Source: Allocoleopsis sp.
GTDB lineage: Bacteria > Cyanobacteriota > Cyanobacteriia > Cyanobacteriales > Coleofasciculaceae
Assembly (NCBI GenBank): GCA_036703375.1
Contig: DATNPC010000503.1
Span: 1 to 47,974 of the forward strand
DNA length: 47,974 nt
Direction: 5' to 3'
Shown: one piece after another, positions 1 through 47,974 of the stretch
Numbering within the stretch: the stretch's first letter is position 1
Layout of the letters: each line of letters opens with the position of its first letter
The notes under the pieces: model-generated
What the model was told of the DNA's origin: nothing
Seen by the model: only the letters and a program-made list of their open reading frames with translations
Databases searched by the model: none
Translations under genes and position numbers: made by a program

Positions 1-331
1 GTTGGCGCTGAAGCCATCGCTTAATCTTTTGGGTAAGAACGAGTTGCGGCTGCGCTTGAATCCGCAAACCATCCTAATTCAAGCGGTAGCACTCACTAAT
101 CGCCTTAAATAGGTCGATCGAGAGTACAGATACTGAGTGGACAGTCGAATCCTATCATTTCTTGCCTCTTGCTCTTGGCTTGAGTCAAGAGTTAGCACTC
201 TCCAGAGAGATGTAGATGCCTCATGTAGGGACTTACCATGGATGGCAGTCATTCTCGATATTAATTTTCGATAATGATAAGGAGAGCTGCTACTAGCGGA
301 AGGTTAAAGCCGATCGCCTACTAAAACCCAA

Positions 332-1318
332 ATGAATCAGATAGACTATCTCCGCATAAGCCTGATCGATCGATGTAACTTTCGCTGTCAGTACTGCATG
401 CCGGAAGGAGCGGAACTTGACTATATCTGGCAACAAGAACTGCTGACTCACGAGGAACTCCTCACACTGCTCAAAGAGGTGTTTATTCCGGTGGGATTTA
501 GAAAGTTTCGCCTCACGGGTGGTGAACCCCTGCTGCGTCCCGGCGTTGTAGATTTAGTGAAAGCGATCGCATCTCTGCCCGAAACTCAGGACTTGGCGAT
601 GACTACCAATGCGTTTTTACTCGCAGGTATGGCACAAGACCTCTACAATGCGGGGTTGCGACGCATTAATATTAGTCTCGACTCTCTTCATCCCGAAACC
701 TTTGACAAAATTATTGGCAACCGGGGACGCTCGCGCTGGCAGCAAACTTGGGAAGGAATTCAGGCTGCCCATCAAGTCGGGTTTGACCCTTTAAAACTGA
801 ATATAGTCGTTATTCCGGGAGTCAATGACCAAGAAGTCTTAGATTTAGCAGCCTTGACGATCGATCGTCACTGGCATGTTCGATTTATCGAGTTTATGCC
901 AATTGGGAATGCGAAACTGTTTGGCGAACGAGCTTGGGTGCCTTCTGAAGAGTTGCGGCAGCGCATTCGCGACGTTTTTGGTTTAACGGAATCCAGCGTT
1001 CGGGGCAATGGCCCAGCTGATGTCTTCCAGATTCCCAGTGCCTTGGGAACCTTGGGATTTATCAGTCAGATGTCAGAGTGTTTTTGCGATCGCTGCAACC
1101 GGATGCGCTTATCTGCCGATGGCTGGCTTCGCCCCTGCCTGCTCAATGAAACGGGTCAGCTCGACTTAAAAACTGCTCTTAGAAGCGGTGTCACGGCAAC
1201 TGAACTCAAAGAGCGAGTGCGTCAGTTGTTAACCATCAAACCGGAAATAAACTTCAAAGAGCGAAATTCTGGAATCGACGGCAGCTATACCCGTACTATG
1301 TCTCAAATTGGAGGATAG
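332..1318 (+). CDS. moaA: GTP 3',8-cyclase MoaA (molybdenum cofactor biosynthesis, radical SAM)
   Basis: 328-aa ORF. N-terminal radical-SAM cluster motif CNFRCQYC and C-terminal Cys cluster [15 protein letters not shown] are typical of MoaA. Confidence 0.95.
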
Positions 1319-1392
1319 TCAGCGGTCAGTAGTCAGTAGCCAGTGGTCATATTAAGAAAACAACTGACGACTGACAATTGACAACTGACTAA
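1318..1392. repeat. Inverted STRR-like heptamer arrays (GTCAGNN x5, then NACTGAC x4) between convergent moaA and rpsD; probable bidirectional terminator hairpin
   Basis: 1318-1350 reads GTCAGCG GTCAGTA GTCAGTA GCCAGTG GTCAT. 1362-1392 reads AACTGAC GACTGAC AATTGAC AACTGAC TAAC. The two arrays are mutually complementary. Confidence 0.6.
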
Positions 1393-1393
1393 C

Positions 1394-2002
1394 TTAGGCT
1401 TTCCGGGAGTAGAACTCAACCACCAACAGTTCGTTGATTTGCAGTGCTACCCACTCGCGTTCGACCACACTATTCACCTTGCCGGTAAGAGTTTTCTTGT
1501 CGAACTCTAAATGGCTAGGAAGGTTGGCTAGGCCAGGATACTCCAAGTTTTGCTCAACGAGACGCTTAGAGCGCTCGCGGGCTGTCACACCAATGACCTC
1601 TCCGGGACGGCACTGATAGCTAGCGATATTCACTACCCGACCATTCACTGTTACGTGTCCGTGATTCACGAGCTGACGGGCTGCTGGGATAGTACCCGCC
1701 ATACCCAAGCGGAAGACGGTGTTATCCAGCCGCATTTCCAACATTTGCAACAAGGATTGACCCGTTGAACCTGTTGCCCGACGAGCTTTACGGACATAGC
1801 GAAGCAGTTGCTTTTCCGTAATCCCGTAGTTATAGCGGAGTTTTTGCTTTTCTTCCAGTCGAATCGCATATTCTGACCGCTTCTTGCGAACTTGACCATG
1901 CTGACCCGGTGGATATGACCGACGGGCCGTCTTGCGAGTCAAGCCTGGTAGCTCGCCCAGACGGCGCACAACCCGCAGACGCGGACCTCGATATCGCGAC
2001 AT
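1394..2002 (-). CDS. rpsD: 30S ribosomal protein S4
   Basis: 202-aa ORF starting [16 protein letters not shown], with an S4 RNA-binding domain ([11 protein letters not shown]...[14 protein letters not shown]). Confidence 0.97.
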
Positions 2003-2416
2003 ATAGTTCCCTCTTGCTTGTCCTGACTAAAATTTTACCCAAAACTATAATTTTACACTCTAAAGGTGAAGACTTCAAAGAGCCAACACCTTTTGTATGT
2101 ATTCAACCACAATAAGTGTAATCCCACAGTCTGCCAACTTGGTCAAGAGAGGAGATGAGATTAGCAGGAACTTGGAACTAATTTTCCTGATGTCAGCGTC
2201 TATTTTGAATTTAAGCTTCCGGTGCGATCGCAGACAATGAAAGCATAGACTTCGTGCATAAGTAGCAAGACTTTGAGAGATAAGTACTGTAGCTACATGG
2301 CAACAATTAAATGAGAGTGAAAAGTCTCATGTAATACTCTCTCCTTGTCTGGAGCATCGGGAGCGTCTATTGTCAAGCCAAGATACCCTAAACAAGTTTG
2401 ATGGGAGAAATTTCCA

Positions 2417-3169
2417 ATGATGGGCTGTCAGAAATCTATTTGGTCTCTAGGTGCTCTCTGGGCTGCACAATCGCTGACTTTTTTTCTAATGCTGCCACCA
2501 CTCAGGGCGCAGTCATTTCAAGTCAGTGTCAAGTTTCCACCGACGGAGGATGTAAGTGCTCCCAGCCGCACAGGCGGAGGGGGAACGCGAGGGGGTTGTC
2601 TGATGGGTAGGCTCCCTTTAACACCTATAGTCCCCAGCAATAATTTAGTCACAACAGTTTCAGCTCATCCTACGTTGTTTTGGTATGTTCCCGGCAGTCG
2701 AACTAACACTAACTCAGCGTTATTCGTGCTTTTGGATAGCCAGGACAATAAAGTTTACCAAACTACATTGGCACTGAAAGGGACTCCCGGCATCGTGAAA
2801 CTGAGCATCCCAACCACTGTATCTTTACAATCGGCTCAGAACTATAAATGGCAGTTTTCAGTGCTTTGTAATCAAGACAGCGAACAGGTTGGGGGATACG
2901 TTGAGGGGTCGATCGAGCGGACTCAACTCAATTCCCAGCAAAAACTTCAACTGGCGGCAGCAAAAGATCCACTTCAGCAAGCTGAAGTATACGCGCAAGC
3001 CCGAGTATGGCAAGAAACCTTAGCTATTGTCAGCCAATTGCGCCAAAACCGTCCGCATGATTCTAAAATTGCCGAAGCTTGGAACGAATTGTTAGAGTCT
3101 GTTGACCTAAAAGCGATCGCCTCAGCACCTCTGCTGGACTGTTGTAGTGCTGATAACGCTCAAAAGTAA
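2417..3169 (+). CDS. Secreted DUF928-family protein
   Basis: Signal-peptide-like N-terminus (WSLGALWAAQSLTFFLMLPPLRAQS). Carries the GGGTRGGC ... LTPIVP ... HPTLFWYVP pattern I recognise as the cyanobacterial DUF928 signature. Ends 23 bp upstream of the CHASE2 cyclase gene. Confidence 0.75.
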   Translation: MMGCQKSIWSLGALWAAQSLTFFLMLPPLRAQSFQVSVKFPPTEDVSAPSRTGGGGTRGGCLMGRLPLTPIVPSNNLVTTVSAHPTLFWYVPGSRTNTNSALFVLLDSQDNKVYQTTLALKGTPGIVKLSIPTTVSLQSAQNYKWQFSVLCNQDSEQVGGYVEGSIERTQLNSQQKLQLAAAKDPLQQAEVYAQARVWQETLAIVSQLRQNRPHDSKIAEAWNELLESVDLKAIASAPLLDCCSADNAQK

Positions 3170-3192
3170 GTTTTGAGTACACAATCGTCATT

Positions 3193-5439
3193 ATGCGAGA
3201 ACGATTAAAGCGACTGTTCTGGGACTGGCGCGGAGTGTTAGTCACTGCCCCCACTGTTGCGGGATTGGTGGTACTACTGCGGATGACCGGCTTACTCCAG
3301 TCTTTGGAGTGGGCAGCTTACGACCAATATATGCGTTTTAGCCCCAGCGAACGACGCGACGATCGCATCGTCATCGTCGGGATTGATGAAGGTGACTTGC
3401 GAAATATTGGACAGCCGATCATTTCCGATCGCATTTACGCGCAGTTGCTAGAGAAACTCAAAGCGATGCGTCCCAGAGCCATTGGTCTAGATATTTATCG
3501 TGATTTACCCGTAGAACCCGGTCATCAGGAATTAGTTCGAGTATTTGAATCTACCCCGAATCTCATTGGCATCCAAAAAGTCGTAGGGGATAGCAGACGC
3601 GAGGCCGTCGCTGCGCCACCGGCGCTCAAAGCGAAAGACCAAGTCGGTGCTAACGATTTGCTCTTTGATACGGATAGCAAGGTGCGGCGTATGCTGCTGT
3701 ACGTACAACCGAGAAAGGGAGAAACGGTTTACAGTCTTGGTTTGTACCTGGCTTTGCTCTATCTGGAACGGGATGGTATCGCCCCTGAAATTGTTCCAGG
3801 GACGAAAAATTGGCGGCTGGGTCAGACGACGTTTGCCCGCTTTAGAGGCAATGATGGTGGCTATGTGAGGGCTGACGATCGCGGCTACCAATTGTTGCTG
3901 CGCTACCGAGGGGCAGCCCCGCACTTTCAAACCGTCTCGATGACCGATATTCTACAAAACCGCGTGCCCAAGGATTGGGGACGCGATCGCATTATCTTGG
4001 TGGGTGGCGTAAGCGAAAGTTTTGCGGACTTACACTTTACACCGTACAGCAGCAGCCTATTCAGTCAGCCACAACGGATGCCTGGAATGGAAATTCATGC
4101 CAATATCGCCAGCCAAATTCTCAGCGCTGCCCTGAATGGTCGTCCTCTGATCGAGAGTTGGCCGAAATCCGTAGAGGTGGTGTGGATTTTGCTTTGGTCA
4201 GCAGTCGGTGGCATCATGAGTTGGCAAGGGCGATACAAGGGGGGCGTTAGTCAATTCTCATTCTCAAGAGCGATCTCGCTTGGGTTGGCGGGAGTTGTTT
4301 TAATCGGTAGCACTTATGCGGCTTTCCTGGGTGGATGGTGGATACCGCTTATCCCGGCCATCTTAGCCCTATCAGGCAGTGCGATCGCGATTACGGGCTA
4401 TATTGCCCGCACCGCGAGAGAGATTCGCAAGACGTTTGGACGCTATCTTACCGATGAAGTTGTCGCCAATTTGCTGGAACAACCTGAAGGCTTGAAGCTG
4501 GGTGGCGAACGGCGCAAACTGACGATCCTCACCTCCGATCTCAGAGGATTTACTGCGTTAGCGGAACGCTTGCCACCAGAAAAAGTGATTGAAGTACTCA
4601 ATATTTATCTAGGGTACATGGCAGATGCGATCGCTCAGTACCAAGGAACGATTGATGAGTTTATGGGGGATGGCATTTTAGTCCTGTTTGGTGCACCTAC
4701 GGCTAGAGAAGATGATGCCAAACGCGCGATCGCTTGTGCTGTGGCCATGCAGTTAGCGATGGATGACGTCAACGACAGAATGAGACAACTGGACTTACCT
4801 CACCTAGAAATGGGCATTGGCATCAATACTGGTGTTGCGGTAGTCGGAAATATTGGCTCCGAAAAACGGACAAAGTATGGGGTAGTGGGTAGCCAAGTCA
4901 ATCTCACTTACCGCATTGAGTCCTATAGCGTAGGAGGTCAAATTCTCATTTCCGAATACACCCTAAAAGAAGCTGGCTCGATTGTACAAGTCTACGGACA
5001 ACGAGAAGTATATACGAAAGGTGTAAAGCAACCCGTTACCATCTACGAAGTAGGAGGAATTGGTGGGGACTACAATCTATTTTTACCCAGTAAAGAAGAA
5101 ATCTTTTTCCCTCTTGCCGAGGAGATTCCTATCCGCTATGTTCTTCTTGATGGCAAGCACGTCAGTACAATGACGTTTAAAGGAAGTTTAGTTAAGCTTT
5201 CTGCTAAAGGAGCTGAGGTTACGGCTCTAAATCCTGTTACCGCTCTCACCAATATTAAATTCAATTTCTCGACCTCAAATCATCAATTTCCCGCTAATGA
5301 GGATGTTTATGCAAAAGTTTTAGAGAAAGCAACCTTTAATGGTAATTTTTACATTCATTTCACCTCATTGCCTCCCAATGTAGAGAATATCTTAGAGACT
5401 ATTTATACTTCTTGTTCGACTCAAAGTCCAATTAATTAA
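3193..5439 (+). CDS. CHASE2 sensor domain / class III adenylate-guanylate cyclase
   Basis: N-terminal TM helix, then CHASE2-like region (IVIVGIDEGDL...PISDRIYAQLLEKL...AIGLDIYRD). Three TM helices follow, then a class III cyclase core (LTILTSDLRGFTALAE...FMGDGILVLFGAP...GINTGVAVVGNIGS). About 130 aa of C-terminal extension are of unknown function. Confidence 0.9.
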   Translation: MRERLKRLFWDWRGVLVTAPTVAGLVVLLRMTGLLQSLEWAAYDQYMRFSPSERRDDRIVIVGIDEGDLRNIGQPIISDRIYAQLLEKLKAMRPRAIGLDIYRDLPVEPGHQELVRVFESTPNLIGIQKVVGDSRREAVAAPPALKAKDQVGANDLLFDTDSKVRRMLLYVQPRKGETVYSLGLYLALLYLERDGIAPEIVPGTKNWRLGQTTFARFRGNDGGYVRADDRGYQLLLRYRGAAPHFQTVSMTDILQNRVPKDWGRDRIILVGGVSESFADLHFTPYSSSLFSQPQRMPGMEIHANIASQILSAALNGRPLIESWPKSVEVVWILLWSAVGGIMSWQGRYKGGVSQFSFSRAISLGLAGVVLIGSTYAAFLGGWWIPLIPAILALSGSAIAITGYIARTAREIRKTFGRYLTDEVVANLLEQPEGLKLGGERRKLTILTSDLRGFTALAERLPPEKVIEVLNIYLGYMADAIAQYQGTIDEFMGDGILVLFGAPTAREDDAKRAIACAVAMQLAMDDVNDRMRQLDLPHLEMGIGINTGVAVVGNIGSEKRTKYGVVGSQVNLTYRIESYSVGGQILISEYTLKEAGSIVQVYGQREVYTKGVKQPVTIYEVGGIGGDYNLFLPSKEEIFFPLAEEIPIRYVLLDGKHVSTMTFKGSLVKLSAKGAEVTALNPVTALTNIKFNFSTSNHQFPANEDVYAKVLEKATFNGNFYIHFTSLPPNVENILETIYTSCSTQSPIN

Positions 5440-5480
5440 TTTTCTGCATTTATTTCTTTACTGTAGCGTTTCTACAGGGA

Positions 5481-6968
5481 GTGTCTTCACCGTGCCTTAA
5501 ATGTATATCAATGAATGTAATTCTACAAGAATTTTTCACTCAATTATCTCGCTCCTTTACAGCTCCCTTATTTAAACTTGGAGAGATACCTGTTTCAATT
5601 AACTCGATAATCCAACTTGTCGTAGCATTACTAATAGTTATTTTCATTTCTCGTGCCTCTAAAAAATTATTTAAGCAGCGATTGCTGGTCAAATTAGGAA
5701 TTGACGAGGGGAATCGAGAAGTGATTGCTACGATGAGTAGTTACACTATCGGAACTTTAGGGTTTTTAATTGTCTTACAAGCTACAGGCTTTAACTTGGC
5801 TTCACTAGTGGTTGTAGCAGGTGGCTTAGGTGTTGGGATTGGTTTTGGATTACAAGATATCACCAAAAACTTTGTCAGTGGATTAACCCTACTCATAGAA
5901 CGCACAGTCAAAGTAGGAGATTTTGTGGAATTTGATGGTCTTTCCGGATATGTCAAAGAAATTGCTATTCGCTCTACGATTATCCGTACTCGTGAAGGTG
6001 GAGATGTTGTTGTTCCGAATAGCCAACTTGTAGGTAGTCGATTGATTAACTGGAGTTACGATAATTTTACCGCTCGGATTCATATTCCGGTTGGGGTTGC
6101 CTATTCTAGTGACCCAATTTTGGTGACAGAAACTCTTTTAAAGTCAGCGTATATGGAACCCCTGGTTTTACACAATCCACCCCCTCAAGTCATATTTAAA
6201 GGTTTTGGTGATAGTGCCTTAGAGTTTGAATTGAGAGCTTGGGTGAATCGGATTGATAGAGAGCCTGATATTAAAAGCTCTTTGAATTTTATTATTGAAT
6301 ATAACTTACGCCAACAAGGAATTACAATTCCCTTTCCCCAACGGGCTTTATGGCTACGCAATCCGGAATCCCTGACATCACTACTTCATCAAAAAGAAGA
6401 TGTCAGAAATCTTGAGAAAGTTGCTCAGCAGCACTTATCGTCACAACCAACGAAACCCTTAACTCTTCGCGATTTACTACGACAGGTAGATTATTTTCAA
6501 AGGTTTACTGACTTAGAATTGCGACGACTGATTGAAGTTGGATATCGGAAGCGCTTAAGATCGTTAGATATCTTATTTCGTGAAGGCGACCCAGGGGATA
6601 CCTTTTACATTATTCTTTCAGGTTCGGTAGAAGTTTTTGTAGAAAAGCTCAATAAACAACTCAAAACGCTTCAGATCGGACAGTTTTTTGGTGAATTGTC
6701 TTTAATGTTAGGAATTCCTCGCACTGCAACTGTTCGAGCATTGGAAGATACAATTTTGTTTGCTATTAACCAAAAAGGATTTGAAAAACTATTGCAAGAA
6801 CATCCTGAATTAGCCGATGTAATCGTTCAAGAATTAGAAAAACATCAAGAAGAATTATCCGAACGGCAGCAGCAGATGCGAGAATTGGGGTTAGTCGATG
6901 CAGCAGAGGATGATAACAATCCTGTCGCTTGGGTTCGTAAACGGTTACAAAATCTTTTTAGCCTTTAA
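5481..6968 (+). CDS. MscS-family mechanosensitive channel with C-terminal cyclic-nucleotide-binding domain (bCNG-type)
   Basis: MscS core (GGLGVGIGFGLQDITKNFVSGLTLLIERTVKVGDFVE...) plus a cNMP-binding domain with phosphate-binding cassette FGELSLMLGIPRTATVRA. The track start is a GTG at 5481. An in-frame ATG at 5511 is an alternative start. Confidence 0.9.
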   Translation: MSSPCLKCISMNVILQEFFTQLSRSFTAPLFKLGEIPVSINSIIQLVVALLIVIFISRASKKLFKQRLLVKLGIDEGNREVIATMSSYTIGTLGFLIVLQATGFNLASLVVVAGGLGVGIGFGLQDITKNFVSGLTLLIERTVKVGDFVEFDGLSGYVKEIAIRSTIIRTREGGDVVVPNSQLVGSRLINWSYDNFTARIHIPVGVAYSSDPILVTETLLKSAYMEPLVLHNPPPQVIFKGFGDSALEFELRAWVNRIDREPDIKSSLNFIIEYNLRQQGITIPFPQRALWLRNPESLTSLLHQKEDVRNLEKVAQQHLSSQPTKPLTLRDLLRQVDYFQRFTDLELRRLIEVGYRKRLRSLDILFREGDPGDTFYIILSGSVEVFVEKLNKQLKTLQIGQFFGELSLMLGIPRTATVRALEDTILFAINQKGFEKLLQEHPELADVIVQELEKHQEELSERQQQMRELGLVDAAEDDNNPVAWVRKRLQNLFSL

Positions 6969-7101
6969 ACCAGTCGCGATCGCACTGATTCGCTAGCCAA
7001 GGAACATTCAAACGGCACTATTTTCAATACCGCCACCAAAGTTGCGGCGAGCCGTTCAGCAGAAACCAACTAATCGCTCAGCAGCGCTCAGTTGCGCCAA
7101 C

Positions 7102-7962
7102 CTATCCATATCGGATTTCCTCTCGTGGTGCTTTTGCTCTTGAGGGATCGAAGTAGACGATTTTTAAAAACTGTAGGATGAATAGCAACAGATACAGAGG
7201 ATTTAAGAAAACATATCGCTGCCACAGACGAGTTGGCTCTTGCATCAGCCGATAAAACCACTCCAAACCCCACTTCTGTAAAATCTGTGGGGCTCGTTGC
7301 ACGTTGCCAGACAGGAAATCAAACGCTGCACCAATTGCCATGGTCGGCATGGATAATTGCTCGGTATATTCATACACCCATACCTCTTGCCTAGGACACC
7401 CTAAACCAACAAAGGTTATTACCGCACCACTATTACGAATGTCTTCGATAATTGCCTGTTTTTCTTCAGCCGAGACTTTCCGGAAGCGAGAGGGTTGAGT
7501 GCCTGCAATGATGAGTTTTGGAAAACGAGCGAGAAGATTGTTTGAGAGAGCAGCGAGTATATCAGGACGACTGCCATACAAGTAGATAGGCAGTTCCTCT
7601 TGAGCCGCCCGTTCGCAAACACTCAACATTAAGCTAGTGCCTGTGACGGGTTTGGTTAGTCTCGTTTTGTAGAGTAAGTTTAAGGCCCAGCGTACTGGCT
7701 GTCCATCTGGACAAACGAGATTGATGTGATTGAGGCGATAACGGTGGGTTTCGTCAAGAACACCTGTCATTACGCCGTGGACGGCTAAGGCTGAAACAGA
7801 GAAGCCTGTGCGCTGACGAGCAGCTGCAATGATTTTGTGGACGGCGGCTGCCTTATCCACCGCATCTACCCGAACGCCGAGAACATTTTGCTTGCCTGCA
7901 TCTATATACCTGGCGGCCTCTTCTGGAATATTACGAATCTTTGGTCGGCCTACATCGATCAT
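7102..7962 (-). CDS. WecB/TagA/CpsF-family (GT26) glycosyltransferase
   Basis: 286-aa ORF with GT26-like pattern (NLVCPDGQPVRWA..., FVGLGCPRQEVW, AIGAAFDFLSG, GLEWFYRL). Confidence 0.88.
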   Translation of the reverse strand: MIDVGRPKIRNIPEEAARYIDAGKQNVLGVRVDAVDKAAAVHKIIAAARQRTGFSVSALAVHGVMTGVLDETHRYRLNHINLVCPDGQPVRWALNLLYKTRLTKPVTGTSLMLSVCERAAQEELPIYLYGSRPDILAALSNNLLARFPKLIIAGTQPSRFRKVSAEEKQAIIEDIRNSGAVITFVGLGCPRQEVWVYEYTEQLSMPTMAIGAAFDFLSGNVQRAPQILQKWGLEWFYRLMQEPTRLWQRYVFLNPLYLLLFILQFLKIVYFDPSRAKAPREEIRYG

Positions 7963-8487
7963 TAGAGTGCCCCTTTTTGCCAGCGTTCTTTAGGTTGAAT
8001 GTACAATGCCCTGCAAAAGCGACGGGATGTTGTACAGCTTGTTCCAGTTCGGGTAAGGTCTGGTCAACTTGCGGTTAGTGTTGATTTTCCAGAGGGATTA
8101 CCAATGCGGCTGCTCTCACAATAGTTCCATTGAAATTTACGGGCAACTATCTTTTGGGATAGGTGCTAGGTCGTCGATGAGAGCGATCGCTGTTACGTCA
8201 AACCCAATATTTGTAGCGATCGCTACGCATCCGCTCGACTGCTTTTCTCCGTGCTGCTTCTCTCTACTCCTGTAATACTCCTATCGGAACAGTGCTAAGT
8301 AGCCTCTGGCTACTGACCGATTTTCCCCTATGCTGAATTCTCAGTAGGATTTGACTCGATCTGGTTAGTTACTTTACTGTGTAACCCGGTAAAGTGATTT
8401 ATTCCATCCCAATATACTTATACTTGATAATGCAATTGAATAAGCAACCTACAAAAAATATTTACCTTAGAGGCTCTAAACAGCAGT

Positions 8488-9651
8488 TTACCGATCCTGA
8501 TTGAGAACAGAATCTATCACTTCCACAAAAGACTGTGCGGCTGACAACGGATTTTTTTCCTTAACAAGTTGCAACGATTGTTTACCCATTGAGTCAATGA
8601 GTTCTGGGCGATCGAGGAATTGCCGCATAGCGATCGCTAGTTCCTCTGGGTGATAGGGGTCAAAGACATAGCCATTGTAGCCTTCTAGCACCACTTCAGC
8701 CGCTCCTGCCCATTTGGAACACAAGATAGGTTTGCTAAATATCATGGCTTCTAGCACGACCATTCCCCATATATCTTCAAGAGTCGGAAACACAAAAACA
8801 TCTGACTGCTGAAAGTAAGAGCCTAAACAGCCATAATCTACCCAGCCCGCCCATACTACCCGCTCTTCTAGGTTATGGTTTTTGATAAAAGCCTCCAGTT
8901 CCTCGCGTTGCTCTCCTATACCAATTAACATCAAGGTGTAATCCCGGTATCCCTGCGATTGCAGAATAGAGCATGCCTCTAAAAGGGGTTTGAGTCCTTT
9001 TCTGTAAATAATTCGTCCAACATACAGAAAAATTGGATGTTTCTGCTTTAGCTCAACTTTCTCAACCGTTGCAAGATTCTGCTGTAAAGTTGCCGCATCT
9101 GGAACGAGATACGTTCTGGTGAAGACTTTTTCTGGATTTGCACCCAGTCCGTCGATCAGGTAGTCTTTAGCTCCGAAGCTATTGGCAATAAAAGCATCGG
9201 CATAGCGAGACATCCATCGTCGTAACAATGAGCGGATTTTTGAATCTTTAAAGTCTGAATTTGGAGAACTGCCGTCATAAATGATAATCAATCGCCACTT
9301 CCCCAACGGCTTTAAAAGTACCGCGAATAGAGTCCACAGGGAGTAAGCTTGAGCAAAGACGATTTGAGGTTTGAATGCCAACAAGCGACCGATGATAGCT
9401 GGAGATAAAATCATGATGCGGCGGTTGCACCCTGTCGCCATCTTACTGACTTCAATCGATTTCATCTCCCCGACTAATTGGATGACATTTGCGCCAGGAG
9501 CATGGGGATCGAATCCCGGCCAAACTCGACCTGTGTAGAAGATTGTTTTCTTAAATACCTGGATGAACTCTTTCAAGACTGGCTGCCAGTAAGCTCCAAG
9601 TTCGACATGAGGAACTAACCATGCAATACGCAGCTCACGATTATCGTCCAT
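8488..9651 (-). CDS. Glycosyltransferase family 4 (GT-B)
   Basis: 387 aa. C-terminal GT1/GT4 motif ...LYVGRIIYRKGLKPLLEA...FVFPTLEDIWGMVVLEAMIFSKPIL (E-x7-E-like). Confidence 0.88.
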   Translation of the reverse strand: MDDNRELRIAWLVPHVELGAYWQPVLKEFIQVFKKTIFYTGRVWPGFDPHAPGANVIQLVGEMKSIEVSKMATGCNRRIMILSPAIIGRLLAFKPQIVFAQAYSLWTLFAVLLKPLGKWRLIIIYDGSSPNSDFKDSKIRSLLRRWMSRYADAFIANSFGAKDYLIDGLGANPEKVFTRTYLVPDAATLQQNLATVEKVELKQKHPIFLYVGRIIYRKGLKPLLEACSILQSQGYRDYTLMLIGIGEQREELEAFIKNHNLEERVVWAGWVDYGCLGSYFQQSDVFVFPTLEDIWGMVVLEAMIFSKPILCSKWAGAAEVVLEGYNGYVFDPYHPEELAIAMRQFLDRPELIDSMGKQSLQLVKEKNPLSAAQSFVEVIDSVLNQDR

Positions 9652-9683
9652 TTGGTTGACCCTGAGTTATACAAACCGTTCCA

Positions 9684-9709
9684 GTCACGGTCTTTCTTAA
9701 GACCGTGAC
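9684..9709 (-). other. Perfect 11-bp stem hairpin in the 5' leader of the GT4 gene
   Basis: GTCACGGTCTT-TCTT-AAGACCGTGAC lies ~33 nt upstream of the 9651 start. No T-tract follows it on the minus strand. Confidence 0.4.
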
Positions 9710-9980
9710 CTGAAAGGCGAGCTTTAAACCAAAAATCTTATCGCATCAACATCATGTGATGGTTAATTCGTACACCCTGATTCTGTAGCCCTCGCTACAA
9801 TCGCTTGAGCACTGTGGTAGCGCTATTCAATGCTTGACTTACTGGTTGCAGGCTAGCATGGCACCTCAACAAACACACGACTCATATCAGTACTTTTACT
9901 GATTCGCTTGATGGAGTACATCTAGCTATTGGAAGAATTTTGCCTCAGTTCTAGCGCCAGTCCCAACCTGCCATGGGTCG

Positions 9981-10883
9981 CTAACGACTAGACAGTTGAT
10001 GAAAACTGCCGATCAGCGAGCTCCACAGCAATCTACGATAAGGAATTAACCAGTAAATCGGCCACAATAAACCGCCATGTCGTTGGGCAAAAACTTTCCA
10101 CTCTCCCAACGAATAGAGGACTTCTTTTTGGACGGATAAACCCTTGGGTTGAGCCATTTGTTGCAGTTGCTCGCTGGGAGAGACAGATCCAGAAGTTTCT
10201 TTATCTGGCTGGTCGTTTGCAGAGCAAGTTCCTACATATCCTGGAGCTATCCAAACCGTACATCCTTGTTGTCTAGCCCGCAAACCGTAGTCCCAGTCTC
10301 CAATATAGTGTGAGAAAGCTGGGTCTAGATTGCCGACAACTTGAGCGACTTCTCTAGGAATGAGAACGCAATTACCGTTAATGGTGTCGCAGCGCTGAAC
10401 TCGTTCGCTCGGTTCTACAAGGTCAAATTTGAGAGGTCGCCAGCGACTCCTACGCACTACCCCTCCGTAAGTTAAAGCTCCTGTCGTGGGATCGCAAGTC
10501 GATCCAGAAATAATTGCTCGATGCTCTCCCTGTTGTATCAAACTTTGGTACGTTGCCAAAAGCTGGCTCAGGGCATTCGGGTAAAGGAGTGTGTCATCGT
10601 TGAGCCAAAGATAGTAGTCGTAATCGTACTGAAGGGATTCACCAAAGGCTTGCCGCATGCCTCCATTCCAAAATAGATTGCCATTGCCCTGAAGAATTTT
10701 AACTTGAGGATAGGATTGCTTCACCGCCTCTGCCGTACCGTCCGTGCTGCCGTCATCCACTAGATAAACGTCGATCGCAATTTCGCTTTGGTGTTCCTGA
10801 GCAAACAAAGCTGATAGACTTGCTAAGGTTTTCGTACAGCGGTTATGACAAGTGAGCAGTCCTGCTAAGCGATCGCGATTCAT
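9981..10883 (-). CDS. Glycosyltransferase family 2 (GT-A)
   Basis: 300 aa. LVDDGSTDGT motif and LNDD(T) DXD-like motif are typical of GT2. Confidence 0.88.
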   Translation of the reverse strand: MNRDRLAGLLTCHNRCTKTLASLSALFAQEHQSEIAIDVYLVDDGSTDGTAEAVKQSYPQVKILQGNGNLFWNGGMRQAFGESLQYDYDYYLWLNDDTLLYPNALSQLLATYQSLIQQGEHRAIISGSTCDPTTGALTYGGVVRRSRWRPLKFDLVEPSERVQRCDTINGNCVLIPREVAQVVGNLDPAFSHYIGDWDYGLRARQQGCTVWIAPGYVGTCSANDQPDKETSGSVSPSEQLQQMAQPKGLSVQKEVLYSLGEWKVFAQRHGGLLWPIYWLIPYRRLLWSSLIGSFHQLSSR

Positions 10884-11182
10884 GAGTTTAAAATGGTTAG
10901 CTCGGGTCGCAAAACGTTAAAGTATTCATCAGAGACAGTAAGCTAAAACTCGCACGTACTAGAGCAAACATCTCCTTAAGCTGGACTAGATTGAGATGAT
11001 TGAGAAACTGCCTAGCTCAACAGCACTCTCCGACTTTTCTCACTAAACAGTTCGTGTTGAGCGCTACACAAACGGACAGTTGTACCTAATCGCCTCGATA
11101 AAATCTTATCGCAACTCGTAAAACACCTGACTAAATCCTCCCCAATCCCAAGTCACCAGCGTTGAAACTAGGATAAGCACTT

Positions 11183-12142
11183 ATGGAAGATTTTGGCATT
11201 ATCGTTGCCTGCTGTTACCAGGATTACTTATTTGCTAAAGGCTGCTGCGCGAGTATCAGGCATTTCTTAGGAGACGTTCCAATTTGCCTGATTGTTGATG
11301 GTACTTTTTCGGTTCGCTCTTTAGAACAAGCCTACAATGTGCGCGTAATCAATCACCATAGTATTCAGAATGACATTCTGGGTCAGCGCAGCTTTGGATG
11401 GGGCAAGACAAAAATGATTGCCTTCTGGGAAAGCCCATGGCAGCATTTTCTCGTTTTAGATGCCGATACCAATGTCTGGGGAAACATCCTTAAATATGCT
11501 GACTTCAATAAGTTTGATGTAATTATCGATAAACCCCTCTATAAACACCCCGATCGCTTTGTTTCGGAGTTCTTTTTTGAGACTTCAGGGATCGAACAGC
11601 ATTTCCCCAACTTTAATTGGCGGGCGCATCAAAGCGATTATTTCTGCACGGGGACGTTTTTTGGGACAAAAGGTATTTTTAGCTTAGATGAGTACATAGA
11701 TATCTTAGATTTTACAGAAAATCATCCAGGTCTCTTTAAATATGGCGAGATGGGATTCTTGAATTTCATGCTCTTCCGGGCAGCTGACGAAGGGAGAATT
11801 CGTCTAGGACAAGCTCATATGCAACTGATTGTTCCAGATTTTGAGCAGGAGGAACTAAAAAAACGCTTTCCGGTAGAGAAAACGGGGCCAGCCATGTCGG
11901 ATCGAGAGGCAATAGTCATCCATTGGTGTAAAGTCAAGCCTTTGTTGTCAGCCACTCAAGCCCACTCAGAGCCAATGAGTTTTTGTCGGCGACAGTTTCT
12001 CGAAAAAGAGCGAGGACTTACGGGAGCCTTAGCTGACTTTTGGCTGACATTGGAAGATTATTACAGTGTTCTGAATGTCTACAAAAACAAATTAATTCGT
12101 CGTTTTTCCCGCTCTCGGAAAAAGTTGCTTTCCGGCATATAG
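11183..12142 (+). CDS. Putative nucleotide-diphospho-sugar (GT-A/GT8-like) transferase
   Basis: 319 aa. FLVLDADTNVWG resembles a GT8-type DXD segment, and the gene lies in the glycosyltransferase cluster. The family assignment is not secure. Confidence 0.45.
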   Translation: MEDFGIIVACCYQDYLFAKGCCASIRHFLGDVPICLIVDGTFSVRSLEQAYNVRVINHHSIQNDILGQRSFGWGKTKMIAFWESPWQHFLVLDADTNVWGNILKYADFNKFDVIIDKPLYKHPDRFVSEFFFETSGIEQHFPNFNWRAHQSDYFCTGTFFGTKGIFSLDEYIDILDFTENHPGLFKYGEMGFLNFMLFRAADEGRIRLGQAHMQLIVPDFEQEELKKRFPVEKTGPAMSDREAIVIHWCKVKPLLSATQAHSEPMSFCRRQFLEKERGLTGALADFWLTLEDYYSVLNVYKNKLIRRFSRSRKKLLSGI

Positions 12143-12384
12143 CCGCTAGTCAGAAGAAAGACAGTTGGCGTGTTAGCTGATAACCTAGCGATCGCAAACT
12201 AAGTTTTCAACCTAATGTCAGCAATTCCACAAACCGATTAAATATCGCGCCTGAAAGGGTTTTCTCTATCTTAGGTAACACTCTTGTGGTGTGGTGTCCG
12301 CTTGAGGTCGAGCGTAATCTTGACTTAAATCCTGATGAATTTGCTAACCTTAATTTTTAATAGCAGATAAGCATTATTTTTCTT

Positions 12385-12648
12385 GTGAGTTCTATGGCTC
12401 TGCCGGAAACTACCGCCTACGTCAGGATTACACAGCACTCCTGGCAACAGGGCAAAATTGAAGGGGAAGTCCAAGCAGCAGAATATGAGTGGCAATTTCA
12501 GTGGTGTTTCCGGGGGGGACAGTTATCGGTTAAACCATCTCTGGGACGCGCTCTGATTCAGGAGCCGCTGAGTCGATTTTTAGAGCAGTGCGATTATCAG
12601 TTGGAACCCGGAGGAGACTACGCATTTAAAATCCGGGCTGAACTTTGA
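12385..12648 (+). CDS. Small hypothetical protein
   Basis: 87-aa ORF with a GTG start at 12385 (an ATG lies at 12394). No recognisable domain. Codon composition looks native. Confidence 0.4.
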   Translation: MSSMALPETTAYVRITQHSWQQGKIEGEVQAAEYEWQFQWCFRGGQLSVKPSLGRALIQEPLSRFLEQCDYQLEPGGDYAFKIRAEL

Positions 12649-12661
12649 GGCTTTGCCGCTC

Positions 12662-12717
12662 ATCAGTGAGCAGTGGCCAGTTATCAGTGAGCAGTGGCCA
12701 GTGACCAGTTATCAGTG
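12662..12717. repeat. STRR-like heptamer array, 8 units (ATCAGTG AGCAGTG GCCAGTK)
   Basis: Eight in-phase heptamers were counted directly. There is a 21-bp higher-order periodicity. Confidence 0.85.
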
Positions 12718-12830
12718 GTAGAGACAAGGGCATTCGCGTCTGTACAGTAGAGAGTGGGAGGAAGGAGACCCCCATCACAAGGGTAGTAGGTACTCTTCTG
12801 GCGGTCTAAATCCCCCGACAAGTACCTGGT

Positions 12831-12900
12831 CACTGTTCACTGCTCACTGTTCACTGTTCACTGTTCACTGCTCACTGTTCACTGCTCACTGCTCACTGTT
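12831..12900. repeat. STRR-like heptamer array, 10 units (CACTGYT), inverted relative to 12662-12717
   Basis: Reads CACTGTT CACTGCT CACTGTT CACTGTT CACTGTT CACTGCT CACTGTT CACTGCT CACTGCT CACTGTT. The reverse complement (GAACAGT / GAGCAGT) is one mismatch from classical STRR3, CAACAGT. Confidence 0.9.
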
Positions 12901-12916
12901 CTTGGTTCGTGGGAGT

Positions 12917-13324
12917 TCAGCTACCCAGACTTCCTAATGCCAAGTAGCGCTCGATTAACAAGATGGCGACTATATCATCGATAGGTCGAGGTGGTTGACG
13001 CATTCCTTGGGGAATCAGGCGTTTAAGCCCTTGAGGAGGGTACATTTGCCAGTAGCGATCGCGTGCTTCTAAAGTGCTATAGCGTTCGTCTACAAGGATA
13101 ATTGGCACCGATACTGATAAATCGCGACTGAGCTTCTGTTTCCAGCTTTTGGCAGTCGTTTGATCGCCCATGACAATGGTTTCAATGGCATAGTCCTGAC
13201 ACAGTTGTTGAATTGTCGCGATCGCATCTTGTGACACCACAACCTTATGGTAGAGTAACTGTCTCTCCTTGCCCATCACCGCTAAACCACACTTATCGCG
13301 TCCAGGATCGAAGCCTAAGATCAT
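12917..13324 (-). CDS. RNase H-fold YqgF/RuvX-like putative Holliday-junction-resolvase-type nuclease
   Basis: 135 aa. The N-terminal ILGFDPGRDKCGLAV matches the first acidic motif of RuvC/YqgF-like nucleases. ...VDERYSTLEAR is a second motif. Confidence 0.6.
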   Translation of the reverse strand: MILGFDPGRDKCGLAVMGKERQLLYHKVVVSQDAIATIQQLCQDYAIETIVMGDQTTAKSWKQKLSRDLSVSVPIILVDERYSTLEARDRYWQMYPPQGLKRLIPQGMRQPPRPIDDIVAILLIERYLALGSLGS

Positions 13325-13401
13325 CTCAACTCATTCGTTACTCGTTACGGGTCATTAGTTATCAGTCTGACAACAACTAACCACTAAAAACTAACAGCGA
13401 T

Positions 13402-14955
13402 TTATGTACTAAAAACAATTTGCCCGTCTTTTGTTGCCACCAACCGCATTTTCAACGGACCCGCTGTGTAGGTTGCATCTTGTGCTATGGCTTTTACATC
13501 TAGGGGTTGCTCGGACTGCTCCAACTGCTCGATAAAGCGAATGATCGTCGTGAGACGACCATCTCCCACTTGAATATCACCGAGAACCCCAGCACGACGA
13601 GCGCGGAACTGAGACGCCGCAAGTAATTGGTCGAGGCGCTGGCGAATTTGTTCGTTGGTCATGCTGGAAGAATCAGCGGAGACAGCAGCTAACACATCCC
13701 CAGCTTGGAATACGATTTGATTGAGCGCTACATCGGCAAAGACTTGAACTTGCTTTTCGCCTTCCACATAGTTACCGGCTGAAAGAATTCGCAGGACATA
13801 GTCTTTCCCATCCTTAATTTGGTTAATTAACTGATCGAGCTGTGTGGGAGTAATCTGTACTAATGGCTCGTTGGGATTACGTCTACTCGATCGAGTGATT
13901 TCCATAGCTGTTTGATTGGCTTGCGACAAGAGTTCGTAGGCGGCTTGAGTCGCCGCAGAGGTTCCCGTTACCCTCACGACTTGAAACGCGAGAATTTGGC
14001 CGCGAACCAGAGCGACATTCCCCTGACGTAACGCTCGATAGTTTTGGTAGTACTGCTCTAAGCTGTCTACTTGCCGTTGTAAAAACGCGAGTTGTTTTTC
14101 TCCTTCTTCCAGTTGTTGGTCTTTTTCTGACAGAACTTTGTTTTTTTCTACGAGTTGGATTTCTCGCTGGGTAAGGTCTTGTTCCAGTCCTTGAAGGCGA
14201 GTTTCCCGCTGCGCGATCGCATTTTTGAGCTGTTCTTCAAGTTGCTTTCGTTGCTCGATTTGAGCAATCGCGGCTTTGAGCTGTTGTTCGACTTCTTGGA
14301 GGCTGGCTTCGCGCAGAGCGATGACCCGATCTTGTTTGCTCAGTTCTCGATCTCGTTGAGCCACTAATTCTTTTAATTGAGTAACTTGACTCCCCAGTTG
14401 AGTAATTTGCCCTTTCAATTGACTGATTTGACCCTTCAATTGAGTAATTTGCTCGCTCAGTTGACTGCGCTGCTGGAGCAGTGCCTGACGTTCGCCGAGC
14501 AGAGATTTAATTTCATCTCGAAGAACGCTAGCCTGCTGAGATACTTTTTTCAGTTGAGTTTGAGCTTGCTGAAAATTTTGATTGGTAATCTGTAAACGCT
14601 TCTGAACCTCTGCTTGTTGGGCTTTAGTTTTAGCCAGTTCGTTCTCTACTTGGCGCTTTTGAGTATTAAGAACCTCGACATCATCCCGAGCGCTTCTCAG
14701 CTTTTTTTGAATACTTTCGAGTTCAAACAGCCCTTTGCGTAGCGAGCCACTGGTGGCTAACAAAATTCCTAAGGTCGAGGTGGCAATGAGGCTACCCGTG
14801 ATGATTGTGACTAATGTGGCGGTATTGCGAGGACGCAGTTTAAACAAGCTCAGCCGCGCCTTGCCCACTTTCGTGCCAATGCGATCGCCTAAGGTTGCAA
14901 GCACGCCCCCTAACAAGACTATTGCCACAATCAGGATGTAAGTGCTGGTCATCAC
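13402..14955 (-). CDS. DUF3084-family membrane-anchored coiled-coil protein
   Basis: 517 aa. Two N-terminal TM helices (ILIVAIVLLGGVLATLGDRIGTKVGK...). A long Q/E/L-rich coiled coil contains an internal ITQLKGQISQLKGQITQL repeat. Confidence 0.75.
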   Translation of the reverse strand: MMTSTYILIVAIVLLGGVLATLGDRIGTKVGKARLSLFKLRPRNTATLVTIITGSLIATSTLGILLATSGSLRKGLFELESIQKKLRSARDDVEVLNTQKRQVENELAKTKAQQAEVQKRLQITNQNFQQAQTQLKKVSQQASVLRDEIKSLLGERQALLQQRSQLSEQITQLKGQISQLKGQITQLGSQVTQLKELVAQRDRELSKQDRVIALREASLQEVEQQLKAAIAQIEQRKQLEEQLKNAIAQRETRLQGLEQDLTQREIQLVEKNKVLSEKDQQLEEGEKQLAFLQRQVDSLEQYYQNYRALRQGNVALVRGQILAFQVVRVTGTSAATQAAYELLSQANQTAMEITRSSRRNPNEPLVQITPTQLDQLINQIKDGKDYVLRILSAGNYVEGEKQVQVFADVALNQIVFQAGDVLAAVSADSSSMTNEQIRQRLDQLLAASQFRARRAGVLGDIQVGDGRLTTIIRFIEQLEQSEQPLDVKAIAQDATYTAGPLKMRLVATKDGQIVFST

Positions 14956-15141
14956 CCCTGCTCAGTTTGTCCAGATACAGCCTATCTTATGGCTGTAGGG
15001 CATTATGTGCTTTTTTTTCAAAATAACAAGCCTGAGACCTTAGAATCAGGTTCTTATACCCTCACCCGAGCCAGACACAAAAAAGTTTTTTCCCTCTCAC
15101 CTCTAGACCTTCGTGACGAAAGTGTTCCACTCGTTCCGAAT

Positions 15142-15178
15142 GCAGGGGAGGCAGGGGAAGTAGGGGAAGCAGGGAGAG
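15142..15178. repeat. 9-bp tandem repeat GCAGGGGAR x4
   Basis: Reads GCAGGGGAG GCAGGGGAA GTAGGGGAA GCAGGGAGA. It generates the spurious GEAGEVGEAG ORF at 14989-15225. Confidence 0.8.
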
Positions 15179-15238
15179 AATTTTTACGGGTGGGTTATTT
15201 GTGCCAAGCTGGTCTAGTCACTTGAGTTCCTAATTGTT

Positions 15239-15916
15239 CTAAGTAAACTGCTGACTTAACACGACTGGGTTATGGACAGTAATCTTTTTCTTGTGAATCG
15301 AAATCATTTTCTCTGCACGTAAGTCTCCCAGTAAACGGGTGACGGTAACGCGAGTCGAGCCAATTGCTTCAGCGATCGCTTGATGCGAAAGCTTGAGGTC
15401 AATGGTAATTCCATCCGCCGTGGGTACCCCAAAGTCACGACATAAAATCAACAAGAAACTGACCAAGCGAGAACCCATGTCTCGGTGAGCTAAGGTTTCG
15501 ATCATCATTTCCGTTTGTAAAATCCGAGACGATAGACCCCTGAGCATCAGCATGGATAGCTCTGGGTTATCCTTGAGCGATTGCTCGACTTGGTCAATCG
15601 GGGCGGACAGCAACTCGACGGGGGTAAAGGCAACCGCATGATAAAAGCGATCGGAGCGGTGCCCTGTAATCAGCGACAGAACTCCGAAAACACTGTTTTC
15701 ACGCAATAGCGCTACCGTAATTTCTTCGCCTGCCTCGTAAACTCTGGAGAGCTTGACTGCACCCTTAATGAGAAAGTAGACCCGCTCGGCGGGGTCTCCT
15801 GGGAAAAAAATCGTCTTGCCGCGATCGAAGGTTTCGACCACTGGTGGAAACGCTCCACCACCCATCTGACGAAATACTGCTGCTAGCGGTCTATTTTGCG
15901 TCACGACCATATCCAT
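15239..15916 (-). CDS. ntcA: Global nitrogen regulator NtcA (CRP/FNR family)
   Basis: 225 aa. Near-identical over long stretches to known cyanobacterial NtcA ([56 protein letters not shown]; [15 protein letters not shown]). Confidence 0.97.
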
Positions 15917-16045
15917 TGCTCTCTTGCCAACGCCATGGCGACATACAGTGAATCAAGTGCCGGTGAAGCTTAAATCTTACAAACCGGTGATGCCAACTCC
16001 TGAATGTATCCAAGAATACTTAATCTGAGTCCTCGATCGTTTTTT

Positions 16046-16059
16046 GTACAAATTGCTAC
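16046..16059. promoter_or_regulatory. Perfect NtcA-box consensus GTA-N8-TAC in the ntcA/fabI divergent intergenic region
   Basis: GTACAAATTGCTAC lies 130 nt upstream of the ntcA start. The -10 elements at canonical spacing are only approximate (TAAGTA on the minus strand). Confidence 0.5.
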
Positions 16060-16204
16060 ATAATTGTTGAGGCTTGAAGATTTAACTGACGCGTCAAGTA
16101 GAAAGCGACCTTAGGGGTCATCACACACGGCGATCCACTTTGCGATTGCAATTGGCAACTACTATTCATGCGATCATCTCAATACATTTAACACATAGAA
16201 TACT

Positions 16205-16981
16205 ATGCTCGATTTGACAGGAAAAAACGCACTCGTAACAGGCATTGCCAATAACCGCTCCATCGCTTGGGGAATAGCTCAGCAACTACACAAAGCGGGA
16301 GCGAATTTAGGTGTAACTTATCTACCTGATGAAAAGGGTCGTTTTGAGAAGAAAGTTAAAGAGTTGGTAGAGCCACTACAACCGAGTATCTTTTTACCCT
16401 GTAACGTTCAGGATGATGCTCAAGTCAAGGAGACGTTTGAAGCGATCGCAAACGCTTGGGGTAAGCTCGATATCTTAATTCATTGTCTAGCGTTTGCCAA
16501 TAAAGACGATCTATCGGGAGACTTTAGTAACACCTCAAGAGCAGGGTTTACTCAAGCACTGGAAATTAGTGCGTACTCGCTGACTCAACTGGCTGCCGCC
16601 GCTAAACCCTTGATGACCGAAGGCGGTAGTATTGTCACCCTCACTTACTTGGGCGGTGTCAAGGTCATTCCCAACTACAACGTAATGGGAGTGGCGAAAG
16701 CCGCCTTAGACATGAGCGTGCGTTACCTAGCCGGAGAACTCGGCCCCCACAATATCCGAGTCAATGCTATCTCTGCCGGCCCAATCCGCACCTTAGCCTC
16801 GTCAGCAGTGGGAGGCATTCTAGATATGATTCATCATGTCGAGCAAGTCGCGCCTTTGCGTCGGACTGTGACACAGCTAGAAGTGGGCAATACAGCAGCG
16901 TTCTTATGTAGCGATCTAGCAAGCGGCATCACGGGTCAAGTTTTATACGTCGATGCCGGTTACGAGATTATGGGCATGTAA
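16205..16981 (+). CDS. fabI: Enoyl-[acyl-carrier-protein] reductase (NADH) FabI
   Basis: 258 aa. GKNALVTGIANNRSIAWGIA plus the Y-x6-K region (NYNVMGVAKAALD) and SAGPIRTLA. Confidence 0.95.
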   Translation: MLDLTGKNALVTGIANNRSIAWGIAQQLHKAGANLGVTYLPDEKGRFEKKVKELVEPLQPSIFLPCNVQDDAQVKETFEAIANAWGKLDILIHCLAFANKDDLSGDFSNTSRAGFTQALEISAYSLTQLAAAAKPLMTEGGSIVTLTYLGGVKVIPNYNVMGVAKAALDMSVRYLAGELGPHNIRVNAISAGPIRTLASSAVGGILDMIHHVEQVAPLRRTVTQLEVGNTAAFLCSDLASGITGQVLYVDAGYEIMGM

Positions 16982-16991
16982 AGCAAGCAGG

Positions 16992-17011
16992 CGAGAGACG
17001 AGAGTCTCTCG
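16992..17011 (+). terminator. Hairpin downstream of fabI (CGAGAGAC-GAGA-GTCTCTCG)
   Basis: 8-bp perfect stem, 10 nt after the fabI stop. The trailing sequence is only weakly T-rich. Confidence 0.35.
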
Positions 17012-17071
17012 TTCACACTAAGATAAGATTTTCTAGAATATTTATTCGCTTCTTTCAATCGAGCAGCTTCT

Positions 17072-17740
17072 ATGCAGATCAGCGATCGCCTGAACGGGAT
17101 TCCTTCAGAAAGCACTACTCCAACTTCGCACGAGCCAGAGACTCAGTTCCCCGCACGGACGGCGAGTGTCAGCCGCAAAACTGGTGAAACCGACGTGCAA
17201 GTGAGCTTGAATTTAGATGGTACAGGCGCTTGCACGGCTGCCACAGGTATCCCATTTCTCGACCATATGCTGCATCAGATCGCTTCGCATGGCCTGATCG
17301 ATTTGGACGTGCGAGCAAAGGGAGATTGGGAAATTGACGACCACCATACCAACGAAGATGTAGGAATTACACTGGGGATGGCGTTAGGCAAAGCACTGGG
17401 CGAGCGCAAAGGCATTGTCCGGTTCGGTCATTTTCTTGCCCCCCTTGATGAGGCTCTGGTGCAGGTGACTCTCGACTTTTCCGGGCGTCCTCACTTAAGC
17501 TACGGTCTAGAGATTCCCACGCAGCGCGTCGGAACTTACGATACTCAATTAGTACGAGAATTCTTTGTTGCGGTAGTGAATCATAGCCAAATGACGTTGC
17601 ACATCCGTCAGTTGGACGGCATTAATTCGCACCACATTATTGAAGCGACGTTCAAAGCGTTTGCGCGGGCGATTCGGATGGCTGTGGAAATCGATCCCCG
17701 TCGCGCCAGTGCGATCCCCAGTTCAAAAGGCGTCTTGTAG
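17072..17740 (+). CDS. hisB: Imidazoleglycerol-phosphate dehydratase
   Basis: 222 aa. Carries IGPD motifs [16 protein letters not shown] and [14 protein letters not shown]. Confidence 0.95.
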
Positions 17741-17893
17741 ACTCACAAAAGTCAGGTTGCGGCCATCTCTGCTGATGTGCCTTTAGCTTGCAAGTTTAGT
17801 CAACCTAGGCTTTCTGTCTATCGTTATTGACCACTGACAAACAGTTTGATTGTAAAGCAAGCTAACTTCAATGCCGAGCGGGCTTACTTTTCT

Positions 17894-18949
17894 ATGGTTT
17901 CTCTATCTCCCAGTCTAAAAGCCCGACTTTCTACACCGCTCAAGATTGGCTCTTTAGAGGTGAAAAGTCGAGTTCTACAGTCGCCCCTTTCCGGTGTTAC
18001 GGATTTAGTGTTTCGTCGTCTGGTGCGACGCTATGCTCCTGAATCGATGATGTACACGGAGATGGTGCATGCATCAGGATTACGCTACGCCAAAGCACTA
18101 CCCAAAATTATGGAGGTAGACCCGAACGAACGTCCCATCAGCATTCAGTTGTTTGATTGCCGTCCAGATTTCTTAGCAGAAGCGGCGCAGATGGCGGTGG
18201 AGGAAGGAGCAGATACGATTGATATCAATATGGGTTGCCCTGTGAATAAAATCACGAAAAATGGGGGCGGTTCTTCCCTCCTGCGACAACCAGAAACGGC
18301 CCAGGCAATTGTCAGAGCAGTTGTCAAGGCAGTAAACGTGCCAGTGACGGTGAAAACTCGTATCGGTTGGACAGATGAGGAAATCAATATCCTGGAATTT
18401 GCCAAGCGGATGGAAGATGCGGGAGCCCAGATGCTGACACTGCATGCTCGCACTCGCGCTCAGGGCTACAATGGCTCTGCCAAGTGGGAGTGGATTGGGC
18501 GAGTCAAGGAGATTCTCTCGATTCCAGTCATTGCTAATGGGGATATCTTCTCGGTGGAAGCTGCCGTGAACTGTCTGGAACAAACGGGTGCGGATGGGGT
18601 GATGTGTTCGCGAGGAACGCTAGGTTATCCTTTTTTGGTTGGAGAAATTGACTCCTTCCTGAAATCGGGGCAACCGTTGAGGCCACCGACGCCTGTAGAG
18701 CGATTGGAATGTGCGCGAGAACATCTGCAAGCCTTATGGGAGTATAAAGGCGATCGCGGAATTCGTCAGGCTCGCAAGCACATGACATGGTATGCTAAAG
18801 GTTTTGCTGGGTCAGCGCAGTTGCGCGGACAACTGGCGGTCATTGAGGCGGTTGAGCAGGGGGTTGAGTTGATTGACAACGCGATCGCCCTACTTAAGAC
18901 TGGTATACCGGAAAAAGAAGAGTTAGAAGCTCTATTAGTGAAGGTTTGA
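17894..18949 (+). CDS. dusB: tRNA-dihydrouridine synthase (DusB-like)
   Basis: Dus motifs SPLSGVTDLVFRRL, IDINMGCPVNKITK and LTLHARTRAQGY. The track ORF begins at a TTG (17846). I prefer the in-frame ATG at 17894. Confidence 0.88.
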   Translation: MVSLSPSLKARLSTPLKIGSLEVKSRVLQSPLSGVTDLVFRRLVRRYAPESMMYTEMVHASGLRYAKALPKIMEVDPNERPISIQLFDCRPDFLAEAAQMAVEEGADTIDINMGCPVNKITKNGGGSSLLRQPETAQAIVRAVVKAVNVPVTVKTRIGWTDEEINILEFAKRMEDAGAQMLTLHARTRAQGYNGSAKWEWIGRVKEILSIPVIANGDIFSVEAAVNCLEQTGADGVMCSRGTLGYPFLVGEIDSFLKSGQPLRPPTPVERLECAREHLQALWEYKGDRGIRQARKHMTWYAKGFAGSAQLRGQLAVIEAVEQGVELIDNAIALLKTGIPEKEELEALLVKV

Positions 18950-19211
18950 GGTAGAGCGCTTTTGTGCCAAGAGAGTAAGTTAGACGATTTGTTTTATGTT
19001 TTGTGTTGGAATTAGCTAAGGTTTATCGATGTTAGGTATGTATTATTCTCGACGCTAGTCAATCTCAGAACGTTTTGCGAAATAATCCTTAACAGATAAA
19101 CTGGAAATAGTAGCTACGATGGTGCTGAAGGGATGGATTTTAGCCTCAACGTTAATAAAAGCTAAGCCTTATTAGATAAAGAAGGACTGGCTGCTCTCGT
19201 AGTTACTCAGC

Positions 19212-19236
19212 ATTGATGTTTACGCATCAATTTTTT
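19212..19236 (+). terminator. Weak AT-rich hairpin plus T6 (ATTGATG-TTTACG-CATCAAT-TTTTT)
   Basis: 7-bp stem followed by a T-run, ~260 nt downstream of dusB. Confidence 0.3.
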
Positions 19237-19488
19237 AAGTCAACAACAGCGCAATTCTAGTTAGGGGCATTCAGCTTTTTGGTCTGGTGAGTGAAGCCTC
19301 GCCGCCAAAGCTGCTCTCGATTCACTGAGTAGCCTGAGGCGATAAGCGTGCGGTGAGCATCCATTCAACAGCACCATTTAAAACAGAGAACAAAATGCTC
19401 CTAAACCTTTGCGATCGCCAATTACTAAAAGATTCAAAGGGATTGCCCAAACTATCCAATTTGTTGTTCCAGATCAGGAGAAGATAGA

Positions 19489-19668
19489 ATGACCCAAGTG
19501 GTTGTAGGTGAAAATGAAGGAATTGAGTCAGCACTGCGCCGATTTAAGCGGCAAGTCTCAAAGGCTGGCATTTTTGCGGATATGAAGCGTCTGCGTCACT
19601 TTGAGACTCCCATTGAAAAGAAAAAGCGCAAAGCGATCGCTAGAAGGCGTAAGCGCCGGATGAGTTAA
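19489..19668 (+). CDS. rpsU: 30S ribosomal protein S21 (59 aa, below the ORF-track cutoff)
   Basis: Manual translation: [63 protein letters not shown] lies ~10 nt upstream, and a terminator follows. Confidence 0.9.
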
Positions 19669-19704
19669 AACTCACTATATCTTTTATTGCAATAGATTTT
19701 TTCA

Positions 19705-19738
19705 GTAGAGGCGCAGTTGACGCCTCTACATTATTTTT
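19705..19738 (+). terminator. Rho-independent terminator of rpsU
   Basis: GTAGAGGCG-CAGTTGA-CGCCTCTAC followed by ATTATTTTT. Confidence 0.65.
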
Positions 19739-19771
19739 GGGGAAGCTTTAGGAAGCTTCGAGTAGGAGATT

Positions 19772-19814
19772 AAAAACTCTCACTGAAAATGAGCAGTGAG
19801 TTTAGTCACTGCTC
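19772..19814 (-). terminator. Probable hemH terminator built from STRR-like heptamers
   Basis: On the minus strand, GAGCAGTGA-CTAAAC-TCACTGCTC then ATTTTCAGTGAGAGTTTTTA. It starts 17 nt after the hemH stop. Confidence 0.5.
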
Positions 19815-19830
19815 ACTGTTGAATGACTGA

Positions 19831-20994
19831 TTAAAGTATACCGACAAAGTGCAGTGGCCCCTGACCGCTAATCAATTCCAACAGCAAAGCAATAAAACCA
19901 ATCATCGCCAGACGACCATTCCAAACTTCTGCTGCTGTTGTCATTCCCCACTCCCATCGCTCTTGGGGATACATCTTGACTGTCTTTTTCGGATGCATCA
20001 CTTCTGAAAGTTGATGCCCAGGGGCGTCAAGAGCTTCAACAACTAACGTTGCTAAAGAATCGATGAAAACTGGATGGCTATTGAGTGCCGGTACGCGCTG
20101 GAAGTTATGAATTCCTGATTCTTCTGCTAGATGTCGATATTCAATATCAATTTCCTCCAGCGTTTCGATGTGTTCCGAAACAAAGCTAATCGGCACCACG
20201 AGTAAATCCTCTACACCTTGAGCACCCAATTCTTGAAGGGCATCCTCCGTGTAGGGTTTAAGCCACTCGACTGGCCCCACGCGACTCTGATAAGCCAGGG
20301 TATGGGGGTTTGGACGGTTGAGGGTTTCTACAATTAGCCTCGTACAATCCTCAATTTCTTGCTGATAGGGGTCACCCGCTTCTGTTACGTAGCTGACAGG
20401 AACTCCGTGAGCGCTGAAGAAGATGTGAACCGAGTCGGGGTTAGGAAACTGGTCGAGTTCCTGGGCAATTAACTGGGCCATCGCTTGCAGATAGCCCGGT
20501 TGTTGATACCAGGAGGGAATAACTGTATGTTCGATCCGCTGTAAACTTGGGTCTTCTTCCCAGAGTTTTTCCAAAAGTCGGAAGCTCGAACCACTGGTAC
20601 TAATAGAAAATTGGGGGTATAGAGGGAGAATTACTAACTGTTCGATCGCATCGCGTTTGATTCGAGCGATCGCTTCCTCTGTAAACGGATGCCAGTAACG
20701 CATCCCTATGTAAACATTGACATCCTGCCCTTTTTGCTGCAAGCATTCTTGCAGGGCTTGCGCTTGCGCTTCTGTAATGCGGCGTAATGGCGATCCCCCA
20801 CCGATTTGCCGGTAGTTTTCTTGCGACTTCTTCGCACGAAGCGTCGAAATCAACCAAGCAAGGGGGCTTTGCAGCCAGGAAAAGGGTAGACGAATAATTT
20901 CAGGATCGGAAAATAAATTATAGAGAAAGGGCCGGACATCCCTTAATTCATCAGGCCCGCCTAAATTTAGTAACAAAACCCCAACACGACCCAT
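19831..20994 (-). CDS. hemH: Ferrochelatase with C-terminal CAB/Hlip-type membrane helix
   Basis: 387 aa. [13 protein letters not shown] start and FSAHGVP motif. The C-terminal [26 protein letters not shown] is the chlorophyll-binding CAB motif typical of cyanobacterial HemH. Confidence 0.96.
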
Positions 20995-21106
20995 AGCGGT
21001 TACAGCTTCCCAAAACTTTCATATTTGTTACTGATTTTAACAATATATCCCTTTAATGGCTTGAATTCGCAGTTAAGAAACATACATTTTTATCAGGAAT
21101 TGAGTC

Positions 21107-21730
21107 GTGGCAACTATTTTAAGGACTTGGAGCTATCAATACCAGTGGCTGTATGACACGATTTCTCGACTAGCCGCCATTAGTGTAGGCGGGGAAGTGC
21201 AATTTCATCTCTTACCGTTGCAAGGCTTAACAATCGATTCAGAAACTAAGGTATTAGACCTGTGTTGCGGCAGCGGTCAGGCAACCCAATATTTGGTGAA
21301 ATACTCCCAACATGTTACAGGTTTAGATGCCTCCCTATTCTCACTGCAACGAGCCGAGCGAAATGTTCCTCAAGCACAGTACGTAGAAGGGTTGGCCGAA
21401 GAGATGCCGTTACCAAATGCACAATTCGATTTGGTACACAGCAGCGTGGCCATGCATGAAATGTCCCCTTCTGGGCTACAGCAAATTATTAAAGAAGTTT
21501 ATCGGGTACTCAAACCCGGAGGCACATTTGCGATCGTGGATTTTCACAAGCCGACCAATTTCCTATTTTGGCCTGGAGTAGCAGTATTTCTATGGTTATT
21601 TGAGACGCAAACCGCTTGGCAGCTATTGGAAACTGACTTACCGGCATTACTTCAAGACGTGGGGTTTAGGGTGCGTAGACATAGTTTGCATGCAGGCGGA
21701 AGCTTGCAAGTGATACAAGCAGAAAAATGA
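21107..21730 (+). CDS. Class I SAM-dependent methyltransferase
   Basis: 207 aa. Motif I VLDLCCGSGQAT and post-I/II regions (LKPGGTFAIVDF). GTG start. Confidence 0.85.
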   Translation: MATILRTWSYQYQWLYDTISRLAAISVGGEVQFHLLPLQGLTIDSETKVLDLCCGSGQATQYLVKYSQHVTGLDASLFSLQRAERNVPQAQYVEGLAEEMPLPNAQFDLVHSSVAMHEMSPSGLQQIIKEVYRVLKPGGTFAIVDFHKPTNFLFWPGVAVFLWLFETQTAWQLLETDLPALLQDVGFRVRRHSLHAGGSLQVIQAEK

Positions 21731-21789
21731 AAATAGAGATAGGAACGATTTAGCGTTGTTTCAGCCTCTATTTTCCAAATTATGGGTAG

Positions 21790-21854
21790 GGGCGAAGCAT
21801 TTGGGGGACAATCTATTGCTCAAGCCTTGATTTTCCTGCCCAAATGCTTCGCCC
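21790..21854. repeat. Small foldback element: perfect 16-bp inverted repeat with 33-nt loop
   Basis: GGGCGAAGCATTTGGG (21790-21805) pairs with CCCAAATGCTTCGCCC (21839-21854), between the convergent methyltransferase and argJ genes. Confidence 0.75.
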
Positions 21855-21958
21855 TTCCGGGGGAAAAACTATTTCTGTACCTGCGCTCTAGGCTTTCAAA
21901 TTTGCAAGCCAAGCATCTGCTGCTTTTAGTTCAACTCCTTAGGAGAGCCACTATGTTC

Positions 21959-23200
21959 TCAAGTCGTATACTCGGCGTTAATTTTCACGTAGTCATAACT
22001 CAAGTCGCAGCCCCAAGCTATACCAGAACCATGGCCGTTGCCGACACTCACAGAGATTAAAACGGTATCCTCTTTCAAATAAGCACCGGCTGCGGCTTGT
22101 TTGAGGTAATTGCTAGCTGCCGCACGGTCAAACGCTAAAGGTTGACCGTTTTCCATCAGTAGAAAATTTCCTAGCTGAATCCGCAGATTTTCTTGCTCGA
22201 ATGGTACACCGGCACGTCCTGCTGCTCCGGCAATCCTTCCCCAGTTGGGATCGCGACCAAATATAGCGGATTTAACTAACGATGACCCAGCAATGGTTCT
22301 CGCGATTTGACGGGCTGCTTTGTCATCAGGTGCGCCTGTAACTTGTACTTCAATCAAGCAGGTGGCACCTTCTCCATCCCGCGCGATCGCTTTTGCCATG
22401 TACTGGCAAATGGCAGTGAGCATGCCCTCTAACTTTTCGGCTTCTGGCCCCATCTCTGTAATTGCAGCCGTTCGGGATTGACCGTTGGCTAGAGCAATTA
22501 GGGTGTCGTTGGTACTGGTATCGCCATCAACTGTAATTTGGTTGAAGCTTTTATCCGCTGCCCGACTCAACATTTGTTGCCACAGCGAGGTAGAAACAGC
22601 CGCATCGCAGGTGACAAAGGCAAGCAGTGTTGCCATATTGGGATGAATCATGCCAGAACCCTTGCAAATACCACCCATCCGCACGGGGCGATCGTGAATG
22701 GTGGTTTCTAGGGCGATCGCTTTTGTGACCAAATCGGTGGTGATAATGGCTTGTGCTGCTGCATCCGAACCCGTTTCTGATAGCGATGCAACGAGTTGAG
22801 GAATACCGGACAGGAGAGCATCCATGCGAATTCGTTGACCGATGACGCCTGTAGAGGCGAGCAAAATCGAGTCAGCCGAAATGTTTAGTGCTTGACTCAG
22901 AGCTTGAGCGCTGTCTAGGGCGTCTCTCCACCCTTGTTCGCCGGTTGCCGCATTGGCTTGTCCGGCATTAACTAAGATGGCACGGGCACTAGCTTTAGCT
23001 TGCAGGCGCTGGCGGCAATAATCTATCGGGGCAGCACGCACGCAACTGGTGGTGAACACACCCGCCGCGATCGCATCTACCTCTGAGACAATTAACGCTA
23101 AATCCGGAAGTCCTGAAGGTTTCAGACCCGCCGTAATTCCTGCTGCTCGATATCCTCTGGGAGCTGTGACACCACCAGTAATTTCCTGCCAGTCTGACAT
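21959..23200 (-). CDS. argJ: Bifunctional ornithine acetyltransferase / N-acetylglutamate synthase ArgJ
   Basis: ArgJ autoprocessing region GMIHPNMATLLAFVTCDA. I place the start at the ATG at 23200 (MSDWQEITGG) because AGGAGG lies 4-9 nt upstream. The track ORF extends to 23233. Confidence 0.95.
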   Translation of the reverse strand: MSDWQEITGGVTAPRGYRAAGITAGLKPSGLPDLALIVSEVDAIAAGVFTTSCVRAAPIDYCRQRLQAKASARAILVNAGQANAATGEQGWRDALDSAQALSQALNISADSILLASTGVIGQRIRMDALLSGIPQLVASLSETGSDAAAQAIITTDLVTKAIALETTIHDRPVRMGGICKGSGMIHPNMATLLAFVTCDAAVSTSLWQQMLSRAADKSFNQITVDGDTSTNDTLIALANGQSRTAAITEMGPEAEKLEGMLTAICQYMAKAIARDGEGATCLIEVQVTGAPDDKAARQIARTIAGSSLVKSAIFGRDPNWGRIAGAAGRAGVPFEQENLRIQLGNFLLMENGQPLAFDRAAASNYLKQAAAGAYLKEDTVLISVSVGNGHGSGIAWGCDLSYDYVKINAEYTT

Positions 23201-23259
23201 GATGCCTCCTGAAATCCTTGACTCTTGCTTCAATCAGTGACCACTTCTAGCGGTTAGCC

Positions 23260-23280
23260 GTCAGCTATCAGCTATCAGCT
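23260..23280. repeat. Heptamer repeat GTCAGCT ATCAGCT ATCAGCT in the argJ leader
   Basis: Read directly from the sequence. Confidence 0.8.
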
Positions 23281-23357
23281 TTTTTGTTTGCCTGGGAGGG
23301 TGAGCGTCTGACCAATCGATCGCTGGTCAAAAGCTTAACTGTCACTGTTGAGAGGGG

Positions 23358-23366
23358 ATTATACCA
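23358..23366 (-). promoter_or_regulatory. Candidate extended -10 promoter (TGGTATAAT) for argJ
   Basis: The minus strand reads TTGGTATAATCCCC, ~155 nt upstream of the argJ ATG. No clear -35 element. Confidence 0.3.
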
Positions 23367-23410
23367 AGTCTCGGTATGTCATACATCAAGACCGTTGACT
23401 TTCAAAACAT

Positions 23411-23465
23411 AAAAAAAAAGAGAGTCACCTAAGCAACTCTCCCGATCATCAGGGTGCATCTACTT
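23411..23465 (-). ncRNA. Candidate small RNA, copy B (about 55 nt, own -10 box and intrinsic terminator)
   Basis: Minus strand: TATACT (23477-23472) -N7- AGTAGATGCACCCTGATGATCGGGAGAGTTGCTTAGGTGACTCTC-T9. Confidence 0.4.
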
Positions 23466-23540
23466 AGCTCAAGTATAAAGCTCGGGGGTGAGGGGTGTCA
23501 CCCCCTGTCGTAATATTTTTTCCCCGATCGCTCAAAAACC

Positions 23541-23594
23541 AAAAAAAAGGAGAGTCACCTAAGCAACTCTCCGATCATCAGGGTGCATCTACAT
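23541..23594 (-). ncRNA. Candidate small RNA, copy A (about 54 nt), tandem duplicate of 23411-23465
   Basis: Minus strand: TATACT (23605-23600) -N6/8- GTAGATGCACCCTGATGATCGGAGAGTTGCTTAGGTGACTCTCC-T8. The ~50-nt core is near-identical to copy B while the flanks diverge. Confidence 0.4.
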
Positions 23595-23776
23595 ATCAAA
23601 GTATATAGTTCCAGGCATGAAGGGTGTTGCCCCTTATCTTGTTGATTCCGTGAAGTTTACAATTGGCTGTGTCAAGTCAGCGCAAAACTTTGGAATCCCT
23701 ACTTGTATCGAGGATCGAGATGTGATGCACGCATGCCGTTTGAGAGAGTTTGGGGAAGACTTTGGCAGATACTCTC

Positions 23777-25255
23777 CTAAGCATTGAGCTTCTTGCCGAG
23801 GATTTGGTTGGTTAGCTTGGGATCGGCACGCCCACTGGTTTTCTTCATCACCTGCCCAACAAAGAAGCCTTGCAGCTTGGTTTTGCCCGCACGGTACTGC
23901 TCCAGTTCCTTTGGATTTTCGGTAAGTATCTCATCGATAATGGCTTCGAGTTGAGCTGGATCGGAAAGTTGGGTCTTGTCTTTCACGAGCTCCTTAGCAG
24001 AGCCGCCCTTAGTCAGAAGTTCGGGTAAAACTTCCTTAGCAATTTTTCCGCTAATCGTGCCGTCTTCAATCAGCGTGATGAGTTCTGCTAGGGTGTTTGG
24101 TTTGAGGGCAATCTCCGAAATTGCTAATTTCTCATTGTTGAGGTAAGCGGCGATATCTCCCATAATCCAGTTCGCCGCTTGTTTGGCATTCGCACCAGCA
24201 GTAACCGTCGCTTCAAAATACTCCGCTACTTGCCTGTCGTCCGTCAGTACGCGAGCATCATAGGCAGAAAGCCCCAGCTCGTTTTCATAGCGATGGCGTT
24301 TTTGGGCGGGAAGTTCGGCGAGTTCGCTGCGCCATTGCTCCAACTGCTCTTGGGAGACTTCAATCGGTGGTAAATCGGGTTCGGGGAAGTAGCGGTAGTC
24401 GCTAGAACCTTCCTTAACGCGCATGCTAATCGTGCGTTGAGCGCCTTCTTCCCAGAGGCGGGTTTCTTGAATAATGCGTTCTCCAGCTTCAATGGCAGCA
24501 ATTTGGCGATCAATTTCGTATTCGATCGCTTTTTGGATGGCATTGAAGGAGTTCATGTTCTTGATTTCGACTTTCGTGCCGAACTCCTTTTGTCCGACGG
24601 GACGCACGGAAATATTCACATCGCAGCGCAGCGAACCTTCCTGCATGTTGCCGTCGCTGACGCCGATGTAGCGCATAATCCGGCGCAATTCCTGAGCATA
24701 TTCGGCGGCTTCTTGTCCAGAGCGCAAATCCGGTTCCGAGACGATTTCCACGAGCGGCACTCCAGCCCGATTGTAATCGACTAGAGAGTAAGTCGAACCC
24801 GAAAGGCGATCGCTTCCGGCGTGAACCAACTTGCCCGCATCTTCTTCCATGTGGAGGCGAGTGATCCCAATCGTTTTACGAGTTACATTACCCGCCTTGT
24901 CTGCCAGCTCGATCTCCAGCGAACCATGCTCGGCGATGGGCAGGTCATACTGAGAAATCTGATAGTTTTTAGGCAGGTCGGGATAGAAATACTGCTTGCG
25001 GTCAAACTTGCTATACGGTGCAATCTGACAATTCAACGCCAAACCCGCTTTGACAGCATACTCCAGAACCTTTTGATTTAGTACGGGCAACACTCCTGGC
25101 AATCCCATACAAATCGGATCGATATTGGTATTGGGAGGAGCACCGAACTCTGTGGAGGAATAGGAGAAGATTTTGGTTTGGGTACTCAGCTGGCAATGGG
25201 TTTCTAGACCGATAATTGCTTCGTACTGAGTTTTTACCGGTGCAGCAGTTGTCAT
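23777..25255 (-). CDS. gatB: Asp-tRNA(Asn)/Glu-tRNA(Gln) amidotransferase subunit B
   Basis: 492 aa. [13 protein letters not shown] start, [10 protein letters not shown] and CDVNISVRP motifs. Confidence 0.97.
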
Positions 25256-25460
25256 AGGCGTTTTATGGGCTGTCTTTATTGCAACAGTTATTTACTCTAT
25301 TTTAGCTTTCTGGAGAACCATCACTCCTTTGGCTTCAATTCAATCTCGATGGATACTTTGAGCAGTTCACTCATTGCTATTTTTTTATCTCTATTAATAA
25401 AAAATTCATTTAATGAATTTGGATTATAGCTAATCTATTGGAGTTATAGAAATAACAAAC

Positions 25461-25487
25461 CACAGAGGCACAGAGAACACAGAGAGA
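25461..25487. repeat. Short CACAGAG-type repeat (CACAGAGG CACAGAGAA CACAGAGAG)
   Basis: Read directly, upstream of the 25533 ORF. Confidence 0.7.
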
Positions 25488-25532
25488 AAGTCAAAAGAGA
25501 ATTTTATTAATTATTAAAATGGATAGTAAATC

Positions 25533-26258
25533 ATGAAAAAAGTAGTTTTTACTATTTCTGTATTATTAGGTATTGGGATAGCTGTAGGGTATTATTATTG
25601 GCGACAAGCAACTCAAATCCCTAAGTGGTACACTGCTCAATCTGAGAATACAGCTACCACGATCGCTGGGAGAAATTCTTTAGAGCTAAGTTCTGCTAAA
25701 GCGAGAGCGATCGAGAAAATTAATTCTCGTGTTGAGGAATCATCTAGACGCTCTCCTTCTCAACCTGTAGAAGTTGAACTCAACCCTCAAGACGTTAGCG
25801 AGCTGGTTACAGCCAAAATTGCTGAGAAAGTCAATAACGGTAAAGTTATCCCTCCTGTTTCTGCTATCCGCACGACTATCCAAGATGGAAGAATCGAAAG
25901 TGGCACTGTCGTTAATCTCTCTGAGCTTCCTAAGAATCAATTGGATGAGAATCAAAATGCGGCTATCGAAAAAATAGTCAATACATTCCCTCCGCTCAAA
26001 GATCGAGACGTTTATGTCGGTATCTCAGGGAAACCGTTGGTGGAAAATGGACAATTAGAGTGGGACGATAATACCAAAATCAAGCTGGGAAATTTGTGTT
26101 TGAGTATCAACGAGCTTGCCCAGCGTCTGGGTGTTTCTCCCGAAAAGCTGAAACAAGAACTCAACCTTTCGAGCCAGATAGGAAGATTGAAAGTCAGCGA
26201 TTTGGAATTAAAAAGCGATCGTGTTTTACTCAAAGGGTCTGCGAACAGTGAACGGTGA
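25533..26258 (+). CDS. Membrane-anchored hypothetical protein (AT-rich gene)
   Basis: 241 aa. N-terminal TM helix VVFTISVLLGIGIAVGYYYW and no recognisable domain. Its stop lies 2 bp from the stop of the convergent TIR gene. Confidence 0.6.
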   Translation: MKKVVFTISVLLGIGIAVGYYYWRQATQIPKWYTAQSENTATTIAGRNSLELSSAKARAIEKINSRVEESSRRSPSQPVEVELNPQDVSELVTAKIAEKVNNGKVIPPVSAIRTTIQDGRIESGTVVNLSELPKNQLDENQNAAIEKIVNTFPPLKDRDVYVGISGKPLVENGQLEWDDNTKIKLGNLCLSINELAQRLGVSPEKLKQELNLSSQIGRLKVSDLELKSDRVLLKGSANSER

Positions 26259-26260
26259 GG

Positions 26261-29200
26261 TCAATAATTTTGAGCGCAGAGAGTACGATCGCTTTCTGGG
26301 GCGTTGTACTTAAGATAATCCCTGACGCGATCGCAACCGAGCTTCATTAGATCGTTGAAGTCATTGGGATACACCTTCCAGAGTTTGATCGTCTTATCAA
26401 GACTAGCAGAAGCTATCATCTTGCCATCCGGACTGAAACTCACACTCATGACCGCATCACTATGCCCCTTGAGAGAAGTTATTTCTTTATCTGTCGCCAG
26501 ATTCCAGAGCTTGATGTTGTTGTCAGCATCAGCAGAAGCCGAAGCCAAGGTCTTGCCATCCGGACTGAAACTCACGCTATCAACCCAAAGGCTATGTCCC
26601 GTGAGGGTGGTAATCTCTTTGCTTGTTGCCAGATTCCAAAGTTTGATGGTCTTGTCAACACTAGCAGAAGCCAAGGTCTTACCATCTGGGCTGAAACTCA
26701 CGCTATAGACCCTATACTGATGCCCCTTGAGAGTGGTGAGTTCTTTGCCTGTCGCCACATCCCAGAATTTGATAGTCTTGTCATCACCAGCAGAAGCCAA
26801 AGTCTTGCCATCTGGGCTGAAACTCACGCTCTCAACCCCACTGCTATGCCCCTTGAGAGTGGTAAGTTCTTTGCCTGTCGCCACATCCCAGAGTTTGATG
26901 GTCTTATCCCAACTCGCAGAAGCCAAAGTCTTGCCATCTAGGCTGAAGCTCACGCTCTCGACCCCACTGCTATGCCCCTTGAGAGTGGTGATTTCTTTGC
27001 CTGTCGCCACATCCCAGAGTTTGATGGTCTTATCCCAACTCGCAGAAGCCAAGGTTTTGCCATCCGGGTTGAAACTCACGCTATTGACTGCACTATTATG
27101 ACCTTCCAAATGATTACGCTCTTGCAGGTTGTAAATTGCCTGTTGTAGCGCGTAAGTAGTCTGCTGTAGCGCCTCCTGAGTCTGACTTGGAGCGCCACCT
27201 TGTTCCAACTTGGCATTTTTCAGTTTTTTCCCTGCCTGTAGAGCAGTAACCAGCGAGTCAAGCTGCCGATTGGCAAGAAACAACGCATCAGAGGTGTGAG
27301 TTAGGGCAATGATGTTCTGTTGAGTTGCTTCTCTCGTATTCTTCCGAGCTTCATTGCGTTGAGAAAAGGCAAAGAGAGTCGAGCCACTCAGCACTACTAC
27401 AGAAATACCCAAAACAATCAGTGTTGTTCTCTCCTGCTTAACCCTAGCAGCCGACTCCTGAGCGATTTTTCGTGCCGCTTCCAGTTCGCGCTGTTGTCGT
27501 TCCTCGTCTTGTCGAAGCAAATAATCTCGAAACTCTTGACTCGCAGCAATCAATGCCTTCTGTAACTCTGTCGCCTGGGGTTGTTTGTTTTTTTGCTCTG
27601 CTTCTAGTAACCACTGTTGGGCAATTACTAATTCACTCCCCCGCAACAGCAAGTCAGCACTTTGGCTATTTTCGTTCCATTCAATCGCCCTCTGCAACCA
27701 TTTAGTATGACTGTGAACATGGTCGCGGTCAGTATCGATTGTTCTGACCAATTGGTTAAAATTGGCATTAAAATCCCGCTCATTACCCTCAAAATCAATC
27801 CACTGTACCTTGGCTAACTCCGGATGCAGCTCATCTGAATTCACCTCTCGATGCAGCACCGTCACAAACCGCTTATTTAAACTAGCGGCATACTCCACTT
27901 CATCCGCACAATACGGAGAATTCACCGAACGGGGGGACAGAATAAACAAAAAGTTATCGCAGACTTTAATTCCCTGGCATATCTCCTGGGCAAAATCCGC
28001 TCCCGATGCAATGCTTTCCTGGTCAAACCAGGTGGTCTTTCCCTGTATCTGTAACGCATCATTCAGCTTACGGGCAAAGTCCGAATCAGCACGGGAATAG
28101 GAGATAAATACATCCAATGATATTGCCGGAGGTTGCCGCAGACTTTCATTAATAAATTCTTCAATGAACGGTGTCGGCAGATGCAGCGTTCTCTTGTGTG
28201 CCACCTTCATCCAAGTTTCGGCACTCCGCAAGTTATACCCGCGCAGCAGAATACTCGGATTTTCGTGTTGCCGCTTCCACTTCAGGGCTTTGGTGAGCAA
28301 AATCTTATGCTCGTTATAATAAGCCTCATCCTGATGAAAAATCTTCAACAGTTGACTTTCATCGAGATAGTAATCCTCTTCCTTCACGTTGTCTGTGAGG
28401 TCGATATACTGCAACTCTCGCAGCGCTGATGGCACATGCTCCGGTGGAGTTTCTCGGACTAGCACGGGGATAATCCGCTTGTGCAATGACAACGCTAAAT
28501 CTAATTCTCGGTGACAGTAAGTAGAACGTACTGAATTCGGCGAGAGCAGATAGACCAAATTATCCGCTTGTTCAATCCCGCGATTAATTGCCTCATCAAA
28601 TGCTTCCCCGGTTTGAATATCGGTGGTATTCGTCCAAACCGTAACGCTGTCCCGCCTCAAACTGCGGCGAATCTTCTCCATGGCTGCCCTATCCTCATCA
28701 GCATAGGCAAGGAACACCTGCGTCATCAAGTTATTGGCATTTTTGATACTTTCGGTGATGTATTCGCAATGCAAATCGGTAGGAACACAAGGCGGTTGCT
28801 CGTCTTTAAAGCGTATTTTTAACCAAGCTTCTGCTTCTTGGCGTTCTTCCCCAATTAATAAATAACTATTTTGTTTTTGATGTCGTTCCCACTCCAAGGC
28901 TTTGACTAAAAACCCAGTATGCTGCTCGACATAATCGGCATGACGACGAAATAATTCTATTAATCCCGCAAACGATTGCTCAAAATCATCGATTCCTGCT
29001 CGAAAATACACCCAGTTAATCTGGCGAATTGTCGGGTGCATGTTTTGATAATGGTCGTGTTTACCTTGCCCTTTGTACACGTCCCAATCTTGGGCTGTAC
29101 CACTAGGAAATCTCTGCCGCCAAGTCTCCTGACTAATTTGCTCGACATGCAATAGCGGAATAATCCGTTTATTATGCTTGATTGCCAGCTCAATTTCTCT

Positions 29201-29428
29201 GCGACAATAGTCCGAATTAACAGAATGGGGCGAAATGATGAACAGGAAGTTATGCGCCTTCTCGATACCATCATTAATTTGGTTTTGAAAGTCTACAGCG
29301 AGGGGAATATCATTTTGGTCAAACCAAACCTTCAATCCAAGTTCGAGCAATCGATCGTGAAGTTTTGTAGCGAACGCTTTACTATCTGCTCTGCCGTAGG
29401 AGATGAAGGCATCGAAGATATTGTTCAT
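26261..29428 (-). CDS. Triple TIR-domain / single-TM / WD40-repeat protein
   Basis: Three TIR-like modules (FDAFISYGRADS..SDYCRREIELA; QVFLAYADEDR..STYCHRELDLA; DVFISYSRADS..SPYCADEVEYA). One TM helix (TTLIVLGISVVVLSGSTLFAF) and six clear WD40 blades. The ATG at 29428 is preceded by GGAGG. The track start at 29458 is a TTG. Confidence 0.9.
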   Translation of the reverse strand: MNNIFDAFISYGRADSKAFATKLHDRLLELGLKVWFDQNDIPLAVDFQNQINDGIEKAHNFLFIISPHSVNSDYCRREIELAIKHNKRIIPLLHVEQISQETWRQRFPSGTAQDWDVYKGQGKHDHYQNMHPTIRQINWVYFRAGIDDFEQSFAGLIELFRRHADYVEQHTGFLVKALEWERHQKQNSYLLIGEERQEAEAWLKIRFKDEQPPCVPTDLHCEYITESIKNANNLMTQVFLAYADEDRAAMEKIRRSLRRDSVTVWTNTTDIQTGEAFDEAINRGIEQADNLVYLLSPNSVRSTYCHRELDLALSLHKRIIPVLVRETPPEHVPSALRELQYIDLTDNVKEEDYYLDESQLLKIFHQDEAYYNEHKILLTKALKWKRQHENPSILLRGYNLRSAETWMKVAHKRTLHLPTPFIEEFINESLRQPPAISLDVFISYSRADSDFARKLNDALQIQGKTTWFDQESIASGADFAQEICQGIKVCDNFLFILSPRSVNSPYCADEVEYAASLNKRFVTVLHREVNSDELHPELAKVQWIDFEGNERDFNANFNQLVRTIDTDRDHVHSHTKWLQRAIEWNENSQSADLLLRGSELVIAQQWLLEAEQKNKQPQATELQKALIAASQEFRDYLLRQDEERQQRELEAARKIAQESAARVKQERTTLIVLGISVVVLSGSTLFAFSQRNEARKNTREATQQNIIALTHTSDALFLANRQLDSLVTALQAGKKLKNAKLEQGGAPSQTQEALQQTTYALQQAIYNLQERNHLEGHNSAVNSVSFNPDGKTLASASWDKTIKLWDVATGKEITTLKGHSSGVESVSFSLDGKTLASASWDKTIKLWDVATGKELTTLKGHSSGVESVSFSPDGKTLASAGDDKTIKFWDVATGKELTTLKGHQYRVYSVSFSPDGKTLASASVDKTIKLWNLATSKEITTLTGHSLWVDSVSFSPDGKTLASASADADNNIKLWNLATDKEITSLKGHSDAVMSVSFSPDGKMIASASLDKTIKLWKVYPNDFNDLMKLGCDRVRDYLKYNAPESDRTLCAQNY
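26370..27090. repeat. Tandem 126-bp DNA repeats encoding the WD40 blades
   Basis: The string CTGTCGCCACATCCCAGA recurs at 26749, 26875 and 27001, exactly 126 bp apart. The 26875 and 27001 copies share ~52 identical consecutive nt. Confidence 0.9.
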
Positions 29429-29648
29429 TTCAAGACCTCCATACCAAACCAGGGACAAAATGTCCCGACATGGGTTATGGAACTAACTTAAATCTACCCT
29501 AAGAGTGTTGTTTTATTCACTAGTCACCATCTATTGAAAAGCTTAAGATTGGATGCTTCAAACCCTTAAAAATTTCCAGTCGCCATAACCAGCCAGGGTT
29601 TAAACCTGGAGAATGGTGGAAGATGTCAATTACTCAAACTCCTACTCC

Positions 29649-29683
29649 AATAAAAATATAGGAGGCTTCAATCAGCCTCCTAT
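29649..29683 (-). terminator. Rho-independent terminator after the hli gene pair
   Basis: Minus strand: ATAGGAGGCT-GATTGA-AGCCTCCTAT followed by ATTTTTATT. Perfect 10-bp stem. Confidence 0.6.
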
Positions 29684-29720
29684 GTTTAAGCTATTGGACT
29701 ACCTGAGAGATGCCTTCAAA

Positions 29721-29909
29721 TTAGAGCAGACCCCAGAAGTGGAGCAAACCCTGACCAGAGAACAATTCGATCGCAAGTGCGACAACGAAGCCCAGCATGG
29801 CTAAACGTCCGTTCCAGATTTCCGCTTGAGGAGTGAAACCACCGACCCAAGCATTCCGTTCTTGGGGGTCAGTAATCGGTTGGTTGGGTGAGTTGTTAGC
29901 GTTAACCAT
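29721..29909 (-). CDS. hli: High-light-inducible protein (Hlip/CAB family)
   Basis: 62 aa. The single helix carries the motif [26 protein letters not shown]. Confidence 0.9.
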
Positions 29910-29971
29910 TTGCTATTCTCCTTTGTTTAATGCATTTGTTACTGGATGATTCTATGTAGGTTCTATCGGAC

Positions 29972-30151
29972 TTACTGCAAACCCCAGAAGTGCAGAACAC
30001 CTTGATTGGAGAACACTTCAATCGCCAGGGCAATTACAAAGCCAAGCATTGCCAGACGACCATTCCAGATTTCTGCTTGAGGGGTGAAACCGAACTTAAC
30101 GGCATTCCGGTCTTCAGGGTTGGTGATGGGTGCGTTGGGTGTATTAGTCAT
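29972..30151 (-). CDS. hli: High-light-inducible protein, second copy (59 aa, below the ORF-track cutoff)
   Basis: Manual translation: [63 protein letters not shown] lies ~10 nt upstream of the ATG. Confidence 0.85.
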   Translation of the reverse strand: MTNTPNAPITNPEDRNAVKFGFTPQAEIWNGRLAMLGFVIALAIEVFSNQGVLHFWGLQ

Positions 30152-30169
30152 TGTTGCTCCGCTTTAACT

Positions 30170-30187
30170 TATGTAACCTAATGTAAC
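30170..30187 (-). promoter_or_regulatory. HLR1 (RpaB-type) element: GTTACATT-AG-GTTACATA
   Basis: Exact match to the published HLR1 pattern, two (G/T)TTACA(T/A)(T/A) direct repeats spaced by 2 nt. It ends 18 nt upstream of the hli ATG. Confidence 0.55.
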
Positions 30188-30631
30188 GAGGCGGAGCTAG
30201 AGAGTTCTCCCTCGCAAGTTAGAAGCAACAAGAGTTTTTGGCTCACACCTTAGAAATAAGAACTTATATCTACTTCGTCAGCTAATCGAGACATCGAAGG
30301 GCTGGAAGGTAAAAATACTGGTCTAAGAGTACCCGTGAGGGTACTACCAAAACGACAAGGGATTCTTGTAAGAAGAGTATTCATGAGCAGACACCAGTTT
30401 TAGGGAAGTAACAGCCAAGGCTCTCTATCCTTATAGCCATTCACAACTGCCTAGAGTTTTTTAAGGACACGACAATACCGATGTCCCTACAAAGCTCCAT
30501 ATCGCACTCCATCAAAACTCAGGGGTTTTATTAGATGGTGCCAGTTTTTGAAACTTTCTAGATAAGTTCTCAACCTCAGCAGTGAGAACTTTTATGCAAA
30601 TTTTAGTCCCTCTACACTAGGAACAAGTTAT

Positions 30632-31291
30632 ATGCATCACCGATTATTGAGAAATTTCCTACTTGGCTTAGTAGGAGTGGTAGTTATTGCCATAGCCGTC
30701 TCCTTATTTACTGCTACCACTGCCACCCCACGCTTCTATTACTCCGTCACCCCATTGGGAACCCTTAATAATTACCCTCTCACCCTCCCCCTTCGTATCA
30801 ATAACTCAGGCCAAGTCGTTGGTATGAGTCAAACGACCAACAGACTTAAAGAACATGCATTTTTGTGGCAGAACGGCAATATGACTGACTTAGGTACCCT
30901 CGGTGGCGACAAGAGTAGAGCCTTTGATATTAATAATGCAGGGCAAGTGGTCGGCAAATCGCTCACTAACAGTGGGCTTTACCACGCCTTTTTGTGGCAA
31001 AACGGTACTCTGACTAACTTAGGTAACTTCGGCGGCACAACCACCGAGGCTATTGATATTAACCAGGTGGGGACAGTAGTCGGCTATTCATCTACTAGTA
31101 GTGGCACTCTCCAAGCTTTTGTATGGCGTAATGGCATCATAAGAAACCTCAATAACCTGTTACCCCCTAATTCTGGCTGGGAATTAACTGTTGCCAGCGG
31201 TATTAATGACAAAGGACAGATTGTAGGAGCGGGAAAATTCAACGGTCAAGACAAGGGTTTTCTCCTAACACCGGTTACCGTGTCTCATTAA
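30632..31291 (+). CDS. HAF-repeat (probable extracellular repeat) protein
   Basis: 219 aa. N-terminal TM/signal anchor. Repeated units G(Q)VVG.S......HAFLWQNG..TDLGTLGG are typical of the HAF family (TIGR02913). Confidence 0.8.
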   Translation: MHHRLLRNFLLGLVGVVVIAIAVSLFTATTATPRFYYSVTPLGTLNNYPLTLPLRINNSGQVVGMSQTTNRLKEHAFLWQNGNMTDLGTLGGDKSRAFDINNAGQVVGKSLTNSGLYHAFLWQNGTLTNLGNFGGTTTEAIDINQVGTVVGYSSTSSGTLQAFVWRNGIIRNLNNLLPPNSGWELTVASGINDKGQIVGAGKFNGQDKGFLLTPVTVSH

Positions 31292-31333
31292 CCATCATCA
31301 ATCGCGTATGTGACAACTCCTTAGTACCAAATA

Positions 31334-31373
31334 AAAGCGATCGCCTGAGTTACATTCTCAACGCGATCGCTTT
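31334..31373. terminator. HIP1-based hairpin between convergent genes
   Basis: AAAGCGATCGC-N18-GCGATCGCTTT. 11-bp stem with A-run and T-run flanks. Confidence 0.4.
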
Positions 31374-31391
31374 GCAATTCAGTCGCCCCCT

Positions 31392-31655
31392 CTAAAACAC
31401 CTCTTCTTCTTCTTCCTCCATCTCCTTCATTTCTTCTAGAGATTGCCAGCCAGCATGCCAGAGGGAACGGTCTTTGAGCTGTTTAGCATTCAGCCAAAAA
31501 CGGACATTGGGGTCGCAGGAGGCTACCATTTCCGCAAAAACCCACTTACCCTCGTTCTTGCGGTTGATGACTTGGAAGTGTCGCCAGCCCCAAGTTTTCT
31601 GCTTAGCTGTCCATTTAGAACCCACAAGGTAAGGAAATTTCTGCTTTTTCAGCAT
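31392..31655 (-). CDS. TIGR02450-family tryptophan-rich small protein
   Basis: 87 aa. The pattern KFPYLVGSKWTA...GWRHFQV... with spaced Trp residues matches the Trp-rich conserved hypothetical family. Acidic tail. Confidence 0.75.
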   Translation of the reverse strand: MLKKQKFPYLVGSKWTAKQKTWGWRHFQVINRKNEGKWVFAEMVASCDPNVRFWLNAKQLKDRSLWHAGWQSLEEMKEMEEEEEEVF

Positions 31656-31688
31656 TCTCTATACGTTTAAGCTTGCAATTTTACCTTT

Positions 31689-32315
31689 TCATTTTCTCCC
31701 GTTAGTCAGGAGGCGTGCGGCAATGACTCCGCCGATAAAACCAAATAAATGTCCCTCCCAAGATATTCCTGGTTGTGTCGGCAAAACGCCCCAAATCGTC
31801 CCGCCATACAGAAATCCGACAACGAGCGACAGCAAAATTGAGGGAAAATTGCGTTCAAAGTAACCGCGTAGTAAGAGAAAACCCAAGTAACCGAAAATTA
31901 AGCCACTGGCACCAATGTGAACTGAGTTGGGTGAACCCAGCAACCAAGTCCCCAACCCACTCACCAGCATGGTAATGGCGCTCACCACAAAAAAGTCGCT
32001 GGTTTCTTGCAACATGACAAACCAGCCTAGAACCACAAAAGGAATGGTATTGGCAATGAGGTGCCCCAAACTACCGTGAAGAAAAGGAGCAAAGAGAATA
32101 CCGCGCAGACCGATAATGTGGTGAGGCCAGATACCATAAGCATTCAGCGCCCCTCCGAGGACGAAATCTACAATTGAGATCGCCCAGATGAGCGCAACGA
32201 ATCCGCCTAGGGTTGTGCCTTGAGTTTTTAGTTCGCGGACGAGTGCTTGTGTTTCCTCACGGACAAGCGATCTGGTTTCCCGGTTACTCATTCCTCTACC
32301 TCTGGAGAGACACAC
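31689..32315 (-). CDS. Rhomboid-family intramembrane serine protease
   Basis: Multi-TM protein. Catalytic GASGLIFG (Ser) and HLFGFIGG (His), plus the HLIANT motif. The ATG at 32291 (MSNRET) is a likely alternative start. Confidence 0.88.
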   Translation of the reverse strand: MCLSRGRGMSNRETRSLVREETQALVRELKTQGTTLGGFVALIWAISIVDFVLGGALNAYGIWPHHIIGLRGILFAPFLHGSLGHLIANTIPFVVLGWFVMLQETSDFFVVSAITMLVSGLGTWLLGSPNSVHIGASGLIFGYLGFLLLRGYFERNFPSILLSLVVGFLYGGTIWGVLPTQPGISWEGHLFGFIGGVIAARLLTNGRK

Positions 32316-32365
32316 TTTTAGTATGTTTCCAGAGTAGCAATTTCAACCAGCCGCCTTTAACTGGC

Positions 32366-32386
32366 CACTGCTCACTGTTCACTGTT
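32366..32386. repeat. STRR-like heptamers CACTGCT CACTGTT CACTGTT
   Basis: Same unit as 12831-12900. Abuts the stop of the S9 peptidase gene. Confidence 0.8.
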
Positions 32387-34347
32387 TAAGGCAGGTTTGC
32401 GATCGCAACTGGCTCGATGGATTCCGCCGGTTCAAAACCAAAGACGCGAGAGTAGAAGTAAAACTCACCATCTAAGGTACGTTTGATATTCTCGGCACGA
32501 CGGAACCCATGTTGCTCTCCCTCATAAGTAACATACGCCACGGGTAATCCTTTCGCTTTAATGGCTTCGACCATCATTTCAGCTTGATTGGGCGGTACAA
32601 TCTTGTCTTCCAACCCTTGGAAGAAAATCACAGGACAGGAGAGTTGGTCTGTAAAGTGAATGGGCGATCGCTTTTCGTACAAATCTTTCCGTTCTGGATA
32701 AGGGCCAATCAATCCATCTAAGTAGCGCGACTCAAACTTGTGAGTATCCCTGGCCAAGATTTCCAAATCGCTGACACCGTAGTAACTCGCCCCTGCTTTA
32801 AAGACATCTCGGAACGTCAGCGCCGCTAGGGTTGTATAGCCCCCAGCACTACCCCCTGCGATTGCTAAGCGATCGCGATCGACTAATCCTTGCTCGGCGA
32901 GATACTTGGCTACATTGGCGCAGTCATCTACATCCACGATGCCCCAATTATCGTTTAATCGCTGGCGATACTCTCGCCCGTATCCCGTACTGCCTCCATA
33001 ATTGACATCGACAAAGGCAAAGCCGCGACTCGTCCAGTATTGAATTCTCAAGTTAAACGCACTAGAAGTAGAGGCAGTTGGGCCGCCGTGGCTTTTGACA
33101 ACGAGTGGTGGTTTTTCTCCAGAAGGTGCCGCGTAATCTTTGTTTTGCGGGGGGTAGAAGATAGCGTAGGCGGTAAGACCATTTTCGGTGGGAAATGCGA
33201 TCGCTTGTGGGGTCGAGAGGTATCCCGGATCGATTTCCAATTCGCTCGATCGACGCAACACGTCTATTGCTCTGGTTGCCAGGTCCATCTGGACAACGGC
33301 ACTTGGTTGTGTAGCGGAACTGCCGATGAACCCTATTCGATTATTCGCCGCCTGAAGAGATGAAATCTCCGTGTAGGGTGTTTCAATTTCTTCTAGCTGT
33401 TTGGTCTGCGTATCGAGACTCGCCAGCTTCCAAATCCCGTTCTGAGTATACGTGCAGATCAGAGTGTTAGCTGAGGCAAAAGCATAGGTGGACATGCCGA
33501 AAACCCACTGCGGCAGACCAAATTCCGCCTCCATTTCATACAACAGCTCGACTTCCCACACTCCCCCCTTACCCAGGTTGGGTTGCCAGCGATAGAGGTT
33601 CCACCAATTCGTGCGATCGGATACGAAATACAGTACACCATCTGGCGACCACTCTGGCTGAAAAATTGACTCTTCAACTCCGCCAGCAGTAAACTTTGCT
33701 TGGTCGAGAGAACCATCGTCCTGAATCGTGGCAACCCAGAGTTGAGTGCCATCCCAAGGCATATTGGGATGGTTCCAACTCAGCCACGCTAATTGAGTGC
33801 CATCTGGACTAAGGCGCGGTGACGAGTAGAAATCACTGCCAGAAGCTAGGACTTGGACATCGTCTCCATTCTCCAAACTAATGCTGACCAAGGTGTTAGT
33901 TGGCTCATGACCTCCATCCGTATGGTCTTCGCACACACAAATTATCCGCCCTCGCTGCGAATCAATTATGGCATCGGCATAACGTAGATTTCCCCCTGAC
34001 TCTTGGGTTAGCGGTTGGGGTTCGGAACCAGGAGTTTGCTTGTAGAGGCGTTGGTCGGCAAAGTTGGAAAAGTAAATCGTGCCATCTTTAATCGCAAACG
34101 CACCGCCCCCATACTCGTGAACGCGGGTACGAACGTTGAAGGGGGATGGCGTCACATCAACTGTCTTGCCATCCGGCGTCCGCCGCACAATTACATTCCG
34201 TCCCGCTTCTGCCGGTCGCCCCTCTGTCCAATAGACATCTTCACCATCTAGGGCAATACCACCCAGACCAATGGTGCCAGCGACAATCAGGTCGGCTGTA
34301 ATGGGTGACTTCCAGGAACCATAGGGGGCAATTTGCGGTTCGGTCAT
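32386..34347 (-). CDS. S9-family serine peptidase (prolyl oligopeptidase / acylaminoacyl-peptidase-like)
   Basis: 653 aa. N-terminal beta-propeller-like region and a C-terminal alpha/beta hydrolase with nucleophile elbow GGSAGGYT, plus downstream D and H (EGEQHGF). Confidence 0.9.
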
Positions 34348-34385
34348 GCTTAGTCCTCGTTTTAGAATCTCACACGTGACTTCTC

Positions 34386-35830
34386 CAGACGCTCACCCTA
34401 AGGGGTAGAGCGCTGGCTTCTCAAGATCGCTCTTGAGCATTCCTGGATAACCACTTATCTAGGCAAAAAGCCCCCGACAGTACGGCAAGACCAGGCAGTT
34501 TCCCTTCTCCGTCGTCCACGGATACTACATTATCAAGCCCACGTATTAACACTATTTGAGCCGCAGCATGGTCGCGATGAGTAGAGTATTGACACTCAGG
34601 ACAATTATGAATTCTATCCCCAAGGGTCTTAGACACAGCCGTTTGGCAGTTAGGGCAAGTTTGGGATGTGCCGTTGGGATTGACTTTTTCAAAGTACACC
34701 CCGCGTTTCCAACAAACCCACTCCAACAAACTCAAGAATGTCCCAAAAGATGCATCAACGCATTCCTTCCTGAGCATTCCTCTATTGAGTCCAACAGTGT
34801 TCAGGTTTTCAGCAAAAATAGTCTGTGCTTGGTCGCAAAGCTTGTGGGCATTTTTCAAATGAAAGTCTTTACGACGATTGGCAATGTGGTGATGGAGTTT
34901 GGCTACTTCAATCTGCGCTTTTTCCCAGTTTTTAGAACGTTTCTGTTTCCTTGCAGCTCTGCGTTGCAGCACTTTCAGCCGACTTTGCAAAGTCTTAAAG
35001 AACTTCGGACGTTCTACATAAGTGCCATCAGAAGAGGTAATAAACCGCTCCAGTCCCAAATCAATACCAATAGCACGACCATGAACGGGTATATCGGGAA
35101 TGCTCACATCCGACTGGATGGTTACAATGACATACCATTGAGTCCCTCGACATCTAGACAGCACCCGCACTTGCTTGACGGCAAAACCGTCAGGGATGGA
35201 GCGGTGCAATGTGATGGGGACAAGACCAATTTTGGGCAGTTTAATTTGATTCCCAGATATGGGGCTTTCTTTAAACTGTGGAAAGAGAAACGACTTGAAT
35301 TGTCCGTACTTTTTGAATCTAGGAAACCCAAAGTCTCGCTTACGGAAGTTCTCCCAAGTGTTATGCAGGCGTTTAATTACGTCTTGCAATACCTGCGAAT
35401 GAACGTTTTTGAGTCCTGTCCATGTTTGTTTGAGTACAGGCAGTTGCCGCTTCTGCTCCATATATCCCGGAAAAGGCGCATCAGCACTGATGATGTATTC
35501 CTTTTCCAAGGAGCATCTATCAACCATGCACTTCCGACTATTCATCCAATCCTTAAGTTCTCGCAAGGCATAGTTATAAACCCTGCGACAGCTTTCCAGC
35601 CACGCAAGCATTTGAGCTTGTTGGCTGACATCTGGATCAATTCGGTATGTGTAGTTCATGGTTAACATTCCAGGAGTTTAGCATGACTTACCACTTACGC
35701 TAAATATCTGTTTTCCCACTACATTTGTTAGTCAACTCCATACTTCCGTTGACCCGCCTTATATCCCGACGCTCAATCGTCACGCGGTACTCACCTACGG
35801 TTCGATGTGTCCGCGTCGATTAGAGCGCGG
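34386..35830 (-). mobile_element. tnpB-only IS200/IS605-family (IS1341-type) element with related imperfect hairpins at both ends
   Basis: RE-side hairpin at 34386-34415: CAGACGCTCACCC-TAAG-GGGTAGAGCGCTG. LE-side hairpin at 35767-35830: CGACGCTCAATCG..ACGCGG-loop-CCGCGT..CGATTAGAGCGCGG. Both share the GACGCTCA / TAGAGCGC arms. The exact termini are not determinable by eye. Confidence 0.7.
34421..35668 (-). CDS. tnpB: TnpB (OrfB) RNA-guided endonuclease / IS605-family accessory protein
   Basis: 415 aa. RuvC-like motifs IGIDLGLERF and THRDHAAAQIV, and a zinc ribbon CPNC...CPEC. No tnpA is adjacent. Confidence 0.9.
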   Translation of the reverse strand: MLTMNYTYRIDPDVSQQAQMLAWLESCRRVYNYALRELKDWMNSRKCMVDRCSLEKEYIISADAPFPGYMEQKRQLPVLKQTWTGLKNVHSQVLQDVIKRLHNTWENFRKRDFGFPRFKKYGQFKSFLFPQFKESPISGNQIKLPKIGLVPITLHRSIPDGFAVKQVRVLSRCRGTQWYVIVTIQSDVSIPDIPVHGRAIGIDLGLERFITSSDGTYVERPKFFKTLQSRLKVLQRRAARKQKRSKNWEKAQIEVAKLHHHIANRRKDFHLKNAHKLCDQAQTIFAENLNTVGLNRGMLRKECVDASFGTFLSLLEWVCWKRGVYFEKVNPNGTSQTCPNCQTAVSKTLGDRIHNCPECQYSTHRDHAAAQIVLIRGLDNVVSVDDGEGKLPGLAVLSGAFCLDKWLSRNAQERS

Positions 35831-36346
35831 GGCTTACGGCGTTTTTGCTAAAGGCTAGTCGCTAATCCATTATTAGGGATCAGTGGGGTTGCTGAATTGA
35901 AGGAACCTACCGATTTGGCAATTTTCGGAATTCAAATTCCAGAGGTGCGATCGCGTTTTCTGCAAGATAATGGGATGAATCTTACATTCCTTGAGTGGCA
36001 ATTGCCAGATCGTTCTGCCTGAAGAAGCATTTCTCTTTACCAGGCAGTCAATTCGCTTAGATCGTTAGAGACATCTGACGGAAGCGAGCGCTCTAGCTAA
36101 ACTAGTAGAATCGCAACATCACTATTCGATACTGCTACGGCAACATTCTGTATGCAGTATCTACTGGTCAGGGTTTGATGAAAGGTTGTGCGGGGATTCG
36201 TTGACGTTACTCAGAGTAGCGGGTCAAATCGAGTTATCCAAGGTTGGAGAAGTTAGAGCTTACCATCACTTCAATTTTCAGCGAAATTCCTGCTGTAAAC
36301 AGCACGTCTAAACAGCGCTTGAGAAACGAAAAAGTCAACCGTCCTC

Positions 36347-38278
36347 ATGTTCATCAAATCTATCTGCCGAGTCTTCGATCGGCTTTCTAACCAGGCTAAT
36401 CTAGCCATCATCCTCATTGTCCCCTTGCTTCTGCAACTTGTTGGGGCAGTAGAGTTAGTCAGGTATCACTCGTTAGTTATAGCGCTCGGAATTGGTATTT
36501 CGATCGCGGCTGGGATTACCCAACCAATGGTTCTCTTAAACACTGCCGCCAAGGAAATCGATCGAGGGACTGAGGCATTACGCCAAAGTGAAGAGCGCTT
36601 CCGCGAAATTGTAGGAACGAGCGATCGGCTCTTTTTCGTTCGTTCGGCAAGTTCTGGTCAGTTTCTTTATGTCAGTCCAGCTTATGAAAAGATTTGGGGC
36701 TGTACCTGTGAGAGCTTGTATCAAAATCCTCAATCGTGGATGGAGGCATTGCACCCAGACGATCGCCAATTGGTTCTAGATTGTCTCGATCGCCAGTTTC
36801 AAGGCAATCCAGTCAAGCGAGAGTATCGGATTGTTCGTGCTGATAGCTCCATTCGCTGGATTGTAGCTGATATTTCAGTGGTTCGTGACGAGGCAGGACA
36901 ACCCTTACGCTTTGTAGGAGTGGCAGAAGATATTAGCGATCGCAAGCAGGTAGAAGAAGCACTGCGTAAAAGTGAAGATCGCAATCGAGCCTTACTTAAC
37001 GCGATACCCGATTTGATAATTAGAATGGCTAAAGATGGTACTTACCTAGACTTTTGGCCCGCAAAAAACTTCGATACTGTTGTCATTGGTAGTGATTTTA
37101 TCGGCAAAAATATATACGAAATCATGCCATTTGAGGTCACTCAGGAGCGCATGCATTATGTAGAGCAGGCACTCGCTACAAACACTACCCAAACGTATGA
37201 TTTTCAGCTTGTAAAAGATGACAGTATCTACGAACAAGAGGCTCGAATTGTCGTTTGTGGGGAAGATGAGGTTTTGGTCATTGTACGCGATATCACTGCC
37301 CGCAAACAAGCCGAAGAAGCTCTGCGAAATAGTGAAGCGCGAGAACGAGAACGAGCACAAGCCCTAAAACTCGCTCTAGAAAAATTGCAACATACCCAAG
37401 CCCAACTGATCCAATCTGAAAAAATGTCGAGCTTGGGGCAAATGATTGCGGGCATCGCTCACGAAATCAATAATCCCATCAGCTTTATTTACGGCAACCT
37501 TACTCCGGCTCGTCGCTACTTTCAAGACTTGCTCAGTCTGCTTGCACTCTACCAAAAGACCTATCCTCATCCCGAACTAGAAATTCAGCAGCAAACTTCG
37601 GAAATTGAGTTGGATTTTCTATTGCAAGATTGGCAAAAACTGATTAATTCTATGGAAGTCGGAACTGACCGCATTTGCGAAATCGTTCGCTCCTTAAGAA
37701 ACTTTTCCAGGCTCGATGAAAAAGAACTAAAATCTGTTGATATTCACGAGGGAATCGATAATACTCTTCTCATTTTGCAGCATCGACTGAGAGCGGATGG
37801 AAATGCCCAAGAGATTCAGGTGATTAAAGATTACGGTCAATTACCACTAGTTACCTGTTATGCTAGTCAGTTGAATCAGGTATTTATGAACTTATTGAGT
37901 AATGCCATTGACGCTCTTAAACAGGAGCCAGTAAGTAGGAGTCATAAATCAGGGGTAATACCAACAATTACCATTCACACTGACGTTAGAGATATCAAAA
38001 ACAGCCAAACTCTAAATGCTTTTTTGATCGTTGTTCGGATTGCTGATAATGGCTCTGGTATGAGTGAGGAAGTACAACAAAAAATATTTGATCCATTTTT
38101 CACCACAAAGCCTATAGGGAGTGGCACGGGATTGGGATTATCTATTTGTTATCAAATAGTAGTGGAGAAACACAAAGGTCACATCACTTGTGTTTCTACT
38201 CTAGGACAAGGGACAGAGTTTATTGTGGAGATTCCAGTCAAATCGGTTAAGGCTGAACATTATGACCACACCCTTTGA
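36347..38278 (+). CDS. PAS-PAS sensor histidine kinase (orphan)
   Basis: 643 aa. Two TM-like helices, two PAS modules each preceded by EALR.SEER/EDR coiled-coil linkers, H-box [17 protein letters not shown], and HATPase N/G boxes (NLLSNAIDA; DNGSGM; [10 protein letters not shown]). Confidence 0.9.
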
Positions 38279-38342
38279 CCACACCCGAAGCGATCTGTCG
38301 CAACGCGAAGCAGAAGAACTGATTTCATGTTGAGAACGAAGT

Positions 38343-38948
38343 ATGCTCAAACTCTATGATTTTTTACCTTCTGGAAATTGTTATAAAGTACGTCTTTTAT
38401 TGACACAGCTTGAGATTCCATTTGAACGAGTAGAAATCAATATTCTGCGAGGCGAATCTCGAACTCCAGAGTTCTTAAGTAAAAATCCTAACGGTCGAGT
38501 TCCTGTCTTAGAACTAGCACCCAGCAAAGTTCTTGCAGAATCTAATGCTATCTTGTTTTATCTGAGTGAAAATACTCCGTTTCTTCCCCAGGATGTGTGG
38601 GAGCGAGTGCAAGTGCTGCAATGGTTGTTTTTCGAGCAGTACAGCCATGAACCCTATATTGCTACGTCTAGATTCTGGATTTCTTTATTGAGTAAGGCAG
38701 ATGAGTATCGGGATGCTCTTTCCCAAAAACGCGAACCAGGTTATGCTGCTCTTACCGTCATGGAAAACCACCTAAGCGATCGCGAATTTTTTGTTGGCGA
38801 ACGCTATACCATCACGGATATTGCTTTGTTTGCTTACACTCATGTCGCCGATGAAGGCGGATTTGATTTGACCCCATTTCCGGCAATACAAGCTTGGCTG
38901 GGACGAGTCCAAGCTCAGCCACGGCACATCAGCATCACACAATCCTAA
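38343..38948 (+). CDS. Glutathione S-transferase
   Basis: 201 aa. N-terminal thioredoxin-like fold MLKLYDFLPSGNCYKVRLLL...NPNGRVPVLE and a C-terminal helical GST domain. Confidence 0.88.
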   Translation: MLKLYDFLPSGNCYKVRLLLTQLEIPFERVEINILRGESRTPEFLSKNPNGRVPVLELAPSKVLAESNAILFYLSENTPFLPQDVWERVQVLQWLFFEQYSHEPYIATSRFWISLLSKADEYRDALSQKREPGYAALTVMENHLSDREFFVGERYTITDIALFAYTHVADEGGFDLTPFPAIQAWLGRVQAQPRHISITQS

Positions 38949-38970
38949 GCACGGGCTGATTGGGAAAGAA

Positions 38971-38993
38971 GGCAGAGGGCAGAGGGCAGAAGG
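38971..38993. repeat. Heptamer repeat GGCAGAG GGCAGAG GGCAGAA
   Basis: Read directly, just downstream of the GST stop. Confidence 0.8.
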
Positions 38994-39068
38994 ACTAAGA
39001 ATTTTCATGCCTCTTGGTGTACGCAGTTCATGAGCGAGTACTGAGAACCGCTCTACTTAGCCACACCA

Positions 39069-40217
39069 ATGGCTGAATCTCTTTATCATATAAACAAGCC
39101 TAAGCGGGAAAGAGAGGATATGCGAGATTTATTTCGTGGCTATTATAAACCCTCGCCAAAAGAATTGATAGAAATCTGGAATCGGTGTACTTTTTCGTTC
39201 GACGCTAATGTTTTGCTGCATATCTATAGTTATACACCGGAAACTAGAGAGAGATTTTTTGAGATTATTACTCGATTGAGGGAGAGGATTTGGATACCTC
39301 ATCAAGTCGCTTACGAATACCAAAAGAATCGATTGTATGTCATATCCGATCAAGTCAAAGCTTATGAAGATATCGCTTCAATTCTCAACAAGAATATCTC
39401 TAATTTGAAACAAGAGTTACTTAAAGATTATAAGCGCCATCCTTTTGTAGACACCAAAGGTATTATCAAAGATATCGAAAAAGAGGTTGAGGAAATTAAA
39501 GAAAAGCTCAAGGCGGCTGAGCTGAATCATCCTAACTATATAGAAAATGATGAGCTTCGAGATGTGCTAACTACGTTGCTAGATGGAAAAGTTGGCAAAC
39601 CTTACTCGGAAGAGGACTTAGAGAATATTTATATCAAAGCCGAGAAACGATTCAATTATAAAAAACCACCCGGTTATAAGGATGCCAAAAAGCCTATCCC
39701 AAAAAATTATGGTGACGTGGTACTTTGGTTTCAGCTCATCGATTACGCCAGAATTCAACCGAATCCAATCCTATTTATTACGGATGATGATAAAGAAGAT
39801 TGGTGGCTTAAATATGATGGAGAAACTCTTGAACCTCGACCCGATTTAGTCCAGGAAATATTATCTGAAGTTGGTCGGGATGATTTTCAATTTTATATGT
39901 ATCATAGCGACCAATTTATGGATTACGCAGAAAAGTTTCTCGATTTACCCATTCAACCCGAGGCTATTGAAGAAGCGAGGGAAATCATGCTACAAGAATC
40001 CGTTTCTAAGCGAATAGTCGTTGAGTCCAATTACTTGCGAAGTGTGGGTTATGATACTTCTAGCCAGATTCTTGAAATAGAATTTCAAAGGGGAGATGTT
40101 TACCAATATATGGATGTTCCCCTAGAAGTTTATACCGATTTAATGAATGCTCCCTCACACGGTAGGTACTTTAACACCAATATTAAGGAAGTTTACTCCT
40201 ACCGCAAGTTAGGTTAA
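39069..40217 (+). CDS. PIN-like (DUF4935-type) nuclease domain fused to a C-terminal KTSC domain
   Basis: N-terminal FSFDANVLLHIY and ...LFITDDDKEDWW are typical of PIN-like DUF4935 proteins. The C-terminal 70 aa (YDTSSQILEIEFQRGDVYQYMDVPLEVYTDLMNAPSHGRYFNTNIKEVYSY) matches the KTSC domain pattern. The gene is AT-rich (19/60 GC over 39421-39480) and has no exact HIP1 site. Confidence 0.75.
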   Translation: MAESLYHINKPKREREDMRDLFRGYYKPSPKELIEIWNRCTFSFDANVLLHIYSYTPETRERFFEIITRLRERIWIPHQVAYEYQKNRLYVISDQVKAYEDIASILNKNISNLKQELLKDYKRHPFVDTKGIIKDIEKEVEEIKEKLKAAELNHPNYIENDELRDVLTTLLDGKVGKPYSEEDLENIYIKAEKRFNYKKPPGYKDAKKPIPKNYGDVVLWFQLIDYARIQPNPILFITDDDKEDWWLKYDGETLEPRPDLVQEILSEVGRDDFQFYMYHSDQFMDYAEKFLDLPIQPEAIEEAREIMLQESVSKRIVVESNYLRSVGYDTSSQILEIEFQRGDVYQYMDVPLEVYTDLMNAPSHGRYFNTNIKEVYSYRKLG

Positions 40218-40769
40218 AACTAGACGAGCTTCTGTATCCAGCTAACTTTCAATTGGGCTATAGCTGACAATTCCCTACGGGATAGCTGCACTTCACGCTA
40301 CGCTTCAATTATGAATTTTAAATTAAATAAAAACTCAACACTTAACATTCTTGAAGCTTGCGCCCTGACTGACATTGTATCTTTAAATGCATCCTATTTT
40401 CTACACCACAGCTTCATAAAAGCCGCGTTGCGATCGCGTTGTTTTAGGCTGAACCTCTTGATTCCTAGCTGACTCTCGCCCCAGCTAGTTTGAGGTAACA
40501 TCGCACCTACCATCCACACCATGCGATCGGCTAAAAGCGCTCTGAAGACTGGACGGGTTGAAATTACCGAAAGTTCAGTATTTCCTCTGAACCAAATCCC
40601 CGAGAAACAGTGAACAATAACTGTAGGTTCTAACCATCAACAGGCTCTTACTTAATTATTCTATACGTCAGTAGAAAAAAGTTAGTAAAAATTAATATCC
40701 GACGAAGTTATTTAGTTAGTTGCCAACCCGATCGCTCAATCATTAGTTGATTGACAAGTTTAAGCGTCT

Positions 40770-42929
40770 ATGCTGAACCAACTAAGAGACATCTTCTCAG
40801 GAAACTTTATAGCTCATGGGTCATGCTACCTCTGGAATCCAGCACTAGTGTGGCTACATGCTAGCTCGGATTTTCTCATTAGCTTATCGTATTATTCGAT
40901 TCCCCTGCTACTGCTCTATTTTGTACGTCGGCGTCACGATGTACCATTCCAGGGAATTTTTATCCTATTTAGTGCATCGATCTTATCCTGTGGGACAAGT
41001 CACTTACTAGAAATTTGGACGCTGTGGCATCCGGACTATTGGCTATCCGGTTTGTCAAAAGCTGTGACAGCTGTAGTCTCTTCGTACACTGCTGCAAAAA
41101 TGGTGCCATTGCTGCCGAAGGCACTGGCATTACCCGGTTCATCTCAGCTGGCAGTTGCTAACCTTGCCTTAGCACGGGAAGTGGCCGAATACAAACAAAC
41201 AGTAGCCGCGCTCCAGCAAGCCAATGAGGAATTAGAACAACAAGTGGAGAGGCGAACTAGCGAACTGTCAAGAGCCTATGAAGCGTTGCAAGTCGAAATT
41301 TGCGATCGCCAATCCGTAGAATTCGCACTAGCAGAACGCGATCGCTATTTGGCGGCATTCGTCGAAATGCAGCACCAGTTATTAGCGCTCAAACCCGAAG
41401 AAAACTACTACGCCTCGATTGTAGAACGGCTGGGACAATGGAGCCGTGCTAGCCAAATCAATATCTTTGAAATCTGCGGCGACAAGCGAAGTCAACTCCT
41501 GTGTCAGTGTGCCGAGTGGGTTGCCCCCGAACGAAGTGGAGACAACCACCACCCGCGTCGGAGTTTCCCTTACGACGAATATTTCCCTCGCTGGATGCCA
41601 ATCTTGGCACAGGGACAAACCTTGATGGGATTAGCCAGCGAGTTCCCTCATCAAGAGCGTTTGATTCTAGAGCGAATGGGAATTTTATCCCTCCTCGTTT
41701 TGCCCCTGACGGTGAGCGATCGCTTTTTTGGCTTTATCGTGTTTGAAAACTGTAGCGAAGCCCGAGTTTGGTCTGCCTCAGCAGTAGATTTATTCAAGGC
41801 AACAGTAGCTTCGCTTTCGCTCCAACACGAGCGAGCGATCGCACAAGGGGCTGTGCGGCGTTCGGAAGCTCAGCTGAAAGCGCAATCTACCGAACTCGAA
41901 CAGACAGTATATCAGCTCAAGCAAGCTCAAGCGCAACTCATGCAGAGCGAAAAAATGTCGAGCTTGGGCATGATGGTTGCTGGCATTGCTCACGAAATTA
42001 ACAATCCAGTCGGTTTCGTGTATGGCAATCTCACGCCAGCCGAGGAATATATCCAAGATTTATTGGGACTGATTAATTTATACCGACAGCACTATCCGGT
42101 TCCCGTACCAGCGATTCAGGCTTATACCGAGGACATCGATTTAGACTTTTTGATGGAAGACTTGCCCAATCTCCTAGACTCGATGAAAGTCGGAGCGGAG
42201 CGTATCCGCGATATCGTGACTACTTTGCGAACGTTCTCGCGGGTTGATGAAGCGAAGATGAAGCCAGTTAATATTCATGAAGGTATCGACAGCACCTTAG
42301 TGATTTTGCACCATCGCCTCAAGGAGAAACACGGACGCTTACCCGTTGAGGTTGTTAAGAAATATGGCAATCTTCCTCCAGTAGAAGGATATGCCGGACA
42401 GCTCAACCAAGTGTTTATGAACATTTTGGTCAATGCCATAGATGCGTTGGATAGTAAGCGTTTGAGAGAGAGTTGTGCTAACTCTGAGTCAATTTCTTCA
42501 CGAATTTGTCCGCCACCACGGATTGAGATTCGGACGGAATTAATTCATAGTGGAGAATCCAATTCAGAATCCAAGAATGTAGTCATTCGGATTATTGATA
42601 ATGGCTCGGGTATTACGGAGTGGGTACGACTTAGGCTATTCGATCCCTTCTTTACCACCAAACCAGTGGGGCAGGGAACTGGGTTGGGGTTGTCTATTAG
42701 CTACCAGATTGTCGTAGCGAAACATGGTGGACAATTACAATGTAGGTCGGTACCCGGAGAGGGAACAGAGTTTATTATTCAGCTTCCAGTTCTACAACAG
42801 ACTCAGCAGCAGCATCGCGATAGCACTCAAACGATTCCAAAAGGAGTTGAGCCAACTCAGCCGCTTTACCAGTATTTAGAGACGTCGGTAGAAAATCGCT
42901 ATCCAATACACCCGATCGCTCATCACTAA
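40770..42929 (+). CDS. Ethylene-binding-domain-like / GAF / histidine kinase
   Basis: The N-terminal 3-TM region aligns by eye with plant ETR1: SDFLISLSYYSIPLLLLYFV...ILSCGTSHLLEIWT...AVTAVVS versus SDFFIAIAYFSIPLELIYFV...IVLCGATHLINLWT...VLTAVVS. The Cys/His pair is spaced as in ETR1 C65/H69. A GAF-like region follows, then H-box [17 protein letters not shown] and HATPase boxes. Confidence 0.85.
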   Translation: MLNQLRDIFSGNFIAHGSCYLWNPALVWLHASSDFLISLSYYSIPLLLLYFVRRRHDVPFQGIFILFSASILSCGTSHLLEIWTLWHPDYWLSGLSKAVTAVVSSYTAAKMVPLLPKALALPGSSQLAVANLALAREVAEYKQTVAALQQANEELEQQVERRTSELSRAYEALQVEICDRQSVEFALAERDRYLAAFVEMQHQLLALKPEENYYASIVERLGQWSRASQINIFEICGDKRSQLLCQCAEWVAPERSGDNHHPRRSFPYDEYFPRWMPILAQGQTLMGLASEFPHQERLILERMGILSLLVLPLTVSDRFFGFIVFENCSEARVWSASAVDLFKATVASLSLQHERAIAQGAVRRSEAQLKAQSTELEQTVYQLKQAQAQLMQSEKMSSLGMMVAGIAHEINNPVGFVYGNLTPAEEYIQDLLGLINLYRQHYPVPVPAIQAYTEDIDLDFLMEDLPNLLDSMKVGAERIRDIVTTLRTFSRVDEAKMKPVNIHEGIDSTLVILHHRLKEKHGRLPVEVVKKYGNLPPVEGYAGQLNQVFMNILVNAIDALDSKRLRESCANSESISSRICPPPRIEIRTELIHSGESNSESKNVVIRIIDNGSGITEWVRLRLFDPFFTTKPVGQGTGLGLSISYQIVVAKHGGQLQCRSVPGEGTEFIIQLPVLQQTQQQHRDSTQTIPKGVEPTQPLYQYLETSVENRYPIHPIAHH

Positions 42930-43030
42930 TCCAATGACTTAGTACCTATGACATAAGTAGCTAGAGAGACGTAATCGCCCCTAAATTTTGCTTCTATGTA
43001 AGTAAAGAAGAGTGTTTAGGAAAACGGGCG

Positions 43031-43192
43031 ATGAAATACCAATACAATACTTCAGAATCAGTTTCTTCTATTCTGATGGCAGCTATAATTTTCGGAATTG
43101 CCATTGGTTTACCTTTAGGGTATTTTGCTCACCTATTGGCAGAGCAACCTCCTAGTTCAAATGTGGCTTTACTACAGCCGAGGAATCGATAA
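43031..43192 (+). CDS. Possible 53-aa single-TM micro-protein
   Basis: Manual translation: MKYQYNTSESVSSILMAAIIFGIAIGLPLGYFAHLLAEQPPSSNVALLQPRNR. Only an ORF plus a hydrophobic helix, with no other support. Confidence 0.25.
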   Translation: MKYQYNTSESVSSILMAAIIFGIAIGLPLGYFAHLLAEQPPSSNVALLQPRNR

Positions 43193-43364
43193 GCTTAACG
43201 CGAGGCTTCAAGCCATTTGAATGGAGGGATGCGATCGCAAAGTCCCAGATTTCGTTGAATTAACCTAACTTGCAGCGCGAGCGAACAACGCCTACCGTGA
43301 CGATCCACCTAGCTGTATGCCTAAAATTAGATAGTTAACGCTTGTGTTAACAGTAGGTAAGCAC

Positions 43365-44006
43365 ATGGGTACTCAGTTAATCTCATTCCGTCTTAGAGAT
43401 GAAGAAGCTGCCCTGCTCATGCAGCGGGCCCAACCAGAGTCGAGTCCGAGCTTGACTGCCCAGAGAATCATTCGGCAGGTATTGGGTACAGAGGAAATGC
43501 CACCAGACAAATTATCGACCCTGTTAACGAGAGTCAGCGAGTTCCAGGAGCAAGTGGAGTCGATTAAGGGCTTTGTGGACGACACCATTGACCAACGCTT
43601 AGCGGCGGTGGACAAACTGGTGAATGAATCGGTTAACGTGCAAATGCAAACCGAACTGCTGCAAATGCGATCGCGTTTTGATGAGTTGGAGCAGCGTTTA
43701 GAGCAGTATTTTCATGCTCAGCGGAAATCGATACCGCAGTTTAAGAAAGATAACAAAGTATCTAGCCTGCGAAAACAAAAGCAAAAACAGAAAGCTGAGT
43801 TATCGACTCCACCGCTTAACCAAACTGAGTTAGCCCAACGCCTTCACCATCCAGATACAGGACTTCCGTATACTCCTCGCTCGATTAGCCGTCAAAAACT
43901 GAAAAAAGATTTTCCGAAGTGGTCGGAGCAACGCGACCCGGAGGGCGTACTTTGGAAGTATGAGCCAAAAGATGGGCTTTTTTATCCGTTAGAACCTCTT
44001 TATTAA
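43365..44006 (+). CDS. Putative ribbon-helix-helix DNA-binding protein (mobile-DNA-like)
   Basis: The N-terminal QLISFRLRDEEAALLMQRA resembles a CopG/Arc-type RHH beta-strand plus helix. Coiled-coil middle. The C-terminal LNQTELAQRL...WSEQRDPEGVLWKYEP is HTH-like. The track ORF starts at a GTG at 43344. The ATG at 43365 is preferred. Confidence 0.5.
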   Translation: MGTQLISFRLRDEEAALLMQRAQPESSPSLTAQRIIRQVLGTEEMPPDKLSTLLTRVSEFQEQVESIKGFVDDTIDQRLAAVDKLVNESVNVQMQTELLQMRSRFDELEQRLEQYFHAQRKSIPQFKKDNKVSSLRKQKQKQKAELSTPPLNQTELAQRLHHPDTGLPYTPRSISRQKLKKDFPKWSEQRDPEGVLWKYEPKDGLFYPLEPLY

Positions 44007-44108
44007 CGGAGGCTATAGTTAAGGTGAATGTCACTGAAATAACATAGGTTCGTAGTCGGCACTTCAGTGCCAGAAGCGAAGACAGCGCTTACTACAAACG
44101 CTTAAGTC

Positions 44109-44252
44109 GAATGGCACTGACTTAACTGTTAATCAACCCTTGCGCGGGGGGTTTGGGGGAGACGCATGTCCCCCAATGGGGGTTTGGGGGAAACCCCCAA
44201 GTCCGGGTTTTTCTTCTACACCTGCAACTTTCGCCTTAAGTCAGTGCCATTC
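44109..44252. repeat. MITE-like foldback element with G5/C5-rich core
   Basis: 17-bp inverted repeat GAATGGCACTGACTTAA (44109-44125) / TTAAGTCAGTGCCATTC (44236-44252). It flanks GGGGGTTTGGGGGA x2 and the GGGGGAAACCCCC and GGGGGAGACGCATGTCCCCC hairpins. Confidence 0.7.
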
Positions 44253-44255
44253 TAG

Positions 44256-46916
44256 TTAAGGTCGTTGCACCAACGGGGATTGTCCAGCCGCAGGGGGTAA
44301 ACCAGCACGTTTCTCCAGTTCCTGGGCGACAAAGTCAGGAACTTTGAATTCTGCCCCTTTGGCAAGACAGCAATCTCGCACGGCGAGTAGAAATCCTTGA
44401 ATCGCTGCCGATCCTCCGGGCAGGGTGGAAACTTGGGTGAGTAATTTGCGCCACTGGCCTTGATTTTTGCCATAATCCTCTAATAACTGTAAGGCGGCAA
44501 GATACTCGGCGAGGGGGTCGAGGGCAAAGCGAATTTGGTCTTGAGCTGGGCCGATGGTTTGAATGAGACGCAGGCGATCTTCTAGATATTTGAGGCGATT
44601 CTCTACATTGTCCCCGCTGAGGGCAGCTAGTGCATCGTTGCGTTTAGCGGTTGTGGGTCGATAGGTTTCCTTGAGGCATTCCCACGCGATCGCTTTTGCA
44701 TCGTCCTGAATGATTCGGTCATCCAATTTATCCCCATTGACATCCCGATTGAGTTCGTTGAGATAGCTCAGCATTAAATCGGGAATGTTATCGGGTAGGG
44801 GAGCAAGGCCTTGCGCTTTTACACCGGATGCTGTACCATCTCTGACAGCAATCAGCTGTTCGGCGTAGAGCTTAGCCAGTAATACAGTGATGTTGCGTGC
44901 CCCCACCATAACGGAAAGTCGGCTACAAGCCTCGAAAAACTCGGCATCGGTGAAGCGATCGCGTTTTCCTCTTTGGGTAAGGTAAGCTTCCATAAACGAA
45001 GAGAGGCGATTGCCTTCAATTCGCAGCGGCTTGAGGGTTGTCTTGGTGACTTTGCCTAGCGTTTCTTCCGTGCGTGAGGTAATCACTAACGCATTGACAC
45101 AAAAGTCCGGTAGTTCGGGACGAATTGCCTTGCGTGTCGCGTCGCTCATTTCTGAGAGGTGATCGACAATGACGAGAATGCGCCGCTGCCGGAGGAGGCG
45201 TTCGAGCAGTTCTTCGGAAACTGGGTTGGCTTCGTTGGTTAAATCTTGCAACTGTCCCCGAATCGCGGCCATAAACGGGGGTTTATCCGCTGCCTCGAAG
45301 TCTAGTTCTTCCTCGATGAGGACTGGTAGCATGGGGTGTTCGCACAGGCGTTCGGCTTCATCTTCTGCAACCGCCCATTTAGCGATTTGGCAGGCAAGGC
45401 TGGTCTTTCCGGCTCCGCCTTCACCCCAGATTAGCAGGCAACCTCGCTTTTTCTTAAACTTTTCTCGTAAGTCTTTGGCGGTAAACTGGGGTAGAGTTTC
45501 GCCGTCTAGGACAACGGGGACGGGGATGTAGATAGTGCGATCGCGAACGGTATCCTTTTCTTGAAATTCCTCTCGCACTGACTTGATATGTGCGGCTACC
45601 CAGGCATCTAGCACTCTAGAGTGGTAGTGAAAAAAACCGACAAACAGGGCGTAGCGAATGGGTACGCTGATGCCGATAAACGGCAACGGTACGTCGGTGT
45701 AGGGTTTTAGGGCGTTGTTAATGTGCAACAACCACAAGGGACGCAGCCAAAGCAGGATTAACCAGAGCAACGGTACCAAAACGATGTAACTGGTGGCGGT
45801 TAAGAGCCATTGGTGGTTGAGAATCCAGTCCCAAGCGCGATCGAAAAAGCGGGTTTCCTGTTCGGCTTTGAGGGCTAAAAGAGGACGACGCACGACGGCG
45901 ATGTCTTCTTCTGCAAATCGAGCTTGCGGGTCTTCTACAATTTTTAGAGCTTTTTCTAAAGTCGAAATATCTTTTGCCAACTCCGTGCTGGATAGAGTCT
46001 TGGCTTTATCCTGAAACACGCCAGCAATCCCACCCAGTCCGTTGGCTGCATTGCGGCGGACTTCCATCTTTTCGTCTTGCAAGGCGGCAATTAAAGCGGG
46101 GATTGCGGGTTTGGCGTCTAAACCAATTTGCCCTAAAGCTGCTGCTGCATTCAAACGCACGTATTTGTTCTCGTCTTGCAAGGCGTTCATCAGGTTGGGG
46201 ACGGCGGTTTTCGCATTTGTGCCAAATCGTCCCAAGGCATCGGCAGCCCCCTGGCGCACGTATTTATCTTTATCCTGCAAGGCAGCAATTAACGCTGGCA
46301 CGGCTGTCTTCGGTTGCGTCCCGATTCGTCCCAGAGCCGTCGCGGCATTTAAGCGGACTTCTGCACTCTTATCTTGCAAGGCCTCAATGAGTTTGGGGAC
46401 GGCGGCTGATGCTTCGGAACCGATTTTTCCTAACGCATAGGCAACGACGATGCGAAGATTTCGATCGTCATCTTGTAAGGCTTCAACGAGCTTAGGGACA
46501 GCGGCGAACGCTTCTGGCCCGATTCGTCCTAGAGCATAAGCAGTAATGCGGCGAATGTATTCATCCTCATCCTGCAACGTGACGAGTAGGGCAGGGACGG
46601 CAGATGCAGCTTCCGCACCGATTTGACCTAAAGCCGAGGCCGCACGCCAGCGCACTTGCTGATTCTCCGATTTCAACGCCTCGATCAGAAAGGGAACGGC
46701 TGGAGAACCAATTTTTGCGATCGCGTCGGCAGCATCATGGCGCACTCGGAAATCATTATCCGTTAATTTCTCGATCAGGGGAGCCACCTGCGTATAGGGA
46801 ACGGGTTGCGCCCAACTGTTGCGGCTTACCTGCAAGCACAACAACAGGCACAGGATGACAATCTTCAAGACTGCTGCTGTGAGGAACTTAGCTCTAGTGT
46901 GTTTGACCACGCACAT
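44256..46916 (-). CDS. Signal peptide / HEAT-repeat (PBS-lyase type) / TM / NACHT-like STAND P-loop NTPase
   Basis: 886 aa. Signal-like AAVLKIVILCLLLCLQVSRNSWAQP and about 9 HEAT units (D..VR..AA.ALG.IG....AVP.LI.ALQD). Hydrophobic helices (WLLTATSYIVLVPLLWLILLWLRPLWLL). Walker A LLIWGEGGAGKTSLA, Walker B RILVIVDHLSE and ALVITSRTEE. Confidence 0.85.
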   Translation of the reverse strand: MCVVKHTRAKFLTAAVLKIVILCLLLCLQVSRNSWAQPVPYTQVAPLIEKLTDNDFRVRHDAADAIAKIGSPAVPFLIEALKSENQQVRWRAASALGQIGAEAASAVPALLVTLQDEDEYIRRITAYALGRIGPEAFAAVPKLVEALQDDDRNLRIVVAYALGKIGSEASAAVPKLIEALQDKSAEVRLNAATALGRIGTQPKTAVPALIAALQDKDKYVRQGAADALGRFGTNAKTAVPNLMNALQDENKYVRLNAAAALGQIGLDAKPAIPALIAALQDEKMEVRRNAANGLGGIAGVFQDKAKTLSSTELAKDISTLEKALKIVEDPQARFAEEDIAVVRRPLLALKAEQETRFFDRAWDWILNHQWLLTATSYIVLVPLLWLILLWLRPLWLLHINNALKPYTDVPLPFIGISVPIRYALFVGFFHYHSRVLDAWVAAHIKSVREEFQEKDTVRDRTIYIPVPVVLDGETLPQFTAKDLREKFKKKRGCLLIWGEGGAGKTSLACQIAKWAVAEDEAERLCEHPMLPVLIEEELDFEAADKPPFMAAIRGQLQDLTNEANPVSEELLERLLRQRRILVIVDHLSEMSDATRKAIRPELPDFCVNALVITSRTEETLGKVTKTTLKPLRIEGNRLSSFMEAYLTQRGKRDRFTDAEFFEACSRLSVMVGARNITVLLAKLYAEQLIAVRDGTASGVKAQGLAPLPDNIPDLMLSYLNELNRDVNGDKLDDRIIQDDAKAIAWECLKETYRPTTAKRNDALAALSGDNVENRLKYLEDRLRLIQTIGPAQDQIRFALDPLAEYLAALQLLEDYGKNQGQWRKLLTQVSTLPGGSAAIQGFLLAVRDCCLAKGAEFKVPDFVAQELEKRAGLPPAAGQSPLVQRP

Positions 46917-47043
46917 ACCTCTGGAAGTCTTGTGCCTATTTTAGACTTCAGCCCAGTCGAGGCAGATTTCGGTACTTTAGCGAAAGTGGGGACACAAAGG
47001 GTCAAATTCAGGGTTGTTGTTAGGTTGCAATTGACCCATCCAT

Positions 47044-47640
47044 TTACCAAATCTGAGTCAAATCCAAGACAAATCCCGGCAGTACATCCTCCCCTGAAAT
47101 GGTAGTTGGCGAGTCTAGCACTACAACCTCTTGCCCTGGTTTGTAGACTTCTACCTTGTTCGTTTTTGGGTCAATTAACCAGCCCAAACGCACACCATTA
47201 TCGATGTACTCTCGCATTTTCTCCTGAAGTTCTTTCAATGTGTCATTTTTGGAGCGTAGCTCGACCACAAAATCAGGAGAAAGCTGGGAAAACTCTTGCT
47301 GTTCGTCTTCACTTAAGGTGTTCCAGCGTTCATTACTCACCCAAGTCGCATCTGGTGACTTCACAGCACCATTGGGTAAAGTAAACCCAGTGGAGGAGTC
47401 GAAGGTTTTACCCAAGCCTGTTTGTCGATTCCAAAGCCAGAGTTGACCATAGACTTCGCCATTTTTCTTACCTGTCCAGGGGGTTGTTGGGGGCATAACA
47501 ATTACTTCTCCCGTCGCAGCACGTTCTAACCGCAAGTCCCGGTTGGCTTCACACAGTTTCAGAAAGTCCTTACTGGTTAGGTTGGGGATGGTGAGGGTGA
47601 TGGGGTTCATGGCTAACAGGTTGGGTACTGGCCTAATCAC
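47044..47640 (-). CDS. Uma2-family (DUF820) endonuclease
   Basis: 198 aa. Typical Uma2 pattern ...ERAATGEVIVMPP...SSTGFTLPNGAVKSPDATWVS...PDFVVELRSKNDT (PD-(D/E)xK-like). Confidence 0.88.
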   Translation of the reverse strand: MIRPVPNLLAMNPITLTIPNLTSKDFLKLCEANRDLRLERAATGEVIVMPPTTPWTGKKNGEVYGQLWLWNRQTGLGKTFDSSTGFTLPNGAVKSPDATWVSNERWNTLSEDEQQEFSQLSPDFVVELRSKNDTLKELQEKMREYIDNGVRLGWLIDPKTNKVEVYKPGQEVVVLDSPTTISGEDVLPGFVLDLTQIW

Positions 47641-47772
47641 ATTTTGTCAGCAAATTTATCTGCGTAAGGGCGCAAAGCAAGAAATCGGCGTCAATTTAAG
47701 CCCAGGCGAGGAGGAAGTCGCGGCGACAAAAACCAAGTCTGCCTGGTATTGTTCCATAGACCTGTGAAAGAA

Positions 47773-47974
47773 AGTCTCCTTTCATCCTGGAGTGTGAGCG
47801 GTACGCTCATGAACGTCTCTTGCATAAATCCTGGAATGCCCCCTAAATCCCCCAATTCTGGGGGACTTTGATTTCCGGTTCCCCCCAAAGTTGGGGGGCT
47901 AGGGGGGCGAAAATTGACTGCGAGCAAGAGACGTTCATGAGCGTACCGCTCACACTCCAGGATGAAAGGAGACT
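47773..47974. repeat. Foldback element: perfect 51-bp inverted repeat flanking a 100-bp G5/C5-rich core (truncated by the window end)
   Basis: IR-L 47773-47823 (AGTCTCCTTTCATCCTGGAGTGTGAGCGGTACGCTCATGAACGTCTCTTGC) is the exact reverse complement of IR-R 47924-47974. The core contains the CCCCCAATTCTGGGGG and CCCCCCAAAGTTGGGGGG hairpins. Confidence 0.9.

Follow-up and report, generated by a model that had tools for sequence, protein, structure and literature searches.

The window analysed here, a 48-kb stretch of 47,974 nucleotides from an Allocoleopsis sp. contig, carries on its minus strand a complete gene for a protein of 1055 residues, a putative membrane receptor. The chain is sequentially composed of three units, each a TIR_2 domain followed by a three-helix linker, then a long helix, a hydrophobic helix, a helical neck and a seven-bladed WD40 propeller. 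The features are as follows, with residue numbers counted from the ATG.

26261-29428, minus strand: coding sequence of the TIR-array/TM/WD40 receptor, complete, 1055 aa plus TGA stop (ORF list and translation)
29436-29440, minus strand: GGAGG ribosome-binding site, 7 nt upstream of the ATG (read from the sequence)
28946-29419, minus strand: TIR1, aa 4-161 (Pfam TIR_2, E 3.1e-26)
28733-28945, minus strand: linker repeat 1, aa 162-232, three-helix module (repeat consensus; model helices 164-182, 193-203, 218-231)
28334-28732, minus strand: TIR2, aa 233-365, divergent copy (Pfam TIR_2, E 5.7e-29)
28127-28333, minus strand: linker repeat 2, aa 366-434 (repeat consensus and AlphaFold model)
27731-28126, minus strand: TIR3, aa 435-566, membrane-proximal and most canonical copy (Pfam TIR_2, E 2.6e-31)
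27428-27730, minus strand: linker repeat 3 and long juxtamembrane helix, aa 567-667, helix at 621-667 (consensus and model)
27362-27427, minus strand: hydrophobic helix TTLIVLGISVVVLSGSTLFAFS, aa 668-689, predicted membrane span (Kyte-Doolittle 2.34)
27107-27361, minus strand: helical neck, aa 690-774 (model helices 682-718, 722-738, 748-767)
26369-27106, minus strand: seven-bladed WD40 propeller, aa 775-1020 (Pfam WD40, E 3.5e-80)
26264-26368, minus strand: C-terminal tail, aa 1021-1055, with invariant C1032 and C1051 (108-sequence alignment)

The extent of this reading frame agrees with a preliminary description of the locus, and all sequence motifs quoted there are present in the translation. 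An in-frame TTG at 29458 would add 10 residues, which accounts for the shift of about 10 in the numbering of that description. The AlphaFold model of the whole chain has a pTM of 0.61.

Domains of the receptor

The three TIR modules were scanned one by one against Pfam TIR_2 (PF13676, gathering cut-off 28 bits). TIR1, TIR2 and TIR3 score 92.7, 101.5 and 109.1 bits, respectively, which places all three in the TIR superfamily, as had been proposed. Foldseek superimposes the modules on solved TIR domains with TM scores of 0.74-0.83 (0.74-0.78 for TIR3 against the SARM1 TIR) and returns the TIRs of SARM1, SPARTA and TIR-STING at E values of about 1e-6. The top PDB sequence matches are Cat1, SARM1 and AbTIR, and the top PADLOC and NCBIfam matches are the TIR portions of defence proteins. 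TIR1 is modelled mostly with pLDDT above 90 and contains a family-specific insertion at about residues 97-135.

Active-site residues of Cat1 include D33, S68 and E74, and alanine mutants of these are inactive (PMC12162218). In an ungapped alignment, they correspond to D469, S504 and E510 of TIR3; the equivalents in TIR1 are D37, S72 and E78. TIR2 keeps S302 and E308, and residue mapping places N267 at the Asp position. The glutamate of the C..E motif, recognized in each module by the preliminary description, is conserved at E78 and E308 in 109 of 109 homologues and at E510 in 107 of 109. In the homologue alignment, TIR1 and TIR3 also conserve the counterparts of the Asp and the Ser. These data support three genuine TIR folds of predicted NADase type. 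Since TIR2 has Asn in place of the active-site Asp, not all three TIRs need be catalytic.

A linker of about 70 residues and of the same type follows each TIR. Its consensus over 108 homologues with three copies each reads yv..Ht..L.kAleWer......LLrG.e...Ae.WLk......q.P.pT.Lq.efI.eS., so that the W...LL(R/I)G...A..W signature noted earlier is a real repeat. The linker folds into three helices in the AlphaFold model with pLDDT above 90, and no Pfam family was matched in scans of the linkers.

The neck carries the pattern FDALIEAI.AG / ALQ.AVY..RE.NRL.GH, which is conserved in the family consensus. It leads into a closed propeller built from six GH...WD repeats and a seventh closing blade, with 28 strands in the AlphaFold model and a pLDDT of about 95. 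The preliminary description had recognized the propeller but counted six blades; the model contains seven. The best structural matches in Foldseek are the cyanobacterial WRAP propeller and PkwA (E 1e-29 to 1e-26). At the DNA level, the propeller corresponds to a 126-bp tandem repeat at 26378-27088, with 5.6 copies and 82% matches in Tandem Repeats Finder. Blade-to-blade variation is restricted to a few positions, which are also 'x' in the family consensus, and the number of blades among homologues ranges from 7 to 15. The WD40 tail is sensor-like and may bind a ligand. The C-terminal tail following the propeller forms a helix at residues 1024-1041 in the model.

The family and its gene neighbourhoods

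Full-length homologues number at least 120, at 49-82% identity. GTDB species genomes contain at least 509 related loci, almost all of them from filamentous cyanobacteria; a genome often has several paralogues, up to five or more. In these organisms the family is widely conserved and its genes lie on the chromosome; it appears to represent a lineage-specific expansion. Its members are named 'TIR domain-containing protein' or 'WD40 repeat protein' in public databases, and no publication describing the family or the triple-TIR/TM/WD40 architecture was found. The protein appears to be undescribed, as first suggested, but it is not a one-off.

Three, and up to seven, TIRs occur in a single chain of 1000-2300 residues. 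Across homologues, each of the TIR positions shows a conserved signature of its own. The order 1-2-3 is found in 226 of about 270 proteins, whereas expanded arrays read 1-2-1-2-3, with type 3 usually the final copy ahead of the helix. The array appears to be ancient and ordered.

The same TIR array and helix are also joined to other tails. In 14 of 150 cluster representatives, a CHASE2 domain lies between TM helices after the helix. CHASE2 fusions make up about 95 of the best 120 clusters (90% identity) returned for one CHASE2-fused protein, including clusters from Trichormus variabilis, Nostoc, Calothrix and Coleofasciculus. Other tails are dCache/PDC domains between two TM helices, FGE-sulfatase, Ricin-B lectin and polytopic domains.

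The neighbours of the receptor gene in the window are housekeeping genes: gatB, argJ, hemH, an HLIP gene and rhomboid. The window locus is not a defence island. Most related loci likewise have housekeeping surroundings. No LSDAT or SLATT homologue was found in the 48-kb window. However, an LSDAT_prok (SLOG) and/or SLATT gene is present at 26 of 86 related loci, so that the absence of a ThsA-like neighbour, correctly noted for the window, does not extend to the family. LSDAT_prok occurs at 21 of the 86, always on the receptor's strand (chance 0.5^21 = 5e-7), and SLATT at 11. In eight Nostocales loci, LSDAT_prok, a CapV-like patatin and the receptor are co-directional and follow one another in that order. 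By analogy, the logic of the LSDAT_prok/SLATT/patatin loci would be Thoeris-like, and a strictly one-component reading of the receptor may be incomplete given these linked genes. One homologue is adjoined by a separate 589-residue TIR_2 protein.

Membrane topology and possible function

The preliminary description placed a single hydrophobic helix after the TIR array, and the segment is indeed the only one of its kind in the protein. It comprises 22 uncharged residues, and its best 19-residue Kyte-Doolittle window (2.34) is the sole such peak. The helix is kept in 113 of 121 close homologues. Its N-terminal flank is the richer in K/R in 103 of the 121, with a mean of 4.95 compared with 3.0 on the C-terminal side. 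A lone helix roughly 20 residues long, more positive on its cytoplasmic side, is the pattern of a single-pass (type II) protein. With 667 folded residues and no signal peptide, the N-terminal domain has to remain in the cell, and a true span would therefore put the C terminus outside. The fusion of the same array and helix to CHASE2 or dCache domains bracketed by TM helices, to FGE-sulfatase and to Ricin-B indicates that the helix is very probably an N-in membrane span and the tail a far-side sensor. A membrane that separates the TIRs from the sensor thus has strong, if indirect, support.

The helix might instead only anchor the protein at the plasma or thylakoid membrane, or be buried in an oligomer, leaving TIRs and WD40 both cytoplasmic. 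The protein would then resemble an NLR/Avs-type sensor that has lost its NTPase and recognises an intracellular phage or stress protein. We regard this arrangement as doubtful but deserving serious consideration. In 8 of the 121 close homologues, among them the nearest (82% identity), the hydrophobic segment is shortened or absent, which is hard to square with a sensor required on the outside. The closest counterpart of the propeller, at 57% identity, is the WRAP propeller, which belongs to a STAND ATPase protein, so cytoplasmic propellers of such a type also exist; WRAP/PkwA-type propellers are known from STAND and kinase proteins (PMC9218822). AlphaFold is unconfident about residues 666-687 (pLDDT below 50) and does not model the segment as helical, and the C-terminal flank is itself positive (about 3 K/R). 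Nevertheless, the uncharged stretch, its hydrophobicity and its charged flanks are typical of a true span. The lack of a signal peptide on the large N-terminal domain and the extracytoplasmic CHASE2, dCache and Ricin-B tails of paralogues with the same head and helix also speak against a purely intracellular sensor.

The reading that we favour, with slightly more than even confidence, is that of a single-chain, membrane-anchored TIR receptor without an NTPase, which has a far-side sensor and NAD+-cleaving TIRs and functions in immunity or cell death. The hydrophobic helix would cross the membrane, leaving the TIR array on the cytoplasmic side and the propeller in the periplasm, or possibly the thylakoid lumen, as a ligand sensor. 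Ligand binding would cause receptors to cluster or re-orient, and the signal would be relayed through the membrane and juxtamembrane helices. The TIRs could then form composite active sites of the kind known from SARM1, Cat1, SPARTA and TIR-SAVED and cleave NAD+, which would deplete NAD+, yield a signal derived from ADP-ribose, or do both. For about 30% of related loci, the receiver may be the product of a neighbouring gene: an LSDAT_prok (SLOG) protein accompanied by a SLATT pore or a CapV-like patatin phospholipase. No receiver is linked to the window copy, which might kill or arrest the cell through NAD+ depletion alone or feed an effector whose gene lies elsewhere in the genome. The most likely role in filamentous cyanobacteria is immunity or programmed cell death.

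Three further readings concern what the TIRs do and whether this copy works. The TIRs could be non-enzymatic modules that merely recruit other TIR proteins, as in animal TLR/MyD88, and both the missing active-site Asp of TIR2 and the separate TIR_2 protein beside one homologue would fit such a scaffold. Yet the Glu is near-invariant at all three positions in 109 homologues, TIR1 and TIR3 retain conserved counterparts of the Asp and Ser, and to our knowledge all bacterial TIRs assayed to date that carry the catalytic Glu cleave NAD+ (Essuman 2018, as cited in PMC7159879); a scaffold is therefore improbable. Even smaller is the chance that the window gene is a truncated and possibly non-functional paralogue. 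It encodes 1055 residues and seven blades, compared with about 1350-1400 residues and about 14 blades in most homologues, and its DNA repeats favour recombinational deletion. However, the frame is intact and has a good ribosome-binding site, the conserved C-terminal tail retains both invariant Cys, seven blades make one complete and confidently modelled propeller, and a homologue of 1067 residues (P0117) aligns at 100% coverage. Environmental signalling, rather than immunity, carries more weight than either of these but is still unlikely. The TIR array would be a new output module of one-component transmembrane receptors, in which a ligand elicits an ADPR-derived second messenger that regulates filament physiology or development without killing the cell. 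This would suit the CHASE2 and dCache tails, with which kinases and cyclases classically sense the environment, as well as the housekeeping surroundings and the wide chromosomal conservation of the family. On the other hand, the linked genes, where present, encode membrane-damaging effectors (SLATT, CapV-like phospholipase), and the closest TIR relatives are immune effectors that deplete NAD+. Conflict systems of multicellular bacteria are moreover typically marked by paralogue expansion, hypervariable repeats and tails of the FGE-sulfatase, WD40 or TPR type (PMC7159879, PMC3501461).

Comparison with known systems

Profile scans and the literature support the view that the receptor architecture matches no characterised TIR system, as the preliminary description had held: the window locus lacks features that define Thoeris, STAND, CBASS/Pycsar and SPARTA systems. 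The closest TIR sequences and folds are those of the NAD+-depleting, oligomerisation-activated effectors SARM1, Cat1, TIR-SAVED (Cap12), TIR-STING and SPARTA TIR-APAZ. The receptor shares with them the Glu at the catalytic position and, in TIR1 and TIR3, the equivalents of Cat1 D33 and S68, of which TIR2 has the Ser alone; a composite TIR-TIR active site is expected. These effectors sense an intracellular nucleotide or nucleic acid through their own CARF, SAVED, STING, pAgo or ARM-SAM domains, whereas the receptor has a TM helix, a repeat or ligand-binding tail, and tandem TIRs with dedicated linkers. Profile scans of the receptor found no SAVED, STING, SIR2 or APAZ domain, in line with the earlier claim. 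Assignment as a CBASS, Pycsar or type III CRISPR TIR effector was rejected, as Pfam scans found no SAVED, STING, CARF or cNMP-binding domain; the PADLOC SAVED_TIR profile is matched in its TIR part only (aa 6-84 to profile positions 15-93 of 404). SPARTA was likewise rejected, with PADLOC Aga_TIR matched over the first 172 of 430 positions only and no pAgo in the neighbourhood.

Thoeris type VII consists of a TIR and a SLATT effector with cADPR as the signal, and type III of several TIR proteins and a SLOG effector (Yirmiya et al., bioRxiv 2025.12.03.692087). The likeness lies in a TIR protein that would act as sensor and signal generator, in several different TIRs that would act together, and in the adjacent SLOG and/or SLATT gene, found at 26 of 86 related loci but not in the window; eight LSDAT_prok loci add a phospholipase. 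In the receptor, however, the TIRs are in tandem within one membrane protein with receptor-type tails, the SLOG of related loci is of the LSDAT_prok type and a protein separate from the effector, and the window copy has no linked effector. Among the ThsB/ThcB models, NCBIfam ThcB4 reaches 97.1 bits, below its cut-off of 220, and the PADLOC ThsB matches span single TIRs only.

TIR-STAND(NB-ARC/NACHT)-WD40/TPR proteins, such as plant TNLs, Avs-like proteins and the Npun_R6612 WRAP operon (PMC9218822), also combine a TIR effector with a hypervariable repeat sensor. The receptor differs from them in having no NTPase switch, a membrane helix between effector and sensor, and a triplicated TIR. A STAND/NLR-like sensor was rejected: as the preliminary description had stated, there is no NTPase module, with no P-loop NTPase family in Pfam scans of the whole protein or the linkers. 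The sole [AG]xxxxGK[ST] Walker-A-like string (aa 458) sits within a β-strand of TIR3. Animal Toll-like receptors share the logic of a repeat-domain sensor, a single TM helix and a cytoplasmic TIR. Their chain order is the reverse, their ectodomain is LRR rather than WD40, CHASE2 or Cache, and the receptor TIRs look enzymatic and tandem instead of adaptor-recruiting. The resemblance is an analogy and not a demonstrated homology of the whole receptors.

Cyanobacterial orthocaspases/metacaspases carry C-terminal WD40, TPR, FGE-sulfatase or TM-flanked CHASE2 tails (Asplund-Samuelsson 2012, PMC3501461), and EACC and other effector-plus-variable-tail systems have been described by Kaur et al. (PMC7159879, PMC8195603). 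The receptor family resembles both in its exchangeable sensor tails, in the predicted layout 'cytoplasmic death effector - TM - sensor', in its occurrence in the same multicellular cyanobacteria and in the same paralogue expansion. A TIR version of the orthocaspase-type tail proteins was not found described in the literature. The head of the receptor is not a caspase but a TIR array with its own linker domain.

Domain anatomy of the predicted receptor

Judged from its sequence, the window gene encodes a member of a large family of predicted transmembrane TIR-array receptors with swappable sensors.

26261-29428, minus strand: TIR-array receptor, single intact ORF of 1055 aa

The window sequence contains GGAGG 7 nt 5' of the ATG. 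An in-frame TTG is located 30 nt upstream of the ATG and accounts for the offset of about ten residues in the numbering of the preliminary description. In the full-length protein, Pfam recognises three TIR_2 domains and a WD40 array. Scanned singly, TIR1, TIR2 and TIR3 match TIR_2 with E values of 3.1e-26, 5.7e-29 and 2.6e-31, respectively, which confirms the three modules described earlier, and all the motifs quoted at that time are present. The stretches between the TIRs gave no Pfam match when scanned separately. As previously stated, the protein contains no NTPase; its sole Walker-A-like string sits inside a strand of TIR3. Scans with Pfam, PADLOC and NCBIfam ruled out STAND, SAVED, STING, APAZ and SIR2 assignments, the last four of which had also been reported absent.

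An AlphaFold2 model of the protein, built with 107 homologues, has a mean pLDDT of 88.8, and the TIRs and linkers are confidently modelled. A 47-residue helix (residues 621-667) leads into a hydrophobic segment, which is followed by a three-helix neck, a 28-strand propeller and a C-terminal helix. The propeller is composed of seven blades rather than the six counted originally. The hydrophobic segment (residues 668-689) is the only part with a pLDDT below 50. It forms the sole strong Kyte-Doolittle peak of the protein (2.34 over 19 residues) and consists of 22 residues without charge, flanked on either side by sequence rich in K, R and E.

Foldseek matches to the full-length model are dominated by WD40. 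At the DNA level, the blades correspond to a tandem repeat with a 126-bp unit (82% matches). The family blade consensus is GHxxxVxSVxFSPDGKTIASASxDxTIKLWxxxGKxL, and differences between the blades of the window protein sit at its x positions. Blade number varies from 7 to 15 among homologues. This sensor-like pattern of repetition and variation is the one reported for propellers of cyanobacterial immunity-like proteins that were amplified recently and turn over fast (PMC9218822).

TIR active sites and the linker repeat

The TIRs are predicted to be of the NAD+-cleaving kind. The best solved sequence relatives of TIR3 are Cat1, SARM1 and AbTIR. In an ungapped alignment, D469, S504 and E510 of TIR3 fall on D33, S68 and E74 of Cat1, which line the NADase site and whose alanine mutants abolish function (PMC12162218). 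A separate model of TIR3 and its linker (pLDDT 90.4, pTM 0.85) superposes in Foldseek on the TIRs of SARM1, SPARTA and TIR-STING, with TM-scores of 0.74-0.83 when normalised to the isolated TIR domains of SARM1 and Hydra TRR-2.

The glutamates of the C..E motif are E78, E308 and E510 in the three TIRs. All of the 109 three-TIR homologues have the catalytic-position Glu in both TIR1 and TIR2, and 107 of them have it in TIR3. TIR1 also keeps the Asp and Ser equivalents, D37 and S72. TIR2 retains S302 and E308, but the nearly invariant Asn267 (window 28628-28630) replaces the Asp of TIR1, TIR3 and Cat1, so TIR2 may be a non-catalytic or differently acting partner. Asn267 suggests that labour is divided among the TIRs of the array. 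The preliminary description is corrected here in that TIR2 is divergent. Each position has its own conserved signature, indicating that the triplication is old. Of about 270 proteins examined, 226 show the order 1-2-3; arrays with more TIRs follow 1-2-1-2-3 and similar orders, with type 3 usually last, next to the helix.

A linker of ~70 residues follows every TIR and can be aligned both between the TIR positions and between proteins. The model shows it as three helices, and its consensus is yv..Ht..L.kAleWer......LLrG.e...Ae.WLk......q.P.pT.Lq.efI.eS, in which H, W, L, W and S are invariant. The linker belongs to no Pfam family. It also lacks a convincing structural relative in the PDB, because Foldseek with TIR3 plus linker aligned only the TIR (~138 columns), and alignments to SPARTA chains that extended to as many as ~183 columns had an rmsd of 7-10 Å. 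A linker profile searched against 1.84 billion cluster representatives retrieved 5948 proteins at E<=1e-3 and 302 at E<=1e-30, and all of its best 150 matches contain three to seven TIR-linker units. A word-indexed search with the linker, TM helix and neck only (residues 572-779) returned six fragments, including P0124, which has a Ricin-B tail, and P0125. As judged from these alignments, the linker is a new repeat module.

Family spread, exchangeable tails and membrane topology

At least 120 full-length homologues, counted as 90%-identity clusters, are 49-82% identical to the window protein. The best 120 clusters are all cyanobacterial; homologues are labelled in the sources only as 'TIR domain-containing protein' or 'WD40 repeat protein'. 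A GTDB scan with one genome per species located at least 509 receptor loci, and the highest copy number in one genome is five or more. The best 80 of these loci are all in cyanobacteria, mostly filamentous, of the genera Coleofasciculus, Symploca, Caldora, Microcoleus, Calothrix, Rivularia, Nostoc, Anabaena and Richelia, together with Waterburya and others. The gammaproteobacterium Candidatus Parabeggiatoa also has a few members. In P0139, P0370, P0375, P0376 and P0129, a nucleoside 2-deoxyribosyltransferase-like domain is added at the N-terminus; P0129 and P0376 are Candidatus Parabeggiatoa proteins and thus extend the family beyond the cyanobacteria.

Two receptor genes lie close together at loci L043, L047, L074, L078 and L084, and at L045/L058 on one contig, which points to local receptor duplication. 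Two further genes accompany the receptor gene of Allocoleopsis franciscana (locus L001), the second of which looks like a truncated receptor paralogue.

L001 12181-12762: 193-aa protein, no Pfam family, 8 nt after the receptor gene
L001 12817-14586: 589-aa protein, 65% identical to the adjacent receptor from TIR2 onwards (~500 aa)

The window's exact plan, three TIR-linker units followed by one helix and WD40, is found in 66 of the best 150 cluster representatives. The others keep the head and helix and carry a changed tail, which is CHASE2 in 14 of the 150. In a search with the CHASE2 protein P0158, about 95 of the 120 best clusters are CHASE2 versions, in three-TIR and five-TIR forms, including those from Trichormus variabilis, Nostoc, Calothrix, Desmonostoc, Lyngbya aestuarii, Prochlorothrix and Coleofasciculus. 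In the fragment P0124, a linker and the helix are followed by a Pro/Ser spacer and then by Ricin-B lectin repeats rich in Cys.

Alternative tails of homologous proteins, assigned by Pfam
P0158: CHASE2 bracketed by TM helices
P0155: dCache/PDC between two TM helices
P0189: FGE-sulfatase
P0263: TPR
P0216, P0232: WD40, then ten TM helices

The tails bear on topology. Lectins of the Ricin-B type are usually secreted. CHASE2 and Cache are well documented as sensor domains outside the cytoplasm (PMC3501461, quoting Zhulin 2003; PMC4822843). Since CHASE2, Cache and Ricin-B directly follow the same helix in paralogues, the helix probably does cross the membrane, with the TIR array on the cytoplasmic side. 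Among 121 close homologues of the WD40 subfamily, 113 retain the helix, and its distance from TIR3 is constant. The N-terminal flank contains on average 4.95 K/R residues versus 3.0 in the C-terminal flank and is the richer one in 103 of the 121, fitting the positive-inside rule. The N-terminal 667 residues must stay cytoplasmic, because they are folded and lack a signal peptide. In addition, the C-terminal tail contains two invariant cysteines, C1032 and C1051, which would suit a disulfide.

Other observations speak against a span with the sensor outside. AlphaFold confidence is low at the hydrophobic segment, and the segment is shortened or missing in eight of the 121 homologues, which does not fit easily with a propeller that has to be exported. 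In the closest homologue, P0001 (locus L004; 82% identical), about 13 hydrophobic residues are left at residues 664-680. The propeller is 57% identical in Foldseek to the cyanobacterial propeller WRAP, which belongs to a STAND ATPase protein (PMC9218822); the crystallised WRAP constructs stop short of the C-terminal Cys tail. The TM helix of the preliminary description is thus supported by hydropathy and comparison, but not by the structure model. On balance, the WD40 propeller is somewhat more probably extracytoplasmic than cytoplasmic.

Linked effectors and relation to known TIR systems

The window receptor gene has gatB, argJ, hemH, a methyltransferase gene, an HLIP gene, a rhomboid gene and an S9 peptidase gene as neighbours, and no defence island is evident around it. 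LSDAT or SLATT genes are absent from the 48-kb window. A conserved operon partner was rejected, as six close-homologue neighbourhoods share no common neighbour. A convergent 241-aa gene, whose stop codon is 2 nt from that of the receptor gene, was also rejected, having no relative beside other family members.

25533-26258, plus strand: 241-aa protein, N-terminal hydrophobic helix, no Pfam family
34421-35668, minus strand: IS605-type OrfB/TnpB with HTH_OrfB_IS605, OrfB_IS605 and Cas12f1-like TNB domains
3193-5439, plus strand: CHASE2-adenylate/guanylate cyclase, directly upstream of the MscS-type channel gene
5481-6968, plus strand: MscS-type channel with cyclic-nucleotide-binding domain
39069-40217, plus strand: PIN_8 + KTSC protein
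40770-42929, plus strand: histidine kinase with ethylene-receptor-like ETR1_N membrane domain, after the PIN_8 + KTSC gene
44256-46916, minus strand: 886-aa HEAT-repeat protein with C-terminal NCH4 domain
47044-47640: 198-aa ORF, just upstream of the HEAT-NCH4 gene

The OrfB/TnpB gene is the only mobile-element gene seen near the receptor locus. The cyclase and channel look like a sensor-cyclase/cNMP-gated channel pair. NCH4 is the NACHT C-terminal helical domain 4, and the HEAT-NCH4 protein may be related to a NACHT-type conflict protein or form part of one.

In one of the six neighbourhoods, that of Aphanizomenon, an LSDAT_prok (SLOG-type) gene and a SLATT (putative pore effector) gene lie directly downstream of the receptor. 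Linkage was tested in the complete set of 86 fetched loci, which together span 951 kb. Homologues of LSDAT_prok are present at 21 loci, always on the receptor strand (0.5^21 = 5e-7), SLATT genes at 11, and one or both types at 26. Pfam scans confirmed the identity of LSDAT_prok (E 1e-65 to 1e-71) and of SLATT (SLATT_3 and SLATT_1). The reported lack of a ThsA-like neighbour is therefore correct for the window, but not for these related loci. At eight Nostocales loci, LSDAT_prok, a patatin (382-408 aa) and then the receptor are co-directional.

L046, L049, L050, L051, L072, L077, L038, L083, ~2000-4700 of each locus: LSDAT_prok-patatin-receptor trio
L027 2037-2798 and 3119-4039: LSDAT_prok paired with SLATT, example

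The patatin resembles CapV, the CBASS phospholipase; it scores 125.8 bits with NCBIfam CBASS_lipase, under the cut-off of 200, and E 1.7e-46 with the PADLOC phospholipase effector model. Twenty receptors from the 26 linked loci were checked, and every one has exactly the architecture of the window protein; the TIR3-linker region of linked-locus receptors is 72-86% identical to that of the window. Pfam groups the eukaryotic relatives of LSDAT_prok as the SLOG domain of TRPM channels, and a literature search returned nothing relevant on LSDAT.

Domain anatomy, active-site conservation, the conserved hydrophobic helix, exchangeable tails, paralogue expansion and recurrent linkage to SLOG and membrane-damaging effectors form the basis of the mechanism proposed as most likely. 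A ligand on the tail would cluster or re-orient the receptors, and the juxtamembrane helix and linkers would relay the change to the TIR array, which would assemble composite active sites and cleave NAD+. The array would then deplete NAD+, produce an ADPR-type signal that is read by LSDAT_prok and in turn triggers SLATT or patatin, or do both. The window copy, lacking a linked effector, may deplete NAD+ directly or rely on an effector encoded elsewhere.

We tentatively propose, as a reading that is possible yet rather less than even in likelihood, that the family comprises prokaryotic counterparts of Toll-like receptors that sense the envelope and share an LSDAT_prok helper network. A fast-diversifying extracytoplasmic sensor (WD40, CHASE2, Cache, lectin or FGE-sulfatase) would detect phage or non-self at the envelope, and the signal would cross one TM helix to a cytoplasmic enzymatic TIR array. 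Many paralogous receptors per genome could thereby feed a diffusible ADPR-derived nucleotide to one shared LSDAT_prok sensor, which would open a SLATT pore or activate a CapV-like phospholipase. Such a sensor-helper network is akin to that of plant TNLs. If true, this would be the first bacterial TIR immunity set off from outside the cytoplasm. If topology and activity hold, the envelope could trigger bacterial TIR signalling in an analogue of animal TLR logic, and LSDAT_prok, an uncharacterised SLOG family, would gain a link to a ligand made by TIRs. One head with WD40, CHASE2, dCache, FGE-sulfatase and lectin tails would then offer a large, easily testable set of natural chimeras. The family would then also be relevant to phage defence and programmed cell death in the filamentous cyanobacteria that form blooms and mats.

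The receptors probably belong to the class of TIR-based conflict and immune signalling. No experimental study of the family was found in the literature. It is undescribed in the full text searched, which covered few subscription journals, and may have been mentioned earlier, for example in Aravind-group surveys. As the preliminary description held, the window protein matches none of the characterised TIR systems compared. STAND/NLR sensors have an NTPase, and CBASS, Pycsar and CRISPR TIR effectors have a nucleotide sensor, whereas the window protein has neither. The APAZ and pAgo of SPARTA are missing from the gene and its neighbourhood, and the window copy lacks the adjacent effector of Thoeris, with sub-threshold model scores. 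To our knowledge, all characterised bacterial TIR systems (Thoeris, CBASS/Pycsar TIR effectors, SPARTA, Cat1 and Avs-like TIR-STANDs) sense infection intracellularly, and oligomerisation, where needed, is driven by nucleotide, nucleic acid or NTPase. In contrast, TIR-array receptors join tandem catalytic-type TIRs directly to a predicted membrane helix and exchangeable sensors, without an NTPase. The linked loci, with a TIR signal and a SLOG, SLATT or patatin receiver, follow a Thoeris-like logic; TIR with SLATT (type VII, cADPR) and multi-TIR with SLOG (type III) are recognised, and phospholipase effectors are predicted (Yirmiya et al., bioRxiv 2025.12.03.692087). The nearest conceptual relatives are the cyanobacterial orthocaspases, which carry the same tail set including TM-flanked CHASE2 (PMC3501461), and the effector-plus-variable-tail systems of multicellular bacteria (PMC7159879, PMC8195603).

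What the first reader, a model, noticed from the sequence alone, without database searches (positions are those of the whole stretch)
44256..46916. Membrane-embedded NACHT-like NTPase with an N-terminal, apparently exported HEAT-repeat array
The order of elements in the translation is as follows. First a signal-peptide-like segment (…LCLLLCLQVSRNSWA/QP). Then about 9 PBS-lyase-type HEAT repeats. Then strongly hydrophobic helices (WLLTATSYIVLVPLLWLILLWLRPLWLL; VPLPFIGISVPIRYALFVGFF). Then a STAND/NACHT-type core (Walker A LLIWGEGGAGKTSLA, Walker B RILVIVDHLSE, ALVITSRTEE). Last, ~330 aa of helical region with no recognisable effector. Canonical STAND/Avs/NLR-like proteins are soluble and carry sensor repeats C-terminal to the NTPase. 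Here the repeat array is N-terminal and predicted to lie on the other side of the membrane. This topology parallels the TIR-TM-WD40 protein 15 kb upstream. An Uma2-family nuclease gene sits 127 bp upstream on the same strand and could act as an effector, although Uma2 genes are very abundant in cyanobacteria. An RHH protein converges on the 3' end. Four exact HIP1 sites inside the gene suggest it is long-resident rather than recently imported.
Basis: partly seen in the sequence, partly recalled or inferred. Interest (0 to 1): 0.65.

Follow-up and report, generated by a model that had tools for sequence, protein, structure and literature searches.

The report
Receptor-like membrane NACHT protein, HEAT outside
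This cyanobacterial gene encodes a single-pass membrane protein with a HEAT-repeat array predicted to lie outside the cytoplasm and an NLR-type (NACHT) ATP switch inside; it belongs to a large, conserved, functionally unstudied family typical of filamentous cyanobacteria (Anabaena alr2986).

Summary
Window 44256-46916 (minus strand) is an intact 886-aa ORF. It reads: Sec-type signal peptide (…NSWA|QP), about 9 PBS-type HEAT repeats, a stalk helix running into one TM helix (369-391), a very conserved juxtamembrane segment, then a full NACHT module ending in Pfam NCH4.

- There is one TM helix. The second hydrophobic stretch (409-430) models as cytosolic.
- The "330-aa helical region" is the HD1-WHD-HD2 part of NACHT. 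Foldseek's best matches are NLRC4, NOD2 and NLRP3.

The gene is not an oddity. The TM-NACHT-NCH4 core has 968 representative clusters at E≤1e-30, nearly all with an N-terminal signal peptide and HEAT ectodomain (some POTRA+HEAT). Close orthologues (57-92% identical) are all labelled as filamentous cyanobacteria and sit in housekeeping synteny. The Anabaena PCC 7120 member (inferred alr2986) was listed in 2010 among genes found only in filamentous species.

Uma2 linkage is partial. The RHH call is unsupported.

Best reading: a type-I receptor NACHT that senses a conserved extracytoplasmic ligand. The output is unknown. It is a new variant of a known kind; interest is moderate.

The parts
44256..46916 (-). 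Whole gene: 886-aa SP-HEAT-TM-NACHT-NCH4 protein
   Evidence: ORF list; orthologues 57-92% identical with the same architecture; AF2 model with mean pLDDT 83.6
46809..46916 (-). Residues 1-36: Sec-type signal peptide (n-region K5/R8/K10, h-region 12-30, c-region NSWA|QP)
   Evidence: Hydropathy 2.56; the motif is conserved across homologues
45927..46790 (-). Residues 43-330: PBS-type HEAT solenoid (seven 33-aa repeats plus caps), predicted to be extracytoplasmic
   Evidence: Pfam HEAT_2 5e-54 and HEAT_PBS 1e-32; alphaRep matches in PDB; repeat register and surface conservation; 0 Cys in 328 ectodomain residues
45813..45926 (-). Residues 331-368: stalk helix that continues into the TM helix
   Evidence: AF2 helices 336-367 and 369-391
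45741..45812 (-). Residues 369-392: the single transmembrane (stop-transfer) helix
   Evidence: KD 2.29; present 126±8 aa before Walker A in 211 of 216 relatives; invariant Y377
45621..45740 (-). Residues 393-432: conserved cytosolic juxtamembrane segment (RPLWLLxINNALKPYTD…GFFHYH).
   Evidence: Mean identity 72.6%, the highest of all regions; position-wise conservation; modelled as short strands and helices, not a TM helix
45021..45620 (-). Residues 433-632: NACHT nucleotide-binding domain. Walker A GEGGAGKT is 498-505 (nt 45402-45425). Walker B LVIVDHLSE is 581-589 (nt 45150-45176). Sensor-1 TSR is 613-615 (nt 45072-45080).
   Evidence: Invariant columns; Pfam NACHT 22.6 bits here and ≥26.7 bits in relatives; Foldseek to NLRC4/NOD2/NLRP3
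44415..45020 (-). Residues 633-834: helical domain 1, winged helix and helical domain 2 of the NACHT module
   Evidence: The cytosolic model (pLDDT 85.3, pTM 0.80) aligns over about 480 columns with the NLRP3 NACHT construct 7alv (TM 0.50/0.51), NLRC4 and NOD2
44292..44414 (-). Residues 835-875: NCH4, 'NACHT C-terminal Helical domain 4'
   Evidence: Pfam PF22731 E 3.3e-21, 75 bits against a cut-off of 27; present in almost every relative
47044..47640 (-). Upstream Uma2-family (PD-(D/E)xK-like) gene. The likely start is the ATG giving 188 aa. It is a possible but unproven partner.
   Evidence: Pfam Uma2 9e-46; orthologues 88-94% identical, same strand and position, in L008, L020 and L023; no terminator in the 127-bp gap
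43344..44006 (+). It is not part of the unit.
   Evidence: No RHH or other family; found only in the closest relative L009

Best explanation
The gene encodes a type-I, single-pass membrane receptor built on an NLR-type switch.

Shown by sequence, profile and model:
- A cleavable Sec signal peptide.
- A 9-unit HEAT solenoid.
- A rigid stalk helix that continues into one TM helix.
- A strongly conserved juxtamembrane segment.
- A complete NACHT module (NBD-HD1-WHD-HD2/NCH4) in which every catalytic residue is under selection.

Inferred mechanism:
1. The HEAT solenoid is exported to the periplasm, or possibly the thylakoid lumen. Its concave face binds a ligand that is conserved within the lineage.
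2. Binding is passed through the stalk/TM helix and the juxtamembrane segment to the NACHT domain.
3. The NACHT domain exchanges ADP for ATP and oligomerises at the inner face of the membrane.
4. The protein carries no enzymatic effector. The output is therefore either recruitment of a conserved cytosolic partner through HD2/NCH4, or clustering of the TM helices.

Inferred role: a vertically inherited, slowly evolving surveillance or signalling function tied to the filamentous lifestyle, rather than a mobile, fast-evolving phage-defence cassette.
For: Architecture: Pfam and the AF2 models.

NACHT identity:
- NCH4 scores above its cut-off.
- Foldseek's top hits are NLRC4, NOD2, NLRP3 and NAIP5 at E about 1e-9, ahead of CED-4, MalT and ORC.
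- Walker A, Walker B and the sensor arginine are invariant.

Export of the HEAT array:
- The 'SWA|Q' signal peptide is conserved.
- There is one universal TM helix at a fixed distance from the P-loop.
- The net charge is more positive on the C-terminal side of the TM.
- Paralogues carry periplasm-type POTRA_2/POTRA domains ahead of HEAT.
- A Rhizobium relative has a Ycf48-like propeller ectodomain in the same position.
- Cys content is 0.20% in ectodomains against 1.55% in cytosolic parts.

Sensor role of HEAT:
- The ectodomain is the variable part in kind and in repeat number, while TM-NACHT-NCH4 is constant.
- Within the orthologue clade, concave-surface positions 12, 15, 16 and 19 are conserved at 0.73-0.94 although they differ between repeats.

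Non-mobile, conserved role:
- Housekeeping synteny in Nostocales and Coleofasciculaceae.
- HIP1 density.
- No hit to any PADLOC STAND or NACHT defence model; the only significant PADLOC hits lie in the HEAT array.
- The Anabaena member, 56% identical, is listed among 32 genes found only in filamentous cyanobacteria and is kept in the smallest such genomes (PMC2821919).
- That member also has a HetR ChIP peak and is 3-fold lower in a hetR deletion mutant (PMC4192349).
Against: - Topology was not tested with SignalP or DeepTMHMM, or by experiment.
- The K/R count alone does not favour either side of the TM helix.
- Some paralogues carry HEAT arrays C-terminal to NACHT, in the cytoplasm. HEAT is therefore not intrinsically an exported module here.
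- By position, the N-terminus is where NLRs usually carry effectors, not sensors.
- No ligand, partner or output is known, and no RNA data exist for this organism.
- The equation of BAB74685.1 with alr2986 rests on my accession arithmetic plus the matching product name, not on a direct look-up.
- Enrichment of conflict systems in multicellular bacteria (PMC7159879) means a filament-only distribution does not exclude an immune role.
Confidence: 0.5

Rival explanations
1. Inside-out abortive-infection device. The cytosolic NACHT/NCH4 part senses an intracellular cue such as a phage protein or a guarded host factor. Oligomerisation bundles the N-terminal TM helices, and clusters the HEAT arrays, to breach or depolarise the membrane. 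In this reading the TM and ectodomain are the effector.
For: In NLR-type proteins the N-terminus is the usual effector position, and short C-terminal extensions without repeats occur in proven antiphage bNACHT proteins (preprint 10.1101/2022.07.19.500537). No enzymatic effector is present. Some paralogues have only a short N-terminus plus the TM helix, with HEAT repeats C-terminal in the canonical sensor position.
Against: The TM core is poorly conserved (47% mean identity, only Y377 invariant), which is not what a specific pore-lining helix would show. The gene sits in housekeeping synteny and matches no PADLOC STAND or NACHT defence model. The cytosolic part evolves slowly, at about 70% identity across orders. 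A large ectodomain with a conserved surface is hard to explain as a mere pore accessory.
Confidence: 0.2
2. Two-gene module: the upstream Uma2-family nuclease is the effector and is co-transcribed with the receptor NACHT.
For: The Uma2 gene is on the same strand with a 127-bp gap and no intrinsic terminator. Orthologous Uma2 (88-94% identical, more conserved than the NACHT protein itself) occupies the same place in L008, L020 and L023. Other Uma2 subfamilies lie within 2.5 kb in L001, L005, L006, L015 and the Anabaena locus L026, and nowhere else in those loci. Uma2 matches the PADLOC candidate PDC-S03 at E 2e-11.
Against: Uma2 is absent next to the gene in L002, L003, L007, L010, L016, L018, L021 and L022. 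Where present, its subfamily, side and orientation vary. Most positive loci share ancestry, so they count as few independent events. From my own knowledge, Uma2 genes are very numerous in cyanobacterial genomes.
Confidence: 0.12
3. Three-pass topology with no export. The N-terminal hydrophobic stretch is an uncleaved anchor. Segments 369-391 and 409-430 form a hairpin, so both the HEAT array and NACHT are cytosolic and the protein is simply membrane-tethered.
For: Segment 409-430 reaches KD 1.5-2.0 in this clade. PBS-type HEAT proteins of cyanobacteria are mostly cytosolic (my knowledge). Cytosolic C-terminal HEAT arrays exist in paralogues.
Against: This topology would put a K/R-rich N-terminus outside the cell. 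The 'SWA|Q' cleavage-type motif is conserved. Segment 409-430 contains a near-invariant Arg and prolines, is below threshold in Nostocales members, and is not helical in either AF2 model. POTRA and Ycf48-like ectodomains occur in relatives. The ectodomain is depleted in Cys.
Confidence: 0.07

Closest known systems
Bacterial NACHT / NLR-related proteins (bNACHT; Kibby et al., preprint 10.1101/2022.07.19.500537; Kaur et al. eLife 2020/2021)
   Same: It has the NACHT module with an NCH-type C-terminal helical domain. The authors report that bNACHT proteins are most numerous in cyanobacteria. [quoted passage not shown]
   Different: The described sensors sit C-terminal to NACHT and the effectors N-terminal. 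Here an exported repeat array is N-terminal, a single TM helix precedes NACHT, and no effector domain is present. I found no architecture with HEAT N-terminal to a lone NACHT, and no NCH4, in the held Table S1. The gene is not in a defence island and matches no PADLOC STAND or NACHT defence model.
Animal NLRs NLRC4, NOD2, NLRP3 and NAIP5
   Same: They are the best structural matches over the whole NBD-HD1-WHD-HD2 module (E about 1e-9, TM about 0.5 over 450-500 columns). The motifs are Walker A, a DxxxE-type Walker B and TSR sensor-1.
   Different: Animal NLRs are soluble, with C-terminal LRR sensors and N-terminal CARD, PYD or BIR domains. Sequence identity is only 13-16%. Read by eye, the WHD motif (FALDPLAEYLAA) appears to lack the ADP-contacting histidine of animal NLRs. 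That comparison is from memory and was not tested.
Single-pass receptor kinases and other type-I receptors (plant LRR-RLKs, Toll-like receptors)
   Same: The logic is the same: signal peptide, solenoid-repeat ectodomain, one TM helix, and a cytosolic signalling domain that acts by induced oligomerisation.
   Different: The cytosolic domain is a STAND NTPase, not a kinase or TIR domain. No homology is implied; the resemblance is functional only.
Anabaena sp. PCC 7120 alr2986 ('HEAT repeat-containing PBS lyase') and Nostoc punctiforme gi 186681409
   Same: It is the same family and architecture, 56% identical over 815 aa. It is listed among genes present only in filamentous cyanobacteria (PMC2821919), and a HetR ChIP peak lies at the locus (PMC4192349).
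   Different: It has a different genomic neighbourhood (L026). No functional study of it was found. The name 'PBS lyase' is an annotation artefact of the HEAT repeats: the CpcE score is 94 bits against a cut-off of 330.
DGR-diversified STAND antigen sensors of multicellular bacteria (Doré et al. PNAS 2024, PMC10907252)
   Same: These STAND/NACHT proteins were predicted to place sensor domains either in the cytoplasm or in the periplasm.
   Different: Their sensor is a C-type lectin hypermutated by a retroelement. Here the HEAT surface is conserved among orthologues, and I saw no reverse transcriptase in the part of the window I annotated (21.9-47.6 kb).

Membership tests
NACHT clade of STAND NTPases | P-loop Walker A GxxxxGK[ST] | tested here: met
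   GEGGAGKT at 498-505. G498, G503, K504 and T505 are invariant in 103 sequences.
NACHT clade of STAND NTPases | Walker B hhhhD followed by a second acidic residue, and a sensor-1 arginine in a 'TSR' motif | tested here: met
   LVIVD585HLSE589 and ITS614R615. D585, S614 and R615 are invariant. That these motifs are typical of NACHT is from my own knowledge.
NACHT clade of STAND NTPases | The NBD is followed by a helical domain, a winged helix and a second helical domain, with a fold closest to known NACHT proteins | tested here: met
   Foldseek ranks NLRC4, NOD2, NLRP3 and NAIP5 first (E 1e-9 to 1e-8, TM about 0.5). CED-4, MalT and ORC/RFC rank lower.
NACHT clade of STAND NTPases | Pfam PF05729 at or above its gathering score | tested here: not met
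   This protein scores 22.6 bits against 26.7. Relatives with the same core do pass: P0188 36.0, P0194 31.1, P0191 30.4 and P0147 28.5 bits. The NACHT-specific NCH4 domain passes here, at 75 bits against 27.
NACHT clade of STAND NTPases | Nucleotide-dependent oligomerisation | not testable with these tools
   This needs purified protein.
Antiphage bNACHT / Avs defence systems | A recognised effector domain (nuclease, TIR, SIR2, protease, etc.) fused to the STAND module | tested here: not met
   Pfam, NCBIfam, PADLOC and PHROGs find only HEAT, NACHT/AAA and NCH4.
Antiphage bNACHT / Avs defence systems | Detected by defence-system profiles, or located in a defence island or mobile element | tested here: not met
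   The only significant PADLOC hits lie in the HEAT array; none is to an Avs or NACHT model. Orthologues sit next to ribF-surE-pheS-recQ, or cpc-rluD and a histidine kinase. One POTRA paralogue does lie beside T4SS genes and a transposase.
Antiphage bNACHT / Avs defence systems | Protects against phage | not testable with these tools
   No experiment was possible, and none was found in the literature.
Sec-exported type-I membrane protein | An n-h-c signal peptide with small residues at -3 and -1 | tested here: met
   K5/R8/K10; hydrophobic 12-30; S34-W-A36|Q37. The layout is conserved across the family. No dedicated predictor (SignalP) was available.
Sec-exported type-I membrane protein | A single stop-transfer TM helix, with the C-terminal domain in the cytoplasm | tested here: met
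   One helix, 369-391. The NTPase domain needs cytosolic ATP. Net charge is +1.9 on the C-terminal side against +0.55 on the N-terminal side.
Sec-exported type-I membrane protein | Experimental localisation of the ectodomain, and whether it faces the periplasm or the thylakoid lumen | not testable with these tools
   This needs reporter fusions or fractionation.
Phycobilin lyase / NblB (the database name 'PBS lyase') | Scores above the equivalog cut-offs for CpcE, CpcF, CpeY or NblB | tested here: not met
   CpcE 94 bits against 330, NblB 70 against 300, CpcF 44 against 220. The matches cover repeat units only.

The most novel reading that the evidence does not exclude
A single polypeptide joins the two arms of innate sensing that eukaryotes keep separate: a surface pattern-recognition ectodomain and an NLR-type oligomerising switch. 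In filamentous cyanobacteria, whose periplasm is continuous along the filament (my own knowledge, not checked here), it would monitor that shared space for a conserved danger or integrity signal. It would then trigger a cell-autonomous, ATP-gated response such as sacrificial death or isolation of the affected cell. That would make it a multicellularity-linked 'transmembrane resistosome'.
Probability: 0.3. Interest if true: 0.8.

Novelty: new variant of a known kind. Interest (0 to 1): 0.55.

Why it matters
NLR/STAND switches are understood as cytosolic sensors. A large, conserved family that wires the same switch to an exported repeat sensor through one TM helix would show that NACHT oligomerisation can be driven across a membrane.

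The family is very large: 968 clusters at 50% identity score E≤1e-30. It is kept in the most reduced genomes of filamentous cyanobacteria and is absent from the unicellular ones compared in 2010. It is therefore a testable candidate for a function specific to the multicellular habit, and a genetically tractable member exists in Anabaena PCC 7120 (alr2986).

The result also corrects a widespread misannotation ('PBS lyase').

Tried and rejected
- PDB sequence search with the cytosolic 456 aa found nothing meaningful (best E 0.07, XPB).
- PDB profile search and Foldseek with the full-length protein were swamped by HEAT/alphaRep and importin hits. I solved this by modelling residues 401-886 alone.
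- I searched Kibby et al. Table S1 for HEAT+TM+NACHT or NCH4 strings and found none. The held text may be cut, and the final Cell version was not available.
- There were no RNA-seq runs for co-transcription. Only soil-metagenome DNA runs hold the sequence.
- The promoter scan found no sigma-70-like site in 43.9-48.0 kb, which is uninformative for cyanobacteria.
- The RHH assignment of the 220-aa neighbour found no Pfam or PHROG support, even for the isolated N-terminal 60 aa at E≤10.
- Taxonomic naming of distant representatives mostly returned unnamed metagenome proteins.
- The K/R positive-inside count alone is not discriminating (2.5 against 1.9-2.5).
- The genome-contig scan with a single protein returned only 15 loci, so the neighbourhood statistics rest on about 20 loci.
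- I considered KAP NTPases, whose TM segments are inserted inside the P-loop domain. I rejected this because the TM helix here precedes an uninterrupted NACHT domain.
Full report
**What is there**

The window has 51 HIP1 octamers in 48 kb, and housekeeping genes such as gatB and argJ. It is therefore a chromosomal piece of a cyanobacterium. Near-identical DNA occurs only in soil metagenomes. The closest named relatives are MAGs labelled Coleofasciculaceae, Allocoleopsis and Symplocastrum.

The finding's coordinates are exact. 44256..46916 on the minus strand is an uninterrupted 886-aa ORF. Its length and N-terminus agree with dozens of orthologues of 877-899 aa.

**Anatomy**

- Pfam finds HEAT_2 (E 5e-54) and HEAT_PBS over residues ~40-330. 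It finds PF22731 NCH4, 'NACHT C-terminal Helical domain 4', at 835-875 (E 3e-21, 75 bits against a cut-off of 27). It gives sub-threshold NACHT (22.6 against 26.7 bits), AAA_16 and NB-ARC hits around 488-630.
- NCBIfam matches to CpcE, NblB and CpcF are far below their cut-offs. The frequent database name 'PBS lyase' is a repeat artefact.
- An AlphaFold2 model built from 103 homologues has mean pLDDT 83.6. It shows an N-terminal helix 7-28, a HEAT solenoid 45-330, and a long helix 336-367 that runs straight into the hydrophobic helix 369-391.
It is below threshold in many homologues and carries a near-invariant arginine. In both models it forms two short strands and short helices packed on the cytosolic domain. 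The protein is therefore single-pass.
- A second model of residues 401-886 (pLDDT 85.3, pTM 0.80) was searched against the PDB. The top matches are NLRC4 (4kxf, E 1.2e-9), NOD2 (5irm), the NLRP3 NACHT domain (7alv; TM 0.50/0.51 over 478 columns) and NAIP5. CED-4, MalT and ORC/RFC rank lower.
- The 'about 330 aa of helical region with no recognisable effector' is therefore the HD1-winged-helix-HD2 half of the NACHT module, ending in NCH4. There is no additional domain and no enzymatic effector.
- Catalytic residues are invariant over 103 sequences: G498, G503, K504 and T505 (Walker A), D585 with E589 (Walker B), and S614-R615 (the 'TSR' sensor-1). The NTPase is under selection to work.

**Topology**

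Six lines of evidence point the same way.

1. The N-terminus has a K/R n-region, an 18-residue hydrophobic core and S-W-A|Q. The 'SWAQ' end is conserved even where the rest of the N-terminus is not. A crude heuristic of my own finds such a peptide in 185 of 214 relatives with a long N-terminal region. The rest look like truncated gene calls.
2. One TM helix lies 126±8 residues before Walker A in 211 of 216 proteins.
3. Net charge is more positive on its C-terminal side, +1.9 against +0.55. K/R counts alone do not discriminate.
4. Several paralogues carry ShlB-type POTRA_2 and POTRA domains in front of the HEAT array. From my own knowledge, these are periplasmic modules. A 29%-identical Rhizobium plasmid protein has a Ycf48-like propeller, then a TM helix, then the same core.
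5. The ectodomain has no cysteine (0 of 328 residues) and the cytosolic part has 8 of 490. Family-wide the figures are 0.20% against 1.55%. Cytosolic C-terminal HEAT extensions of paralogues have 0.58%. This support is weak.
6. An NTPase cannot work outside the cytoplasm, which excludes any topology with an even number of spans after an exported N-terminus.

No dedicated predictor was available. Periplasm and thylakoid lumen cannot be told apart.

**How common it is**

An exhaustive HMMER search with residues 343-886 finds 1774 representative clusters (50% identity) at E≤1e-3 and 968 at E≤1e-30. The best 150 all score below 1e-135, in proteins of 534-1920 aa. TM-juxtamembrane-NACHT-NCH4 is the constant core. 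What varies is:

- the length of the HEAT ectodomain (250 to about 1400 aa);
- the occasional POTRA domains;
- in a minority, a short N-terminus with cytosolic C-terminal HEAT repeats, an FGE-sulfatase domain or a second STAND NTPase.

Several relatives pass Pfam's NACHT gathering score.

Within the alignment of close homologues, the juxtamembrane segment and the NACHT module are the most conserved parts (about 70-73% mean identity). The TM core, stalk and HEAT array are less so (47-56%).

In the 33-aa repeat, positions 12, 15, 16 and 19 differ from repeat to repeat. From my knowledge of alphaRep design, these are the concave-surface positions. They are nevertheless conserved at 0.73-0.94 among the 26 close orthologues, more than many outer-face positions. 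That is the signature of a conserved ligand, not of an arms race.

**Genomic context**

- In Cylindrospermum PCC 7417 and Rivularia PCC 7116 the gene lies in the same housekeeping block: ribF, a metallo-β-lactamase-fold gene, surE, pheS and a divergent recQ-like helicase.
- In the Coleofasciculaceae-type loci the order is cpc operon, rluD-like gene, variable Uma2 genes, HEAT-NACHT, a small ORF, then a convergent ethylene-receptor-like histidine kinase and a GST. The window has the same right-hand side.
- Together with the four HIP1 sites, this supports long residence and vertical descent.
- One POTRA paralogue sits beside T4SS genes, a transposase and a SMODS gene, so some paralogues do travel.
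- The 220-aa convergent ORF is present only in the nearest relative and has no RHH or other family match.

**Uma2**

The upstream gene is a clear Uma2 member (E 9e-46). It is separated by 127 bp with no terminator. Orthologues 88-94% identical occupy the same place and strand in L008, L020 and L023. Other Uma2 subfamilies, mostly on the other strand, lie within 2.5 kb in L001, L005, L006 and L015. One lies downstream in the Anabaena locus L026. No Uma2 was seen elsewhere in these loci or in the rest of the window.

Uma2 is absent in L002, L003, L007, L010, L016, L018, L021 and L022. The association is more than nothing, but it is lineage-restricted, positionally loose, and counts as few independent events. 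I treat it as a lead, not as part of the system.

**Literature**

- Bacterial NACHT proteins are a known and experimentally validated antiphage family, most numerous in cyanobacteria. [quoted passage not shown]
- Doré et al. predict periplasmic placement of some STAND-linked sensors.
- I found no description of the SP-HEAT-TM-NACHT-NCH4 arrangement, and none in the held Table S1 of Kibby et al..
- The Anabaena PCC 7120 member is BAB74685.1/WP_010997137.1, 56% identical over 815 aa. By accession arithmetic from hetR, and by its product name, it is alr2986. This step is my inference.
- alr2986, named 'HEAT repeat-containing PBS lyase', is one of 32 genes that Stucken et al. found in all filamentous cyanobacterial genomes and in no unicellular one. 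It is retained in the two smallest such genomes, although it is not in their 10-gene core (PMC2821919).
- A HetR ChIP-seq peak lies at alr2986, and its transcript is 3-fold lower in a hetR deletion mutant 6 h after nitrogen step-down (PMC4192349).
- No functional study was found.

**Interpretation**

The anatomy is shown. The mechanism is inferred.

The most economical reading is a type-I receptor whose exported HEAT solenoid binds a conserved extracytoplasmic ligand. The signal passes through a rigid stalk/TM helix and the conserved juxtamembrane segment to a NACHT switch that oligomerises on the inner membrane face. The output is open: a partner recruited by HD2/NCH4, or clustering of the TM helices.

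The main rival inverts the flow. The NACHT part senses a cytosolic cue and the TM/ectodomain is the effector, as the N-terminal position and the lack of any other effector would suggest.

The slow evolution, housekeeping synteny, filament-restricted distribution and conserved binding face argue for a physiological or surveillance role tied to filament life, rather than a typical mobile defence gene. An immune role is not excluded, because such systems are enriched in multicellular bacteria (PMC7159879).

**Verdict**

This is an ordinary member of a very large, catalogued but uncharacterised family, whose architecture is a distinctive variant of the bacterial NLR theme.

Noticed in passing
window 26261-29458 (-): A 1065-aa protein with three TIR_2 domains (E 5e-85), one TM helix at about residues 680-700 (KD 2.34) and a C-terminal WD40 propeller. 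It has no N-terminal signal peptide, so the TIR domains would be cytosolic and the WD40 propeller outside. This is the same 'repeat sensor outside, signalling domain inside' logic as the HEAT-NACHT gene.
   Followed up: partly
window 40770-42929 (+): A histidine kinase with an ethylene-receptor-type N-terminal membrane domain (ETR1_N, E 8e-40), plus GAF and HisKA/HATPase. It is the convergent neighbour of the HEAT-NACHT gene in the window and in L004, L005 and L009. L023 holds kinase ORFs of the same cluster in that position, which I did not compare directly.
   Followed up: partly
window 47044-47640 and loci L001, L005, L006, L008, L015, L020, L023, L026: Uma2-family genes of different subfamilies and orientations recur within 2.5 kb of the HEAT-NACHT gene in 9 of about 20 loci, and were not seen elsewhere in those loci. 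I cannot tell whether this is a hot-spot, an ancestral cluster with turnover, or a functional link.
   Followed up: partly
window 39069-40217 (+) and 34421-35668 (-): A PIN_8 + KTSC protein (E 7e-72) and an IS605 OrfB/TnpB-type gene (OrfB_IS605 + Cas12f1-like TNB) lie 4-10 kb from the finding.
   Followed up: no
L021 (Hapalosiphonaceae JJU2), 8001-10706: The POTRA_2+HEAT paralogue of the family sits directly after TrbI and VirD4/TraG-type T4SS genes. It is followed by a DDE transposase and a SMODS/DncV-like gene. This is a mobile, defence-like setting, unlike that of the orthologues.
   Followed up: no
L022 (Calothrix PCC 7507), 14899-17991: A second, unrelated NACHT protein (NNH3-NACHT-pentapeptide repeats, 1030 aa) lies 4 kb downstream of the family member.
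   Followed up: no
L025 (Rhizobium phaseoli plasmid pRphaN831c), 1514-5314: A 1266-aa 'YCF48-related protein' has a signal-peptide-like N-terminus, propeller repeats, a TM helix at about 729-760 and a core 29% identical to this NACHT module. It has no canonical Walker A by regex. It may be an inactive proteobacterial cousin of the receptor architecture.
   Followed up: partly
window 44180-44204: A strong GC-rich hairpin (11 pairs) followed by a T-run lies between the 3' ends of the convergent 220-aa ORF and the NACHT gene. It is probably a terminator.
   Followed up: no
L012 ('Gemmataceae' MAG), L005 ('Waterburya' MAG) and L009 ('Chroococcales' MAG): Contigs carrying close orthologues (47-95% identical) are labelled with non-filamentous or non-cyanobacterial taxa. 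L009 shares the window's neighbours (the 220-aa ORF and the histidine kinase), and L005 shares a cpc-type operon and the kinase with the Coleofasciculaceae-type loci. For these two, mis-binning seems more likely than true occurrence.
   Followed up: no
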